NCBI GenBank assembly: GCA_963742415.1
Contig: CAVULX010000003.1
Span: 512,001-576,000 of the forward strand
Length of the DNA stretch: 64,000 bases
From: an uncultured Parachlamydiaceae bacterium
Lineage (GTDB): Bacteria; Chlamydiota; Chlamydiia; Chlamydiales; Parachlamydiaceae
Reading direction: 5' to 3'
Part shown: one piece after another, positions 1 through 64,000 of the stretch
How positions within the stretch are numbered: the first letter of the stretch is position 1
How the letters are laid out: each line of letters starts with the position of its first letter
Position numbers and translations under genes: made by a program
Notes under the pieces: generated by a model
What the model was told of the DNA's origin: nothing
The model's database searches: none
What the model saw: the letters and a program-made list of their open reading frames with translations, nothing else

Positions 1-79
1 ATAAGTCAAAAAATTCTTCGGGCGTCAATTTGGACATAGTGAAGTCCTTTTCTTCGCATTACTTTAAGCGGGGTTGGGT

Positions 80-550
80 TTTTTTTCAACAAAACTCCAA
101 GAAGAATAAAGTATATATATATTTTATCCTCTTCTTCTGGAGCTGTGGATTTGTCGATAGTTTCCCCATTTTCCTCAGGTTTTATCAAAAATGTTCGTTT
201 AAAAGCGGAGTTCATAAGCCTGGGTTTATAAACAGAAGAGATGTTTAGGGGGTTTTCTTTCGGATTTGTAAACAAAAAAAGAGGGGTTTTTGTGAACTTA
301 TCAACGTTGCTGATGAATGGAAATATAAAACGCAAAGAGTTTTTTTTACACAGAGACTATAAAGAAGACTCTCTTAATATTGATTTCCTCTTCATCTTCA
401 GTTTGTGTGGAAATGTTTATAAGACCCCCATTTTCTCTCGAGCTCTCTTTGTTGACAAGCTGTTTAAAGTTGAGTGATAACCCAGGAGTTATGAAAACAA
501 GGGCCCTTTATACACAGTTATGCGACGGTAATTTACAATGAATTCAACAA
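80..550. other. Candidate replication origin (DnaA-box cluster)
   Basis: Gene-free AT-rich stretch. Perfect TTWTNCACA boxes at 344-352 (TTTTACACA) and 508-516 (TTATACACA); 1-mismatch boxes at 83-91, 226-234, 406-414 (-) and 414-422 (-). Confidence 0.5.
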
Positions 551-599
551 GAATAGACAATAGAATTAATTTTGGAGTGCGGCGGCTTGAAGATGCCTG

Positions 600-2054
600 T
601 CAAAGCGGCATCAAGCCGCCGCGTTCCAAAATTTGGTTGGTACAGATAATATTTGCGATGGAGGATGCTTGTTCTCGGATTTCAGGAACTGAGGTGGTTT
701 CAAACTTTTCACCAAAGAGCAATGAACCTAATGCAAAAAGCTGCCCTTGATTTGAGCTAGCTAGGATCTCATTGCGATCTAATTTCAATCCCAGTCCAAG
801 GTCATCGGGGAAAATGAGCCCTTTCGATAGGATCGATTGAAAAAAGGGGTCTTGCCGTTTGGAAAGATCGTATTCGGGGCCGGAGCAATTAAGAATATAA
901 TCGGCTGAAATAATTTTTTGTCGTTGTTCAGGATTTTTTGATTCTTTGAAGGAAACCTGAACACAGAATTTTTTATCGGGGCTTTCCTCAATATTCTGAA
1001 TAATTCCTTGAGCTATCTTCAATTGATTTTTCAATATCATCTCATTGATGACCCCTACACTTTCGGGAGACATCCTGTGGCGGTGTTGATTCCACAGAGA
1101 GAACAGATGCCTTAAGAATTGTTTTTTTGAAGTGAGATTCAAATTTGTCCACAGCTTGGAGGCCTGAGGGCGGTAGGCATCGATAATTTGCCTCCAGTCG
1201 CAGCCGGAAAGCTGAAAACGGTCTAGATCTTCTTTAAATTGTTTGTAAAGGGAAAGGCAGCTGCTTGGGAGGCTCTCAATGAGACTTTTTTTTGCTAACG
1301 GTTTTTGTTCTTCCATATGGCTTTGAGGAAAGCGGCCGCTTTTTGAAACCACGAGAATATTTCCCTGAAATCCGGTCGATTTTAATGACAATAGGGCATC
1401 TACCGCTGTTAAGCCGGACCCGATGATCAATACGGTTTTATTTTTGAATGGGAGATTTTGAGAAGATAAATTCCAAATGTTGCGAATATAATGGGGATTA
1501 GCCAAAAGGGAGGGGGATTCAAAAGGAAATTTTTTCATGGATGGAACTCCGGTCGCCAAAACGATCTGGCTGCCTGTGACCGATTTTCCCCTTTTTAATA
1601 CAACAGCTAGCCCACTTTCAGAGGATGGATCAATATCAATAACTTCGTCTTCGTAGAGAGTGAGAGCAACATTTTTTTGTTTCCCCTTTTCGATAGCTTG
1701 GGACAATAAAGAATCGAGATATAGGGCATAAAGCTTTCTTGGATAAAATTGAGAAGGGGACAAAGGGATCGATTCGAAGAAAGGACAAAAGTTCCGCCAT
1801 GTTTTTTCATTGTCGGTCAACCAGTGGTAAAAATGGTCGGGCTTGTGTGCAAAAGCTCCCATTTGGTTCGCGCGGACATTTAAGGGATGCCATTCAGATG
1901 AAGTTCCAAAGGCAATCCCATGTCCAACGCCAGGCGATTTTTCTATGAGGGAAATTTGCAAAGGGGACGTTGTTTTATCCAAGAGGTGGATAAGAACGGC
2001 AAGGCCGGAAAATCCACCTCCGATGATCAGAACATGTTTTTTTTGGTTTTCCAT
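600..2054 (-). CDS. FAD/NAD(P)-binding oxidoreductase (YdhS-like)
   Basis: 484 aa; IIGGGFSG and IIGSGLTAVD Rossmann motifs, HPLNV, FYPRKLY, ETTSVPEIR. Confidence 0.8.
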   Translation of the reverse strand: MENQKKHVLIIGGGFSGLAVLIHLLDKTTSPLQISLIEKSPGVGHGIAFGTSSEWHPLNVRANQMGAFAHKPDHFYHWLTDNEKTWRNFCPFFESIPLSPSQFYPRKLYALYLDSLLSQAIEKGKQKNVALTLYEDEVIDIDPSSESGLAVVLKRGKSVTGSQIVLATGVPSMKKFPFESPSLLANPHYIRNIWNLSSQNLPFKNKTVLIIGSGLTAVDALLSLKSTGFQGNILVVSKSGRFPQSHMEEQKPLAKKSLIESLPSSCLSLYKQFKEDLDRFQLSGCDWRQIIDAYRPQASKLWTNLNLTSKKQFLRHLFSLWNQHRHRMSPESVGVINEMILKNQLKIAQGIIQNIEESPDKKFCVQVSFKESKNPEQRQKIISADYILNCSGPEYDLSKRQDPFFQSILSKGLIFPDDLGLGLKLDRNEILASSNQGQLFALGSLLFGEKFETTSVPEIREQASSIANIICTNQILERGGLMPL

Positions 2055-2100
2055 TTTTCAAACCGACAAAGCTGAGGATAACAGTAAAAAAAAGTTATCT

Positions 2101-3486
2101 CTAGGCTTGTTCGTATTTTGCATGTTCAATCCCCTCTTGTCTAGGGGTTGTTTCTATAAACTCAGGTTGCTGGACCTTCTCTTCAAAGACGATTTCGCGG
2201 CGGAGTTTAAAGATTCCCGTGAGGTTGGTAATCAAAAGCAAAGCACCGGAAATGGACATCACCAATAAGGCTTGTGTTTGATCTACAAAAGAGAATAAAA
2301 ACCAAGCGAGGATACTATATCCAATGTAGATTGGAAATCCGTATCTAGGAGAAATAAACCGGGCACACTTAATTCCTACGCAGAAATAAGCGATTATGGT
2401 TGTATACCCTACAATCAAAAAGAATGTAGGCATGAAAATGTGCATATACGGAAAATAACGACTTAAAGAAGTTTGCACCAATTTGGAACCTTCTATCGGT
2501 TCAATAGAGGCCCATACGCCTGAAATGAGGACAATCAAGATGCTCATCGTGCAAATGAGATTATCGATGCAAACCCCAAGAACAGCCAAACGGGCTTGAC
2601 GTTCAGGAAAAACTGTGTTGGATTCGCTTTGGATGATCGAGTCATATCCAATTCCTATATCCGCCGAATAAGCGGCCCTTGCAACCCCATGTTGAATAGC
2701 TAGTAAGGCGCTGCTGCCTGCAAAGCCTCCTACAGCCGCATGTCCGGTAAAAGCTGAGGTCATCACGACTTTTAGTATCCCCGGGATAACAGAGATCTCC
2801 TGGAGGATAATCCAAAGGCCCATCCCCAAATATAGGATGACAAAAAAGGGCATCAAGCAGGAACAGATTTTTCCAAGGCGAGGGATTCCCCCGATCCCCG
2901 CGTATAAAACCAGCGAGAGCAAAGCAAAAATCACAAAATATCTATTCAAGTTAAAGTTTGAAGAGACGGTATCAGTGACGACGACAAATTGATAGATCTC
3001 AACGCCATATACGCACAGGAGAAGGGCAATACAGACGGGGATCCACCGGTTGTTAAAAGCCTTTTGTAAAAAGTACATGGGACCTCCGTCATACCCTCCA
3101 TGGTTGTTAGCCACCCGATGTTTGAGGCCAAGATAGATTTCTGAGTATTTGATGATGGTTCCGATCAGGGCGGCAATCCATACCCAGACAAGAGCTCCAG
3201 GACCCCCTATTTGTATGGCAGTCACAATGCCGACCACATTTCCTATGCCAATCATACCCCCTACTGAAGCAAAAAAGGCCTTAAGGGGATGGATTCCACG
3301 GGCATCTTGGGAAGATTTAACAAGACATTGGGAAAAAGTTTTAAGGATGGAAGGAAAAGCTCGAATTTGGAAAAAACGTGCTTGAAACGTAAGCCAACAG
3401 CCTAAGCACATGATAAGGACGAAGGCGATATAGCTCCAAAAAAAGGTATCCAGATGGGTCAAAATTTCAAAAAAATGATCTAACAT
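2101..3486 (-). CDS. Alanine/glycine:cation symporter (AGCS family)
   Basis: 461 aa polytopic; IGIGNVVG, GGPGALVWVW, GGPMYFL motifs. Confidence 0.9.
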   Translation of the reverse strand: MLDHFFEILTHLDTFFWSYIAFVLIMCLGCWLTFQARFFQIRAFPSILKTFSQCLVKSSQDARGIHPLKAFFASVGGMIGIGNVVGIVTAIQIGGPGALVWVWIAALIGTIIKYSEIYLGLKHRVANNHGGYDGGPMYFLQKAFNNRWIPVCIALLLCVYGVEIYQFVVVTDTVSSNFNLNRYFVIFALLSLVLYAGIGGIPRLGKICSCLMPFFVILYLGMGLWIILQEISVIPGILKVVMTSAFTGHAAVGGFAGSSALLAIQHGVARAAYSADIGIGYDSIIQSESNTVFPERQARLAVLGVCIDNLICTMSILIVLISGVWASIEPIEGSKLVQTSLSRYFPYMHIFMPTFFLIVGYTTIIAYFCVGIKCARFISPRYGFPIYIGYSILAWFLFSFVDQTQALLVMSISGALLLITNLTGIFKLRREIVFEEKVQQPEFIETTPRQEGIEHAKYEQA

Positions 3487-3497
3487 TTTATCTCCTA

Positions 3498-4679
3498 TTA
3501 ATAACGATTATTTAATAAACGGTTTCTTACTTCTAAAATATGTTCACGATATGCATAGGAAGAAAAACGGATAAATCCCTCTCCCAAAGGTCCAAAGCCC
3601 GCACCAGGGGTCGTGACAACATGGTATTTTTCTAATAAGTGTTGGAAGGCATCCCACGATTTATGCCCTTTGAAACGCACCCATAAGTAAGGAGCATCGG
3701 TTCCGCCAAAGACTTCATAACCAAGGGATTCCAAAGTGGATTTTAGAAGAGATGCGTTTTCGAGATAAAAGGCGATGAGTGAAGAAACACCGTTCATCCC
3801 GGCTTCTTCTAAAACAGCGCACCCCCCAGCTTGGGCTATGTTTGAGGCGCCATTGAAGATCGTAGAGGTCAGCCTTTTCCAATCAGGTTTGACAAAAGTG
3901 CCGTCTTCATAACGGAGCTCTTCAGGCACGACAGTCCAGCCAAGGCGCACCCCTGTAAAACCAGCGATTTTGGAAAAGGAACCTATTTCGATAGCGACGT
4001 TTCGGGCTCCTTCTATCTCAAATATCGATTTTGGAAATGAGGGGTCCCGAATATAGGCGGCATAAGCTGAATCGAAAAGGATGATGGAGCGGTTAGCTTG
4101 AGCAAAGGCGACTAAATTCTCTAATTGTTGCCGGGAGGCTACCGTCCCTGTAGGGTTATTTGGGGAACAAAAATAAATAAGGTCTGTCCTTTTAAGTCGA
4201 TTCAGATCGGGAAAAAAGTGGTTTTCTGGGCTGCAACCCATATATGTGATCTGATCGACCCCATGGATGACGCTTCCATCGATATAGACAGGATAAGCGG
4301 GATCTTGGACGGCAATGGAAGCGTGGGGGCCGAAGAGGGCTTGGAGGCGCCCTAAATCACATTTTGCGCCATCGGAAATGAAAATTTCATCGCTATGAAC
4401 TAAGTTTTGATAGACTTTGGAGGCAATTTTTTCTCGCAACTCCTGTAAGCCTTGTTCAGGGCCGTAACCGGTGTATCCTTCGGCTGTCCCTAAATTGGAG
4501 GCAGCTTGTTTTAACAGATGTGTAATCGGTTCCGGAATAGGCTGCGTTGTGTCGCCGATCCCTAAGTTGATGATTTTGGCTTCAGGATTTTGTTTAAGGA
4601 ACTGTTTTTTGCGCAGGCTAATTTCAGGGAAAAGATAATTAGTATGCAATTTTGTCATATTTTTGTTTCGTTGGACCAT
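3498..4679 (-). CDS. dapL: LL-diaminopimelate aminotransferase
   Basis: NYLFPEI, LGIGDTTQP, GYGPEQG, SDGAKCD, CSPNNPTG, SFSKIAGFTGVRLGW. Confidence 0.95.
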   Translation of the reverse strand: MVQRNKNMTKLHTNYLFPEISLRKKQFLKQNPEAKIINLGIGDTTQPIPEPITHLLKQAASNLGTAEGYTGYGPEQGLQELREKIASKVYQNLVHSDEIFISDGAKCDLGRLQALFGPHASIAVQDPAYPVYIDGSVIHGVDQITYMGCSPENHFFPDLNRLKRTDLIYFCSPNNPTGTVASRQQLENLVAFAQANRSIILFDSAYAAYIRDPSFPKSIFEIEGARNVAIEIGSFSKIAGFTGVRLGWTVVPEELRYEDGTFVKPDWKRLTSTIFNGASNIAQAGGCAVLEEAGMNGVSSLIAFYLENASLLKSTLESLGYEVFGGTDAPYLWVRFKGHKSWDAFQHLLEKYHVVTTPGAGFGPLGEGFIRFSSYAYREHILEVRNRLLNNRY

Positions 4680-4824
4680 AGTTGAACCTTTTTGCCTTTG
4701 GCTTTATGCTATTTAAGTTGTAAATAATAAAAATAATCTTAGAAAAATTCCTCTTAAAACAGCAGAAAAGTGACTTTAAAAAGTGCAGTTTAAGAAAAAG
4801 TTGGATTCTAAGAAATGGATAGGG

Positions 4825-4986
4825 TTACTTTCGTTTAGACTTAACGAAAGATTTAGATTTGCGTTTCAAACACGCAAGGGGGGAAAGAGAAGAGATAAAA
4901 GATGCGTTGGACAATGTTAGCTCGATGCTAGATTGTGCGGGATTGTCGAGCTGTTCGCCGAACATCCCTTCTTGATGATGGTACAT
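4825..4986 (-). CDS. Putative leader peptide of the dapL operon, 53 aa, Lys-rich C-terminus
   Basis: Hand translation MYHHQEGMFGEQLDNPAQSSIELTLSNASFISSLSPLACLKRKSKSFVKSKRK*; SD AAGGAG (4993-4998) 6 nt before the ATG. Confidence 0.6.
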   Translation of the reverse strand: MYHHQEGMFGEQLDNPAQSSIELTLSNASFISSLSPLACLKRKSKSFVKSKRK

Positions 4987-5092
4987 ACAAAACTCCTTAA
5001 GCAACTACACCGCGTAGTTATATTCTTAAATAAAACAATAGGTTGAATTTATTCAATAATTAATTTTTTGTCAAATTAAATAAGATTATAAG

Positions 5093-5233
5093 ATGTAAGT
5101 TGAAAATTACTGAGTATAATCAAGTTTAAAAAAACTCTGTGAGCTCTGTGAGCTCTGTGGTTTATTAAAATTCAACCACAGAGCTCACAGAGATCACAGA
5201 GGGACAATAAATTTAATTATTTGCAACTTACGT
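5093..5233. repeat. Palindromic REP/MITE-like element, family A, copy 1
   Basis: Outer IR atgtaagttg...caacttacgt; inner IR of 9-bp units (ctctgtgag)n ... (cacagag)n; near-identical to 8885-9011. Confidence 0.85.
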
Positions 5234-5301
5234 TATAAATTAGGAAGATATCAAGGATATCAATTTCTCAAGAACCGATGCAATTTAAGTTCTTGAATTT
5301 T

Positions 5302-5680
5302 TCATTTAGAGAAGGAGAAATTAAGGGCAAATTCCCTCTTTTTGTAAAGTGACGGATGCATAATTGCAATAACGAAGAGCCATTGTGTTTCATCTGGAAT
5401 TTTGCCTGAATATTGAGCATGGATTTCATCTTTGCATTTCGGATTTAAGTTGCCTTTATAGCCTGTTTCGCTAAACCCCCTTAAAATCCCCTTCATGACC
5501 CTTAGTTGGATGTCGGTTAGGTCGATTCCAAAACGGTTGATGGTGTTGGTGAGTTCAATTTGAAATTCCTGAGCAAAATGCTTGTCATGCTCTAAAGAGT
5601 GAAACTTGACTTTTATTACCAAGTAAATTTTTTAACGAGTGAAGCGAAATTTTTGTTGATTGGCTAGGATTGTCTTTCAT
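5302..5680 (-). pseudogene. Frameshifted and truncated gene remnant of unknown function
   Basis: SD + ATG at 5680 gives MKDNPSQSTKISLHSLKNLLGNKSQVSLFRA* (stop 5585-5587); protein-like sequence continues in another frame (KHFAQEFQIELTNTINRFGIDLTD...) and ends early. Confidence 0.5.
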
Positions 5681-5807
5681 ATTACCCTTTTATTCCGAAT
5701 CAATTTTTTCAGGTAACTATTGCCGTCGACTAGTATAGATCTAAAGCGCCTCTGAAACTAATGTCCAATATTGTTTGGGTATAATGATTTAATTTGCGAA
5801 TTTTCGC

Positions 5808-6992
5808 TTACGATAATTTCACATGATATCCCTGCCGAACTGCCATTAAAGCAAGATCTGTGATTCCTTTCAGACGATAGTCATTATTCATCCATGATAC
5901 TTTATCCGAAAATGTCCATTCCAAAGATTCATGAGAAGATGCAATAGTAATGCATATTTCCGCAGGTGGTAAAGTCTTCTTAGAATCTTCTTCCATCTCT
6001 TCAGCGATAGTATTGGAATCTGAATCCTCCTCTCTAATTTTTTTAAGCTGACTTAAAATTATGGGAATATCGCTAGATCCTACAGGAAAATTATCATTTT
6101 TTTTTATCATTTCACGAAATTTCTCGGCATGTTCTGTGATATTATTTTCTAGAAAAGAGGCAAACACTTTCAAATTAGGAGACTGCGCAGGATCAAGGGA
6201 AGTTGTTTGTGATATACGCCTTTTATTTATTGTATCTAAGATTTTATTGGATAAAGTATTTGAGACTTCAGCCGGTGGTATTTTTTGTATTGTTCTTTTC
6301 AAACCCTCGGTGTTTACTTCTCTTTCAACAAGACTCTGAGAAAATTCAAATGTAGAAATAATAGAAGAAATGTAAATTATTATTTTTATTTTGGATTTTC
6401 TTCCACAACAATCACATGTAATTTCTTCCGCTTTTTGATCAATATATAAACGATCCCGACGAAGCTCTGCAAGATCATCCAGAACTTTTTCTTCAATGTC
6501 ACGAGGTGCTTCCTCCCATCTTATTCCAAATTCATTTTTTCCAATAGGTCTTCGAAGGGCAGCAGTCGGATACCACAAATGAGTTTCATAATCCAAACGA
6601 TCAGGTTTACGGATAATTCTATTTTTAACACACTCGGCAACTGTTTCACATACCTTCCAACGAATATCCTGCTTAAAATATAATGGGAATCTAACTGCAA
6701 AGCGCCCCCAAAGAATGCTCATATTAGGATAGTTTTCTTCCATACAAGAACAGTATTTTGTTAGATATCCAGAATATTCATTCAGTTTTTTCCAAATTCT
6801 TGTTGTTATCATTTGAATTTTTTCCAAATCAAAATTGTCGATCGATCTAGCATCATAGAAAGCTCTTTCAAATTCGCGTATGACTGTAAGAGGGTGACCG
6901 TTTGGCAGAAAACTCAAAATGTGATCGAAAACCTCTATAGGCAATGCAAACAAATTATTTCTTAGTGTCTCATTTGAAAGATTATTAATCAT
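5808..6992 (-). CDS. F-box-like domain protein, candidate effector
   Basis: N-terminal LFALPIEVFDHILSFL fits the F-box consensus LP.E+...I+SFL; low GC. Confidence 0.6.
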   Translation of the reverse strand: MINNLSNETLRNNLFALPIEVFDHILSFLPNGHPLTVIREFERAFYDARSIDNFDLEKIQMITTRIWKKLNEYSGYLTKYCSCMEENYPNMSILWGRFAVRFPLYFKQDIRWKVCETVAECVKNRIIRKPDRLDYETHLWYPTAALRRPIGKNEFGIRWEEAPRDIEEKVLDDLAELRRDRLYIDQKAEEITCDCCGRKSKIKIIIYISSIISTFEFSQSLVEREVNTEGLKRTIQKIPPAEVSNTLSNKILDTINKRRISQTTSLDPAQSPNLKVFASFLENNITEHAEKFREMIKKNDNFPVGSSDIPIILSQLKKIREEDSDSNTIAEEMEEDSKKTLPPAEICITIASSHESLEWTFSDKVSWMNNDYRLKGITDLALMAVRQGYHVKLS

Positions 6993-7290
6993 ATAAATTC
7001 ATGTTGTTATATTGATGATATTAATAAAACATCATTTATTGTAAAAAAATAAAAATAAATGCACACAAAAACTTAAGCAATTCACAGAAATTGTAATTGT
7101 TCAATAGTTTCATTTTGCATTGAATCAGTTGTACGCCTTGTGTGGATCAAAAATAATAATTATAATTAGATATTTATTAATTAGCATCTAAAATGTTTAA
7201 TGTTATAATGGCAATTTAGTTATGCTAAGTTTAGGGAGAATTAAAGACAAAAAGGACAAACCTCTGATTTTATGAAGTTATATATTACAT

Positions 7291-7318
7291 TTGCTTATAT
7301 ACGACAATGTCGTAGTCT
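7291..7318 (+). promoter_or_regulatory. Sigma70-like promoter with palindromic operator
   Basis: TTGCTT-16 nt-TAGTCT; perfect IR tacgaca-a-tgtcgta at 7300-7314, upstream of an HTH antitoxin. Confidence 0.5.
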
Positions 7319-7376
7319 TCAGAAGAAAAAAGGATTATACAAAGATTAGTAGAAAGAATTAATGAAGGGGTTAAAA

Positions 7377-7691
7377 ATGGGTAAAATGTTTGAAATGTTA
7401 AAAGAAGGCCTTGATGATATTCTTGAACATCAAAAAGGCAAAAAAAAGTTAAAAACTAAGATAATAGACATTCCCGAGCCGGCTATTTCTTATACGCCAA
7501 AAGATGTGAAAAGAATTCGAGAATCTTTAAATTATCCTCAAAGCATTTTTGCTCGATTTCTTAATGTCAGTATTAGAACTGTAGAATCGTGGGAATCTGG
7601 AAGAAGAAAACCAAACCATGCAGCTTTACGGTTACTTGAAATCATTGATAAAGGTTATTATCCATCAAAGAAATGTAGAAAAACAATTTAA
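7377..7691 (+). CDS. XRE/HigA-type HTH antitoxin
   Basis: MFEMLKEGL...DVKRIRESLNYPQSIFARFLNVSIRTVESWESGRRKPNHAALRLL; alternative start at 7362. Confidence 0.85.
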   Translation: MGKMFEMLKEGLDDILEHQKGKKKLKTKIIDIPEPAISYTPKDVKRIRESLNYPQSIFARFLNVSIRTVESWESGRRKPNHAALRLLEIIDKGYYPSKKCRKTI

Positions 7692-7760
7692 TTTAAATTA
7701 GTAATTTTCTACTTCAGCCCTAACTATATACACTTCTTTATTTGCTTTTTGAAGCGAGTC

Positions 7761-8249
7761 TCAATCTATTCTTGTTTCTTCTAATATTTCTTCTTTAGAC
7801 CAGGGACATCGTTTTGGAAATGTTTTTTCATCTAAGTCGGTTTCCTGGGCAGCATCTAAGCGTGCGGATTCGTAAGATTTTTTTATTATATCTGGAAGTT
7901 TAGGTTTTAGGCTGGGATTTTCCTCTAAAACCTGCTTAATTTTTAGACGACTATTTTTGATCGATAGAGCCCAAGATTTGCTCCGTTTTTCTGATTGAAA
8001 TTTTGTTTTGAGCATGTGCATTAAAAGGACTTCCATATAACTTTGCAATGTGCGTTTTTCAGACCTTCCCAAAGATTCGATCTCCTCTATCAAATTTTCA
8101 ATGTCCAATTTTGAAAACTCCTTTTTTCTTAAAAAATGTGCTTGTGTATTAACCCATTTGAAAAAGTCTTTTTCGTATTCCATTTCTTTTGTTGGGGAAA
8201 AAGATAACTTTTTAGGCTTTATTTTTACTGTATTTTTTTTTGTTTTCAT
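7761..8249 (-). CDS. DUF29 family protein
   Basis: YEKDFFKWVNTQA..LR...LDIENLIEEIESLGRSEK...LLMHMLK...SW..SI...NPSLK...FP..CPW. Confidence 0.9.
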   Translation of the reverse strand: MKTKKNTVKIKPKKLSFSPTKEMEYEKDFFKWVNTQAHFLRKKEFSKLDIENLIEEIESLGRSEKRTLQSYMEVLLMHMLKTKFQSEKRSKSWALSIKNSRLKIKQVLEENPSLKPKLPDIIKKSYESARLDAAQETDLDEKTFPKRCPWSKEEILEETRID

Positions 8250-8410
8250 ATGAATCGTCACTGTTGAATTAAGGGTCACCGTTTGGTGGTGATAATATCA
8301 CCATCAAATGGAGACTCTTTGTTTGGAACATTTTCATTTTTAGATTTTCCATTTTTCTTGTTATTCTGTCTCAAAAATAGTCTTTTCTTTTAAGAAGCAG
8401 CATTCGTATA

Positions 8411-8881
8411 TTGAAGTTAAATATCAAAAAAGTCATGGGTTATTTTTTTTTAGATATAACGGGATTTGGGGGAAGCTACCATTCTACTCTTGTCCATTTT
8501 CCAATCATGTTTTTTACATTGACGCTGGTGTGCGACCTCTTCACCTATTTTGGTAAAACCCGTTTTATGATTCTTGGAAATGGTTTGTTGTGGCTTGGAA
8601 CCCTTATGTGTATTCCTGTCGGAATAACCGGCTGGTGGGAATCGGATGGATTTTCCTTACAGAACAGCGATTTTTTTTGGCATGTATTAACGTCTATTTT
8701 CTTATTTATCTATGCTCTCTTATATTCTTGTCTTCGCATCCTCATTGCCTACAAAATGTGGCGAATCCTTCCTATTTACTTAGTGGCACTCAGCTGCGGG
8801 ATTGTTGCACTAACCTCTTGGACGAGTATGCAAGGGGATCTCCTTCGCCAGTCTAATGTTTCTAAAAGTGAAAAGAAATAA
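8411..8881 (+). CDS. DUF2231-like membrane protein
   Basis: H..LVHFPI motif, four hydrophobic segments, conserved TG and His; start uncertain (8411 or 8435). Confidence 0.7.
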   Translation: MKLNIKKVMGYFFLDITGFGGSYHSTLVHFPIMFFTLTLVCDLFTYFGKTRFMILGNGLLWLGTLMCIPVGITGWWESDGFSLQNSDFFWHVLTSIFLFIYALLYSCLRILIAYKMWRILPIYLVALSCGIVALTSWTSMQGDLLRQSNVSKSEKK

Positions 8882-8884
8882 TTA

Positions 8885-9011
8885 ATGTAAGTTGAAAATT
8901 ACTGAGTGTAATCAAGTTTAAAAAACCTCTGTGATCTCTGTGGTTTATTAAAATTCAACCACAGAGTTCACAGAGATCACAGAGAGACAATAAATTTAAT
9001 TATGCAACTTA
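8885..9011. repeat. Palindromic REP/MITE-like element, family A, copy 2
   Basis: Direct-orientation copy of 5093-5233 lacking one 9-bp unit. Confidence 0.85.
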
Positions 9012-9075
9012 TTTTTAGTGAAATTAAATATAAATTATGATATTTTTTTGTTTTCATCACTAAAAACATGGTTTT

Positions 9076-10290
9076 ATGAATAATAATATTAATCTGTATT
9101 TATCAAGCGAAGGGAATTCGTTTATTTTTTCAAAAAAAGATAAAAACTCTTCACAAGGAGAATTGCAACAACAAGCCCAGCAATGTAAAACACATCGAGC
9201 TGTGCTCGAATTTCTGAACAGTATTCGTGAAAAACAAGGTTTGTTTGAATTTAGACATGAACATAATTCCAACTATGATGGGCATAACTTAGATCTAGGT
9301 TTTGGATTGTACAAAGGCCAATCTCATGAATGCGAATACGACCAAATGGTTGAATTTGTAAAACAAAAGGTGACGGAAAACTACCAAAAAGTGACCCTTT
9401 ATTTAGGAAAAGATGGAAATTCTATTGAAGCTCAATTTAATAGGAGTAGGAGTACAGGTGTCTTTAGTAGAGCTGAATATATCACAGATAAAGATGGTTT
9501 GAGTGAAATTCATCCCCTTTTAGGCAAAGCTGCAGATTGCAAAACCCATTACGCGGCATTTCAATACTTTAAAGAGCTTCAAAATGAAACAGAATTGTTA
9601 AAACATATTAGTATCTATCACGATCATAATCGTCATTATTCAGATCATTATTTAGGTTTTTGTGGTATTAACATAGGTAAAGCTCATGAATGTGCCCATG
9701 ACAAATCCCTTGAATTTATTAAACAAAGAATAAGGATCAAAGATTTAGAAAGTGTAAAAGATATTTTTGATTACTTGGAAGAGATTCAACCAGAAGTCGA
9801 AGTTTCATTGTTGGGATCCAGAAGGCTAAAGTTTAAAGAATATTCGATTAGTTTAGAAAGATTGATGGATCTTATCCGAGAAGTGGCGGACAAAACGTTG
9901 TTTGGTAAAACTCAATTTTTAACTCGCAAGGATAGACCTAAAGAAGATTTAAATAATGATGAAGAGTATCAGGAGCGCAATCAATTAGCACTTAATCTAA
10001 CCGAAAAGGTTCGTGGCTATTTTACCGCTTCTGAACGAAAGTTACGACAACGCAATAAATTCACAAAAATTTTAGCTAGTTTGAGAAATTTTAACAGGCC
10101 ATTGCAGCATAATGGAGACACAAGTATTGAATCAGTTTTTGGTATCATGCAAAGAAGATTAGGCCTTCAAGAATATGAGCAATGTATCAAGGTGGATCCT
10201 AAGAAGCCTATTCAACAAGAACTTGAAAAACTAGAAAAAATCCTAAAACTCTCAGAGAAAGAATTTATTATTTCTTTTTTTAACGTTTAA
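9076..10290 (+). CDS. Hypothetical protein with a duplicated Cys/His-rich domain
   Basis: 404 aa ORF; two repeats of LYL..GNS...CKTH...HxH...H...HEC. Confidence 0.75.
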   Translation: MNNNINLYLSSEGNSFIFSKKDKNSSQGELQQQAQQCKTHRAVLEFLNSIREKQGLFEFRHEHNSNYDGHNLDLGFGLYKGQSHECEYDQMVEFVKQKVTENYQKVTLYLGKDGNSIEAQFNRSRSTGVFSRAEYITDKDGLSEIHPLLGKAADCKTHYAAFQYFKELQNETELLKHISIYHDHNRHYSDHYLGFCGINIGKAHECAHDKSLEFIKQRIRIKDLESVKDIFDYLEEIQPEVEVSLLGSRRLKFKEYSISLERLMDLIREVADKTLFGKTQFLTRKDRPKEDLNNDEEYQERNQLALNLTEKVRGYFTASERKLRQRNKFTKILASLRNFNRPLQHNGDTSIESVFGIMQRRLGLQEYEQCIKVDPKKPIQQELEKLEKILKLSEKEFIISFFNV

Positions 10291-10335
10291 CGCCTACTTA
10301 AACTCGAATGATAATTACATTTTTGATTATTCGTT

Positions 10336-11160
10336 ATGAATGCGGCTTCTATTTTGATAAATTCGGTCAGACCTTATTACGATGAAATAAAGACATTTGG
10401 TTCCAATAAAAAGGTATCCAAAGTTGTTTCCATCGCCTTGGAAGTGATGTTAAGGTTGGGGCATGCCTTCGCCGTTAATATGGCTTTTCGTTGGGCTTTT
10501 ACGATTTTTTTTGTGCCCAAACGGACCGTCTTTTCTTCTTTATTGCTTACTTCCGCCACTTTATACCTGGTTTCAAGAATTGCCGAATGTTATTTCAAGC
10601 CAAGTAAAATAAAGGCAATGGAACAAGCCTCCACCCAAGCAATCCTCGTTAATACTATCGCATTGCCCTTTAACACCTATGTCCATGAATGGGGTCATAA
10701 AGCAGCGGCTTTATCGACTTTTATCAATTCCGCACCAAAAATTCTCTTTAAATGGGGAGAAGGGAAGACGACGTATGCGATTTCCTATGGGTTAACACCT
10801 TTTGGAACTTTTTTGGGGAAACAGAATGCACTTCTTTTTATTACTGCTGCAGGGCTTTATGCTCCTACCATCGGAACCATTTCTTCGTTTGCCTTGAGTC
10901 ACATCTTGGTCAACTCCCATCCCCTTTTCAGCAATATTTTGACAGACATAGGTTTTAGCCAACTGGGCCAAATATTGGCCTATGGCCTCCCTACCTTAAT
11001 GCAAAAAGGAGTCTCTTGGGATTTGGAGAACGATTTTATTAAATTATGGCATGTGGGAGGAGTTCATCCCCTCGTGATGATGGCTTGTTTGCTGGCAATC
11101 CCTGTCACAGAGTACTGCATCCTGAAATGGACTAATAATTCCAGGGATAGCGGTAATTGA
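10336..11160 (+). CDS. Membrane metallopeptidase-like protein (M50-like)
   Basis: VHEWGH (HExxH) in hydrophobic context, downstream AAG and NDF motifs. Confidence 0.65.
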   Translation: MNAASILINSVRPYYDEIKTFGSNKKVSKVVSIALEVMLRLGHAFAVNMAFRWAFTIFFVPKRTVFSSLLLTSATLYLVSRIAECYFKPSKIKAMEQASTQAILVNTIALPFNTYVHEWGHKAAALSTFINSAPKILFKWGEGKTTYAISYGLTPFGTFLGKQNALLFITAAGLYAPTIGTISSFALSHILVNSHPLFSNILTDIGFSQLGQILAYGLPTLMQKGVSWDLENDFIKLWHVGGVHPLVMMACLLAIPVTEYCILKWTNNSRDSGN

Positions 11161-11260
11161 TCGCTAATAAGAGTATTAAGGCGATAATAATGAGGAAAAT
11201 GAAGGCAGCAGAAAGTTGTCCCGATGATAAAGGCCTTTGCCTTCTAAATCTCCTTCTCAT
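11132..11260 (-). CDS. Putative 42-aa single-pass membrane protein
   Basis: Hand translation MRRRFRRQRPLSSGQLSAAFIFLIIIALILLLAINYRYPWNY*; fills the intergenic gap. Confidence 0.4.
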   Translation of the reverse strand: MRRRFRRQRPLSSGQLSAAFIFLIIIALILLLAINYRYPWNY

Positions 11261-11303
11261 ATGATCGTCCCACAATTCGCTTAAGCCATTGACAAAAAGT
11301 CTC

Positions 11304-11726
11304 TTAAGGCTGCGATATAAAAAACTCGCGGATCCCTACGGCGACGGCGGTACCGATGAAGAGGAAGGGGGTCGCAATAAATAGAGCGAGCACAGTTCCA
11401 CCTAAGATGAGGCTTTTGACAATTCCATATTTCTCGAGATATCTCGGATAGTTTTTAAGTCTATTTGAGATCTCGGGAGCAAAATAAAGTCCAAAGATCA
11501 CGCCGATGAGGGTTGCTCCGTACCAAGGGGGTTCGAGGAATAATAACAATAGGCCGACAACTATGAGAACATAGGCGATCGTATCTCGCACATTGTTGGT
11601 GGCATAATTGTAGATTTCTTCCACCTTTTCATGTTTTTTGAAATTTTCAATGGAATCGCTCAGTTTATCTTTGAAAGATTTCTTGTCATCTTTATTCTGA
11701 GGATCTCCTGAAGGGGTATTTGTCAT
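11304..11726 (-). CDS. Hypothetical membrane protein
   Basis: 140 aa, two hydrophobic hairpins, SD AAGGAG. Confidence 0.75.
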   Translation of the reverse strand: MTNTPSGDPQNKDDKKSFKDKLSDSIENFKKHEKVEEIYNYATNNVRDTIAYVLIVVGLLLLFLEPPWYGATLIGVIFGLYFAPEISNRLKNYPRYLEKYGIVKSLILGGTVLALFIATPFLFIGTAVAVGIREFFISQP

Positions 11727-11742
11727 TCTTTTCTCCTTAAAA

Positions 11743-11994
11743 TCATTGATTCAAATTTGGGTCATCTTGATTGATGATGGGAAAGGTTGTATTGGCCGCA
11801 CGCTGCAACTGGTTCCAGTAGCCTCGGTCGAGCCAACCATAGCTCCCATTCCAGAAATAGCAAAACCAAATTACTCCCCAGATCGGAAGCAATATATAGG
11901 TTAAAATAAGCCAGCGGGGGACAGAATTTTCATAGCTGGAAATCCTTTCATCTCCATACTCTTCGATAGAGGTTTTCTCATTCTTCACCGTCAT
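11743..11994 (-). CDS. Stand-alone cbb3 oxidase CcoP/FixP N-terminal domain protein
   Basis: ISSYENSVPRWLILTYILLPIWG matches I.EYDNPLPRW; no CxxCH. Confidence 0.75.
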   Translation of the reverse strand: MTVKNEKTSIEEYGDERISSYENSVPRWLILTYILLPIWGVIWFCYFWNGSYGWLDRGYWNQLQRAANTTFPIINQDDPNLNQ

Positions 11995-12244
11995 CTCCCT
12001 TATTTTCTGGCGGAAGCTTGTCCAGGTCGCCCTGATCTTCTTCCATCATTCTTATTTTAGGTTCTTCATCCATGTCAAGCTTTCCTTTTTTCCATAGGTA
12101 TAAAAAAGCTAAAAAAGCGCTGCCGACAAAAGCAAGTATGAAAGCGTAATGGACTAAGCTGCCGCATTCTCCGCTCGCATCTAATCCTTCCGATGCTGCA
12201 ATGTACTGCAAAGCTCTTATCTTCATATGCATACCCAAACTCAT
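11978..12244 (-). CDS. CcoS/CcoQ-like small membrane protein
   Basis: One TM followed by LWKKGKLDMDEEPKIRMMEED, resembling the CcoS W...GQFDD.E motif. Confidence 0.55.
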   Translation of the reverse strand: MSLGMHMKIRALQYIAASEGLDASGECGSLVHYAFILAFVGSAFLAFLYLWKKGKLDMDEEPKIRMMEEDQGDLDKLPPENKGDDGEE

Positions 12245-13530
12245 TTTATTTTCCTTTTTCCTTCAATGATGGCTTTTGTGTCTATGGGATCTTTTCCTAG
12301 CCACCAAGCTTCTGTTGGAGGGGTAATCCGGGTCCCTTTGGTCATCAAATATTGGTAGAGGGCTTCAAATTGGTGGTTAGGGACACCGATAAGCGAGCGG
12401 GATGAACCCCGAGGGTCGTTATCAAAAAAATGTTTAAAAGAAGGCATGATAGAACCTGCGCTCGCCGTTTTGGGGGACCAGAAGTGCCCTTTATGCCAAT
12501 CGCGGCTAGGGCGTTTGATCCCGGTCCTTGAAAGGTCGGGCCCGATCCGGCGGGTACCTGGGAAGGTGATCTTCTGAAAAATATATTCATTTGCTGAGGA
12601 GGGGGGAGCGGGGTAAGCAGCCGAGCCGTTTAGAACGACATCTTGCACGAGCGTCCTCGTTTGATCTGTATGGCAATACCAGCACCCTTCAATAGCGAAT
12701 AGGTGCTCCCCCATGCTAATGAGGTCTGCCCTTGAGAGAAATCCGAGGGGGTGCTCGCGCAATTGCTGTAAGTTTGTGATCTTTTGCCCGTTAGGATCAT
12801 AGCGCCATCCCTCTTCTTTGCCGAAAGTGAAATGGGAAACGCGGTATTCTTTAGGATTATTAATGTAGATTAAACCTGGGCTGTTATGATAAGGCTGTTG
12901 GAGTGTTCCATCCAAGATTTTATATTCGGAATCGACCCAGTTTTCGATGATCCCGTCGACGGGGGCGTTGGCAAATGCCTCTGTACCTCCCGGTTCGTAG
13001 AGTTCTAGGATTTCGAAATCAGGCTTGAGAAGACCCTGCTCCTTCCATTGGGGATTTTCTTTTTCCCATTTTTCCCTGTTGGCGCGTTGGATTTTTTCAG
13101 CTTTTTGCATGGGATCAAAGGGAGCCCCTGGAGCGGCTTGAGACGGAGAGCGCAGCATGAGGAGATGGGAGGTGAGTTTTAATTGGGGATCCTCCTCGCG
13201 TGTGACAAATTTTTCGAGTTCGGGGGGTGCGATAATTTTAAAAACATCGCTTTCATGAAAAGCTAAAAGGGTAAAACCCTCTTTAAGGTGATAGACGAAT
13301 TGCAATTCGGAACCCCCGCTTAAAGCGCTTCCGATGTAAAGGTTTGGATCGGAGACCTCATACATTTGCACTTGATAAGAGCTTGTGGGTTGTGTCCAGG
13401 TGGGGTCTATATAACTTGGCGCCACCAAAACAACCCCTATAGAAGCTGAAAAAAGCAAAATAATTCCGATCACAGTGAAGATTGCCGATTTATCAAGCGT
13501 GTGGATGAAGCTGTGGTTGTGTTCTGCCAT
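12241..13530 (-). CDS. ccoO: cbb3-type cytochrome c oxidase subunit II (enlarged, 429 aa)
   Basis: EGCWYCHTDQTR, GTRRIGPDLSR, WHKGHF.SP, SIMPSF; start at MAEHNH just after the ccoN stop. Confidence 0.9.
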   Translation of the reverse strand: MAEHNHSFIHTLDKSAIFTVIGIILLFSASIGVVLVAPSYIDPTWTQPTSSYQVQMYEVSDPNLYIGSALSGGSELQFVYHLKEGFTLLAFHESDVFKIIAPPELEKFVTREEDPQLKLTSHLLMLRSPSQAAPGAPFDPMQKAEKIQRANREKWEKENPQWKEQGLLKPDFEILELYEPGGTEAFANAPVDGIIENWVDSEYKILDGTLQQPYHNSPGLIYINNPKEYRVSHFTFGKEEGWRYDPNGQKITNLQQLREHPLGFLSRADLISMGEHLFAIEGCWYCHTDQTRTLVQDVVLNGSAAYPAPPSSANEYIFQKITFPGTRRIGPDLSRTGIKRPSRDWHKGHFWSPKTASAGSIMPSFKHFFDNDPRGSSRSLIGVPNHQFEALYQYLMTKGTRITPPTEAWWLGKDPIDTKAIIEGKRKIK

Positions 13531-13532
13531 AG

Positions 13533-14993
13533 TTATGCTTTTACCTGTATTAATCGATCTTCCTCTTTTGCTGGCTTCAATACAATGGTGTTGAAGACAT
13601 TCACGACGAAGAGGATGTTTGCAAATAAGATGATAAGGCCTCCGACGCCCCGTAAAATCCACCAAGTGCGCATGTCAGCGACAGTCTGCAAGAAGGGGAG
13701 AACCGTTAAGTTGCGATGAAATTGTTCATAAGTATATCCATCTGCCCAGGTGGCCCATTGCATCCCTTGAAAAAATCCCCCGACCCATAAAGCAAACAGG
13801 AAAGGGACGCTTCCCAATAGGTTTAGGCCGAAATGCCAATCTGCCAAGCTTTGGGACCAGAGGGGCTTTTTGGTGATCACCGGGATGGCTTGGTAAATGC
13901 CGGCGATAGCAAAAAAGGTGAAAGTGGCGTACAGGGAGATGTGGGAATGGCCGATCACCCAATCGGTCTTGGATGTGATTTCATTGATATTTCGCATGGC
14001 CATTAAAGGACCTTGTATGCAGGTCAACAAATAGAAAATATTTCCCATCATCAGGAAGCGGATAGGGGCGCTTTGGGTATATTCCGCCCACTGCGGCTTG
14101 AGGGTATAAAAGAGGTTGCTGACGACAGTCCAAACAGGGATAAACAGCCAGATTGAAAAGACGATCGCAGTAGTTTGGAGCCATTGTGAAATCGGGCCAT
14201 GGATCATATGGTGGGCGCCGATCCAGGCATATACGAAGGCAATTGACCAGAAGCCGATCATCGAAAGTTTATGGCTGTATATGGGAGTGTTGGCCAACTT
14301 GGGGAGAAAATAGTACGCTTGGGCTAGTCCCATTGGAGTAAAGATCAAACCCACGAGATTATGCACATAAAACCAGCTCACATTCACTCTAGAAATTCCA
14401 CCCGGAACTAAATTGATGACGTAGTAGCCGACAATTACAGTGAATGTTGTCCAGATCATTGTCCCCATGGTGTACCATAAAGAGACATACATTTTTTCAT
14501 ATTTGCGGGTGGCAATCGTCATGAATAAGTTTACGGCAACCAAAATCCAAGCCGCTGTAAATATGAGTTTGATGGGAAAGAACCCGACGAAAACGGGCAG
14601 TTCTGCATATTCCCATCCGAAGTTGGTTCCCCAGGGGTAGGAGTAATTGCCAACGGTGAGGGAAAACCACCATAAGGCTGCTGAGACATAGGCCATGCGG
14701 GAGCTCCAGAGGGGAACTCCGCAGAGGCGGGGAACAAAGTAATAAAAGAGCGCGATATCAGCCGAGAGGAGCCAATTGAGGGTTACGTTGGCTACGTGGA
14801 CCGGGCGGACCCTTCCAAAGTGGACATATTCCCCTGAAAAATAATCGGGCCAGACAAAGGTGTTGAAGGCGATATAGACCCCCACAGACATGCCTAAAAT
14901 CATAAAAATGATAGCTGGGTAGAGCATGACTTTAACAGGTGTGTCGTCATATATTGTTGGAGGAGGTGATACTGCGGCCGTGCTTGTTGTCAT
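13533..14993 (-). CDS. ccoN: cbb3-type cytochrome c oxidase subunit I
   Basis: FGRVRPVH, WEYAELP, MYVSLWY, WFYVHNLVG, YAWIGAHH, TDWVIGHSH. Confidence 0.95.
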   Translation of the reverse strand: MTTSTAAVSPPPTIYDDTPVKVMLYPAIIFMILGMSVGVYIAFNTFVWPDYFSGEYVHFGRVRPVHVANVTLNWLLSADIALFYYFVPRLCGVPLWSSRMAYVSAALWWFSLTVGNYSYPWGTNFGWEYAELPVFVGFFPIKLIFTAAWILVAVNLFMTIATRKYEKMYVSLWYTMGTMIWTTFTVIVGYYVINLVPGGISRVNVSWFYVHNLVGLIFTPMGLAQAYYFLPKLANTPIYSHKLSMIGFWSIAFVYAWIGAHHMIHGPISQWLQTTAIVFSIWLFIPVWTVVSNLFYTLKPQWAEYTQSAPIRFLMMGNIFYLLTCIQGPLMAMRNINEITSKTDWVIGHSHISLYATFTFFAIAGIYQAIPVITKKPLWSQSLADWHFGLNLLGSVPFLFALWVGGFFQGMQWATWADGYTYEQFHRNLTVLPFLQTVADMRTWWILRGVGGLIILFANILFVVNVFNTIVLKPAKEEDRLIQVKA

Positions 14994-17900
14994 GGGGTTC
15001 CTTTCTCTTTGTTAAATTCTGCTAATAACTGGTTTTGCTTTTGCCTGGAACGAACAGCGTCTTCAAAACCGGTGACCACCCTTTTTTTTATTTTTAAATA
15101 GGAGGAGATTTGGTTGTTGAGAGCTGTAAGTTCGTTTATTTTGTCTTGTGAAGCGAGTTTACCTTCGACAATTAATTTTCTAGCTTCTAATTCTGTTATT
15201 TTTCCATTTAAGTCATCGATAATTTGTTTTTCTAACTCAGTTAAAGTTTTTTCCTTTTCAGGATCTAGCGAAGCATTCAATTTACCATCGTTGAATGTAT
15301 AAACCATTGTTTTTAATTTTACTAACTTTAGTAGATCGTTAAAGTCTTTCTTATCATCCAGTTTGAGCAAAGCTAGTCCAATTCCTTGATAAATTTCCTG
15401 TTCGGAAGCAATTTCGGTTTTTAAATTTGTGAGCAATGAATCTAATTTCTGCTGTTTTTTCAGTTCTGAGAGGTTATTAAGCTCTTGTTGATAAATTTCT
15501 AAAGATTCATGGGACAACCCTTGTTGGGAGTTGATTTCGTCGTAAAGCCGCTCCCTTTTGGCTTGCAGGTTTTTGTGCATCTCTTGAGCTTTTGCGAGAG
15601 TAGGGTAGAGCTGGATTCGGGCATTTTCTACTGTCAAAATCCCGTTTTCGTAGCTTGCATATAAAGCGCTAAAAAGCTCTTCCCGAAGGTGTAGCTCTTG
15701 AGTTAGAGAACGGATGTAGATGACGAGTTGAAGCCGTTGAAGGGAGTTTGTTAAATCCCCCCACGGGGTCATTGCTGTGCCTGGAACCCCATATTTAATC
15801 GAACGGAGCAGCCTTAAATCGTCGCGGGTTAAGCTCCAATCCAGATTAGTTAGCATGCGGGGTTTAGCGTCTTTCATGGCGCTTGCACGGAGGCCTGTTC
15901 CATCGGCATCATGCCCATGGCAGATGGAGCAATTGAGTTGAAAGAAGGCATCTCCTTGGTCGATGTTTTCTTGGGTAAAGTATTTTTTCTTGATGTAATA
16001 AGCATATTTTTCTGGGCCGTTCGGATTAGGGACGACATCAAAGACGTCACTTACTTTAAGATTTTCCTCCTCCTCATTGCTTGGAGAGGGAACAGGCTTT
16101 AAAGAAGCGTAATACCCTTTTCCTGAGGGGACGAGACTTCGCAGTAGATCCAGAGATTCCGAATTCAGGCTTGAATGGGGGTTGAGGTCTTCCTCTTTCC
16201 CACTTTTGAGTTTGTTCCCCTCCTCTTCGAGTTCCTTTAGCACATCTTCAGGGGTGTAGTTCCATTTGGGGACATCTTGCGCACCCCTAATGACGTTTCC
16301 TCCTGGAAGCGAAGAAAACATCCAATCCACTAACCGTTTGATTTCAGATTGGTTTAGGACAGGGATATTGTCCATCATCGGCTTATGGGCAGCCACCTCT
16401 CCCCAGGGGGGCATTGGAGTCCCTTTGACCCCGTGTGTGATTGAGTTAATGACCCTTTCTTTTGTCAGATTTCTAAGAAAATCGGTATTTCTCAAATTTT
16501 TAGGTATAGGATAAATCCATTCCGCAACCGGGCCATTCCCTTGCATGAACTCCCCGTGGCATTGGGAACAATGGATTTGGAAAGCTTGGGCTGGATTGAA
16601 GCCCCGATGTTCCCAGATGGCCTTGATCTCATCCCGGTTGTGCTTCCCAAGGACATCCAGCATGTTGGTCAGAGCATAAAATTTTGTGTCATCGAAAGGC
16701 ATGACGGGCATAATCGAGCGGGGGACATGGCTTGCGGGATTGTGAAAGTGTTCCATGAGCCATTCGTCGGTGCGGTAAACTCCCGACCAATTAGGTCTGG
16801 GACCAATCACTCTTCCCAGTCCGTACTCCTGAATGAACATCATTAACACGTTGTGGACCCGCTCTTTCCATTGTTGAAGGTCGGCCTCGATTTGGGCCTT
16901 TTCTTGCGGATCTTTTGCCGCTGCGGCTTTCAATTGAGATGCGTGGTTCTTGGCTCTGGCCGCATATTTAAAGCTTGTGTAGAGCGATTCAACTTGCCCT
17001 GGAACAATTTGATCGATCTCTTCAATGATCGAGCCTTGGCGTACATCAGGGGTAATATGTTGGTCTATTTCAGCAGCATGGGCGTCAAGAGTTTTGACAA
17101 GCTCGCTTCCGATAATGGTCTCTGGGAATAGGTTTTTAAACCACTCATGCTCTTGGTATAGATCATCGAAATTCAGGTTCCCCTTTTTTTCTTTTTCGAT
17201 GTTAAAGCCGACATTAGACTCAAACCCTTTTAACCGATGGCAAGCCGAGCATCCCTCTGTGGCAAAGACCAGCATGGCATAGCGGAGATCTTTGATTTTT
17301 CCGGCGGGAATAGCCTTTTCCCAAGGAAGTTTTTTTCCTGCTTCCCATTCTTGGATGGTTGTCTTGTAAGCGGTTTCTGAAATAGCCTTTCGATCTCCTG
17401 TTTGAGCGAGAAGAAATGTGACGAGATCTTCTAGGTCTTCGTGATCCATTTTATAGTTGGGCATGGTTGAAGTAGGGAGGTCGGCTTGAGGCCAAACGAT
17501 TGATTCTTTGATGAACCAGGGGTAGCTTTTCCCCTCCCTCGTTAATTCCGGGCCGACGCCTCCCCGGGCAAAACCTGCAATCCGGTGGCAGGCTCCGCAA
17601 GCTTGGGAAATGTAAAGCTGCTCCCCTCGATGATAGTTTTTTGTTAACAGATCTACTTCAGAGGCCATTTCTGAAACGACTTTTTGATCATTTACGACTT
17701 TTTGAAAGGATGTTTCGGTGTCTCTGAGATGCTGCATGATCTCTTTTTCTAGCTGCAGCTTTTCCATTTTTACAAAGATAGAGCCTTTTCCGGGGTCGCT
17801 TTGATGTTCCTTAAGGAACATATTGATGGTTTGATCAGCGGCGCCTTTCTCTTTTGCTTGATTGACAAGCGCTTGCGTCAGCTGTGGGGAACCCAAGATG

Positions 17901-19063
17901 TTTGTTATCGCTTGTTCGATCTGCCTTTTAGCTCCTTCTGAGCTAGAGCTGGTTTTACTCAGATATTGCGATTGTGCATTAAATTGGTCTTGCTCTTTTT
18001 GCGGGAGGGTGAAATCTTGCGATTTGCTTTGAACCTCATTAAGAGACTGTTCGTAGCCGATTTGTTCTATGCGGATGAGAAGATTTAATAATGCCGCCAA
18101 CGCATTTTTTTCGTCGTCAAAAGCCACCTGCACCGCATTTGAAATTTTTCCCCGTTTTTCCACCACGTTTCCGGCGAAGTTCGCTGCTCCAAAGAGTGTG
18201 GATGCGCTGTCTTGGTGGCAATTCATACATTTTGCTTGAATCAGGGCGTTAACTAAGATAGGGGTCGTCTGAAAAAGAAGCTCATGGCCAGGTTTGTTAT
18301 TGAATACTCTGGCAAAGAGGGGATCATTGTCAGGATCTTGTTCGGTAAAAATGGGTTTCGGTCCCATGAATTCCGGTTCATAATCTCCATCGAAAATAGG
18401 ACCATGAGCTTTTTCTGTGGTTAAACCGCGGCCGTTTCCGCTGTGGCATGAAGTGCACCCAAATTCCGATATAGGGTGATATTCAAAAGGGCGAGTTTCC
18501 ATCCCCATCAAGGGGTGCATCTGCAAGACTTTTGTGACGTCGTAAACGTGATCCCCTACATGGGCTGTTTTGAGATCTTTATAAGCTTTGGCTTGAGCCA
18601 ATCGAGCTGAGACCTGGTCCCCTTTTCCACTCTCTTCCAATTCTTGATTCTTTTTTTGATCGGTGAGTTTTTCTATTTCTTCATCCAAACGCAGCCATAC
18701 ATAATTTTCGTTGGGGATTTGAATGGGCTTCCCTTCGGCATCCCGTTCAATGTTGCCATTGACATTCATAGCAATTTTTGTAGGGGAAAAATGGGGAAAC
18801 TGCAAGGCCACGTGGCAAGAGGTGCATCGATCAATGATGGGGGGCCCTTTATCTTCACGCTCTAAGACAATTTGTTTCACCTCTGTCTTGAAATCGGGGG
18901 GAGATTCCCCCGTGTAGGAGGAGCGAAATCTTTCTAAAGAGATGTAGTCCTCTTGATAAATTTTGTATTCAGGGAAAATTTCCCGGCTCAAAAAAGCTCC
19001 AAACAGGACCGTAGCTACGATGCCAGCAGCGATAAGAGAGTATTGATAGATTTCTGCGCGCAT
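14990..19063 (-). CDS. Large membrane-anchored multiheme cytochrome c (7 CxxCH)
   Basis: N-terminal TM; CTSCH, CTSCH, CMNCH, CGACH, CSACH, CSQCH, CSICH; C-terminal coiled-coil-like region. Confidence 0.9.
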   Translation of the reverse strand: MRAEIYQYSLIAAGIVATVLFGAFLSREIFPEYKIYQEDYISLERFRSSYTGESPPDFKTEVKQIVLEREDKGPPIIDRCTSCHVALQFPHFSPTKIAMNVNGNIERDAEGKPIQIPNENYVWLRLDEEIEKLTDQKKNQELEESGKGDQVSARLAQAKAYKDLKTAHVGDHVYDVTKVLQMHPLMGMETRPFEYHPISEFGCTSCHSGNGRGLTTEKAHGPIFDGDYEPEFMGPKPIFTEQDPDNDPLFARVFNNKPGHELLFQTTPILVNALIQAKCMNCHQDSASTLFGAANFAGNVVEKRGKISNAVQVAFDDEKNALAALLNLLIRIEQIGYEQSLNEVQSKSQDFTLPQKEQDQFNAQSQYLSKTSSSSEGAKRQIEQAITNILGSPQLTQALVNQAKEKGAADQTINMFLKEHQSDPGKGSIFVKMEKLQLEKEIMQHLRDTETSFQKVVNDQKVVSEMASEVDLLTKNYHRGEQLYISQACGACHRIAGFARGGVGPELTREGKSYPWFIKESIVWPQADLPTSTMPNYKMDHEDLEDLVTFLLAQTGDRKAISETAYKTTIQEWEAGKKLPWEKAIPAGKIKDLRYAMLVFATEGCSACHRLKGFESNVGFNIEKEKKGNLNFDDLYQEHEWFKNLFPETIIGSELVKTLDAHAAEIDQHITPDVRQGSIIEEIDQIVPGQVESLYTSFKYAARAKNHASQLKAAAAKDPQEKAQIEADLQQWKERVHNVLMMFIQEYGLGRVIGPRPNWSGVYRTDEWLMEHFHNPASHVPRSIMPVMPFDDTKFYALTNMLDVLGKHNRDEIKAIWEHRGFNPAQAFQIHCSQCHGEFMQGNGPVAEWIYPIPKNLRNTDFLRNLTKERVINSITHGVKGTPMPPWGEVAAHKPMMDNIPVLNQSEIKRLVDWMFSSLPGGNVIRGAQDVPKWNYTPEDVLKELEEEGNKLKSGKEEDLNPHSSLNSESLDLLRSLVPSGKGYYASLKPVPSPSNEEEENLKVSDVFDVVPNPNGPEKYAYYIKKKYFTQENIDQGDAFFQLNCSICHGHDADGTGLRASAMKDAKPRMLTNLDWSLTRDDLRLLRSIKYGVPGTAMTPWGDLTNSLQRLQLVIYIRSLTQELHLREELFSALYASYENGILTVENARIQLYPTLAKAQEMHKNLQAKRERLYDEINSQQGLSHESLEIYQQELNNLSELKKQQKLDSLLTNLKTEIASEQEIYQGIGLALLKLDDKKDFNDLLKLVKLKTMVYTFNDGKLNASLDPEKEKTLTELEKQIIDDLNGKITELEARKLIVEGKLASQDKINELTALNNQISSYLKIKKRVVTGFEDAVRSRQKQNQLLAEFNKEKGTP

Positions 19064-19082
19064 CTATGATCCTTGTCGTGTG

Positions 19083-20408
19083 CTAATGCCTTGCATAGGT
19101 TTCGGTCCAAGGCCAGATCCATCCCCAATTGGCCCCTCTGAAAAAGGTGCCGATGACGATCAATATTCCCTGCCATGTCATAAAGGCTGTATAGAGGAAG
19201 ATCGCCACATAGCGGCTGCGGTGGAACCAGTACCCTTCCCCGTGGGGATTACGGTCCAGATAGGGGATGGACATCAACCCTAAAACGATGCCGATGGGAA
19301 TAGCAACCCCTCCCCAAAATGCATTATAGGCGACCATTTCTTGCAAGCCAAGAAAGTACCAAGGTGCTTTTGAGGGATTGGTGGGCTTGCTTGGATTCGC
19401 AGGTTCTTCTAAAGGGGCATCGATAAAGGACAATCCTAAAATTAAGACTAATGTCAACAGAAAAGCGACGAGTTCGGCTCGCAGCAGATGGGGCCATGTA
19501 AACACAAAGTTATAAGGCCCTTTATCGACAGTAGGACAGGTTCCTCGCACAAGCTCCATCAGGCCATAGGTTCGCTTAACACCCGGAGCAAAAGATTCTT
19601 TCGTATCGGACCGCTGCACCACGCGGTAAGGATCGGGGCGGATTTTATCTGGCGGGCGTGAAAGCCCTCCATCTTTCCGGATGCGCCAAAAGTGCACGCC
19701 GATCAGGGTTCCTGCAATAAGGGGCAAGAAAGCCACATGCAGGACATAAAAGCGGATCAAGGCATCTTGCCCCACTTTCGTCGAAGCCAGCAGCATCACG
19801 CGGTTGACATTGTATTCAAAACCCGGAAGATTGGGGACATAGCCTGCGATGTTCGTTCCGACGGTGATCGCCCAAAAGGCAAGCTGATCCCAGGGGAGCA
19901 GATAACCGGTAAAGGAAAGCAGCAGCGTCAAAAACATCAGCATGACCCCGATGACCCAATTGAAGCGGCGCGTTCCTTTGTAAGATCCTGTATAAAAGAC
20001 GCGCGACATATGCAGAAAGACAAAGAGCACCATCATGTGGGCGCTCCAGCGGTGCATGTTGCGGTACATCATGGCAAAGGGGGTCGTGTCTTGCCAATCT
20101 TTCATGATGTCGTAGGCGCGATCTTCCGCGGGAATGTAATAAAACATCAAAACGACGCCAGTGAACACGAGGATTAAAAAAAGGCTCATCGTAATCGAGC
20201 CCAGGCCCAAAGTGTAAAAAGGATCGAGGGAATGTTTGTGGCATTTGACAGGATGAAAATGGAGAAAAAAGTTTTTAAAGACAATTTCAGATCGGTCGAC
20301 ATCATTGTTGGGATAGTTATGTCGAAAAATCGAGCGCACAAATAAGGAAGGCAGGTTGGCTAAGTATTCTGCCCAAGATTCTCTTCTTTTTCCCTTAAAA
20401 ACAGCCAT
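19083..20408 (-). CDS. Cytochrome b of a Rieske/cytb complex (b6-like fused to subunit IV-like region)
   Basis: RNMHRWSAH..LHMSRVFYTGSYK, FTGYLLPWDQLAFWA, RFYVLH-x14-H, KAPWYF. Confidence 0.93.
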   Translation of the reverse strand: MAVFKGKRRESWAEYLANLPSLFVRSIFRHNYPNNDVDRSEIVFKNFFLHFHPVKCHKHSLDPFYTLGLGSITMSLFLILVFTGVVLMFYYIPAEDRAYDIMKDWQDTTPFAMMYRNMHRWSAHMMVLFVFLHMSRVFYTGSYKGTRRFNWVIGVMLMFLTLLLSFTGYLLPWDQLAFWAITVGTNIAGYVPNLPGFEYNVNRVMLLASTKVGQDALIRFYVLHVAFLPLIAGTLIGVHFWRIRKDGGLSRPPDKIRPDPYRVVQRSDTKESFAPGVKRTYGLMELVRGTCPTVDKGPYNFVFTWPHLLRAELVAFLLTLVLILGLSFIDAPLEEPANPSKPTNPSKAPWYFLGLQEMVAYNAFWGGVAIPIGIVLGLMSIPYLDRNPHGEGYWFHRSRYVAIFLYTAFMTWQGILIVIGTFFRGANWGWIWPWTETYARH

Positions 20409-20427
20409 AATATCTCCTTAACGCTTT

Positions 20428-20940
20428 CTAACCTGTTGGCGAATACCAAGCTTCATCCCAATCCAGTGTTGTTTTTGATTTATCCACCAAAATGTCTCCC
20501 GAAGCCCCTTTGAAGACAAAGAAATAGACCAGAGGCAAAGGAGCCGGCCCCCCTGTGTTTTTGCCATGGCGGTCATACGTCGATCCATGGCAGGGGCAAG
20601 CATATCCTGTTTCCACCATATTGACTGTGCATCCTAGATGAGTGCAGACCGCAGTTTGTACGCGCACTTTTCCCGATAGGGTTTCAATAAACACTTTTTG
20701 CTTGGGATTAAAGACTTTCCCGTCGCGGGATAAAACTTCTTCAGGCCTTCCGATGGAAAATACGCTCGGAGGAATTTTCATCGCATTGGGATAAAGAAAG
20801 CCTAAAAGGGAGACATTCGCCATGCCTGCAACACCGACTAGACAGGCCCCTACGCCCATCAGAGCCAGAAAGGAGCGGCGGGAGATCATCGGATCCTTAT
20901 CATCAGGATCGACATTCAATGAATTGCGGTATTTGGGCAT
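20428..20940 (-). CDS. Rieske [2Fe-2S] subunit
   Basis: Tat-type SRRSFL + TM; CTHLGC and CPCHGS. Confidence 0.95.
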
Positions 20941-20943
20941 GGT

Positions 20944-21075
20944 CTACTCCTCCTCTCGAAACATTTGATATTTCACATCTTCAGGGTCTTCAAATTGCCC
21001 TTTGCGCAGGTAATAAATATAAACCAACATTCCAGATCCTCCAAAAGCGATCGAACTGACAATCAGCCAGAGCAT
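20944..21075 (-). CDS. ccoS: cbb3 oxidase maturation protein CcoS/FixS-like, 43 aa
   Basis: Hand translation MLWLIVSSIAFGGSGMLVYIYYLRKGQFEDPEDVKYQMFREEE*; GQF(E/D)D motif; fills the gap between neighbours. Confidence 0.75.
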   Translation of the reverse strand: MLWLIVSSIAFGGSGMLVYIYYLRKGQFEDPEDVKYQMFREEE

Positions 21076-21079
21076 GTTT

Positions 21080-22919
21080 TTAACCTATCCAGCGGAAAGA
21101 ATAATTCATCACATCCATCGTCACGGCCTGCGTCGGACATTTTTCTGCACATAGTCCGCAGCGGATGCATAGATCTTCATCTTTTAGCATGGCCGTTCCC
21201 ATCAATGCTAATTCCTCATCTTCCATACTGACAGAATCGACTCCATAAAAATTATCGACAGCCCTTGCGCAGGTTGCCTTCGCCAAGATCCAAGTTTAAT
21301 TTGCTAATAGGAACCTGCTTCAAGCAATTGCATGGGCAGACATCGACGCATCCATTGCATTTGATGCAGAACGTCCCATCAAACACAGGACTGACATGGC
21401 ATTGAAGGCAGCGGTTGGCTTGCTGATGCGGCTTCTTCTTCGGTATAGTTATTTTCCACCATGTTCTGATTATGGATTCGAACATCAGGCGGCTGCATGG
21501 TCGGGAGCGCCCACTTGGTCCTTAAATAGGTCTTATCGCGCATCGGGGAGATTTCGGTAAATTCCCCTACAAATTCCTGATAGGGTGCGGTCCCCCGCAA
21601 ATCGCTGTCGATAGCTCGGGCGGCATCCTGCCCATGCCGTATGGCTGTAATGAATAAGGCGGGGCCAAAGGCGGCATCGCCGCCTGCATAGATCCCTTTG
21701 ACGGAGGTGCGGCCAGTTCCCCTTTCCGTTTTGATGATGCCGCGGTCCAAAACGAGCTGCTCTTTTTTATCCCATCCATTAAAGAGGCTCATATCCATCG
21801 ATTGCCCAATGGCCAACGCCATAGTGTCGCAAGGAATGACACGCTGTTTGTCGGGAATGAGTTTAGGGGCAAATCGTCCGGTATAATCAAAAAGGGAATA
21901 GATCTCTTGTACGCGCAATCCCGTAATTGCTCCATCACTATTCCGTTCCACCGCAATGGGCGCTAACCGGTTGATGATGGTGATCCCCTCTTCGAGGCCA
22001 TCTTCGATTTCAAATTCATCCGCTGTCTGCTCATCGCGTGTTTCTAGGCAAACCATAGTCACTTTTTTGGCCCCATTGCGGACAGAGGTTCGAGCGACAT
22101 CAAAGGCGACGTTTCCTCCTCCGACCACGATCATATTTTCGCCGATTTTCCATTCCTCTTCCATGCAGCGCACCCGCAAATACTCGATCCCGCGGATCAC
22201 ATCTGGCTCATCAGCTCCTGGAATAGGCAGATCGCGCGATTTCCATAGGCCGACTCCAATAAAGACGGCATCATACTTTTTTTGCAGTTCGGTCAGGGTG
22301 ATATCGCGCCCCACCTTCATGTTGTAATATATTTTGGCGCCCAGATATTCGATGGCATAGATTTCATTGAAGGCAATCTCATTTTTTAAGCGATAGGTAG
22401 GGACTCCATAGGTTAGCATCCCCCCGGGAATGCGCATCATTTCGTAGACATCGACCGCATACCCGAGGCGAAGAAGATCGTGCGCGCAAGTCAGGGAAGC
22501 GACCCCCGCGCCGATGCAGGCCACTTTGAGTCCATTGGGAGTTGGACTGGGTAGAGCCTCGGGCATAGCTCATTTCTAGGGATTTGACATGGGCTTCTTT
22601 ATCAAGGCCAAACCACTCATCCAGATACCGTTTTTGCGCCCGGATAGTCAATGTTTTATCGACCCGGTCGCGCCGGCAGGTGAGTTCGCAAGGGGCTCCG
22701 CAGATCATGCCGCAGATCGAAGCAAAAGGATTTGGTCCACGCGCAATTTTATACCCTTCGAGATAGATTGCCTGCATGCAGGGCAATCATATATCCGCGG
22801 GGATCGGTATTGACCGGACAGCCGTCGCGGCAATCGATCTGCCGGATATAATAATCGAGATCGGGAATGACGACATCGTAGATATCTCTATAGGCTGCAA
22901 TGACATCATCGTCAGACAC
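21080..22919 (-). pseudogene. GltD/NfnA-like FAD-dependent NAD(P)H oxidoreductase with C-terminal 2x[4Fe-4S] ferredoxin; four +1 frameshifts (possibly sequencing errors)
   Basis: SD GGAGG + GTG at 22919; removing four bases gives 611 aa: CRDGCP..ICGMICGAPCELTC, IGAG, GGMLTYGVP, VVGGGNVAFD, AGGD, RCLQC, CIKCNGCVDVCP, CIRCGLCAEKCP. Confidence 0.85.
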
Positions 22920-23039
22920 GTACACCTCCGCAACAAGGGGGAATGTATCAAACCAAGGAGATTTTTTAAATTGTTTATTTTTATTCTATAAGCTAATTTT
23001 TACCCCAACACTTGTTAGGATAGAGGAGGCAAGGTTGAA

Positions 23040-23654
23040 ATGAAAAAAGAGATAAAAAATTGTGTCCATTTGCTCCATGAGGCGGGATTATTAGCCAAAC
23101 TTCCCCGTTCAGGCTTTGCTTTCTTGGGAACAGGTCAGCAATCGGTGGCTGAGCATAGCCATCGGATGACTTTGACGGCTTATCTTTTGGCTTCTCTAAT
23201 GAAAAAGCCGGTAAACCTTCAAAAGCTTCTTTTAATGTGTTTAATTCACGATCTTCCGGAAGCTCGCATGGGAGATCTCAATTATGTCAACAAACTGTAT
23301 GTCGAGGCGAATGAAGACAAAGTGCTCGATGAATATGAGAAATTCTATCCGTGCGGCCAGGAATTTAGAGCTTTAATTCAAGAATACAACGAATCCCAGA
23401 CATTAGAAGCCCAATTGGCCCATGATGCCGATCAACTCGAAATGCTTTTAGTTTTAAAACAATTGAGCGAAGCAGGGAATTCCCATGCCATGAAATGGTT
23501 TGATAAAACAGAGGAGAGGTTGCAAATAAAAGAGGCTAAAGAGGTTGCCGCTGAAATAAGAACACAGTCATCGGACGCTTGGTGGCTTTATAATCCTGAA
23601 GATCCCCATTGGATTCATGGAGGTAAAAGAAAAAAAGAAAAAAAAGCAAACTAA
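23040..23654 (+). CDS. HD-domain phosphohydrolase
   Basis: LPRSG, QSVAEHS, LIHDLPEARMGD, DADQLE. Confidence 0.9.
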   Translation: MKKEIKNCVHLLHEAGLLAKLPRSGFAFLGTGQQSVAEHSHRMTLTAYLLASLMKKPVNLQKLLLMCLIHDLPEARMGDLNYVNKLYVEANEDKVLDEYEKFYPCGQEFRALIQEYNESQTLEAQLAHDADQLEMLLVLKQLSEAGNSHAMKWFDKTEERLQIKEAKEVAAEIRTQSSDAWWLYNPEDPHWIHGGKRKKEKKAN

Positions 23655-23662
23655 TTTTTAAA

Positions 23663-23700
23663 AAAAGTTACACAAAATTCTAAAAGTTACACAAAATTCT
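23663..23700. repeat. Perfect 19-bp tandem duplication
   Basis: aaaagttacacaaaattct x2. Confidence 0.8.
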
Positions 23701-23775
23701 ATATTATTAAAAATAATAATATAAGGTATAATATAAAATGTAATTAGAGTTTTTGTTAGACATGGAGGTCGAACA

Positions 23776-26088
23776 ATGACAGGAGGAATTCATTTACCTA
23801 AATTAGGATTATCCGAAGCCAAAGAAGCTGTCACATCAAATATAACCCGAATAAGAGATCAACTCAAAGGTATCCCCGAAAAAATTGAGGCAAACCAGGC
23901 TGGCCGTTCTTTTCTTCAAGCGCTCCCTACTGTGAAAGAAAGCGTCGAAAAAAAGATAAATGAGGTGAGAACAAAAATAAAAGATGAATTAAAAGAAGCG
24001 AAACCTGGATCCTCTGTAAAAGCGACTCGTCCCCCTGAGCAAATGCGGCAGCCGGCAAAAACAGAAAATAAACCCCAGTCCCCGCAATCTACCACTGCTA
24101 CAACTCCAAAAGAGGCCAAACCTCTTCCCCCTGTTCCGCCTTCAACAAGCAGGGTGGGGACTCCTCAAACAGAGAATCGAGCTCCAGCTTCCGAGCAACG
24201 CGCTTTTGATAGGGGGAGGACACAAACAAAACCTCTACCTCCGACTCCGCAAACTAAGACTTCCCCAACTAATCCAGTTCAGACACAAAGTGCATCTACA
24301 CCTATTCAGCAAGCAAGATCCCGAGAAACAAGAGCTCGAGGACCTTTGCCCATTCCGGTTCCGAAAGCGCCACCCCCAGGGGCAGGTGCAACCCCACAAC
24401 AAGCGGCGGTGTCTTCAGCTGCTGTGACTAGGCGGGCGCCCCCTCCGGTTCCCCCAGTGTCTGGCAGGCCCACCCTAATGCAAACAGCTGCACCGAAAAC
24501 CCAAACACCTTCAATGCCAAAACCGTTCAATTCCATGAACACTACAAATCAAGTGGCGAATGCCGTGCTTACTGCTCCTCCTCCTCCAAAAAGCGGCTTA
24601 GAGATTTTGGCAAATGGGCCAAAACCTCTCATTCTCGAACCAGGCAAAACAGTAATCACTGAGAGCGAAGCTCAAAAACTCATTAAAGATACAGCAAATA
24701 CTATCACACGAATAGAACAACTTCCGGATGAAATTAACAAAACAAAAGCGCAGCTTCAGGCAGCGGGTGATTTGGTAGCCGGAGGAGCAAAAATCGCAGA
24801 AAATAGGGAAGAAATTGGCATCAAGTATTCAAATCTAAATAGTGAACTTTTCAAGAAAAGAAATGAACTTTCAAAATTAAAGGATCAATTGGAATCTTCT
24901 ACTTCAGCAAACCCTAAAACCAACTTAGAATTGGCGAAGGCACTGGATAGTCTTAAACAACTTGAGGACAAAAAGAAGGCGTTTCAAAGAGAACAAGCAA
25001 TTCAGGAATTCCTTGAAGAGGACAAGCGATTGGAAAATTATTTAACAAAAATGACAGATTTTTATCCAGCATTGCAAAAATTTTATGAGAATAAATTAAA
25101 TGTTAAAAATTTAAAAAATCGAAAAGAGGTCGAAGAAAAGCTCGCAATACTAAAACAATTTAATAAAGACCTTACCCCAATGGCGAAATTGCAAAGTTCA
25201 TTTGCGGAGGCTTTATCAAAGATGCCTCAATCTAATAAAGAGACCCATTTGGCACGGGAATTTTTAAACAGCGGAGTTCCTTATAGGGTAGCGCTGGCAG
25301 ACGCTTCTGTGAGTAGCGGCAAAATGGCAGAAGTTATGGCGGGGATTACAAAAGACATTAATGAGGGTTGGAACGAACTTTCTAAATTATTGCCTGATAA
25401 ACAAGTAAAAGACCAATTAATAGGCGAATTGACAAACGGCTCATTAACACCAGCCAAGTTAGTGCAAAAAGCGACTAAATATCATGTGCAGTTTGGACCG
25501 ATTTTGAGTGAAACACCTTCGGATGCAACTTTTCGAAAAGTGTTAGAAGCTGCTCAAAAGCATGCAGGCGATATTGCGGATCATTCTAATATTGCAAAAT
25601 CGTTTCAAGAATATCAGGATGTCAAGGAAATAAAAGGTAAGTTATCGACAGACAAATTAGACAACGCAGCCGCTTATTTACTTAAATTATGTGATAATGG
25701 TATTCCCCCAAGCTTAATCAAAGAAAAAAGAGATAAGTTTTCTTCCGACGAAAAATATAAGGAAGTTACCGATTTTTATGTTAAGCAAATGGAAGTTGCA
25801 TTTCGTCGTAAAGATGCCTCGGTTTTGATGAAAAATCTGGCACCTTTAGCGATGCTTTACAAAGAAAACAGTAAGGACGGAAATTTGAAAACGCTCATGG
25901 TTCAGTCGCGAGATATGGTTTTGAGAGACTTAAAATCCCAGATCGAGAAAGACCAGAGAAAGACAAAATCTACAGAGAGAAGCCCGGTTTTATCAGCCAA
26001 GTTTGCCCAAGTATTGCTTAACTGCCAAGGGGTTGCTACTTCAGATCCACTTCCCGCGGATCTTGATAAGTTTTTTAAACCAAAATAA
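23776..26088 (+). CDS. Pro-rich candidate effector with a DH(RhoGEF)-like region
   Basis: 770 aa; SD GGAGG; PxxP-rich linker, coiled coil, DH-like motifs. Confidence 0.75.
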   Translation: MTGGIHLPKLGLSEAKEAVTSNITRIRDQLKGIPEKIEANQAGRSFLQALPTVKESVEKKINEVRTKIKDELKEAKPGSSVKATRPPEQMRQPAKTENKPQSPQSTTATTPKEAKPLPPVPPSTSRVGTPQTENRAPASEQRAFDRGRTQTKPLPPTPQTKTSPTNPVQTQSASTPIQQARSRETRARGPLPIPVPKAPPPGAGATPQQAAVSSAAVTRRAPPPVPPVSGRPTLMQTAAPKTQTPSMPKPFNSMNTTNQVANAVLTAPPPPKSGLEILANGPKPLILEPGKTVITESEAQKLIKDTANTITRIEQLPDEINKTKAQLQAAGDLVAGGAKIAENREEIGIKYSNLNSELFKKRNELSKLKDQLESSTSANPKTNLELAKALDSLKQLEDKKKAFQREQAIQEFLEEDKRLENYLTKMTDFYPALQKFYENKLNVKNLKNRKEVEEKLAILKQFNKDLTPMAKLQSSFAEALSKMPQSNKETHLAREFLNSGVPYRVALADASVSSGKMAEVMAGITKDINEGWNELSKLLPDKQVKDQLIGELTNGSLTPAKLVQKATKYHVQFGPILSETPSDATFRKVLEAAQKHAGDIADHSNIAKSFQEYQDVKEIKGKLSTDKLDNAAAYLLKLCDNGIPPSLIKEKRDKFSSDEKYKEVTDFYVKQMEVAFRRKDASVLMKNLAPLAMLYKENSKDGNLKTLMVQSRDMVLRDLKSQIEKDQRKTKSTERSPVLSAKFAQVLLNCQGVATSDPLPADLDKFFKPK

Positions 26089-26089
26089 C

Positions 26090-26368
26090 TCAAATAATTT
26101 TAAACGTATCGTGTTTGCAAGCAGAAGCTGAATAATGAACATCGATTGCAGAGATGTAAGTGTCCGGAAATTCTTGTTTGATTTTTTCCAGCAACTTTTC
26201 CAAAATCTCTTTTTGCCCATAAGCATAAATTTCGACAGATCCGTCATATTTATTTTGGACGGTACCTGCTAAGTCCAGCTGCTGTGCCAAATGTTTGACG
26301 GTGGCTCTAAAACCTACGCCCTGCACAAACCCATGAAAAACCGCATGCAATTCTAAAATTTCGCTCAT
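26090..26368 (-). CDS. acyP: Acylphosphatase
   Basis: GFVQGVGFR and GTVQNKYDGSVE; start at MSEILE. Confidence 0.9.
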   Translation of the reverse strand: MSEILELHAVFHGFVQGVGFRATVKHLAQQLDLAGTVQNKYDGSVEIYAYGQKEILEKLLEKIKQEFPDTYISAIDVHYSASACKHDTFKII

Positions 26369-26381
26369 ACAATCCCAGTGT

Positions 26382-26492
26382 AAAATGGACAAAGTGGACA
26401 TGAGGGTAGGGGCAATGGTGTCCATTCATGACCATTTTGTCCACTTCTGTCCATTTTGTCCATATCGTCCATATCGTCCACCTTGTCCATTT
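26382..26492. repeat. Palindromic repeat of 9-bp TGGAC/GTCCA units
   Basis: tggacaaagtggac ... (ttgtccact)(ctgtccatt)(ttgtccata)(tcgtccata)(tcgtccacc)(ttgtccatt). Confidence 0.75.
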
Positions 26493-26503
26493 AGTCCTCT
26501 TCA

Positions 26504-27535
26504 TTAACACTCATCACCGTTTTCTTCAACATCATCTCCACTGCCTGCCGACTCAGTCAATGGAAACCGCAAGATGAGCTCTTCGACAAGATCTATCGAC
26601 TCCGCTTTGCTGATCAATTCCCGAAATTGGCGTGTTCCGGCTGCTTTTTTGAGATACCAGCACCCCACGCGCCGCATGTCGATTGCGACGCGTCGTGGAG
26701 GATGATAGTCTTTTGTCACTAGGAAATGGTCATATAAGATTCTACGGCAATCTTCTAATGTGTATTTAGCTCTGGGTTTTCCCTCAAGGAAAGCGCGGAT
26801 ATCTTCCGCAATCCAAGGCTGCCCCATGGTGCCGCGCGCCACTAAAACTGCATCGCAGCCCGTATGCTCGAAAGCTGCTAAGGCCGATGGGCCATCGATG
26901 ACATCTCCATTCGCTATGACTTTGATTGAGCGGGCGGCTTCTTTGCAAGCTTTGATGTAATCCCAGTTGGCAGGCCCCTTGTAGGCTTGCTTTCTAGTCC
27001 GTCCATGAATGCAGATGGCTTTGGCACCCGCTTTTTCGACGATTTGGGTGATTTCGGGAGCATTGATGACCGATTCGTCCCATCCTGCGCGGATTTTGAC
27101 TGTTACAGGAATTTTAACGGCGGCTGTCATGTTGGCGATGACGTCGCCGATCAATTGAGGTGTTTTTAGCATCCCTGAGCCGCTCCCATCTTTTGTCACT
27201 TTGTCTACCGGGCAGCCGCAATTGAGATCGATGACGTCGAAGCCCAGCTCTTCGATGATCTTTGCTGCTTTTCCGGCGATCTCTGGCTTGCTGCCGCAAA
27301 TTTGTCCGCCGATAGGGTGCATGGAGGGGGCATAATCGAGCATGTGAAAGGTCCCTTGGTCGTGCCGGATCAAGGCATCCATCTTGACCATTTCGCAGTA
27401 CATTAATCCCGGCTTATAACGGGCTGACATACTTCGGAAAGGGTAATCGGAACATCCTGCGAGGGGAGCATAAAGGACGTTGCTCGGAAGAAGCAAATTT
27501 CCTATTTGCAGGGGTTGTGAATATTTCTTTTTCAT
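26504..27535 (-). CDS. dusB: tRNA-dihydrouridine synthase (DusB family)
   Basis: APLAGCSD, IDLNCGCP, TVKIRAGWD, IHGRT, ANGD; ATGA overlap with yggT. Confidence 0.92.
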   Translation of the reverse strand: MKKKYSQPLQIGNLLLPSNVLYAPLAGCSDYPFRSMSARYKPGLMYCEMVKMDALIRHDQGTFHMLDYAPSMHPIGGQICGSKPEIAGKAAKIIEELGFDVIDLNCGCPVDKVTKDGSGSGMLKTPQLIGDVIANMTAAVKIPVTVKIRAGWDESVINAPEITQIVEKAGAKAICIHGRTRKQAYKGPANWDYIKACKEAARSIKVIANGDVIDGPSALAAFEHTGCDAVLVARGTMGQPWIAEDIRAFLEGKPRAKYTLEDCRRILYDHFLVTKDYHPPRRVAIDMRRVGCWYLKKAAGTRQFRELISKAESIDLVEELILRFPLTESAGSGDDVEENGDEC

Positions 27536-27792
27536 CTGAGTAACGTGACGATCAACAATTTGACCCCTTGTTCGATAAATCCGAGGCAAAGAAAGGCGAA
27601 AATGGGGCTAATGTCCATCATCCCCAAAGGGGGGATAAAGCGGCGGAAGATGTTGAGGTAAGGGTCGGTATAAAAAGCGATGAATTGCATGATCTTGGTT
27701 CTTTGAAATTCGGGAAACCAAGAGCCAAGAATTCGGATAAACAGCATGACCATGTAGACTTGAAATAAGATATCGACGATCCGGATTAACAT
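27532..27792 (-). CDS. YggT family membrane protein
   Basis: SWFP...TDPYLNIFRRFIPPLGMMDISPI. Confidence 0.93.
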   Translation of the reverse strand: MLIRIVDILFQVYMVMLFIRILGSWFPEFQRTKIMQFIAFYTDPYLNIFRRFIPPLGMMDISPIFAFLCLGFIEQGVKLLIVTLLR

Positions 27793-27881
27793 TTCTTTCT
27801 GCTAGTTGTAAAATATTTAAAAGAACAATGTTAACCCATCTCTTCATTTTTGTCTTTTTTTATTAGAGAATTAGAAAAAAA

Positions 27882-27917
27882 ATAAGTCCTATTTTTCCAT
27901 GGAAAAATAGGACTTAT
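27882..27917. repeat. Perfect 36-bp palindrome, likely terminator of the 27937-28260 gene
   Basis: ataagtcctatttttcca|tggaaaaataggacttat followed by a T-run on the minus strand; related copy at 28577-28608. Confidence 0.8.
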
Positions 27918-27936
27918 CGGGATTTTTAAAGCGGCT

Positions 27937-28260
27937 TTACTTAATCCATTTCCAAGCTTTCTTGGCGGCTTCTCGTCCCACACCAAAGACCGCGCCGGCA
28001 GCTCCACCTACCGCAGCTCCGAAAATAGTCGAACCCACTATCGAAACAGCTGCAGATCTTTTAAAAGAGGTACCACCCAAAGAGGCACCCCTTATGGCAT
28101 CTGCTTGTCCGTTTATAGAATAAGAGAGTGTAATTTTAGCCAATCCAGCCATTATATACACTACAGGAGCAGCTCCTGTACCAAACGCAGCTCCTGCGGT
28201 TGCACCTATACCAGCACCATACGCCATACAGGTTCCAATACGTTTCATTCCTTCTAACAT
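27937..28260 (-). CDS. Gly/Ala-rich (glycine-zipper) hydrophobic protein
   Basis: 107 aa with GxxxG repeats; SD AAGGAG. Confidence 0.7.
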   Translation of the reverse strand: MLEGMKRIGTCMAYGAGIGATAGAAFGTGAAPVVYIMAGLAKITLSYSINGQADAIRGASLGGTSFKRSAAVSIVGSTIFGAAVGGAAGAVFGVGREAAKKAWKWIK

Positions 28261-28452
28261 ATAAAACTCCTTTTTATAGTTATTATTAGTTAATTAAAAA
28301 TAATTCAAACGTTTATTTGAATTAAAGGTAACAGTAATAAAAAGGTTTAAAGACTTTATTAAGATAAAATGTTTTTTTTAATAATTTATAATAGAAATAC
28401 AATCAATTTTTCCGCATGTGCTCCTTATTGGGCACGATAAGAGAGTTGGTGA

Positions 28453-28608
28453 ATGGAAAAATAGGACACTGGAGCTTGGACGTTTCTTAAATATAAATAA
28501 ATTCCCGAAGGGAATTTATTTAAGAACATCCAAACTTCAGAACCAGGCACATGGCCTGGAAATGTCTAAACTTTAGAAGTCCTATTTTCCATGGGAAAAA
28601 TAGGACTT
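28453..28608. repeat. Nested palindromic element containing the attcccgaagggaat core
   Basis: Outer IR atggaaaaataggac/gtcctattttccat; inner IR ttggac...aaattcccgaagggaattt...catccaa. Confidence 0.8.
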
Positions 28609-28689
28609 AGCGGAATTGTCGTTAGTTAAATTGTCTTTTGGCTCAAAAAACAAGATTCTGCAATTATGATAATAATTTTCTTTTAAAAA

Positions 28690-29046
28690 TTATTTTTTCC
28701 GGGTGAAAAACGCATTTATTTCTTCTCTAAAGTCTTGGCACCCTTTTTTGGCAGCCAGTTTTTGCATCCATCTCTCATTATTGGACTCGGCAACGAGTTT
28801 AGCCAGCTGGTCGATATGGGAGGTTTTAGAGGATCTAATCTGATCTTTGATTTTTTCTTTTAGCACTTCTTCCCAGGCTTGATCGGCCAATTCTAAGAGT
28901 CTATCCGCATAAGATTCATGTTCATGACAAGATTGGTGATCGTGGTGGATTTCGCAAACTCCCGCTTCACAACAACAACAGTGATCGTGGTGATGAGAGC
29001 AACACTGATCATGTTGATGTTCGTGGCCATGATGATGGTGTGCCAT
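28690..29046 (-). CDS. His/Cys-rich putative metal-binding protein
   Basis: MAHHHHGHEHQHDQCCSHHHDHCCCCEAGVCEIHHDH followed by a helical domain; SD AAGGAGG. Confidence 0.8.
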   Translation of the reverse strand: MAHHHHGHEHQHDQCCSHHHDHCCCCEAGVCEIHHDHQSCHEHESYADRLLELADQAWEEVLKEKIKDQIRSSKTSHIDQLAKLVAESNNERWMQKLAAKKGCQDFREEINAFFTRKK

Positions 29047-29217
29047 AGTCTCCTCCTTTACACTTAAAATTTTGTTATAACATTGTTCTTTAACCTATGG
29101 CATTCTTTTCAGAAAGAATCAATAAAAACCGTTAAAAAATAATAATTCTTGAATCGTTGAGACCGAATCGATTAAAATTGTTTTTTCTGTAATATCGAGG
29201 GTTCAAAAAAGTCACAC

Positions 29218-30933
29218 ATGGCCGATAAACCAAGTGCATTACATACGTTGGCATTGGAAATCAATAGCCATACGATCAAAGGAGCGCAACTGACCTTACG
29301 AAAAGGGAAGCCTTCCCTCGTGCGTCTTTTTGAAATCCCTTTTCCATCAAAGGGGGAAGGGGGTTCTGAAAGTCTCCCATCGATTTTTTCAGGGGAAGCT
29401 GGGCAAGCCTTATTAAAAGCTACCCACAAAACCCTTGTTGTCTCTTTGCTTAACACAAATGAAGTGCTGGTGCGCCAACTCGAAGTCAAACTCAAAAAAG
29501 AGAGCGACATCGATGCGGTGCTCGAATTTCAAGCGGAACCCCTGCTCCCTTATTCTGTTGAAAATGCGATTGTCGATCGGCAGGTCCTGGTCAGCACGTC
29601 CGATGGCACCTTGCTGACTATTTTGGCTGCAAGGAAAGACCATCTTCAGCAGCACCTTGAATTTTATAAAGCCCTCGGTATTGATCCTGAAGTCATTTCT
29701 TGCACGCCGGTGGCGCTTGCCTATTTTTCACACGTTTTTGCTCAATCCGCCACCCCTCAATTTCTCGTCCATATCAGCCATGCCTCCACCTCATGCCTCT
29801 TAGTCAAAGAGGGGAAACTCATCGCAGCTCAAGGGATTCCGCAAGGCATTGAACAGATCCTTGCAGCCTATAAGAAGGATGTCGAAAAAACAGGCGTTGA
29901 GCTGCCATTGGATACAGTTGATTTTTCTGCTGTCAAAAAAGAGGCCAACCCCTTTTTAGCTGAAGCCATCGAAGGGCTCCATCTTGAAATTACCCGCACC
30001 CTTTATGCTCTTTCTAAGCAAGCAAAAGGGCAGGAGGTGGGTCAGATTTTAGTGACAGGGGAAGCAGGAAAATACAAAAACTTATCGGCGGTTCTTTGCC
30101 AGCAGTTGAATAAAATCCTTGTGGCTCCCTCCCCTATACCTGAATTCAACCTGACTGCAGAGCAATTAGAACGGTTTGCCATTCCTATTGGAGGAGCGAT
30201 GTCGGTTCTTTCGGGAACTCAAAATGAGATCGATTTTAGGCAAAAAGAATTTGCTTACCCCAATCCATGGAAACGGTATAAAACACCTGTTTTTACCTAT
30301 ATCGGACTCTGCTTTATCCTAGCTATTGCCATCTATTTTTTTGGCAATGCTTATCTCAAAAATGAAGAAGATGGGATGCGCCTTCAATTTTCTGAACTCC
30401 TTCAATCGATGAACAAACCCTATAATGAATTTGACCATGAATACACCTCGAAAATGGGTGGAAAGCTTCCCTTAGAAGAAAAAGAAGCCACCCCTATTCA
30501 AACCTTGAGTGAAGATGACGTATTAGGGCGGCTCCGTTTTATTGAAAAAGAGCTGAAAACCATTCCGGAAAGCTACCCCTTGCTGCCCAATACTCCTACT
30601 GTCAGTGATGTTTTTGCCTGGTTGGCCACACAACCTTTTGTGGTGGGAAAAGACGCAAAGACAGGTGCAAAAATTCCCCTTCTGCAGATCGAAAGCTTTT
30701 CTTATACCCTTGTCAAGCGGCCAGAAGTGACGAAAAAACAAGAAAAATACCAAGTGAAAGTCGAGCTTGAATTCAGCAGTCCGACGCCGAAACTCGCCCG
30801 GGAATTCCATGATGCGTTGATAGCTCCAAACAATTTCGTGGATCCGAAAGGGGATGTTAAATGGAGCACAAATCGGGGCCTCTATCGGGCTTCGTTTTTT
30901 TTAAAAGATAAAACTTCATACCCTTCACCTTAG
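29218..30933 (+). CDS. PilM/GspL-like protein (conserved chlamydial)
   Basis: Actin-like fold cues (FQAEPLLPY, GIDPEVIS, ILVTGE), single TM near aa 360; synteny recalled from Chlamydia. Confidence 0.65.
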   Translation: MADKPSALHTLALEINSHTIKGAQLTLRKGKPSLVRLFEIPFPSKGEGGSESLPSIFSGEAGQALLKATHKTLVVSLLNTNEVLVRQLEVKLKKESDIDAVLEFQAEPLLPYSVENAIVDRQVLVSTSDGTLLTILAARKDHLQQHLEFYKALGIDPEVISCTPVALAYFSHVFAQSATPQFLVHISHASTSCLLVKEGKLIAAQGIPQGIEQILAAYKKDVEKTGVELPLDTVDFSAVKKEANPFLAEAIEGLHLEITRTLYALSKQAKGQEVGQILVTGEAGKYKNLSAVLCQQLNKILVAPSPIPEFNLTAEQLERFAIPIGGAMSVLSGTQNEIDFRQKEFAYPNPWKRYKTPVFTYIGLCFILAIAIYFFGNAYLKNEEDGMRLQFSELLQSMNKPYNEFDHEYTSKMGGKLPLEEKEATPIQTLSEDDVLGRLRFIEKELKTIPESYPLLPNTPTVSDVFAWLATQPFVVGKDAKTGAKIPLLQIESFSYTLVKRPEVTKKQEKYQVKVELEFSSPTPKLAREFHDALIAPNNFVDPKGDVKWSTNRGLYRASFFLKDKTSYPSP

Positions 30934-30944
30934 GTAGATAGGCT

Positions 30945-31568
30945 ATGTTCTCTAATATTCCTCAATCCCGGCTTCTTCTGTACGTGATGCTGTTAGGATT
31001 GCTTCCGATAGGCCTTGCTATTTTCAATTTTATGACTCAGCAAAATAAATTAAATTTAGTTGAAATGACGATTCTCATGCTGGGGGATCAAGCGGCTACC
31101 CAGAAAAAGAAACAAGCAGTCAACATTGCTGTACGGAATAACTTTCGTGATGCAGACCATTTTTATATCGATAAACATTTAGAAACTATCGAGTTTTTAG
31201 AACCTGAAGTCGAGAGCCTTCAAAAAGTTCTCAAGAATAAAAATTTCGCCGATGATGAAAACATCAAAAAGCGGCTTGATTTTCTCACCGGCACCCAAAA
31301 TAAGCTGATCTTTACCGAAGGCGTTGTGCAATCCACACCCCTTTTTCAGGAAACCACAGAGACTCTCGTTCACCCGGTTGAAGTCGATGTCAATGACATC
31401 AAAGTTTTATTGGCGAAAATAGAAGGCACTGAAATCGGCAAGGAGGGCCCAAGTCCAAACCGTCCTCAGTTAATCATCCTCGACTTCAAAATCGAAAAAA
31501 AGCATGTGACTGAAAAAAATGAAGTTTTCCTGCTCAACTTAAAACTTCTCAAGCGAGAATTTCTGTAA
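30945..31568 (+). CDS. Conserved chlamydial hypothetical membrane-anchored protein
   Basis: 207 aa, N-terminal TM, operonic. Confidence 0.75.
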   Translation: MFSNIPQSRLLLYVMLLGLLPIGLAIFNFMTQQNKLNLVEMTILMLGDQAATQKKKQAVNIAVRNNFRDADHFYIDKHLETIEFLEPEVESLQKVLKNKNFADDENIKKRLDFLTGTQNKLIFTEGVVQSTPLFQETTETLVHPVEVDVNDIKVLLAKIEGTEIGKEGPSPNRPQLIILDFKIEKKHVTEKNEVFLLNLKLLKREFL

Positions 31569-32857
31569 TGGCTTCTTCGAAATTTTATTTACTATTTATT
31601 TGTGGTTTGATGCTGCTTTTTTCCAGCTGCGCATCCCACCGATTTTATGAATCTTGTTCCCAACTGACTAATATCAATATCATCGATCGGGATGGAATTT
31701 CCGAGACCATTAGCAATCCTGAAAGGGTAAAGCGTTATCGAGATATCAATTTTCTTTGCAATCAACCCTACCAAAAGGTTCTTCGTGTTTACAGCATGAA
31801 TAGGGAGGGGAACATTTTAGCCTATGTGACCTGTTACCATCCCAACGGGCAAATTAAACAGTATCTTGAAGTTGTTAATGGACGGGCGTTTGGTGTTTTT
31901 AGAGAATGGTATTCCGATGGGATCATGAAGGTCGAAGCTTGTGTGGTCGGCGGGGATGCCGACATCACAACAGCTTCTGAAAAGACATGGCTTTTCGATG
32001 GCTGCAATCAAGCCTGGGATGAACAAGGACGATTATCTGCCGCCATTCTTTATGAAAAAGGGGTGCTTCAAGGCGAATCTCTGTACTACCATACCAATGG
32101 AAATGTTTGGAAAAAGGTCCCATTTGAAAAAAATGAAGTGAACGGAACTTATGAAGTCTTTTTAGAAGATGGCCGCCTCCTACTTTCTTCTGAATATAAA
32201 AATGGACAACGGCATGGCTGTACGACACGTTATTGGGGCGACGGGTCCATCTCTTCGGATGAAACATTTTGCGATGGAAGATTGATCGAAGGGCATTATT
32301 ACGACCTGTGTGGAAATGAAGTGGCCCGGATTGATCAAGGCAATGGAGAAAGGGCCATATTTGGAAAAAACTCCCTCATCGAATTGCATGAGTATCGAGA
32401 TGGGATTTTAGAAGGGGAAATCAAAATCTTTGGGCGATATCATAATTTGTTTCGGGTTTTCCATATCAAAAATGGTCTCAAACATGGGGAAGAAATAGAA
32501 TACTATGAGAAGCCGGTTAAAGGGCAGGCCTTGCAACCTAAGCTGCTTGTTTCATGGTATGATTCCAAAATTCAAGGGGTTTGCAAAACGTGGTATGACA
32601 ACGGAATGTTGGAAAGCCAGCGGGAAATGAGCAATAATGCTAAAAATGGAATGCTGACGGCATGGTATAGAGATGGAAATCTCATGTTGATCGAAGACTA
32701 TGAGCGAAATAAACTGATGCGGGGAGAATACTATAAAAAAGGGGAAAAAACCCCTATCAGCACAATCAGCTTTGGCAAAGGAATAGCGACTCTGTATGGT
32801 TCTGAAGGGCATTTCATGAGAAAAGTAAGCTACCTCAATGGAGCGCCTGTAGAATGA
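31568..32857 (+). CDS. MORN-variant repeat (YwqK-like) lipoprotein
   Basis: Lipobox-like FSSC; repeated YH.NG/WY.DG...G.L.G motifs. Confidence 0.8.
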   Translation: MASSKFYLLFICGLMLLFSSCASHRFYESCSQLTNINIIDRDGISETISNPERVKRYRDINFLCNQPYQKVLRVYSMNREGNILAYVTCYHPNGQIKQYLEVVNGRAFGVFREWYSDGIMKVEACVVGGDADITTASEKTWLFDGCNQAWDEQGRLSAAILYEKGVLQGESLYYHTNGNVWKKVPFEKNEVNGTYEVFLEDGRLLLSSEYKNGQRHGCTTRYWGDGSISSDETFCDGRLIEGHYYDLCGNEVARIDQGNGERAIFGKNSLIELHEYRDGILEGEIKIFGRYHNLFRVFHIKNGLKHGEEIEYYEKPVKGQALQPKLLVSWYDSKIQGVCKTWYDNGMLESQREMSNNAKNGMLTAWYRDGNLMLIEDYERNKLMRGEYYKKGEKTPISTISFGKGIATLYGSEGHFMRKVSYLNGAPVE

Positions 32858-33399
32858 GTTGGGTTGAAGGCCAAAAAAAGGAGCTTCGCCTCCAAGCTCG
32901 ATCCATGAGAAAAAAGATAGGAGCCGAGCGGCGAACAGAAGCGGAAGACCGGGCTTTTCAATCTCTGACAGAAAAAGTCCAGCTCGCGGCTTGGGTGTTA
33001 TCTTACGCTTCCTTCGGGGATGAATTTGATACATGGAAAATTAATGGTTGGCTCGCAGACAAAGGGGCTTTAGTCCTTCCGAAGATGGAGCAAATGGGTT
33101 TGAAGCTTTATCAGGTCGAAAAGATCGATTTGCAATTGCAAACAAATAGTTGGGGCATTAGGGAGCCTATCCCTGAGAAATGCTGCGAAGTCGATCCTTC
33201 AAAAATTTCGTTGGCTCTTATCCCTGGATTGGCCTTCGATCCTTTTTTTCAGCGGCTCGGCTATGGCCAAGGCTATTACGATCGTCTCCTTCCCAAGCTT
33301 GCATTTCGCTTTGGGCTCGGCTTTATCGAACAAACCGTGGCTTTTCCTCTCCCCACCTTGCCCACCGACGTTCCCCTGTCCGGCCTCTTTTTGTTTTAG
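32854..33399 (+). CDS. ygfA: 5-formyltetrahydrofolate cyclo-ligase
   Basis: KKELR, WGIREP, IPGLAFD...RLGYGQGYYDRLL. Confidence 0.93.
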   Translation: MSWVEGQKKELRLQARSMRKKIGAERRTEAEDRAFQSLTEKVQLAAWVLSYASFGDEFDTWKINGWLADKGALVLPKMEQMGLKLYQVEKIDLQLQTNSWGIREPIPEKCCEVDPSKISLALIPGLAFDPFFQRLGYGQGYYDRLLPKLAFRFGLGFIEQTVAFPLPTLPTDVPLSGLFLF

Positions 33400-33409
33400 C
33401 TGAGCCAAG

Positions 33410-34036
33410 TTAAGAGCTAGGTGTTTTCTGAAAATACCAAACATTGTCATTCACATGCAGGGTCAAGTCAAGCGCTGTAGCTGCGCGAGTGACACCGCTT
33501 TGCACCGACTTATCGTACCAATTATTTCCACAAAGGGTTCCATTATTGGATAAATGGGGAAACCAAGCTAAGATTTCTGCGTAAATTTCGTCCCGGTTGT
33601 TTGCACCGACTAAGCTGATGAAATCAGCTGTAATATTCAAAGAATTGGCTGCTTCAAGCGAACTCATCCGAATCGGAGTGATCAAGTTAGTTGTGTTTTC
33701 TTGTTTGACGTTAGATAGAAATTTTTGAAAGAGAAACTTTTGAGAAGGCTCTTTCGTTTGCCACATGCTTATAGAAAAAATTTGTGTCACAGTGGGCAAG
33801 TTGGGCGCTTGTTGAGCTACAAATCTAGCGACGCCTCCATCTTGAGAGTCTATGTCAATGATAACAGCCGCTTGGCTTGTATTTATCAAATTATAGTACA
33901 CATACCCATCAAGAACGAAGTAGGGGGTTTGAGGCAGGTTGTTCACAGAATTATAAGGCTGAGGCAAGTCGCCATAGACAGATGCTGTGGTCAAGAAAGT
34001 AGATAAGAAAAGTAAATTTCTTAAATATTTGTTCAT
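33410..34036 (-). CDS. Secreted class I methyltransferase-fold protein (degenerate)
   Basis: Signal peptide; ITPIRMSSLEAA, AWFPHL..NGTLCGNNW; start at MNKYL. Confidence 0.6.
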   Translation of the reverse strand: MNKYLRNLLFLSTFLTTASVYGDLPQPYNSVNNLPQTPYFVLDGYVYYNLINTSQAAVIIDIDSQDGGVARFVAQQAPNLPTVTQIFSISMWQTKEPSQKFLFQKFLSNVKQENTTNLITPIRMSSLEAANSLNITADFISLVGANNRDEIYAEILAWFPHLSNNGTLCGNNWYDKSVQSGVTRAATALDLTLHVNDNVWYFQKTPSS

Positions 34037-34202
34037 AATTCCCCCTTTTGATTTGGGTGCAGTTAAATTTTTTTTACTGCTTTTAATAAAAAGATTCAAG
34101 AATTTTTGCTGACAACATTTGATGCAAAAGTTTCGATTCTTATTGAAAATATCGTAGGAAACGGAATACAATTTTTTTCTCTTAATGAATCGAGGCGCAA
34201 TC

Positions 34203-35108
34203 ATGTTTAAAAAAATATTTTCCGTTCCCATTTTCCTTCTCTTTGCTTTATTTACATCAACCACGGCAAGTGCCAAATTTTTAGAGACGAATCGTTTTTC
34301 CGATATTTTACCGGAGATCGATCAAGAGACTCTTGTTCTTGTCGATATCGACGAGACGATCTTGACAATGCCGGGTTCTCTAGGAACGACCGCTTGCTGG
34401 GATCATTTCATAGAAGTTCTTTCCCGTTTAAATTTTGATAAGAAAAACTGGTTTCCTGCCTTGACTCCTACGATTTATAAAATTACAAGGACCCTGCCTG
34501 CAGTTGCCGTAGAGCCTGATGCCGCTTCTGTTATCCGTTCTTTGCAAGAGCGGGGGATTACAGTTTGGTCTTTAACGGGAAGAGACAAAGAAGCCCCTTG
34601 GGATCGCCACTCTTCCACCCTGACGCGAAACCAACTCAACTCCCTGGGAGTCGACTTTGAAAAAAGCGCCCTTCCTGCAGGTGTTCTCTTCAACACAGCA
34701 GTTCCACCCAAAAATTACGCTTATGGAATCATCTTTACAAATCAAACCTTAAAAGGTCCTGTTCTGGTGGAATTTCTTACCGCTATTCAATATCGGCCAA
34801 AAAAAATTGTGATGATCGATGATTTGCATGAGCAGCTCGTTTCTCTGCATGAAGAGCTTGATAAAGCCGGCATTCCCGTGGTATGCGTCCACTACAAACG
34901 CCTTAAGGAAAGAGAGGAGAACCTCGATCCGATGATCGTTAATATTCAACTTCAAGAATTGATGAAAAGTAACAAAATTATAAGCGATGAAGAAGCCAAG
35001 CAGATGAAGCAAAAAATGCTGACTGAATCCCCAGGGATCGCGGCCGATTTTTATTTGGAAGAATTGTTCCAAAAAATAAAACAGGAAATGATAGAATCAA
35101 AAACTTAA
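34203..35108 (+). CDS. DUF2608/HAD-superfamily secreted protein
   Basis: Signal peptide; LVDIDET, LTGR, KG, MIDD. Confidence 0.8.
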   Translation: MFKKIFSVPIFLLFALFTSTTASAKFLETNRFSDILPEIDQETLVLVDIDETILTMPGSLGTTACWDHFIEVLSRLNFDKKNWFPALTPTIYKITRTLPAVAVEPDAASVIRSLQERGITVWSLTGRDKEAPWDRHSSTLTRNQLNSLGVDFEKSALPAGVLFNTAVPPKNYAYGIIFTNQTLKGPVLVEFLTAIQYRPKKIVMIDDLHEQLVSLHEELDKAGIPVVCVHYKRLKEREENLDPMIVNIQLQELMKSNKIISDEEAKQMKQKMLTESPGIAADFYLEELFQKIKQEMIESKT

Positions 35109-35147
35109 AAAGATATTCACGCCATTAAGAGCTTTAAGGAGTTATTC

Positions 35148-36212
35148 ATGTCTCATTCAGATCAAGAGCGGAAAAAAGCGTTAGACCTTGCTGTCAGCCA
35201 TATTAAAAAGCAATTTGGGGACGGCGCCATCATGTCGTTTGGAAAGCATTCTTCCGGACGGGAAGTAAGCGTCATCAAAACAGGAGCGTTGTCGCTTGAT
35301 GCTGCTTTAGGAATAGGGGGATTGCCCCGCGGAAGAATCGTGGAAATTTTTGGGCCGGAATCCTCGGGGAAGTCCACTTTGGCGCTCCATGCGGTGGCCA
35401 ATGCGCAACGCACCGGCGGTGTGGCCGCTTATATTGATGCAGAACATGCTTTGGACCCCAGCTATGCGACTAAGATCGGCGTCAATATCGATGAACTGCT
35501 TATTTCTCAGCCGGACAGTGGTGAAGAGGCATTAAATATTGCGGAAACACTGGCGCGGTCCAATGCCATCGATGTCATTGTGATCGACTCGGTTGCCGCC
35601 CTCGTTCCAAAATCGGAACTCGAAGGGGAGATTGGTGATTCATTTATAGGACTGCAAGCCCGTCTGATGTCGCAAGCGTTGCGCAAGTTGACAGCCTCTT
35701 TAGCTAAAAGCAACACCTGTGCGATTTTTATCAACCAGATCCGGGAAAAAATCGGAGTGATGTATGGCAGCCCTGAAACGACGACGGGGGGGAGAGCCTT
35801 AAAGTTTTATGCTTCGATACGACTGGATATCCGGCGGATGGCGGGGATCAAAGGGGCTGATAATGGAGAGATCGGCAATCGGGTAAAAGTGAAAGTGGTT
35901 AAAAATAAGATGGCTCCTCCTTTCCAAGTGGGTGAATTTGACATCCTTTTTGACGAAGGGATTTCCCGCAGCGGCACCGTCACCGATATGGCGACAGAAT
36001 ACAACATCATCGAAAAAAAGGGGGCGTGGTTCAGCTATAAAGGGCAGCGGTACCAAGGAAGGGAAGCGGTGCTTAAAGAATTGAAAAAAAATAACCAGCT
36101 TTTAGACGAACTTGAAAACCTTGTTTTAGCGCACCACAAAGAGAAGCGTCCTAAAGGCGGCGTCAAGGCTCCTGTCGATTCAGAACCCGCTTTAGAGCCC
36201 GTAGAGGCCTAA
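35148..36212 (+). CDS. recA: Recombinase A
   Basis: [35 protein letters not shown]. Confidence 0.99.
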
Positions 36213-36231
36213 TAAAATGTCCAAAATTCAG

Positions 36232-36264
36232 GATGCTGGTTTAGTTTTAAATCAGCATCTTTTT
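36232..36264 (+). terminator. Probable intrinsic terminator of recA
   Basis: gatgctggttt...aaatcagcatc followed by ttttt. Confidence 0.55.
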
Positions 36265-36330
36265 GATTGAGTATGATCGATCATAATTAGTCGATGCTGA
36301 TTTAACATCTATATCTACAAAAAAAGAATT

Positions 36331-36611
36331 TTATGCCGTCCTTTCAGGACTCTGTTTATTTTGCATTTTTCCCAGGCCTTCGCTTCGCTACGACCTGGGC
36401 TATAACATTTCGGCCTTTCAGGCCGTTTTCAGCGCCGAAGGCGCGTTGAAGTTTGGAATGGTTTTTAAATAAATTCCCGAAGGGAATTTATGTTGATTGA
36501 GAAATGTCCAAGCTCGAGAGCGCCGGAGGCGCGGAATATCATAGCCCAGGTCGAGCGAAGCGAAGGCCTGGGTAAAATGCAAAAAAACAGAGTCCTGTAA
36601 GGACGGCATAA
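36331..36611. repeat. Long palindromic REP/REPIN-like element, family B, with a 73-bp insert
   Basis: ~80-bp arms ttatgccgtcc...cctgggcta / tagcccagg...ggacggcataa; homologous to 53478-53676. Confidence 0.9.
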
Positions 36612-36616
36612 CTTAA

Positions 36617-36846
36617 TTACCTCTCAAAGTCAGCTAGAATATCATCTGATAGAGGTGCATCAAAATCTTTAGCTATCTTAATTTTTCCCTTCAGAATACC
36701 AAACCGACGCTCTGTTTTCCTTTCAAGGGGGCTAAGTTTAGCCACTGGTTTCCCTGCCATAGCATTAAAATTTCATTTCCGTGAATGACAGAGTCCACAA
36801 GCTTCGAAAAATGTGTTTTTGTTTCATGTATATTAACAATGCACAT
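36617..36846 (-). pseudogene. Phd/YefM-family antitoxin with a 1-bp frameshift; toxin absent
   Basis: MCIVNIHETKTHFSKLVDSVIHGNEIL-[fs]-AMAGKPVAKLSPL...RRFGILKGKIKIAKDFDAPLSDDILADFER*. Confidence 0.85.
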
Positions 36847-36887
36847 AGTTTGTCTGCTTTGTAACTGGGCTTAATCTATTTTGAATT

Positions 36888-37595
36888 TTAGCTTTTCGAA
36901 AACAGCATTAAAACCTTGTGGCTTATGTTGTGCACGTCTGTTCTATTCAATGGAAACAAGATTATGGAGCGTGGAGCTTCCGGCAAATCCGATAATAAGT
37001 TGAAACTGGATAGGGCTGAAACCTGTAAATCATGAATTTTTGAAAACATTGTATTTATCTTTTCCTTGTTTGCATCGTCAGCCTCTCTAAGATATTCTTT
37101 TCTCAGACCGTTCTCAATGTCTTTTAGTTCTTTAAAATTAGATTCTGAATTTTTAAACCACTCTTTCACTTGGGTTAGATCTTTCCATTTTTCATCGTTT
37201 ACTTTTATATATGCTGCTCTGCGGGTGTTTATCATGTCAGTTTCATGGAGAGTGGAAAATAATCTAGCTGCGGATCCAAAGAAAACCAAGCTTGTTAGAA
37301 CCCGGTTTGCTAAAGGTTCCTTCAGAGAAAATTTTATAGAAATTAGGGAAGCCCACTTTAGGCCCAATGCCACAAAAATACTAGTCACTAATGCACCTGT
37401 TATGGCTGCAGAGACATAATAGGTGGCTTTTTTTAGAAAAAAGCCCCAGCCTCTGCGTTCATCCTGCAGCATTTTTTGCATGTCGTCAGAAATATCTTTA
37501 ATGTTGCGACCATTGCTAAACCTCTCGAACAAAGTCGTAAGTAATACCTCTTTAAAAGTAAATCCTTTTGGACCATTGCCTTTAGTGAAGGCCAT
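36888..37595 (-). CDS. Inc-like hypothetical membrane protein
   Basis: Two adjacent hydrophobic segments, then a coiled-coil-like region; SD GGAGGAG. Confidence 0.6.
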   Translation of the reverse strand: MAFTKGNGPKGFTFKEVLLTTLFERFSNGRNIKDISDDMQKMLQDERRGWGFFLKKATYYVSAAITGALVTSIFVALGLKWASLISIKFSLKEPLANRVLTSLVFFGSAARLFSTLHETDMINTRRAAYIKVNDEKWKDLTQVKEWFKNSESNFKELKDIENGLRKEYLREADDANKEKINTMFSKIHDLQVSALSSFNLLSDLPEAPRSIILFPLNRTDVHNISHKVLMLFSKS

Positions 37596-37657
37596 TCAGG
37601 TTTCTCCTCCACAATTCTAACTCAGATTTCTAGTATTCTCAATCTGAATAGAGGATC

Positions 37658-38383
37658 TCAACCGCAGAACCGCTCTTTAAAAATATTCTCAAGGATAGAT
37701 TGCATCTCTCTTCTCCCTTCTTTTAGATCCCACTCCGAACAGTTTAAGCCTAGTAGAGGGTAGCTGTTGCGATACATCGCTGTTTGGATAGCTGCAGGGG
37801 ATCCTAATACATCTTGTAAAAAATCATCTGAGGGCAATGATAGGGCGATGCTTCCTTGGTGCAATAGACCATGTTTAGTGCGCCTTTGGGCTCCTCCCCC
37901 TACTTTTTTTCCGGCAATCATGACATCATATTTTGTCGGTTTTGCCATACAGAAACATTGGCACTGTTGATCGAGTGGGATCGCCTCATTTTTTAAGAGA
38001 GTAGGGAAGCTTTGAGATCCTGAAAATCTTGTAATGGCTTCAATGACACAATTATTTATCAGGGCATAATTCGCTAAAGTGTTCAGAGAGAAAGCGGGAT
38101 GTGAAGAGCTGAGAAGGATGGAAAAAGCCAAGTCGCAATGGTGGAAGATGATACCCCCGCCCGTAGGCCGTTTGGCAAGCTGAACCTGCCATTTTTTTAT
38201 CCCCTCTTCGGAAAGAAGCAAAAACGGGTTGGCGAAATAGCCATAAGTCGCTGCATTTTGCTCCCAAGAATAGAAATGGAGGATATTATTCGAATTTTGA
38301 GAAAGGGCTTCCAGCCCTTGTTCATCCTTAGCCATTAAGCTCGCGGCAGAACTTTTTTCTGAGAGGATGACATTGAGTTGCAT
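37658..38383 (-). CDS. Lipoate-protein ligase family protein
   Basis: MAKD, LHFYSW, KRPTGGGIIFH, KKVGGGAQRR, HQGSI. Confidence 0.9.
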   Translation of the reverse strand: MQLNVILSEKSSAASLMAKDEQGLEALSQNSNNILHFYSWEQNAATYGYFANPFLLLSEEGIKKWQVQLAKRPTGGGIIFHHCDLAFSILLSSSHPAFSLNTLANYALINNCVIEAITRFSGSQSFPTLLKNEAIPLDQQCQCFCMAKPTKYDVMIAGKKVGGGAQRRTKHGLLHQGSIALSLPSDDFLQDVLGSPAAIQTAMYRNSYPLLGLNCSEWDLKEGRREMQSILENIFKERFCG

Positions 38384-38385
38384 CT

Positions 38386-39069
38386 TTATTTCGTCAAAAT
38401 AGGATTTAATTTGTCCGATAATTTATCGCCGAAGCTGTATCCCCATTGTTTAAGGGCATGTGTGTGGGGATCGTTGGGTTGGAAGGTATAAACGGCGTTG
38501 GATTTGACATAGGTGATCAATAAATAAGCATATTCTGAATTAGATCCAAGCTCTTGGAGGTCTATAGGCGAGGTAGGGTGGAAGAAGACAGCATGCCCTG
38601 GGATCCGGGAAAAGATGGAAGAGGCGGCAGCGGTTGTTGGGGATTCAACGGCAGGCCCTTTTAAACACAACATGAGCCCGCAGACAATCCCTTGAATGCA
38701 AGATAATCCATTTAAATCCCCTTGTTTGAGTAGTTCGAGATAGTTTAAAGGGGAAGGAAAATATTCGTCGAAGCCTAGCCTTAATGGCTGCTGTTGTGTG
38801 AGTTCAGAGGCAATTTCGGCAAGTTTTGGCGACGCTACGGTTTTGCGGATCGTAGGGTTGCTTCTCCATAGATCGTACCCTTGAAGGAAAAGAAGCTGAG
38901 GTTGAGCCTCCGAGAGGCCTATTACGGGGATGTTCATTCTTTGAGCAAGAACCTCCTGAATGGAATGATTCAAGGGATCCAGCTGTGCGGGAGACAGTAA
39001 GTCTTGAAATTCAATAAACCCCTGCTTATTGAAGTAATCCCGATGTTGAAAATGGACTGCAAATTTCAT
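38386..39069 (-). CDS. Chlamydial CT296/DcrA-like protein (2OG-Fe oxygenase-like fold)
   Basis: HRDYF..QGFIEF, GYDLWR, GY.FGDKL.D..NP; divergent from rnc as recalled for Chlamydia. Confidence 0.65.
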   Translation of the reverse strand: MKFAVHFQHRDYFNKQGFIEFQDLLSPAQLDPLNHSIQEVLAQRMNIPVIGLSEAQPQLLFLQGYDLWRSNPTIRKTVASPKLAEIASELTQQQPLRLGFDEYFPSPLNYLELLKQGDLNGLSCIQGIVCGLMLCLKGPAVESPTTAAASSIFSRIPGHAVFFHPTSPIDLQELGSNSEYAYLLITYVKSNAVYTFQPNDPHTHALKQWGYSFGDKLSDKLNPILTK

Positions 39070-39170
39070 TTTTATGGTTTGGTAATTTAGCCCCTAATTA
39101 TGAGCTTTTCTTGCATTCTTATAAAGCTTTTATCTTCTGAAAAAATAAGATCTCATTTACAATTTTTTTC

Positions 39171-39881
39171 ATGAAGACCATGGAAGAGATTGTAAAAAGA
39201 ATTCCTGAAATCGAAGCTAAGTTACATTATACCTTTAAAGACCCCTCTTTTCTTATCTTGGCTTTTATCCACCGATCCTATGCCAACGAGCATCGGGAGA
39301 TCACCGATCATAATGAAAGGCTTGAATTTTTAGGGGATTCGGTTTTAGGCTTGGTGGCTGCTGAATATGTCTATTTGAACATGCCTTCAATTCCTGAAGG
39401 GGATCTCTCCCTTTTTCGCTCGCGCCTAGTCGACGCAACTTCTTGTTTCAACTATATTGAAAAGCTTAAGGTCGACGAGTATATCATGCTGGGAAAAGGG
39501 GAAAAAAGGGGGGATGGCCGGGGGAGGGATACGATTCTATCAGATCTTTTTGAGGCTATCATAGGGGCGATTTTTTTAGATTCCGGTTTGGAAGCAGCAA
39601 AAAAATTTATTCTGGACAATTTCTCTGAAGAGATCCAAGAGATTCTCAAAAAGCCGGAATACAATTGGAAAGCCTTATTGCAAGAGTATTGTCAGAAAAC
39701 TTATCAGAAGCAGCCCACATATGCTGTAATAAGCGAAACCGGGCCGGAGCACAGTAAGATGTTCAAAGTGATTGTTTCTTTAGACGATGCAAAACTAGGG
39801 GAAGGGGAAGGGAGTTCAAAAAAAATTGCTCAACAGGCGGCTGCTGCCGACGCCTTAACCCGCTTTTCCATTACAAGCTGA
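39171..39881 (+). CDS. rnc: Ribonuclease III
   Basis: NERLEFLGDSVL, DLFEAIIGAIFLD, C-terminal dsRBD. Confidence 0.98.
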   Translation: MKTMEEIVKRIPEIEAKLHYTFKDPSFLILAFIHRSYANEHREITDHNERLEFLGDSVLGLVAAEYVYLNMPSIPEGDLSLFRSRLVDATSCFNYIEKLKVDEYIMLGKGEKRGDGRGRDTILSDLFEAIIGAIFLDSGLEAAKKFILDNFSEEIQEILKKPEYNWKALLQEYCQKTYQKQPTYAVISETGPEHSKMFKVIVSLDDAKLGEGEGSSKKIAQQAAAADALTRFSITS

Positions 39882-39888
39882 GATTGCC

Positions 39889-41262
39889 ATGACGACAAAA
39901 CAAAAACGGGTTTGGTATTGCAACGAATGCGGCCATAAGCAACTTAAATGGACCGGACAATGCCCCCAATGTTCTTCATGGAATACCCTTCATGAAGAAA
40001 TCGAAACCGCAAACACCCCTAAGCGTTTTGAAGCTCAAAGAGATTCCCAAGTACGGCCGGTAAGGATCAAAGATGTTAAAATTGGAGAGACTCCCCGCTT
40101 ATATACTTCGATTGGGGAATTTGATCGTTTGGTTGGCGGCGGAGTGGTTTTGGGATCGTTAGCTCTCATTGGCGGAGAGCCCGGAGTCGGCAAATCTACC
40201 CTTTTGCTTCAACTTTCCAATGCTTTTGCCCAACAAGGGTTAACTGTTTTATATATTTGCGGAGAAGAGTCTGTTGAGCAAACATCGATGCGAGCTGCTC
40301 GGTTGGACATCCATTCCGAGAATCTTTTTTTGCTGAATGAAACGAATTTTTCTTTAATCAAAGCCCATATTGATCAAATCAAGCCCCATATTCTCATTGT
40401 GGACTCCATTCAAATCGTCTACAAGCCTGAAATTTCATCCTCTCCAGGTTCTGTTTCCCAGGTGAGAGAAACGACCACAGAATTTATGCATATTGCTAAG
40501 GGGCATGGAATTACAACCTTTCTGATCGGCCATGTAACCAAGGCAGGGGAAATTGCCGGCCCTCGGGTGTTGGAGCACTTAGTGGATACGGTCCTATATT
40601 TCGAAGGGGATAAGCAGCAGAACTACCGGATGGTCCGTGTGGTGAAAAATCGGTTCGGGCCCACGGATGAAATAGCTGTTTTTCAGATGAATACTAAAGG
40701 ATTGACTGAAGTTCCCAATCCCTCCCAAATCTTTCTGGAAGAAAGGATGAAAGATGTTGTAGGGTCTGTCGTGATTCCCACCATTGAAGGGACCCGTCCT
40801 TTTCTGATTGAGGCTCAAGCCCTGGTTACAGATACAGTCTTTAGCACCCCATCCAGACGCAGCACAGGATTAGATCAAAATCGGTTAGCTCTTCTTTTGG
40901 CAGTATTGGAAAAGCGGATGGGGTATCAACTCCATCGGTGCGATGTCTTTGTATCTGTGGCTGGAGGAATGCGTGTTTTGGAACCTGCCGCAGATTTAGG
41001 GATATTGACCGCAGTTGCATCGTCGATGAGAAATCGGAGAATTAATCCGGAAACCATCGTCATTGGAGAAGTGGGGCTTGGCGGTGAAATTCGAAGCGTT
41101 TCCCGTATCGAGAGCCGCATCAAAGAAGCGATCCATATGGGATTCAAAAGATGCGTCATTCCCAAGCGTAATCTGCAAGGGATTTCAGAGGAGATGAGGA
41201 AAAAGATTGCAATGATGAGTGTGGAATATGTCGATGAAGCTGTGCGAGCCTTGATTGATTGA
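39889..41262 (+). CDS. radA: DNA repair protein RadA/Sms
   Basis: Zn finger CNECG..CPQC, GGEPGVGKST, KNRFG. Confidence 0.98.
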   Translation: MTTKQKRVWYCNECGHKQLKWTGQCPQCSSWNTLHEEIETANTPKRFEAQRDSQVRPVRIKDVKIGETPRLYTSIGEFDRLVGGGVVLGSLALIGGEPGVGKSTLLLQLSNAFAQQGLTVLYICGEESVEQTSMRAARLDIHSENLFLLNETNFSLIKAHIDQIKPHILIVDSIQIVYKPEISSSPGSVSQVRETTTEFMHIAKGHGITTFLIGHVTKAGEIAGPRVLEHLVDTVLYFEGDKQQNYRMVRVVKNRFGPTDEIAVFQMNTKGLTEVPNPSQIFLEERMKDVVGSVVIPTIEGTRPFLIEAQALVTDTVFSTPSRRSTGLDQNRLALLLAVLEKRMGYQLHRCDVFVSVAGGMRVLEPAADLGILTAVASSMRNRRINPETIVIGEVGLGGEIRSVSRIESRIKEAIHMGFKRCVIPKRNLQGISEEMRKKIAMMSVEYVDEAVRALID

Positions 41263-42583
41263 GGAATCTATGCCTTCATGCTTGAGAACCCTTTCTGTTG
41301 GTGCTCGCCATTCCCCCCTTTCACAAGCCCAAGCGAAGGAAGTGTTGGATGAATTAAAAATTTACCATCCAAACGTGGATTTCTATTTTCATTTTATCCC
41401 TGCTCATGGGGATCGAGATCTTAAAACATCTTTGAGAACTTTGAGTAAAACCGATTTTTTTACTCGAGAGATCGATCAAATGATTCTGAATGGAGATTGT
41501 CGTCTGGGCATCCACTCTGCCAAAGACTTGCCCGATCCCCTGCCTGAAGGGATAGCGGTAGTTGCGCTGACGAAAGGAATCGACCCTTCCGACTCTTTGG
41601 TGATGCGTGAAGGGCAGACTTTGCACTTGCTCCCTTCAGATGCTGTCATCGCTACATCTTCGGAAAGGCGGGAGGAGGTGGTCAAATCGATCCGTTCCGA
41701 TTTACGGTTTGTCGATATTAGAGGGAACATTGGGCAACGGCTGGCCAGGTTGGAAAGCAAGGAAGTAGATGGTGTTGTCGTTGCAGAAGCGGCTTTGATC
41801 AGGTTGGGATTAATCCATTTGAACCGGATGGCTTTGCCTGGGCCAGCAGCTCAATATCAAGGACAGCTTGCTGTGACGGCCCATGCCGAAGATGGTGAAA
41901 TGGATGCCTTGTTTTCCTGCATCGACTCAAGGCCTGTTTCGTTGCATGTAGGATTGGAATCTCCCCCTCCATGCATTGATAAAAGGTTTCTCCATCGACC
42001 TTTGATTAAAATTCAGCCCAGGGAACCCACATCAGAAGACATCTTGCATGCTTTTCAAGCATTAGCCGATTACACCCATTTTATTTTTACCAGCAAAAGC
42101 GCGGTAAGAATATTTTTCGATTATTTTAAAGCACTTGGCTGCCGCAAAGATGTTCTCGACAACAAATGCATCATAGCTGTGGGACAGGCTACAGCCGGTT
42201 GCTTGCGCAGTAATGAGGTTCAGGTTAACATAACCGCCAAAAAGGAACAGGCGGAAGGGATTATCGAAGAGCTGGAGGGCGTTGATTTGACTCGAGCCCA
42301 TATTTTTTGGCCCCATTCTGCTTTGTCGCGTCCCATTTTAGCCGATTACTTTCATCGCCGTGCGGTTAAATATACGGAATGTGTGCTTTATGATACGATC
42401 CCTTCCGATCTTGATCTTTCTGTTGATTTTCAGAGTGTTGATGAGATTATATTTACAAGTCCATCGACGGTGGATGCTTTTCTCGTAAGATTCAAAGAGA
42501 TCCCAGCCGATAAGCGGCTGATCTGCAAAGGCTCTATCACAGAGCAATACCTTGCTAACAAATTCAATTCACCATCCTGCTGA
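41255..42583 (+). CDS. hemC: Fused hydroxymethylbilane synthase / uroporphyrinogen-III synthase (HemC-HemD)
   Basis: GARHSPLS..Q, HSAKDLP, IRGNIGQRL; then FTSKSAV, AVGQATA, FTSPSTV. Confidence 0.88.
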   Translation: MIEESMPSCLRTLSVGARHSPLSQAQAKEVLDELKIYHPNVDFYFHFIPAHGDRDLKTSLRTLSKTDFFTREIDQMILNGDCRLGIHSAKDLPDPLPEGIAVVALTKGIDPSDSLVMREGQTLHLLPSDAVIATSSERREEVVKSIRSDLRFVDIRGNIGQRLARLESKEVDGVVVAEAALIRLGLIHLNRMALPGPAAQYQGQLAVTAHAEDGEMDALFSCIDSRPVSLHVGLESPPPCIDKRFLHRPLIKIQPREPTSEDILHAFQALADYTHFIFTSKSAVRIFFDYFKALGCRKDVLDNKCIIAVGQATAGCLRSNEVQVNITAKKEQAEGIIEELEGVDLTRAHIFWPHSALSRPILADYFHRRAVKYTECVLYDTIPSDLDLSVDFQSVDEIIFTSPSTVDAFLVRFKEIPADKRLICKGSITEQYLANKFNSPSC

Positions 42584-42584
42584 C

Positions 42585-42858
42585 AAATTCAATTCACCAC
42601 AGAGGCAGTGAGATCACTGAGGAGTTGTGAGATCATTGAGAAGATTGTTCTATTGAAAGTGTTTTATCTTTTTTAATAACCTGAGTTTATTCCCGAAGGG
42701 AATTTTTTTTGATTGAGAAACGTCCAAAATTACCTGAGTTTTGGGTTTTTCTCCTCTATTTGTAAAAAGTTCAAATTACCATCGATTAATTTTTATCATC
42801 CTCTCAATGATCTCATAACTCCTCAGTGATCTCCCTGCCTCTGTGGTGAATTGAATTT
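42585..42858. repeat. Long inverted repeat (~61-bp arms, family-A-like units) enclosing the attcccgaagggaat core
   Basis: aaattcaattcaccacagagg...gagaagat / atcctctc...ctctgtggtgaattgaattt, between convergent genes. Confidence 0.88.
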
Positions 42859-42892
42859 TACAATTGTTCTGTGGTGAAAAATGAAGCAACAG

Positions 42893-44038
42893 TTAAATCC
42901 AGCACAATTTGGCTATTAAAGCCACTGTAAAGGGCCAATGGGTCGATTTAACACCAACAAATTTAAAGGCAATGTTGACGATCGTTAAAGTGATCAACGC
43001 GGGATAAGTGGTTTCCAACACAGGTCCAAGAAATTTGGCGATCCCGGCAAAGTCGAATGTAGAGACTATAAATCCAATTCCTAAAGTAATCAAAAGGGCT
43101 TGTTTATTTCCGATTTTATCCTGGGCGGCTTCACAACGAAGGAAATCGGCAAAAAGGGAAGTGAGCACAACCGCTGTCGTTAAGCAGGCAAAGATCACCG
43201 CTAGGCATATGCATGGAGCGGCAATGGGTCCCAACGATTCCATTGCAATGACTCCGAGCATTTCTTGCGGAGGGACATCTTTCAATAAAGGGGCGTAGAA
43301 GGAGCCCAACAAGGTTAGAGCTAGATAAACGATAGACAAAATACTTGCTCCAATGAAGGAAGCCTTATAAAAATGTTTGAGCAAAGAGGGAGTTTCTGAA
43401 TTAGAGCCTAGTTTATCATGGAGATGCTTGATGATGAATTGGGAAAAGAAAAAGGCGGCGATCAGGTCCATTGTTTGGTAGCCTTGAAAAAAACCTGTTT
43501 GCAAGGCCTTCCAACCCGTGGAAGTGATTGTTTCCTGAAAGGAAAAACCTTGTTTCAATCCAAAAAAGGCAATGAGGGCGATGGAACCGAGCAAAAACGG
43601 GGTGAGTACAGTTCCTAACATCGAGACGATTTTATTTTTATTGATCGTTAAAAAGTAGATGAGGGTGCATAACATGAAACTTGTCAAAGGAAGGGAAACT
43701 GAAGGCCATAATAACAATAAGGCGCCGTGGGCTACGGTCAAGCAGCGTGCGAGCACGCCAAAGGGACCCATTAAGGCAAGTGCTAAGAAAGAAAATAGAA
43801 AAGTTCCTTTTCGGCCAAAGCAGCTGAAAAAGTTGTATATGTTCCCTTTATAAAGCATCATCCCTAACACACCAAGAAAGGGAACTATAACCCCAGTAAA
43901 GATAAAACCGAGGATGGCGTAGAGATAGTGCCCCCCGCTTTGTTGTCCTGCCATGATGGGAAAAACGAGATTTCCCGACCCAAAAAACATCGAAAATAGG
44001 GCAAATCCTGTGCTTGCCGCAAGCTTATTATTTTTCAT
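42893..44038 (-). CDS. brnQ: Branched-chain amino acid:cation symporter
   Basis: GFALFSMFFGSGNLVFP, GYQTMD, ACLTTAV, YP motifs. Confidence 0.93.
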   Translation of the reverse strand: MKNNKLAASTGFALFSMFFGSGNLVFPIMAGQQSGGHYLYAILGFIFTGVIVPFLGVLGMMLYKGNIYNFFSCFGRKGTFLFSFLALALMGPFGVLARCLTVAHGALLLLWPSVSLPLTSFMLCTLIYFLTINKNKIVSMLGTVLTPFLLGSIALIAFFGLKQGFSFQETITSTGWKALQTGFFQGYQTMDLIAAFFFSQFIIKHLHDKLGSNSETPSLLKHFYKASFIGASILSIVYLALTLLGSFYAPLLKDVPPQEMLGVIAMESLGPIAAPCICLAVIFACLTTAVVLTSLFADFLRCEAAQDKIGNKQALLITLGIGFIVSTFDFAGIAKFLGPVLETTYPALITLTIVNIAFKFVGVKSTHWPFTVALIAKLCWI

Positions 44039-44071
44039 TTTTATACCTCTTTAAATCTTGACATCCTAAAC

Positions 44072-44106
44072 AAAAAAAAACCGCACCTCTTGCGAGAGTG
44101 CGGTTT
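44072..44106 (-). terminator. Attenuator terminator upstream of brnQ
   Basis: Minus strand aaaccgcac-t-ctc-GCAA-gag-gtgcgg + T9. Confidence 0.9.
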
Positions 44107-44135
44107 AATACAACCTACAATTAGCCGAAGCCAAA

Positions 44136-44216
44136 TCACATAGGTCCGCACCTCCATTGGGCGTGGATAACAATAATTTGAATGGTAATCATCTCTATGT
44201 GATAAGAACAAAACAT
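44136..44216 (-). CDS. Ile/Val-rich leader peptide of brnQ (26 aa)
   Basis: Hand translation MFCSYHIEMITIQIIVIHAQWRCGPM*; contains the antiterminator strand GAGGTGCGG. Confidence 0.8.
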   Translation of the reverse strand: MFCSYHIEMITIQIIVIHAQWRCGPM

Positions 44217-44318
44217 AAATTCATTTGTTACTTGTAGTTAATTAAAAAAATATATCACATCAAGCATTTTTTATGCAATCAATCTTTTTTGCTTAAAGTA
44301 AAATCTTTTATATTGCCA

Positions 44319-44780
44319 TTACAAATTAGATTTGGACAAAAATTTTTCACATTCAGCCTTGAGCTTTTTTTTGTCCTCAATCATTTGATAGGAAATGGAA
44401 TTTTTTGAGCAATAATCTCTCCATTTTTCATTGATTTTTTGAAATTGTTGATGGGGGGGGTATTCCAAATATTTATAAAATCTCTGATCGCGTTTTACAG
44501 ATTGACAATATAGGTTGATAAGGGATTCATCACCATATTCATTAATATATGTTTTGATATTCATTTGATATTTCCGCGTCACTCCATTTCTTGCTCTCCA
44601 TAACACGTCATCCCGTAGCTCACCTGAAGAGTTCGGAAACTGTTCTTTGACGAAATCATAGACGCGGCTTTCAATTGACTTGACGAGTTTATGGCATTCA
44701 TCATGGATGGCTTTTTCCCCATAACGGAGCCACTCTAACGCCAAATTGCCTTCTCCGCATACATAACATTTTAGTGTCAT
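44319..44780 (-). CDS. Hypothetical protein with N-terminal CxxC...HxxC motif
   Basis: CYVC...HDEC; 153 aa. Confidence 0.65.
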   Translation of the reverse strand: MTLKCYVCGEGNLALEWLRYGEKAIHDECHKLVKSIESRVYDFVKEQFPNSSGELRDDVLWRARNGVTRKYQMNIKTYINEYGDESLINLYCQSVKRDQRFYKYLEYPPHQQFQKINEKWRDYCSKNSISYQMIEDKKKLKAECEKFLSKSNL

Positions 44781-44788
44781 GGCTGATT

Positions 44789-47179
44789 CTATCCTTCTGG
44801 AGACATTTCTGACCCTTTATTGAGGTAGTCAAGTGAAAGGGCGTGCTTTTCTTTCATCCGATTGAGCAGATGGTTCATTAATTGATGTTCGGCGTCTTCA
44901 CTTAGAAGCTGCCGTTCCGCATCGATTTTATTGTTTAGGGCAATTTTATCTTCTTGATGCTCTTTAGAGGCCAATTGGAAGAAGAAGATGTCCCCATTTG
45001 CTGGGGTATGCACCATGCTCCATTCCTCAGGCTTTAAAGAAAATCCTTCTTTTAAATCCAATTGTTGCCCTTTGCTAGCGCGGTCATAGTGAAACACACT
45101 TTTTTCAAATTTCCATTGGTTAGTCAAAGGCTCCCTAGCGGGGAGTTTTTCATTTTCGTTCCCTTCTGTTTTTTGTTTGATAATCGTTTCAATCTTATTT
45201 GGATTCTTTTTCATTTCAGCAAGGATTTGGCGGGCATAGGCGTTAAAACGTAATGATGCGCTTATTTCATTGAGAAGTTGCTTTTGGGGTTTTTCAGGTG
45301 AGATAGAGGCCGTATATTCTTGATAAATAGCTTGCAATAAAGGGGCAAAATAGATTTCTGCGACACGTTCTTTGACATCCGCAAAATTTTTCCAGGTTTT
45401 GTCCTCTTTTTGAAAGTCTTGCGGGTAGTTCTGTTTGATTTGATTGTAGTAGTTTTCCAATTGGGCGTCTAAAAGGGGATCTAGTACACCTTCTTTTTGA
45501 GCTTCTGCAAAAGTCAAAATTTCAGCTGGAGTTCGTTCCAAGACAATGATCCGGTAAAAGGAAGCGTTGTCGGCTGTGAATTTGCTCAAGGAGGGATCTG
45601 GTTCGCCGATTTTTGCATTATCCAACAGGGAAATTAATGTTTGAGGTTTAGTCAAGCCGGCAAAAGGTGTTTTTCCCCCTTTGAGTTTTAGCGCGGCCTC
45701 CGTGCGTATCGCAGGGGCATCGTCCAAAGCTTTGGCCACCCATTCGGGGTGGCTTTCCATCATTTCATTGCGTGCAAAGTCATCGACTTTGGTGCGGGTC
45801 ATATCGTCCAAGCTGTCTAGAGCTTGAAACCTTTGTTCCCTTGTTTCCCCCTTCTTTATACCCAGATCGGGGAATTGTTTGACGAGCTTCGGCCAATTTT
45901 GATCTTCCACTTCCCAATTCCAGGTATCTTTAAGGCTTATTTTGGATTGGAGTGTTTTCTTTTCCACTTGCGCTATATCCAGAAGATAACGCTTTTGAAC
46001 TAGCTCAGGACTTTTTTTTGCGACTTCTTCAACCGAAAGGAATGCCGTAGGCAAGGTTAGAGATTTTTGTTCCCCATTTCGATTTGAAATAGCGTTTAAG
46101 TAAATTTCAAATTTTTGCATGTCTCGAAAATGGTTAAAATGGAATTCCCGCGGCATTCTATAGAGGTCCCCCTCAATGGTTTCTTTCACATATTGATTAA
46201 ACTGTTGGATTGTCATCGGATCGACGAACATGGAAGATCCCATATCGTGGAAAAGGCGGCGGAATAAAAGGACTTTTTGCCAGATGGCAGCGGCTTGGTT
46301 TGGGTCGAGGCGCATATTGTGAAGTTGTTCATTAAAATATTCAGTGCCTGTGGCGACTCCCAAATTGGGACTGTTGAGATTTTGCCTGAAGCTAATCTCG
46401 GAATTGTATTTAAGATCGGCAAGAGCTTCTGCACGCGTCACCTCATAACCTTGCTGCTCTGCGATGATGGCGCTGTTGATAATAAATTCAGAAATGAGCC
46501 GGATAAAGCGGGGTCCGAACCAATCGTCTAAGGTGTGGTAGCCGAACAGTGAAAGATCGGCTCTTTCAAGATTTGGATCTGGGGCAAGCCATGAATATTG
46601 CTTTTGTTGGGATAGGAGTATGTGTCTTAAGAAGGGGGGAGGCATTTTTTGCTGAGCCAAGTAGAGATTCACGCGGAATGCAAGCGATTCGGGTGATGCG
46701 GCAGTGGAACTGGCCCTTAAGGCATCAAAGTTCTTTTTAAGGTCAGGAGCAAAATAATTCCAGGCTGTATCTGCATTTAAAAAATGGGCTTGGGGGTGCA
46801 CATAAGGAACAAACCGTTTTTCTTTGATTAGCTTTTTTTCAATGTCAATATTAATGTCCCCAGGAAATTGGTTGGCCAGCATGAGCCCTAACCCATTCTG
46901 AAGGAAATCTTTCTTGATGACCCCATCATTGAGGAAGTTAGGCCCCCAAGCACCTCCAAAGAAGAGCTTGTCGTCAGCGTCTGTGCTGATAAACATCACC
47001 ATTTGATCTAGCTCTGAACGGGGGATGGGCGTTCCATCAACAGCTGTGAAATCGATTTGCTCCCGATAAGCATCGGTATTGATGGTACTATAAGTTCCAA
47101 AAAATGAGAATGAAATGACTATCACTATCGTGATCACAATGTAAAGATAACGTTGATATCTGCGAAAAAAATCTAACAT
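44789..47179 (-). CDS. Conserved chlamydial membrane-anchored protein with PpiD/SurA-like N-terminus
   Basis: MLDFFRRYQR + TM + VDG..I; 796 aa. Confidence 0.7.
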   Translation of the reverse strand: MLDFFRRYQRYLYIVITIVIVISFSFFGTYSTINTDAYREQIDFTAVDGTPIPRSELDQMVMFISTDADDKLFFGGAWGPNFLNDGVIKKDFLQNGLGLMLANQFPGDINIDIEKKLIKEKRFVPYVHPQAHFLNADTAWNYFAPDLKKNFDALRASSTAASPESLAFRVNLYLAQQKMPPPFLRHILLSQQKQYSWLAPDPNLERADLSLFGYHTLDDWFGPRFIRLISEFIINSAIIAEQQGYEVTRAEALADLKYNSEISFRQNLNSPNLGVATGTEYFNEQLHNMRLDPNQAAAIWQKVLLFRRLFHDMGSSMFVDPMTIQQFNQYVKETIEGDLYRMPREFHFNHFRDMQKFEIYLNAISNRNGEQKSLTLPTAFLSVEEVAKKSPELVQKRYLLDIAQVEKKTLQSKISLKDTWNWEVEDQNWPKLVKQFPDLGIKKGETREQRFQALDSLDDMTRTKVDDFARNEMMESHPEWVAKALDDAPAIRTEAALKLKGGKTPFAGLTKPQTLISLLDNAKIGEPDPSLSKFTADNASFYRIIVLERTPAEILTFAEAQKEGVLDPLLDAQLENYYNQIKQNYPQDFQKEDKTWKNFADVKERVAEIYFAPLLQAIYQEYTASISPEKPQKQLLNEISASLRFNAYARQILAEMKKNPNKIETIIKQKTEGNENEKLPAREPLTNQWKFEKSVFHYDRASKGQQLDLKEGFSLKPEEWSMVHTPANGDIFFFQLASKEHQEDKIALNNKIDAERQLLSEDAEHQLMNHLLNRMKEKHALSLDYLNKGSEMSPEG

Positions 47180-47323
47180 GTAACAAGCTCCATCGAAAGC
47201 TTTGAAAAAATTGAGAGATGTTAATAACCTGAGATAAAATATTATCAAAAGATGAGGTTTCCGACAATCATCATATTATTTCATTAAAAAGTGTGTTTTT
47301 ATAAAGCATATAACGGTTTTAAC

Positions 47324-49009
47324 ATGGCTTTTGGAGAAGAGTGGCCCAAAGATATTGAGAAGGCGCTTCAGGGTGTTTATAAAGCGGTCCAATTGAGCCC
47401 TGAAGATTTGTCTTTATGGGAAAAGTTTGCGGAATTGCTGTTTTTTATGGAGTTTAAACAATTCGATGACCCGCTAAAAAAAGCATTGCAATTGTGTCTA
47501 TCGAAACCGATTTGCAATCCTCAAGACCTTGCGATTGCCGGCATCAGCTTACTTAAGTTAACTCCCGAATTCGACCGGATCATCTATCTATCTTCTCAGA
47601 AAAAAGGGGATATTCTCAGAGAAGAGATCAAGCAAGGGAAACTCCACCCTATATTGAATGATCCCTTGCTTTTGGGTCTGCTGGAAAATACGTTGCTTCC
47701 CGATCGGGCAATAGAATTATGCTTCACTTCATTGCGAAGAGCCCTCCTCGAATTGTACGAACAAGGGATATTCAAGGATATTGCACCTCGCTTAGGGCCA
47801 TTCATGTGTGCGCTTGCTATGCAATGTTATTTTAACGAGTATGTTTTTTCTGTAGCGGAACCCGAAAAAAAGATGATCGAAAAGTTGGGAATAGATTTGA
47901 ATCAAGCGAATGAAAATTCTTATCTTCTCGAGGCTTTGTATGGCTGCTATCAACCGCTAGATACGTTAATGAAGCCGAAAACTGAAGGTTCCAACGATCT
48001 CTACCGCAAATTAATCAAAGCTCAGATTGAGGAACCTTTAGAGGAAGAAAAGCTAAAATCAGAGATCCAAGTTTTCAAAGGATTTCACGATGAGATCTCT
48101 CTAAAAGTTCAAGAGCAATATGAGGCAAATCCCTATCCCCGTTGGAAAAGCTTGCATAGGGCCTGCCCCCTTTCTTGGAATGAATTTATTCGGCAAAAAA
48201 TCCCCTTTTTTCCTGCCATGACACAAAATGTTGAGAGTCGTCCTGCAGTTTTGGTTGCAGGTTGCGGTACAGGACAGCATGCTTTGAATATCGCGCGACA
48301 AATCAAGAACGCCCATGTCGCAGCAATAGACCTGAGTTTGAGCAGTTTAGCTTATGCCTTGCGCAAATCCAAAGAGTGGAACATTCCACAAATGGAGTTC
48401 TATCAAGCCGATATTTTAGAGCTGGGGGATTGGAAAAAGAAGTTCCATTTGATTGAATGTGTAGGGGTCCTTCACCATATGAAAGATCCCCTTGCGGGCT
48501 GGAAGATATTAACACAATTGCTGGAGCCTGAGGGGGTGATGTTGATAGGCCTTTATAGTTCAAGCGCTAGGCAAGATGTCGTAGCTGCAAGAAAGCTCAT
48601 TGCCAAGAAAGGGCTTGAACCTACCCTGGAAGGGATTCGAGCGGCTAGAAATGTGTTGCTCCAGGTTCCTACAAGCGAGCTTGTCTCTCAAGTAACTCTA
48701 ACAAGTGATTTTTATACGGTATCTGGCTGCCGAGATCTCCTTTTTCATGTGCATGAGCACCATTTCAACCTTGAGGATATTGTCCAGATGATTGAAATGC
48801 TCCATTTGGAATTTCTAGGATTTGATTTAAAAAATCCAAAAACCAAGCAAGAGTATCTTCGGAGGTTTCCTGAGGACCCTCAGGCTCTGTCTTTGCGCAA
48901 CTGGAGCCTGTTTGAAAAAGATCATCCCGATGCCTTTGTCGGCATGTATCAATTTTGGTGCATGAAGAAAAACCACAGAGCACCAGTGATCTCTCTGGCT
49001 CCTAAGTAA
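47324..49009 (+). CDS. Class I SAM-dependent methyltransferase with helical N-terminus
   Basis: QYEANPYPRW, LVAGCGTG, IDLSLSSLAYA, GVLHHM, RDLLFHVHEH, MYQFW. Confidence 0.88.
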   Translation: MAFGEEWPKDIEKALQGVYKAVQLSPEDLSLWEKFAELLFFMEFKQFDDPLKKALQLCLSKPICNPQDLAIAGISLLKLTPEFDRIIYLSSQKKGDILREEIKQGKLHPILNDPLLLGLLENTLLPDRAIELCFTSLRRALLELYEQGIFKDIAPRLGPFMCALAMQCYFNEYVFSVAEPEKKMIEKLGIDLNQANENSYLLEALYGCYQPLDTLMKPKTEGSNDLYRKLIKAQIEEPLEEEKLKSEIQVFKGFHDEISLKVQEQYEANPYPRWKSLHRACPLSWNEFIRQKIPFFPAMTQNVESRPAVLVAGCGTGQHALNIARQIKNAHVAAIDLSLSSLAYALRKSKEWNIPQMEFYQADILELGDWKKKFHLIECVGVLHHMKDPLAGWKILTQLLEPEGVMLIGLYSSSARQDVVAARKLIAKKGLEPTLEGIRAARNVLLQVPTSELVSQVTLTSDFYTVSGCRDLLFHVHEHHFNLEDIVQMIEMLHLEFLGFDLKNPKTKQEYLRRFPEDPQALSLRNWSLFEKDHPDAFVGMYQFWCMKKNHRAPVISLAPK

Positions 49010-49024
49010 CTAGGCACAGAGAAG

Positions 49025-49156
49025 AAACAGGATATGCAAGATCGTAAACGGCAGGATAAGCAAGATATAGAATAAAGAGTAAGAATATGCGGATATGATT
49101 AAGCTCAGGTTTTTATCTTGCTTATCCTGCCGTTTACGATCTTGCATATCCTGTTT
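49025..49156. repeat. Perfect 43-bp-arm inverted repeat overlapping the psd stop codon
   Basis: aaacaggatatgcaagatcgtaaacggcaggataagcaagata (49025-49067) and its reverse complement at 49114-49156. Confidence 0.9.
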
Positions 49157-50051
49157 TTTTTCCGAGGGATTGCCCCATCAGGCACCGTATTTCTCGATGG
49201 GGATGGGATGTCAAATCTTGATCAAGCGCAATAGCACCGGGCTGAAATAGCAGAATCAAAGAGGAAGCTCCAAAAGAGAAATACCCCTTTTCAGCCCCTT
49301 TTGGGTAGGGTATGCAAGGTGTGTACGTCTGATGGATGCTTCCCACGCTGGTGGCCCCGATTTCCATAAACAAGACTTTCCCAAATTTTTTTGTCTCTAA
49401 TTCACAAAGAGTGCGTTTATTTTGGCTGAAAATATGGATATTTTTCTTGATGGCAGCAGGGTTAACAGAATAAAGCCATCCATTGATCAGTTTGGTCTCT
49501 CCAGGGATACAATCACAGGGAAAATGGAAACGGTGATAATCGGAAGGGCAAAGCCGTGCGATCACCATCGTTCCTTGGCTATATTGAGAAGCTAGATTTT
49601 TGTCATCCAACAGAGTCGACAACTCAAACTTTTGACCTTTGACGACAAACCCATCGGCTTGTTCAATGTTTGGATAGAATAGGTAGCGGGCATCGGCTGG
49701 CATGATAGCGGTTTCCTCTCCTCCAGCAAGAGGGCGAGCTTCCGGTTTTAGTTTTCTGATGAAGAAATCGTTGAAGGAGGAAAAACTATCTATAGGTTCA
49801 GCAAATTCTGTTGGATCGACATTGAAGGCTTTGATAAAGGGTCTAATCTTTTTTTTCGACGACCCCCTTTTTTGTAAAGCTCCATAGAGGGAGGAAAAAA
49901 AAAGGGGTTTTGAAATTAGGCGTTGAAAAAAAGTTCCTAGAGAACGGCTCCAGAAGCCATTGCCATACACGAAGCCTAAAGCGGAAGCTTTATAAACTTT
50001 CTCCACTTCCTCTTTGCCTGTCGTTCGCTCGATATAGGTGATAGGGTCCAC
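49134..50051 (-). CDS. psd: Phosphatidylserine decarboxylase
   Basis: SFNDFFIRKLKPEARP, PADAR, RLCPSDYHRFHFP, IGATSVGSI, FSFGASS. Confidence 0.95.
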   Translation of the reverse strand: MDPITYIERTTGKEEVEKVYKASALGFVYGNGFWSRSLGTFFQRLISKPLFFSSLYGALQKRGSSKKKIRPFIKAFNVDPTEFAEPIDSFSSFNDFFIRKLKPEARPLAGGEETAIMPADARYLFYPNIEQADGFVVKGQKFELSTLLDDKNLASQYSQGTMVIARLCPSDYHRFHFPCDCIPGETKLINGWLYSVNPAAIKKNIHIFSQNKRTLCELETKKFGKVLFMEIGATSVGSIHQTYTPCIPYPKGAEKGYFSFGASSLILLFQPGAIALDQDLTSHPHREIRCLMGQSLGKKTGYARS

Positions 50052-50063
50052 TTTCTCTCCAGT

Positions 50064-50447
50064 TTACGGTTTGGGGATTCCCCTCTTTGCGGCGGGCTTG
50101 GAGATAAGAGTTAATTCACCCAAAAACGCAGGATCGAAGGAGGGAGTCAAATGGTTTTCTTTGATGGTTTCGAGGATTTTTTTTGCTGATTTTGCCATGA
50201 TAAAAAGATGCTCGTTATCATTTTGCCCTTCTAGATAGCGGGTTTGCAATTCTTGATATTTGAGGATTAAGTCCCGCAATTTAATTTGAATTTCGAGAGA
50301 TTGTTTGGAAGCTTCAATGAGTTGATCGAGCATCATCACTTCATTGGCGATCACATTTTTATTTTCTGGCAAACCAACAGCTTTGATTTCGGCTGAAAAA
50401 GCTTGGCCTAAACAAAAAATGAAAATTAAAATGGATTTTATTTTCAT
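50064..50447 (-). CDS. Hypothetical secreted protein
   Basis: Signal peptide, helical; operonic with psd. Confidence 0.75.
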   Translation of the reverse strand: MKIKSILIFIFCLGQAFSAEIKAVGLPENKNVIANEVMMLDQLIEASKQSLEIQIKLRDLILKYQELQTRYLEGQNDNEHLFIMAKSAKKILETIKENHLTPSFDPAFLGELTLISKPAAKRGIPKP

Positions 50448-50588
50448 ATTCCATCCGTTTTATTTTAAATATTTTGCCTAAGTTTACTAAAAGTAAGCAC
50501 TTCCCTTCAACAAGATAATGAGAAGCTGTTGATCTCTCTCACTATTCTAATTGTCGATAATGGGAGAAACCCCTATTTTAATTAATAA

Positions 50589-51932
<1,344 letters not shown>

Positions 51933-51952
51933 TAATCACGTTTGGAGGGATT

Positions 51953-52879
51953 ATGCAAGTTAATAATCAAGGTCTTACGGCCTTGCCAAACCCTGTTTTA
52001 CAAAATATCCATAAAAGGGAAAAAAAAACGAATTCACTCCCAGTAGTGGTAATGCCTTCTCATGTCTCGGATTCTGGTCAATCCTCAGGTGATTCACTAA
52101 AAACAAGAGTGAGTCGCGTTTTAACGATAAGTAACAATCTTAATAGCGGAGACAGCGAAAGTGAAGCCCAAAGCAACACGGCTTCGTCAAAAATACAACA
52201 GAATAAAGATCTTGAAGACTCTGAAGAGGTTGAATTAGCTGATATTTCTAATTCTAGCTATAGCTTTGCATCAAGAATCCAAAACACGGAGGATAATGAG
52301 ATTTCAAGCTGTCCTGACACAGACAACGAAAAAGGGGCTCAAAATATAGACAGCAAAAATAGCCCGGAAGAGAGGAAGGTAAGTAGAAGTAAAGACCGGA
52401 ACCGGATAGTACGGAACGAGAAATTGAACACAAGTACAAACACTAACCCTTCCACCATGACCATCACGGATAAGCAATTGAACACAAGTATGAACGCTAG
52501 CCCCTCCGCCATTACCATTGCTTATGACATTGAGTCTCAGAGTCAAATTAGTCAGCAGGAAGGCACCAATAACCCTAATGAGCAATCGGATGGGACCAAT
52601 AATAACAAAGTAGTTCGTTTTGATAACGTGAGCCTTGAGAATACCGAAACCAGTAGTCACGATAAAAGTATTGATGACGTTACTGGGAAAGATCAAGAGA
52701 TTGTGGATAACATGACAAATCAAATTAAGGTGACCCGGTTCAATCGTCGATGTTGCATGATTACTAAAATAGTAAGCGTCTGTTTGTGTGGTGTTTGTTC
52801 TCTTGTTGGAGCGGCTGCGGTAATTTCCATTCCTCTGGTTATTCGTTATGGAACCGGTAGCAGTGGAACGGGAGGGTAA
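51953..52879 (+). CDS. Low-complexity protein with C-terminal Cys-rich TM anchor, candidate effector
   Basis: S/N/D-rich; 18-aa internal duplication; SD GGAGG. Confidence 0.75.
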   Translation: MQVNNQGLTALPNPVLQNIHKREKKTNSLPVVVMPSHVSDSGQSSGDSLKTRVSRVLTISNNLNSGDSESEAQSNTASSKIQQNKDLEDSEEVELADISNSSYSFASRIQNTEDNEISSCPDTDNEKGAQNIDSKNSPEERKVSRSKDRNRIVRNEKLNTSTNTNPSTMTITDKQLNTSMNASPSAITIAYDIESQSQISQQEGTNNPNEQSDGTNNNKVVRFDNVSLENTETSSHDKSIDDVTGKDQEIVDNMTNQIKVTRFNRRCCMITKIVSVCLCGVCSLVGAAAVISIPLVIRYGTGSSGTGG

Positions 52880-52980
52880 TTTCAAAATCCTGGTCTTTGA
52901 CGTAGTATCTAATAAATGATATAATTGAATTAGTTAGTTTTTATTTGCTTATTACTTGAATACGAAGTCAAGGAGAAGTA

Positions 52981-53379
52981 ATGGAAACGTTTACTATAGC
53001 TTTGTTTGGTGAAGCGGAAAAGGGAGAATATATCATTCCTTATTTTTGCCAGTCATTGCCGCAGCTCGTCGATTATTTAGGAAATCCTCCCCCTGATAGC
53101 CGTGGTTTGTTTTTTGCTGTTCAAGCTTTGCTGTATCATCGCAATCTTTTATTTCTTCGCGTGCGGGAAGAGGGATTCAGCATGCAAGATTATCTCAAAG
53201 GGGTTCATTTATTAGAAAAAATGGAAAATGTCCCCCATATTGATGCTTTTGGCTTGCCTGGAGTGGGCGACGGGGAGATCATTGACGCGGTTGTACCACT
53301 GTGTATGAATTATCACAGTATCTTGATTACTACGGAATCAGATCTGTTTGATTATCTGACACTTAACACAAAAAACTAG
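52981..53379 (+). CDS. Conserved chlamydial hypothetical protein
   Basis: IALFGEAEKG, FLRVREEGFS, LPGVGD; convergent with ahpC. Confidence 0.8.
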   Translation: METFTIALFGEAEKGEYIIPYFCQSLPQLVDYLGNPPPDSRGLFFAVQALLYHRNLLFLRVREEGFSMQDYLKGVHLLEKMENVPHIDAFGLPGVGDGEIIDAVVPLCMNYHSILITTESDLFDYLTLNTKN

Positions 53380-53477
53380 TTTAGTTGCGTTGGACAAAAT
53401 GGACGAAGTGGACTTTGAGGAGAAGAAATTGTTGTCAAGTCGATGCTGATTTGACATCTATATCTGCAAAAAAAGAA

Positions 53478-53676
53478 TTTTATGCCGTCCCTACAGGACT
53501 CTGTTTTTTTTGCATTTTACCCAGGCCTTCGCTTCGCTACGACCTGGGCTATGATATTCCGCGCCTTCGGCGCTGAAAACGGCCTGAAAGGCCGAAATGT
53601 TAAAGCCCAGGTCGTAGCGAAGCGAAGGCCTGGGTAAAATGCAAAAAAAACAGAGTCCTGTAAGGACGGCATAAAA
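53478..53676. repeat. Long palindromic REP/REPIN-like element, family B, no insert
   Basis: Homologous to 36331-36611; flanked by TGGAC units (53391-53413) and GTCCA units (~53796-53820). Confidence 0.9.
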
Positions 53677-53837
53677 AATTTGCAAGCTTTTGAGGCTAAA
53701 AGCCCAATTCTTTGCAAATTTATTTAGATCAAAAATGCATGCATACATCATTTTCAAGGGGAAATTTCTACTAATTCAGTACCGACGGTCAATTTTGTCC
53801 ATCCTGTCCACCACGTCTATTTTTGTTCGCAAATGCA

Positions 53838-54431
53838 TTAATGGCTTAAATGGGTAAAATAGCGCTCCAGCCCTTCTTGGGAAGGTTGCATGCTTTTTTT
53901 GCCATGCTGCCAATTGGCCGGGCAGACCTCTCCATGCTTTTCAAAGTAGGTTAGGGCATCGAGGATACGCAATGTTTCATCCACAGAACGTCCCAAGGGA
54001 AGATCGTTCACAAGTTGATGCCGGACGATCCCCTCTCGGTCGATGAGAAATAATCCCCGATAAGCGATCCCTTCTTGCTGATTTAAAACGCCATAATCCT
54101 TGGATATGGTTTTGTTGAGGTCGGAAACAATCGGATAGTCGACCCCTTGGATTCCCCCTTTGCTTTTGGGAGAATTCAACCAGGCATAATGACTGAAGCA
54201 GCTATCGACGGAGCATCCGATCACCTGGGCGTTCCGTTTTTCAAATTCTTCCAACTTTTCCTGAAAAGCATGTAATTCCGTCGGACAAACAAAGGTAAAA
54301 TCGAGTGGATAAAAAAAGAAGACGACATACTTACCCCGAAAATGGATTAATGAAAAATTCTCGACGATACGGTTTCCGGTGACCGCTTTAGCTTTGAAGT
54401 CTGGTGCCGGTTTGCCGACGAGAGTATCCAT
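53838..54431 (-). CDS. ahpC: 2-Cys peroxiredoxin (AhpC/TSA)
   Basis: FFYPLDFTFVCPTE, GEVCPANW. Confidence 0.97.
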   Translation of the reverse strand: MDTLVGKPAPDFKAKAVTGNRIVENFSLIHFRGKYVVFFFYPLDFTFVCPTELHAFQEKLEEFEKRNAQVIGCSVDSCFSHYAWLNSPKSKGGIQGVDYPIVSDLNKTISKDYGVLNQQEGIAYRGLFLIDREGIVRHQLVNDLPLGRSVDETLRILDALTYFEKHGEVCPANWQHGKKSMQPSQEGLERYFTHLSH

Positions 54432-54451
54432 AAAATTTCTCCTTGTTATAA

Positions 54452-55087
54452 TTATCGATCAAAAATTTGTTTCGCATTTGGAAGCCAAGATTCTTTCTTG
54501 ATTGTGGTGGAAGGACCGTGCCCGGGGTATACAGCGGTATTTGGAGGGAGGTGTGATAATTTATCTAAAGAGGTCCACATCAGCTCGGGTTGTGAAGTAG
54601 GGAAAGAAAGGTTGCCGATAGATCCTTTGAATAAAGTATCGCCGGAAAAGAGGACCCCTTGTTCTTTCGCATACAAACAAATCCCTCCTGGAGTATGTCC
54701 CGGGGTGTGAATGATATGGAATTGAAGTTGCCCGACCTGCACAAAGGCGCCATCATTTAAAAATCCGTCAGGGGTAATCCCCTCGATCGAAAGCCAGCAA
54801 GGGAGGCCGTCGGCGCCAGGTTGCTCCAAATTGGGGGCATCCAGGGAGTGGATAAAAACTGGAATTTGATAGAGGGCTTTTAGGGGGGCGACATCGGCAA
54901 TATGGTCCCAATGGGAATGGGTGAGAAGGATCTGGGTGGGGGTAAGCTTTTGTTGTTTCAAATAGGAAGAAATAGGTCCGGAACTTTCGGGAGCTGGATC
55001 GATGATAGCAGCCATTCTTGTCGTAGGACAAGCTACAACATAGGCGTTGGTTTCAAAGGGTCCTGATGGAAAAGATTGAATTATCAT
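54452..55087 (-). CDS. MBL-fold metallo-hydrolase (glyoxalase II-like)
   Basis: THSHWDH, TPGHTPG, FSGDTLF, PGHG. Confidence 0.92.
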   Translation of the reverse strand: MIIQSFPSGPFETNAYVVACPTTRMAAIIDPAPESSGPISSYLKQQKLTPTQILLTHSHWDHIADVAPLKALYQIPVFIHSLDAPNLEQPGADGLPCWLSIEGITPDGFLNDGAFVQVGQLQFHIIHTPGHTPGGICLYAKEQGVLFSGDTLFKGSIGNLSFPTSQPELMWTSLDKLSHLPPNTAVYPGHGPSTTIKKESWLPNAKQIFDR

Positions 55088-55161
55088 CGCACCGGAGAGG
55101 GTTCGAACCTCCAACCGCCCGGTTCGTAGCCGGGTACTCTATCCTATTGAGCTACCAGTGC
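55088..55161 (-). tRNA. tRNA-Arg(ACG)
   Basis: Acceptor GCACTGG/CCGGTGC, anticodon arm CCCGG-CTACGAA-CCGGG, GTTCGAA T-loop; CCA not encoded. Confidence 0.97.
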
Positions 55162-55210
55162 AAAAGAGAAAAACTATCATGCAATATTAGATTATTTTTC
55201 TCAAGCAAAA

Positions 55211-56449
55211 TCAGGCTGTTGGTGCTTTCATATCAATCATATCAGCAGAATACTCCTTGGGTAGCGGGAGGGGTCTCTTTTGTTTGGATTCACATTTTTG
55301 CATCAGGTATTCTGCAAGTTGGAAAGGCATAGTTGCTCTCGGGATGGCTTTCATGATGAGATGATTCTTTTGTATTTCACTATCGTTTTCGATTTTTTCT
55401 CTCAATTTCGCTGGATCTTTTAAAACTGTTTCCCATTCAGCATCTTTTTCCTTAGCTTGAACTAAAACTGTTTCCTGTTCATCATCTTTCCGCACTTTTT
55501 TGGCAATTTCGGCAGATTGGAGGATCCGTGTCACAAACTCGGAACAAATCATCTTTTGCAGGTGTCCTTTACTGTTTTTTATAGGTGTTTGATTATTAGA
55601 CAAATCGATAAATGCTCTGGCTGTGGATTTTCGTACCATCTTATCTCTAATTGGCCTTAACCATTTGATGAAGCTGCCGTTGCCGAACAGGGGAGTGAAA
55701 CCTCCTCTCAAATAATAGAATTTGGGTACCTCTTTGTACGATTTTCCGCCTTTAAATAATTCTATTTCATCAATAGTCGCCGTTCTGGAAAAGTCGCTTA
55801 TCAGTTTTGCGTCCTCGCTAGGCGGGACAAAAACAACGAGATGGGAATAATCATCAGTCCCGAGCTTCCAAACTTTGGTTCTTAATCCAGTGGATCCCGA
55901 TTCTGAAACCCAAACAGCCTTATCTTTTTCCCCTAGTTTAATCTCATAGTCACCAAGTCTTTCGATTTCAGTTTGCAAAATCTTTTTGTGATTTCTTTTA
56001 GAGGGCCAAGAAAGAAAGTTGAACCCATAATGTATTTCTTTGAGTTGCTCTTCTTTTTTTAATTTAAGCTCGTTAGCTTCGTCTTCATTTTTTTGTGAAA
56101 AAGGGCCTTGCAAAACAAAAGCATGCATCAGTTCTGCTTTCTTAAAGACTTTATCATTTAAAAGCGTTTTTTTCCCCTCAGGATAATGCTTTTTCACCAT
56201 GCTTTTTGACGTCTCGCTAGGAACTCGATCGTAACGTGAGCCAAACCACATCTTCATGGTTTGGAATATCTTGATGACAGTGTGGACTTTATCCCTTTTA
56301 TACCAGGGATTCTTATCGATCCCTACCACAACGGCACCGTTGAGTTCCCCTCTATTTAGACGCTCTTTGAGTTCTCCCCAATTTACCTCATTTTTAATCA
56401 CGTGCATTTCCCAGCCTGGGAATTGCGCTTTCATTGAAATTTCATTCAT
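55211..56449 (-). CDS. Hypothetical protein, permuted papain-like (NlpC/P60) candidate
   Basis: MHAFV ... WVSES ... MICSEFV in His-before-Cys order. Confidence 0.55.
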   Translation of the reverse strand: MNEISMKAQFPGWEMHVIKNEVNWGELKERLNRGELNGAVVVGIDKNPWYKRDKVHTVIKIFQTMKMWFGSRYDRVPSETSKSMVKKHYPEGKKTLLNDKVFKKAELMHAFVLQGPFSQKNEDEANELKLKKEEQLKEIHYGFNFLSWPSKRNHKKILQTEIERLGDYEIKLGEKDKAVWVSESGSTGLRTKVWKLGTDDYSHLVVFVPPSEDAKLISDFSRTATIDEIELFKGGKSYKEVPKFYYLRGGFTPLFGNGSFIKWLRPIRDKMVRKSTARAFIDLSNNQTPIKNSKGHLQKMICSEFVTRILQSAEIAKKVRKDDEQETVLVQAKEKDAEWETVLKDPAKLREKIENDSEIQKNHLIMKAIPRATMPFQLAEYLMQKCESKQKRPLPLPKEYSADMIDMKAPTA

Positions 56450-56543
56450 ATAATCACCAAATTATTATTAATTAATATATTATTATAAATAAAATTAATT
56501 AAGATATTATTAAGAATTAATTACTATTTATTTAAAACAATAA

Positions 56544-57608
56544 TTATTTTGAATAAGTTTTTACAAATTCTTGCCCTAGCTTTTCGATCGCATCGTAATA
56601 AGAAGGGTTCCAAAGAAGGTGATCCACTAGGGGGATCCCGGACCATGTATCGAGATAGACGATATTACATGATGCGGGATTCCAAAGGCCGCGAAAATAA
56701 TCGATGGGATCGAGGTAACAAACGCCATCCCGTTTACTGACATAATTGACCACTTTTTTAAAGTCTTTATTTCGAACCATGGTGGGGGAGCCTACGGTAT
56801 AAACGGTGATCATTTTTAGTTGTTCCGGGGTCGATAGCTTTTTTGCGTTATTGGTTTCTGTTCCGCCGATGCTATGGGCGTAATGGATGATTTTTCCACC
56901 CCCATGAATGCCTCCCATCTCATGGATCAATTTTTTCCATACATCGCCGATCAGTTGGGCTTGTGATGAGATAAAACGGAATTTGGCTGCAAGGCAACGG
57001 ATCATGTCACGAGACCACCCTTCATACGGTCGAAAAATGTAATGGATGTTTGTGTACCCATGCAGTTTAGAAAGGATATCTAAGTTTGTCTGTTGATCTT
57101 CGGGTAAATTTAGAATGCCGTTGGCAAAGGTGATCCGAACTTTATCATGGATTTCTCCCTTGCCATAAACACCCACTTTTGCGGGATAGCACTCCAATCC
57201 TGAAATCCGATAGAGGGGATGCTGCCGGAAAGAGAAATACAAATTTGAGATTCGAGATTCTATTTGTTCCAAATCATGGATTGAAAAAAGAAAAAAGGTC
57301 TCTGTCCACTCGAAATTTGCTTGCGATTCATTTTCGTATTTCAAAGAAAGTTGGACGGAACGGTCGTCGAAAGTTCGGCATGAGATGGATAAGTGGTTTG
57401 TAGTAAGAGCCCCATCTTGAACAGGGAGGGGATTTGAGTCGATGGTTTGCGTGCATGAACCAGTCTCATCATAAGAGTAGTTTTTTTGGATAAAGGTGGA
57501 ACCGTCTTCATAGGTAAACGTTGTTGATGCCGATGGTGCATCAGCGTGGGCAGTCCCATTGGCATAAAATAGAGATAAAAAACACAAGAATGTGCGGTGC
57601 GAAAGCAT
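56544..57608 (-). CDS. Secreted alpha/beta-hydrolase-like protein (DUF687-like)
   Basis: Signal peptide; FANGILN, IIHYAHSIGG, VGSP, DGV, VDH. Confidence 0.6.
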   Translation of the reverse strand: MLSHRTFLCFLSLFYANGTAHADAPSASTTFTYEDGSTFIQKNYSYDETGSCTQTIDSNPLPVQDGALTTNHLSISCRTFDDRSVQLSLKYENESQANFEWTETFFLFSIHDLEQIESRISNLYFSFRQHPLYRISGLECYPAKVGVYGKGEIHDKVRITFANGILNLPEDQQTNLDILSKLHGYTNIHYIFRPYEGWSRDMIRCLAAKFRFISSQAQLIGDVWKKLIHEMGGIHGGGKIIHYAHSIGGTETNNAKKLSTPEQLKMITVYTVGSPTMVRNKDFKKVVNYVSKRDGVCYLDPIDYFRGLWNPASCNIVYLDTWSGIPLVDHLLWNPSYYDAIEKLGQEFVKTYSK

Positions 57609-57790
57609 GCTTATTTCCTCTCATTATGTTCGGAGGGAATTGTACATATTGTCCCTTTTGAAACCAAATTCAGAATATTAATGAAGCTTCAAAGCTTACA
57701 CAAATAATGCTTGCGCCCTGATCAGGATGCCGTTAAATTGAGTTCGTCTTGTGCGTAGACCCTGTTCATGGGAGAAGGAGTGGCCGCGGA

Positions 57791-59160
57791 ATGATGAATA
57801 TCGTGATTATTGGGGCTGGAGATGTCGGACGTTACATTGCATCGATGCTTTCGAAAGAAAACCACAATGTCATCTTGGTAGAAAAAAACAGCAAAATTCT
57901 TGAAGAGGTTGCTTTTAATCTCGATGTGGCGACAAGGGTTGGCTCAGGAACAGACTGGCAGCTTCTCGACGACTTGATGGAGCTCTCCCCAATCTTCTGA
58001 TAGCATTGACTGATGACGATGAAACCAATCTCGTCGCTTGTGCGATCGCCAAAAATTTGGGATATCCTCGGACCGTAGCAAGAGTACGAGACAACCGTTA
58101 CCTCAACAAAACGCGGCTTGACTTTTCCCGCATTTTTGATGTGGATTCTTTTATTGGCCCTGAGCTTTTGGTGGCCCACGACATTTTGAAATACATGATC
58201 AGTCCGGGATCTTTGGCGATCGAAAATTTTGCTCATGGGGCCTTGCAAATGCGCACTTTTGCTGTCCCTTCCAAGTGGCGAAAGTATGACCAGCCGTTGA
58301 GCGATCTCCGTTTGCCTGAAGGGATGATGATCGGTCTAATTCGTCGCGAAAATATGGGAGGGACTGCTTCAAGCCCTAAAACTGAAATTATATTTCCCCA
58401 TGGAAACGACGTTGTTTTGCCTAATGATGAAGTGACCATCATCGGTGAAACGGATGTTGTCGCTGAAGCGCACCATTTTTTTGGGATTACTCAAAAGGCT
58501 GTGCGTTCGGTGGTGATTGTTGGGGGATCTTTAACAGCCATTAATTTGGCTAAGCTGTTAGAACATCGTGAGGTCGATGTAAGAATTATCGAAAAAGATT
58601 ACGCGACATGCTGCTCAATGGCCGATCAGCTGCCACGTTCGAATATTATCAACCACGACGCAACGGATTATCAGTTTTTGCAAGCCGAAAAAATTGGACG
58701 AGCTGATGTTTTAGCGGCATGCACCAAAAGCGATGAAGTGAACTTGCTTGCTGGGCTCCTTGCAAAGCAGGTGGGATGTCAAGATGTGGTGGTCACCTTG
58801 TCGAATACGAGCTATACCCCTTTTGTTTCACAATTGGGCTTAAATTATGCCGTTTCCCCAAGGATCAGTGCTGCTAGCCACATCCTTTCCCAAATTTTAT
58901 CTGGCAGAGTGACTTCTTTGATCTCCCTCTATGAAAATCAAGCTGAAATTATGGAAATCAACGTTTCTTTAAATTCAAAAGTGGTTGGTATCCCCCTTTC
59001 TGAACTTGGACCTCTCCTTCCCAAAGATTTGCTCATCGCCATGATCCAAAACCGGGGAAGGATTATGATTGCCCACGGGAACCGAATTATATCCCCGGGA
59101 GATACTGTAATTGTCATAACAAGACCCTATCATGTCGAAGAATTGAAAAGAATATTTTAG
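57791..59160 (+). pseudogene. trkA: Trk potassium uptake NAD-binding subunit with one 1-bp deletion near 57990 (possibly sequencing error)
   Basis: IVIIGAGDVG then, in the next frame, LLIALTDDDETNLVAC; two RCK units. Confidence 0.88.
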
Positions 59161-59170
59161 CCAATGATTT

Positions 59171-60820
59171 ATGTATTATAGAGATATCAATCGGATCTTC
59201 GGTTTATTTCTTTACGGATTGTCGGGCGCATTGATGATCCCTTTCATTCTTGCGGTTTATTATGAGTATTTTGCCGACCCTTTAGTTCATCCACAACCCC
59301 ATTCGACCGGAGCTTTTTTATTGACGGTTGTGATTTGCTTGTCCACTGGGGCCCTGTGCCATTTTTTTAGCAAAGGGGCTACAAGGCATCTTTTCCGTAA
59401 AGAAGGCCTTGTTGTCGTCGTTTTGATTTGGGTATTGTCCCCTGCTTTTAGCTCCCTCCCCTTTATCTTGAGTGGAACTTTGAAAAATCCTTTCGATGCT
59501 TACTTTGAAGCTGTTTCCGGGTTGACCACGACGGGGGCCACAACGATGCAGGCAAAGGCTTATGATTCCCAAGACAAGGAAATCCCGATTCGACGGACTG
59601 TAGCCGGGCCCTTGGTGACCGAATATGTTTATTATGGGACGATAGAGCCTGTACGTGATCCGGTGACTCATCAAATCTTACACGAAGGGGTTGAAGCTGT
59701 CAGCAAGGCCCTATTGTTTTGGCGTAGTTTCATCCAGTGGCTTGGAGGGGGAGGAATCGTTGTTTTATTTGTGGCGATTCTGCCTATTTTTGGAGCCGGG
59801 GGGCGAGTGTTATTCCAGACAGAAGTTGCGGGTCCCATTAAGGATGCTTTAACACCCAGGATTAAAGAAACGGCAATTGCACTTTGGAAAATTTATTTAG
59901 TGTTAACGGTCTTTCAGATTGCACTCTTGTTAATAACGAACTCACAGATGGAATGGCTCGATGCCACGACAATTGCCTTCAGCGCCCTTTCGACTGGAGG
60001 GTTCAGCATCCGCAACGCAAGCATTGGATATTATCATAATGCGAATACGGAATGGGCTGTCATCCTTTGCATGCTTTTGGGAAGCATTAATTTTTCGGTC
60101 TATTATTTTATCTCTATAGGCAAAATTTTTAAAATTTTTAAACCCGAAATCATCCTTTATTTTGCCATCATCTTATTTTCTGCTGCATTGGCGGCCAAGG
60201 TTCTCATTGGTCAGCCTCAACAACTGTTGACTGGCGAACCTATCGCCCCATTTTCTTTTACCGAAGCTTTGAGGTCTGGAACCTTTCAAATCGTCTCAGC
60301 TATATCGACAACGGGTTTTGCAACGGCAAATTTCGATATTTGGCCTTACATCGTTCAGGCCCTCATGCTCATCGTGATGTTTGTAGGGGGGATGTCCGGT
60401 TCTACAGCGGGCGGCATCAAAATTATGAGGCATTATTTACTCTTTCGCATTGCCCAACACAAAGTTGAAACATTATTTCATCCAAAGAGAATTCAATCCC
60501 TTAAAGTAGCAAACAAAGAAGTGGATAACTCGGCCATTGTGATGACTCTTTGTTTCTTTTTAATCCTTATTTCGGTATCGGTAGCAGGCACCTTCATCTA
60601 TATCTTAGATGGGATTGACCCTCAAACCTCCCTAAGCCTTGTGGGATGCATGATCAATGGAACAGGATTGGCCTTTAGAGCAGGCAATCCGCTGGACTCT
60701 TGCGCCTTTTTGTCAAACTTTGGCTGCCTTTTCTCCTCCATATTAATGATTATGGGACGATTGGAATTTTTCGCCATTCTTGCCCTCATGGTTCCGGCAT
60801 TTTGGAAAAAAAGCGAATAA
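59171..60820 (+). CDS. trkH: Trk potassium uptake membrane subunit
   Basis: FEAVSGLTTTGAT, QWLGGGG, STGGFS, GSTAGGIK, MGRLE. Confidence 0.95.
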   Translation: MYYRDINRIFGLFLYGLSGALMIPFILAVYYEYFADPLVHPQPHSTGAFLLTVVICLSTGALCHFFSKGATRHLFRKEGLVVVVLIWVLSPAFSSLPFILSGTLKNPFDAYFEAVSGLTTTGATTMQAKAYDSQDKEIPIRRTVAGPLVTEYVYYGTIEPVRDPVTHQILHEGVEAVSKALLFWRSFIQWLGGGGIVVLFVAILPIFGAGGRVLFQTEVAGPIKDALTPRIKETAIALWKIYLVLTVFQIALLLITNSQMEWLDATTIAFSALSTGGFSIRNASIGYYHNANTEWAVILCMLLGSINFSVYYFISIGKIFKIFKPEIILYFAIILFSAALAAKVLIGQPQQLLTGEPIAPFSFTEALRSGTFQIVSAISTTGFATANFDIWPYIVQALMLIVMFVGGMSGSTAGGIKIMRHYLLFRIAQHKVETLFHPKRIQSLKVANKEVDNSAIVMTLCFFLILISVSVAGTFIYILDGIDPQTSLSLVGCMINGTGLAFRAGNPLDSCAFLSNFGCLFSSILMIMGRLEFFAILALMVPAFWKKSE

Positions 60821-60824
60821 CTTT

Positions 60825-61772
60825 ATGCAAATAGAAATCGGGCTCTGGATAGGATTTTTGCTGTTTATTTTGATGATGATGTGCTTAGATCTCGGCGTTT
60901 GGCGGCGCACCCCCCATGTGATCGAGGCAAAAGAAGCTCTAGTTTGGTCAGCATTTTGGATCCTTATCTCATTCTGTTGGATGTTCATCGTTTATTTTAT
61001 TTATGAAAACAAATGGATGCCGAATAGTATTTTAGATGGGGAAACAGCTGCAATTCAATATATCACAGGGTATGTCGTTGAAAAAACATTGAGTCTAGAC
61101 AACATTCTCATCATCGCTTTGGTTTTCACCCATTTTCATGTTCCCCTTCCTTTTCAACACCGTGTGTTGACTTGGGGGATCTTGGGGGTGTTAGTGCTCC
61201 GGTTTGTGATGATCCTCATTGGTGCGGCTCTTTTACAGGAATACGCTTGGGTTTCCTATATCTTCGGCGCGATTCTCTTCTACACAGCCATCAAGATGTT
61301 GACGATTCAACATGAGTCGATCGATACAAAACATAACATTTTGGTTTTGTTCGCACGTCGTTATTTTCCCGTGACCGAAGAGTTCCATGGAGAAAAATTT
61401 TTCGTTCGTGTAAAGGGAGATTGGTATGCGACCCCCTTGCTTATCGCTCTTCTCGTTATCGAAAGCTCCGATGTCCTTTTTGCTATAGATTCCATCCCCG
61501 CCATTTTTGCCATCACCGATGACCCCTTTCTCGTCTTTACATCCAATATATTCGCCATTATGGGATTGCGATCTTTATATTTTATTTTATCCGGATGGGT
61601 CCAACGGTTCACCTATCTCAAAACAAGCCTTGTTTTTCTCTTAGCTTTTATCGGAGTAAAAATGGTCTTAATCCACCATTACCAAATTCCTGCTCTCGTC
61701 ACATTGATTGTAATTTTTTCCATTTTGACTGTAGGGATTATCGCATCTCTTCTCTCATTAAAAGGTCGATAA
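60825..61772 (+). CDS. TerC/Alx family metal homeostasis membrane protein
   Basis: GYVVEKTLSLDN, QHRVL.WG, DVLFAIDSIPA, TSNIFAIMGLRSLYF. Confidence 0.92.
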   Translation: MQIEIGLWIGFLLFILMMMCLDLGVWRRTPHVIEAKEALVWSAFWILISFCWMFIVYFIYENKWMPNSILDGETAAIQYITGYVVEKTLSLDNILIIALVFTHFHVPLPFQHRVLTWGILGVLVLRFVMILIGAALLQEYAWVSYIFGAILFYTAIKMLTIQHESIDTKHNILVLFARRYFPVTEEFHGEKFFVRVKGDWYATPLLIALLVIESSDVLFAIDSIPAIFAITDDPFLVFTSNIFAIMGLRSLYFILSGWVQRFTYLKTSLVFLLAFIGVKMVLIHHYQIPALVTLIVIFSILTVGIIASLLSLKGR

Positions 61773-61846
61773 ATGGCGCCAAAATTATCCTTGCTTCTCA
61801 ATCCTTTAAGGCATAAAATTTAAGGTTTAAGAGATGAAGGACGAGT

Positions 61847-64000
61847 ATGTTTGGGTTTTTAAAAAAAATTTTTGGCTCCGCGCAAGATCGACAAGTTCGT
61901 CGACACGCAAAAGTTGTAGAACACGTCAATCGCTGGGATGAGCAATTCCAGTCTTTAAGCGATGAGGCTTTGAAAGGGAAGACGGCTGAATTTCGGGAAC
62001 GGCTGAAGAAAGGGGAGTCGCTCGATTCCTTGCTTCCTGAAGCCTATGCGGTTGTCAAAAATGTATGCCGGCGGCTTTGCGGCACCGAAGTCCATGTCTC
62101 AGGCTATAATCAAAAATGGGATATGGTTCCATTCGATGTCCAAATCATCGGAGCCATTGCCTTACACTATGGATCGATTGCTGAAATGCAAACCGGTGAA
62201 GGGAAGACGTTAACAGCCGTCATGCCCCTCTACCTCAATGCATTGACAGGAAAACCCGTCCACCTTGTCACCGTCAACGATTACTTAGCGCAACGGGACT
62301 GCGAATGGGTAGGGACCATCTTCCGTTGGCTGGGATTGACAACAGGATCTCTGACCAATAATACCCCGCAAGAGCAACGAAGAGCGATCTATCAATCTGA
62401 TGTGGTCTATGGAACCGCTTCTGAATTTGGCTTCGACTATTTACGCGATAATTCGATGGTTGTCCGCAAAGAAGATCAGGTGCAAAGAGGGTTCTACTAT
62501 GCCATTATCGACGAAGTCGATTCCATCTTGATCGACGAAGCCCGCACCCCCTTGATCATTTCAGGGCCTGTACCCGTCAGCCGTCAAATGTATGATGAAC
62601 TGAAAACCGGCGTTGCCGAATTGGTTCGATGCCAGCGCGACCTGTGCAACCGGTTGGCAACTGACGGGCGCAAAGTTCTCGAAAAGCCTGAAATGGCCGA
62701 AGGGGAGATCCAAAGGGAAAAGAAAGACAAGCAACAGATAGAAGAGGAAGACCAAGCCTTGCGCAAAATGTGGCTCGTCAGCAAAGGAACTCCCAATAAT
62801 AAAATTCTTAAACGCCTTAAAGAAGATCCCGATATCCGGATGTCCTTGGATAAAATGGATCTTTTTTTCTATTCCGATACCAATAAAGAGGAAAAAGCCA
62901 AGGCTTTGGCTGAACTGTTCATGATCGTCGATGAGAGGGCCAGTGAATACGAGCTGACAGATAAAGGAATTCAGGCTTGGCATGAGGTCACGGGTGGGAA
63001 TACCGATGATTTTGTCATGATGGACATCAGCCATGAATACCTAAAGATTGATGAAAACACCGAGTTCGATGAAGAGGCTAAAATGCAAGCCAAGCTTGCA
63101 GTTCAAGAAGAAGACGCCAAACGGAAAGAGCGGGCGCATAATCTACGGCAGCTGCTTCGGGCCCATCTCCTCATGGAAAAAGATGTCGATTACATCGTTC
63201 AAGAAGACAAAATTATCATCATCGATGAAAACACAGGCCGTCCTCAGCCGGGAAGGCGTTTTTCCGATGGACTCCACCAAGCGATCGAAGCCAAAGAAGG
63301 TGTCTCCATCCAGAAAGAAACCCAAACGTATGCGACGATCACCCTGCAAAATTATTTCCGGATGTACGATAAGCTTGCCGGGATGACCGGTACAGCCATG
63401 ACCGAAGCCAATGAATTAAAGCAGATCTACAAGATGGATGTGCTTGAAATTCCTACCCACAAAACATGTATCCGCTCCGATTACAACGATGAAATCTACA
63501 TGACCGAAAGGGAAAAATACAACGCCATCTTAAAAGAAGTGCGTGAAATCCATGAAAAAGGCCGACCAATCCTGATCGGTACCGAATCGGTGGAAGTTTC
63601 TGAAAAACTTTCCCGCATTTTCAAGCAAAATAAACTCGACCACGTCGTCTTAAACGCGAAACAGAACGATAAAGAAGCTGAAATCGTCGCTCATGCCGGA
63701 AGAAGAGGCTCCATTACGATTGCGACTAATATGGCTGGACGCGGAACCGACATTAAACTTGAAAAGGGGATCGCAGATATAGGCGGCCTCTATGTCATGG
63801 GAACCACGCGCCATCAGTCACGCCGTATCGACAGGCAGCTGCGAGGCCGCTGCGCACGGCAAGGGGATCCCGGTTCTGCTAAATTTTACGTTTCTTTCGA
63901 AGATCATCTGTTACGCCTATTTGCATCGCCCCGCATGACGGCTATCTTGCAACGGTTTCGTCCGCCCGAAGGGGAGCCCATTTCCGCCGGAATATTGAAT
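61847..64000 (+). CDS. secA: Protein translocase subunit SecA (runs off the window)
   Basis: Hand translation MFGFLKKIFGSAQDR..., AEMQTGEGKTL, VTVNDYLA, IIDEVDSILIDEARTPLIISG, ATNMAGRGTDI. Confidence 0.97.
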   Translation, partial: MFGFLKKIFGSAQDRQVRRHAKVVEHVNRWDEQFQSLSDEALKGKTAEFRERLKKGESLDSLLPEAYAVVKNVCRRLCGTEVHVSGYNQKWDMVPFDVQIIGAIALHYGSIAEMQTGEGKTLTAVMPLYLNALTGKPVHLVTVNDYLAQRDCEWVGTIFRWLGLTTGSLTNNTPQEQRRAIYQSDVVYGTASEFGFDYLRDNSMVVRKEDQVQRGFYYAIIDEVDSILIDEARTPLIISGPVPVSRQMYDELKTGVAELVRCQRDLCNRLATDGRKVLEKPEMAEGEIQREKKDKQQIEEEDQALRKMWLVSKGTPNNKILKRLKEDPDIRMSLDKMDLFFYSDTNKEEKAKALAELFMIVDERASEYELTDKGIQAWHEVTGGNTDDFVMMDISHEYLKIDENTEFDEEAKMQAKLAVQEEDAKRKERAHNLRQLLRAHLLMEKDVDYIVQEDKIIIIDENTGRPQPGRRFSDGLHQAIEAKEGVSIQKETQTYATITLQNYFRMYDKLAGMTGTAMTEANELKQIYKMDVLEIPTHKTCIRSDYNDEIYMTEREKYNAILKEVREIHEKGRPILIGTESVEVSEKLSRIFKQNKLDHVVLNAKQNDKEAEIVAHAGRRGSITIATNMAGRGTDIKLEKGIADIGGLYVMGTTRHQSRRIDRQLRGRCARQGDPGSAKFYVSFEDHLLRLFASPRMTAILQRFRPPEGEPISAGILN

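Follow-up and report, generated by a model that had tools for sequence, protein, structure and literature searches.

A chlamydial gene cluster for a Rieske/cytochrome b complex probably wired to a cbb3-type oxygen reductase

Gene content of the cluster

The window (the whole 64,000-nucleotide stretch of DNA analysed, from a Parachlamydiaceae genome) carries nine co-oriented genes on its minus strand, 22925-11743. ORF lists and Pfam and NCBIfam scans identify them, and their coordinates give overlaps of 4 or 17 nt or gaps of 2 to 19 nt between neighbours, which bears out the tight packing described in the initial annotation. The gene identities it listed also held, but the flavo-Fe-S oxidoreductase, listed as one open gene, reads in five frame pieces. 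The features, in gene order, are:

22925-21080, minus: flavo-Fe-S oxidoreductase, GltD/NfnB-like, with a C-terminal 2x[4Fe-4S] ferredoxin domain, broken (Pfam Fer4_20, Pyr_redox_2, Fer4)
22925-22749, 22786-22379, 22566-21379, 21485-21252 and 21286-21080, minus: frame pieces of the flavoprotein gene (three-frame translation)
21075-20944, minus: ccoS, cbb3 maturation peptide, 43 aa (PF03597 FixS)
20940-20428, minus: Rieske [2Fe-2S] protein (Pfam Rieske, 36 bits)
20408-19083, minus: fused cytochrome b, 441 aa (Pfam Cytochrome_B, 128.9 bits)
19063-14990, minus: heptahaem cytochrome c, 1357 aa (CxxCH count, Pfam/NCBIfam)
14993-13533, minus: ccoN, C-family haem-copper oxidase catalytic subunit I (COX1, 268.8 bits)
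13530-12241, minus: long ccoO, monohaem subunit II, 429 aa from its ATG (FixO, 71.9 bits)
12244-11978, minus: small one-helix membrane peptide, at most 88 aa, faintly CcoS/FixS-like (FixS, 13.4 bits)
11994-11743, minus: CcoP N-terminal membrane anchor only (FixP_N), 83 aa, no haem domain (PF14715)
11304-11726, minus: two-helix membrane protein, 140 aa, possible tenth cistron, not conserved (16 nt downstream of the cluster)

The 140-aa protein matched no family above cut-off in the Pfam and NCBIfam scans, and among 20 fetched loci of relatives it had an ortholog in one only (L014, from genome G319; 59% identity). Promoter and terminator scans of the cluster did no better than shuffles, so it is the gene spacing that suggests co-transcription.

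The Rieske protein has a twin-arginine signal (SRRSFL; TIGR01409, 17.8 bits against 16.7) and the cluster boxes CTHLGC and CPCHGSTY. Its Ser/Tyr signature, tied to 300-350 mV in a figure legend of PMC3509893, was present in 26/26 chlamydial orthologs. Cytochrome b is a fusion of a b6-like N-terminal half and a subunit-IV-like C-terminal half, with APWY as its Qo motif; among solved structures it matches cytochrome b6 best (6rqf, E 4.6e-37), and alignment to this structure places a Thr at the position of Cys35. The best-scoring named NCBIfam models describe residues 44-250 as ExtP-like and 304-434 as ExtQ-like. The haem-ligand His residues and A-P-W-Y were invariant in alignments. The CcoS peptide passed PF03597 (28.4 bits, cut-off 23.1) and fell under the cut-off of TIGR00847 (23.2 bits, cut-off 28.35).

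The heptahaem cytochrome c is anchored in the membrane by one N-terminal helix. Three of its CxxCH motifs are N-terminal, and its four class-I-type domains include CcoP-like and CcoO-like ones; the seven motifs lie at residues 80, 203, 279, 489, 605, 832 and 1045, and Glu, Lys, Gln and Leu abound in the linker and the C-terminal tail. A search gave 579 homologs. The chlamydial orthologs are 898-1450 aa long, and 25 of 26 have seven CxxCH motifs. Outside this protein, the genome has nothing that passes the cut-off of PF13442 or of PF00034, nor does it have a CcoP haem domain elsewhere. This makes it plausible that the two modules are hard-wired to each other, which fits the III-IV supercomplex of the initial annotation as far as the wiring goes; a supercomplex may form.

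CcoN aligned with Pseudomonas stutzeri CcoN (3MK7_A, E 2.7e-58) and retains the residues facing His60, His207, His257, His258, His345 and His347, the six His ligands, and Tyr251, the helix-VII Tyr. The earlier claim that these residues are kept was thus correct. In CcoO, the FixO match covers residues 272-372 only, and a periplasmic insert of ~225 aa separates the transmembrane anchor from the haem domain. This long form was found in 21/21 intact orthologs, and a model of the insert (pLDDT 84.1) had no PDB match. The label CcoS-like is weak for the 88-aa peptide, since its FixS score is only 13.4 bits (E 0.066). The peptide is conserved in 21 relatives (47-82 aa). It occupies the place of ccoQ in canonical operons. 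The FixP_N-only peptide passed PF14715 (25.8 bits, cut-off 24.9) and has orthologs of 65-106 aa in 24 relatives.

Some results count against the reading that we favour below, namely that this is a working cbb3-type branch. The NCBIfam equivalog scores of CcoN (264.4, cut-off 583.15) and CcoO (59.1, cut-off 200.65) were low, and the CcoO haem domain model folded poorly (pLDDT 30-40). CcoG and FixH, both sought, were not found in the genome, which is 84% complete. The initial annotation had made function depend on a cytochrome c maturation system elsewhere in the genome, and one is present: a CcsA-like gene with a WWD motif adjoins a ResB-like gene (system II), and there are two DsbD_TM genes. 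The search for Tat and quinone genes likewise succeeded, with TatC and MenB of the menaquinone pathway (442.9 bits against 342.7). The genome also encodes a Cu-ATPase (428.8 bits, cut-off 397), NqrF of Na+-NQR (570.6 bits) and cytochrome bd. CcsA accompanied CcoN in 94 of 95 CcoN-positive genomes and occurred in 15 of 306 CcoN-negative ones, related genomes being non-independent samples.

The flavoprotein gene, broken as assembled

Alignment to the intact 611-aa ortholog of G319 showed four single-base (+1) insertions in the flavoprotein gene, near 22766, 22547, 21431 and 21266. The gene consequently reads in five frame pieces, with the Fer4_20, Pyr_redox_2 and Fer4 domains falling on separate pieces. 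Its best solved relatives are 9bov, 8oh5, 9n5u and 4ylf (E 1.7e-81 to 3.9e-65).

Are these breaks real? If they are assembly errors, the gene is intact in the living organism, which then has the full nine-gene operon of its relatives. We regard this as quite possible, though not the reading we would back. All four differences are single-base insertions with no in-frame stops, and the pieces are otherwise 84-94% identical in protein sequence to G319. Genome completeness is only 84.45% despite there being 4 contigs, a shortfall that may stem from indel errors. In all 17 relatives that have it wholly inside the fetched locus, the gene is in a single frame, and it is present in 8/8 chlamydial loci of the named collection, which argues for selection keeping it. 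The clustering of the breaks, however, speaks against assembly errors. Across 38 orthologous genes (46.0 kb), we found five frame changes relative to G319, four of them in the 1.8-kb flavoprotein gene and one elsewhere; at a background of 1 per 44 kb, the Poisson probability of at least four in 1.8 kb is ~1e-7. None of the insertions is inside a long homopolymer, and other genes are multiply hit, such as a P-type ATPase (C4:523962-525610) that is in several pieces, which is the pattern of a true pseudogene.

A more severe reading is that the whole operon is decaying and non-functional in the window lineage, with the flavoprotein breaks as its first visible lesions. Besides these breaks, the genome has a second, A-family oxidase subunit I (contig 4) split into two frames and several fragmented P-type ATPase genes. 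Parts of the cluster are also lost or broken in related lineages: G055 retains ccoNO with remnants of the Rieske/cytochrome b part, ccoN and ccoO are broken in G195, and cytochrome b has three TGA stops in G379. Nevertheless, we consider general decay improbable, as the remaining eight genes of the cluster (9.3 kb) are open and 66-95% identical to those of G319, a normal range for orthologs, all catalytic residues tested are retained, and the cytochrome c synthesis genes are intact. As read from its sequence, the assembled window copy is one in which only the predicted quinol-to-oxygen branch is intact, and given the broken flavoprotein gene, selection on the operon may have been relaxed in this lineage. 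The earlier suggestion that electrons may be exchanged directly with NAD(P)H or ferredoxin does not fit the window copy, in which the gene is broken as assembled.

Distribution and origin

Of 401 genomes of the phylum, 95 carry an orthologous CcoN, among them 41/45 from the family of the window and 0/30 from a small-genome family (1.0-1.3 Mb) of the same order, where the cluster is absent. Orthologous cytochrome b occurred in 86 of the 401, and 85 of these genomes carry CcoN too. Loci around CcoN were fetched from relatives in several families, and 18 of 20 had the same gene order. In trees, the chlamydial copies of cytochrome b and of the flavoprotein each formed one clade (SH-aLRT 100 for both), on a long stem and with inner branching that groups families; the sister of the flavoprotein clade was a set of four Acidobacteriota sequences (SH-aLRT 98). 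Outside the chlamydiae, a full-length homolog of the flavoprotein adjoins Rieske/cytochrome b genes in 53 of 72 loci, from many phyla.

The initial annotation had proposed horizontal acquisition and raised the possibility of a chimeric contig. A recently acquired foreign island would account for the G+C content of the cluster, which at 0.470 exceeds the genome mean (0.417, sd 0.027 in 11-kb windows, of which 2.2% are as high), and the flavoprotein has its nearest non-chlamydial relatives in the Acidobacteriota rather than in other PVC phyla. Furthermore, Baymann et al. 2012 (PMC3509893) ascribe to lateral transfer the Rieske/cytochrome b complexes of their groups A1 and A2, including Parachlamydia and Waddlia. 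We nonetheless give an island or a chimera almost no credence. The conserved order, the near-universal presence of CcoN in the family and the single chlamydial clades all speak against it, as do the flanks, which are housekeeping genes (recA, rnc, radA-like, hemC/hemD, dus, lipB) and on one side syntenic with G319. Neither close relatives without the cluster at a syntenic site nor a window copy within a non-chlamydial clade was seen. The neighbourhood and tree checks thus uphold an order and a clade shared among chlamydiae and not a recent foreign origin. The host is a chlamydia, as first thought: named homologs of the cluster come from Parachlamydia, Parachlamydiaceae, Protochlamydia phocaeensis, Rubidus massiliensis and Chlamydiota.

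Judged by gene order and trees, the respiratory operon is old chlamydial inheritance, not a recent island, with at most one ancient exchange with an Acidobacteria-like lineage. Because several chlamydial families carry the cluster and their copies form one clade, any such transfer would predate the split of the families. Earlier publications lessen the novelty of the cluster: chlamydial Rieske/cytochrome b and cbb3 were published in 2012 (PMC3509893) and 2023 (PMC9816063), respectively, and the Chlamydia-specific points are the ~225-aa CcoO insert, which lacks a structural match, and the absent CcoP haem domains.

Proposed electron path and comparison with known systems

Taken together, the locus is likely to be an old chlamydial operon that couples an APWY-type Rieske/cytochrome b complex, which would oxidise menaquinol, to a cbb3-type oxygen reductase. 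Menaquinol would be oxidised at the Qo site, with one electron passing to the Tat-exported Rieske cluster and then along the membrane-anchored heptahaem cytochrome c, which would take over the roles of cytochrome c1/f and of the dihaem CcoP. The electron would then move on to the CcoO haem and to haem b and the haem b3-CuB site of CcoN, where oxygen would be reduced. In relatives, the 611-aa NfnB/GltD-like flavoprotein, with its ~four Fe-S clusters, is probably on the cytoplasmic face of cytochrome b and would join NAD(P)(H) to the low-potential b haems. Complex prediction for the flavoprotein and cytochrome b of G319 gave a score of 0.56 (best control 0.00), with at least 93% contact agreement between runs and a partner pLDDT of at least 81. 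The mark used was passed by 116/157 solved complexes and 2/215 mismatched pairs, with scores of 0.60 or below coming from 18 of the 157 and from both mismatches. The multimer modelling suggested in the initial annotation thus lends weak support to this association.

In which direction would an intact flavoprotein work? It might serve as an input, from NAD(P)H through FAD and the Fe-S clusters to the b haems or quinone, to give an NAD(P)H-to-oxygen chain, or the cytochrome b module might run in reverse. Proteins of the NfnB/GltD kind are reversible with NAD(P)H, and Kao and Hunte 2014 (PMC4122944) describe APWY-type complexes as possibly running in reverse, none having been characterised. We think either mode rather unlikely, as the genome already encodes Na+-NQR for NADH input, and the Ser/Tyr Rieske occurs here alongside a menaquinone pathway, an unusual combination from which the anammox work (PMC12954380) argues for output, with reduction of NAD(P)+.

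The favoured menaquinol-to-oxygen arrangement can be compared with several known systems. It shares with canonical CcoNOQP (Pseudomonas stutzeri, PDB 3MK7/5DJQ) the six His and helix-VII Tyr of CcoN, a monohaem CcoO with CxxCH and a conserved Met, and a CcoS peptide. In contrast to the canonical enzyme, it lacks the dihaem CcoP, of which the 83-aa anchor peptide remains, its CcoO has the insert, the peptide at the ccoQ position is only faintly CcoS-like, and both CcoN and CcoO fall under the equivalog cut-offs. Transfer from quinol to oxidase without need of a free carrier, as predicted for the window cluster, occurs in the bc1-cbb3 supercomplexes of Rhodobacter capsulatus (6XKW) and Pseudomonas aeruginosa (8SMR/8SNH), whose CcoN chains are among five solved matches to the window CcoN. 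However, those complexes are encoded apart and have a bc1-type cytochrome b, whereas the window has one operon, a b6/APWY-type cytochrome b and a seven-haem protein as its putative link. Actinobacterial bcc-aa3 supercomplexes, which have a built-in dihaem link, likewise need no free carrier.

The halves of cytochrome b resemble ExtP and ExtQ of Geobacter ExtOPQS (PMC5877670), but score below both cut-offs (247.6 against 290 and 69.8 against 150). The invariant A-P-W-Y motif is shared with the APWY clade (PMC4122944), in which cytochrome b is described as split and often has a WCMGG motif, while that of the window is fused and lacks the Cys; the main text of that paper has 0 occurrences of chlamydiae.

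The anammox bacterium Kuenenia stuttgartiensis (Kustd1480-1485 and Kuste4569-4574) is described (PMC12954380) as having a similar set: a Rieske protein, a b6-like cytochrome b, a part resembling subunit IV, a multihaem cytochrome c that replaces cytochrome f/c1, and an FAD/NAD(P) protein on the cytoplasmic side whose ~four Fe-S clusters form a chain. There too, a high-potential-type Rieske is paired with a low-potential quinone. A figure legend in Baymann et al. 2012 (PMC3509893) puts Parachlamydia and Waddlia cytochromes b into group A2, which also contains Kuenenia complexes 1 and 2. Compared with the published description of the anammox systems, the window differs in that b6 and subunit IV are fused (441 aa), a Thr replaces the haem ci-binding Cys, the cytochrome c is heptahaem with class-I domains, and the high-potential partner encoded with it is a cbb3 oxygen reductase rather than a hydroxylamine-oxidoreductase-like protein.

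Four Acidobacteriota loci (L073, L074, L076 and L078), whose flavoproteins make up the sister group in the tree, encode six matching proteins in the order Rieske, cytochrome b, heptahaem cytochrome c, CcoN, CcoO and flavoprotein; their cytochrome c has seven CxxCH motifs and the CcoO-like and CcoP-like domains of the chlamydial one. The cytochromes b of L074, L076 and L078 fell with the chlamydial ones in a 44-row group (SH-aLRT 90; L073 was left out for length). In these loci, the flavoprotein gene follows ccoO and is not first as in chlamydiae, the cytochrome c is shorter (586-635 aa against 898-1450 aa), and CcoO, at 189-194 aa, has the usual short form and lacks the insert. The L076 cluster continues with CcdA/DsbD-like and FixG-like genes.

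The nine-gene operon and its oxidase

The respiratory genes of the window form a tight operon of nine genes on the minus strand, in which neighbours either share 4 or 17 nt or are separated by 2 to 19 nt. ORF lists and family scans returned the same nine genes that had been listed in the initial annotation, the small ccoS included, with one correction: the flavoprotein gene is frame-broken in the window.

Genes of the respiratory operon (window coordinates, strand, product and supporting evidence)
22925-21080, minus: GltD/NfnB-like Fe-S flavoprotein with a C-terminal two-cluster ferredoxin domain (Fer4_20, Pyr_redox_2 and Fer4, each on a separate piece)
21075-20944, minus: CcoS, 43 aa (FixS, 28.4 bits, cut-off 23.1)
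20940-20428, minus: Rieske protein (twin-arginine signal; CTHLGC and CPCHGS boxes)
20408-19083, minus: cytochrome b, 441 aa (Pfam Cytochrome_B, 128.9 bits)
19063-14990, minus: heptahaem cytochrome c, 1357 aa (one N-terminal membrane helix; seven CxxCH)
14993-13533, minus: CcoN (COX1, 268.8 bits, cut-off 34.8)
13530-12241, minus: CcoO, 429 aa (FixO, 71.9 bits, cut-off 29.6, final third only)
12244-11978, minus: one-helix peptide, 88 aa (faint CcoS likeness, E 0.066)
11994-11743, minus: CcoP-anchor peptide, 83 aa (FixP_N, 25.8 bits, cut-off 24.9)

An ORF at 21252-21485 was considered as ccoS and rejected, as it is the ferredoxin-domain piece of the flavoprotein; the true ccoS lies at 20944-21075. 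A promoter and terminator scan of 10900-23400 was uninformative (13 promoter-like and 17 terminator-like sites, compared with 16.2 and 14.5 in shuffled sequences). The operon is flanked by housekeeping genes (recA, RNase III, radA-like, hemC/hemD, dus and lipB), and one side is syntenic with G319, the genome of the nearest relative. The contig is therefore not chimeric at the operon, a possibility raised in the initial annotation. Four ORFs of 274-770 aa in or near these surroundings had no Pfam family at E <= 1e-5 (23776-26088, 9076-10290 and 10336-11160 on the plus strand, 5808-6992 on the minus strand). A fused HemC-HemD gene (porphobilinogen deaminase/uroporphyrinogen-III synthase, a step of haem synthesis) lies 18 kb from the operon, at 41255-42583 on the plus strand.

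CcoN aligned over its full length with CcoN of P. stutzeri (3MK7_A, E 2.7e-58). It keeps the residues facing His60, His207, Tyr251, His257, His258, His345 and His347 of that structure, which we take to be two His ligands of haem b, one of haem b3, three of CuB and the cross-linked Tyr of helix VII, and so has the six His residues and the helix-VII Tyr that mark subunit I of the C-family. CcoO has the single haem site expected of it, with C283, C286 and H287 (CxxCH) and M362 invariant in 21 sequences. Both proteins scored well below the curated equivalog models (CcoN, 264.4 bits with TIGR00780, cut-off 583.15; CcoO, 59.1 bits with TIGR00781, cut-off 200.65), and by these profiles they are divergent, atypical members of the C-family.

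An insert of ~225 residues that follows the membrane anchor also makes CcoO long (392-436 aa in all 21 intact chlamydial orthologs). The insert was modelled confidently on its own (pLDDT 84.1, pTM 0.82) and had no match in the PDB: the best Foldseek match had E 0.85, and the exhaustive wide pass of VIA-align gave one of 48161 chains at Z >= 2 (Z 3.0, 53 residues aligned). The alignment of the insert holds only 21 sequences, and the missing structural match is no proof of a new fold. An ESM Atlas search with the insert gave no usable match. With the whole CcoO model, Foldseek gave nothing at E <= 0.001 and VIA-align gave rows at Z <= 3.7 that cover the transmembrane helix alone. The insert is present in 250 proteins, and all named ones are chlamydial.

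A genome search found no dihaem CcoP; the 83-aa FixP_N peptide is all that remains, and every PF13442 match above cut-off in the genome lies within the heptahaem protein. This protein has three N-terminal haem sites and four class-I-type domains, which scored as CcoP-like (TIGR00782, two stretches) and CcoO-like (FixO, E 1.3e-10). Chlamydial orthologs range from 898 to 1450 aa, with seven CxxCH motifs in 25 of 26. As CcoP is cut down to an anchor peptide, the simplest reading is that its haem domains would now be part of the heptahaem protein. Genome-wide, two general cytochrome c families gave nothing above cut-off outside this cytochrome. As far as these models see, the operon's own proteins would therefore be the sole clients of the haem-attachment system, and the heptahaem protein would be the sole available wire from the Rieske centre to CcoO. 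Named homologs of the heptahaem protein and CcoO came from Parachlamydia, Parachlamydiaceae, Candidatus Protochlamydia phocaeensis, Candidatus Rubidus massiliensis and Chlamydiota, annotated merely as 'c-type cytochrome' or 'cbb3-type cytochrome c oxidase subunit II'.

The initial annotation had called for a genome-wide search for genes of cytochrome c maturation, Tat export, quinone synthesis and cbb3 assembly (CcoGHI). For the first, a CcsA-like protein (~620 aa, WWD motif) is encoded immediately after a 780-aa frame that matches ResB weakly, and there are two DsbD_TM proteins. TatC and a classical MenB were also found, with no match in the genome to MqnA (PF02621) of the futalosine pathway. 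The assembly set (ccoGHIS) was recovered in part: CcoS is present and a Cu-ATPase scored above cut-off, while neither the CcoG model TIGR02745 nor FixH had a match in this genome, which is 84% complete. Among 401 sampled Chlamydiota genomes, CcsA was present in 94 of the 95 with CcoN and in 15 of the 306 without it; related genomes are not independent samples in these counts. The genome further encodes NqrF and cytochrome bd. A second haem-copper oxidase subunit I, of the A-family, is split into two frames on contig 4 (548621-549969; COX1 profile positions 1-196 and 189-436 in different frames); this gene is frameshifted or mis-assembled.

Spread and origin of the cluster

Orthologous CcoN was found in 95 of the 401 genomes, counting the window's own: in 41 of 45 members of the same family, and in 0 of 30 from a family with genomes of 1.0-1.3 Mb. 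Orthologous cytochrome b was found in 86, plus two distant proteins at 34-36% identity. Both proteins occur in 85 genomes, CcoN alone in 10 and cytochrome b alone in one.

The whole cluster was in the same order in 18 of the 20 loci fetched around CcoN in relatives. Another has merely a divergent ccoN, and that of G055, a complete 2.44-Mb genome of the same family, kept ccoN, ccoO and the two small genes (positions 2669-6920 of locus L017); its cytochrome b and heptahaem genes are gone, and only short remnants of the Rieske and flavoprotein genes are left. In G195, a further chlamydial relative, ccoN and ccoO are themselves broken.

A scan of a named genome collection with the cytochrome b alignment gave 80 loci: seven chlamydial, one (L086) that fell inside the chlamydial clade, and 72 others from Acidobacteriota, Planctomycetota, Verrucomicrobiota, Chloroflexota, Calditrichota, Omnitrophota, Nitrospinota, Bacillota and other phyla. 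In four Acidobacteriota clusters (L073, L074, L076 and L078), the Rieske and cytochrome b genes are followed by one for a cytochrome c of 586-635 aa that bears seven CxxCH motifs; CcoN and a short CcoO come next, and the flavoprotein is last. For cytochrome b, a quick maximum-likelihood tree (92 rows), made without bootstraps and with long branches flagged, placed the chlamydial rows in one clade (SH-aLRT 100, stem 0.65), which grouped (90) with the cbb3-linked Acidobacteriota and a mixed Acidobacteriota/Planctomycetota clade; two Verrucomicrobiota rows were not its sisters. The flavoprotein tree (62 rows), made in the same quick way and with the same flags, gave a chlamydial clade (100) whose sister was exactly the four cbb3-linked Acidobacteriota (98).

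Our reading of these trees is that the cluster would have originated in chlamydiae once, long ago and with all its modules joined, and would since have been inherited vertically and lost several times. The suggestion in the initial annotation that this organism had acquired the operon horizontally was not borne out, given a single chlamydial clade and a cluster that is widespread in environmental chlamydiae. The G+C content of the cluster is raised (0.470, compared with 0.417 for the genome; top 2.2% of windows), which probably reflects the conserved nature of these genes rather than recent arrival.

Parts of the system are in print. In the available text, Baymann et al. (2012; PMC3509893) ascribe the Rieske/cytochrome b complexes of Parachlamydia and Waddlia to lateral transfer, Dharamshi et al. 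(2023; PMC9816063) infer that the last common ancestor of chlamydiae had a cbb3 oxidase (CcoO/N), and a Neochlamydia genome paper (PMC3991601) names a 'cytochrome c oxidase complex'. In the openly readable literature searched, we found no account of the operon as a unit, the long CcoO or the missing CcoP. The initial annotation had interpreted the operon as a horizontally acquired III-IV supercomplex, and that interpretation is supported in part. The cluster is a genuine and interesting variant among known respiratory systems, but it is ancestral, widespread in environmental chlamydiae and partly in print, and the operon is therefore no surprise in this window.

The flavoprotein and its broken gene

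The flavoprotein is a relative of NfnB and GltD (best solved matches 9bov, 8oh5, 9n5u and 4ylf), and its conserved cysteines are predicted to bind about four clusters. It is intact and adjacent to Rieske/cytochrome b in 17 of the 20 fetched chlamydial loci, the window's gene being present but frame-broken. Outside chlamydiae, a full-length homolog (~600-680 aa, with the ferredoxin domain) adjoins Rieske/cytochrome b in 53 of the 72 loci, in Acidobacteriota, Planctomycetota, Verrucomicrobiota, Chloroflexota, Calditrichota, Omnitrophota, Gemmatimonadota and other phyla. The NfnB/GltD flavoprotein, Rieske protein and cytochrome b are thus a widespread, uncharacterised three-gene module.

Complex prediction for the flavoprotein and cytochrome b of G319 gave a weak pass at 0.56, compared with 0.00 for the best control, on a scale where values of 0.60 or less were obtained for 18 of 157 solved complexes and for both of the mismatches that passed (2 of 215); runs agreed in at least 93% of contacts, and partner pLDDT was at least 81. 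With this score and the constant adjacency across phyla, the flavoprotein would fit the role of a putative subunit that sits on cytochrome b at its cytoplasmic face. In the anammox complexes, according to the available part of PMC12954380, the flavoprotein was modelled on this same face. A kinship with the Kuenenia subunits is suggested by Baymann et al. (PMC3509893), whose group A2 unites Kuenenia complexes 1 and 2 with those of Parachlamydia acanthamoebae and Waddlia chondrophila.

Three-frame translation resolved the window's gene into five pieces. Four single-base insertions (near 22766, 22547, 21431 and 21266), none within a long homopolymer, set it apart from the intact 611-aa G319 gene, and the gene is in a single frame in the 17 relatives that have all of it inside the fetched locus. 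An error of assembly could have produced these breaks, and the low completeness of the genome (84.45%, though in four contigs) speaks for it. Comparing G319 with the window's genome over 38 orthologous genes (46.0 kb), however, we found five frame changes, four of them in the flavoprotein gene, and this clustering favours a real pseudogene. The single other change is in the ortholog of a 508-aa G319 gene, which is in two frames near 702032 on contig 3. On balance we lean towards a true pseudogene.

That several genes carry more than one lesion suggests real decay in this genome. Two copper-type P-type ATPase genes are in several frame pieces (contig 4, 523962-525610; contig 3, 885005-886833); a third P-type ATPase (contig 4, 646401-648128) is whole and is above the Cu-ATPase cut-off. 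As assembled, the NAD(P)-linked flavoprotein branch would be off in this genome, and the window's copy may be a natural 'minus-flavoprotein' variant.

Electron path and comparison with known systems

The Rieske protein has both cluster-binding boxes (CTHLGC and CPCHGS) and a Tat signal (17.8 bits, cut-off 16.7), in a genome with TatC. Its Ser/Tyr signature, found in all 26 chlamydial proteins, is tied to 300-350 mV in the available text of PMC3509893. In cytochrome b, the four haem-ligand His residues, paired in helices B and D, and the Qo motif APWY were invariant in alignments of 11 and 33 sequences; by this motif the protein is placed in the 'APWY clade', an uncharacterised group in the accessible text of Kao and Hunte (2014; PMC4122944). 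Its N-terminal half is nearest to cytochrome b6 (6rqf, E 4.6e-37) and its C-terminal half is subunit-IV-like (ExtQ-like). Residues 44-56 of cytochrome b (encoded at 19083-20408, minus strand) form a conserved stretch ahead of the first helix, with the consensus NFFLHxHPxK, in which one His is invariant across 33 sequences from many phyla. We expect this stretch on the cytoplasmic side, where it could serve the flavoprotein side as a contact or as an additional haem ligand.

Electrons would pass from menaquinol at the Qo site to the Rieske protein, through seven c haems to CcoO, and via CcoN to O2, probably as a high-affinity, hard-wired cytochrome c branch alongside cytochrome bd. The initial annotation had also allowed for exchange with NAD(P)H or ferredoxin; by its sequence, the flavoprotein could be either an output or an input. 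With an intact flavoprotein, as in relatives and many other phyla, the assembly might conceivably be an oxygen-driven electron-bifurcating machine, although we consider this unlikely. In such a machine, menaquinol would be oxidised at the APWY Qo site, and the first electron would fall to O2 via the high-potential (Ser/Tyr) Rieske centre, the seven c haems and cbb3. This drop would pay for moving the other electron, by way of b haems of very low potential and then four Fe-S clusters, as far as FAD, which would be the site of NAD(P)+ reduction. The chlamydia-specific insert of CcoO would be the docking piece that replaces CcoP. If this were true, it would be an aerobic and far more widespread counterpart of a still unproven anammox mechanism, and the quinone pool would give environmental chlamydiae a source of NAD(P)H.

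The cluster provides environmental chlamydiae with a complete cytochrome c branch, from quinol through Rieske/cytochrome b to cbb3; the available text of the chlamydial pangenome study of Köstlbacher et al. (2021; PMC8242063) names complex IV as cytochrome o and bd only. The NAD(P)-linked Rieske/cytochrome b design, discussed mainly for anammox, is common in many phyla. Its link to an oxygen reductase in chlamydiae and some Acidobacteriota points to the likely high-potential acceptor and makes bifurcation testable outside anammox cultures.

How does this complex compare with those already described? In contrast to the b6f-like 'green clade', in which cytochrome b is split, one 441-aa protein here spans both halves, and Thr replaces the haem-ci ligand Cys35 of cytochrome b6. 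Compared with Geobacter ExtP/ExtQ, it scored below both NCBIfam equivalog cut-offs (ExtP, 247.6 bits, cut-off 290; ExtQ, 69.8 bits, cut-off 150). The chlamydial cluster shares with the anammox NAD(P)-oxidoreductase type an NfnB/GltD-like flavoprotein encoded with the complex. The pairing of a high-potential-type Rieske protein with menaquinone is also the same in chlamydiae as in anammox bacteria, for which the argument is one of quinol-driven NAD(P)+ reduction.
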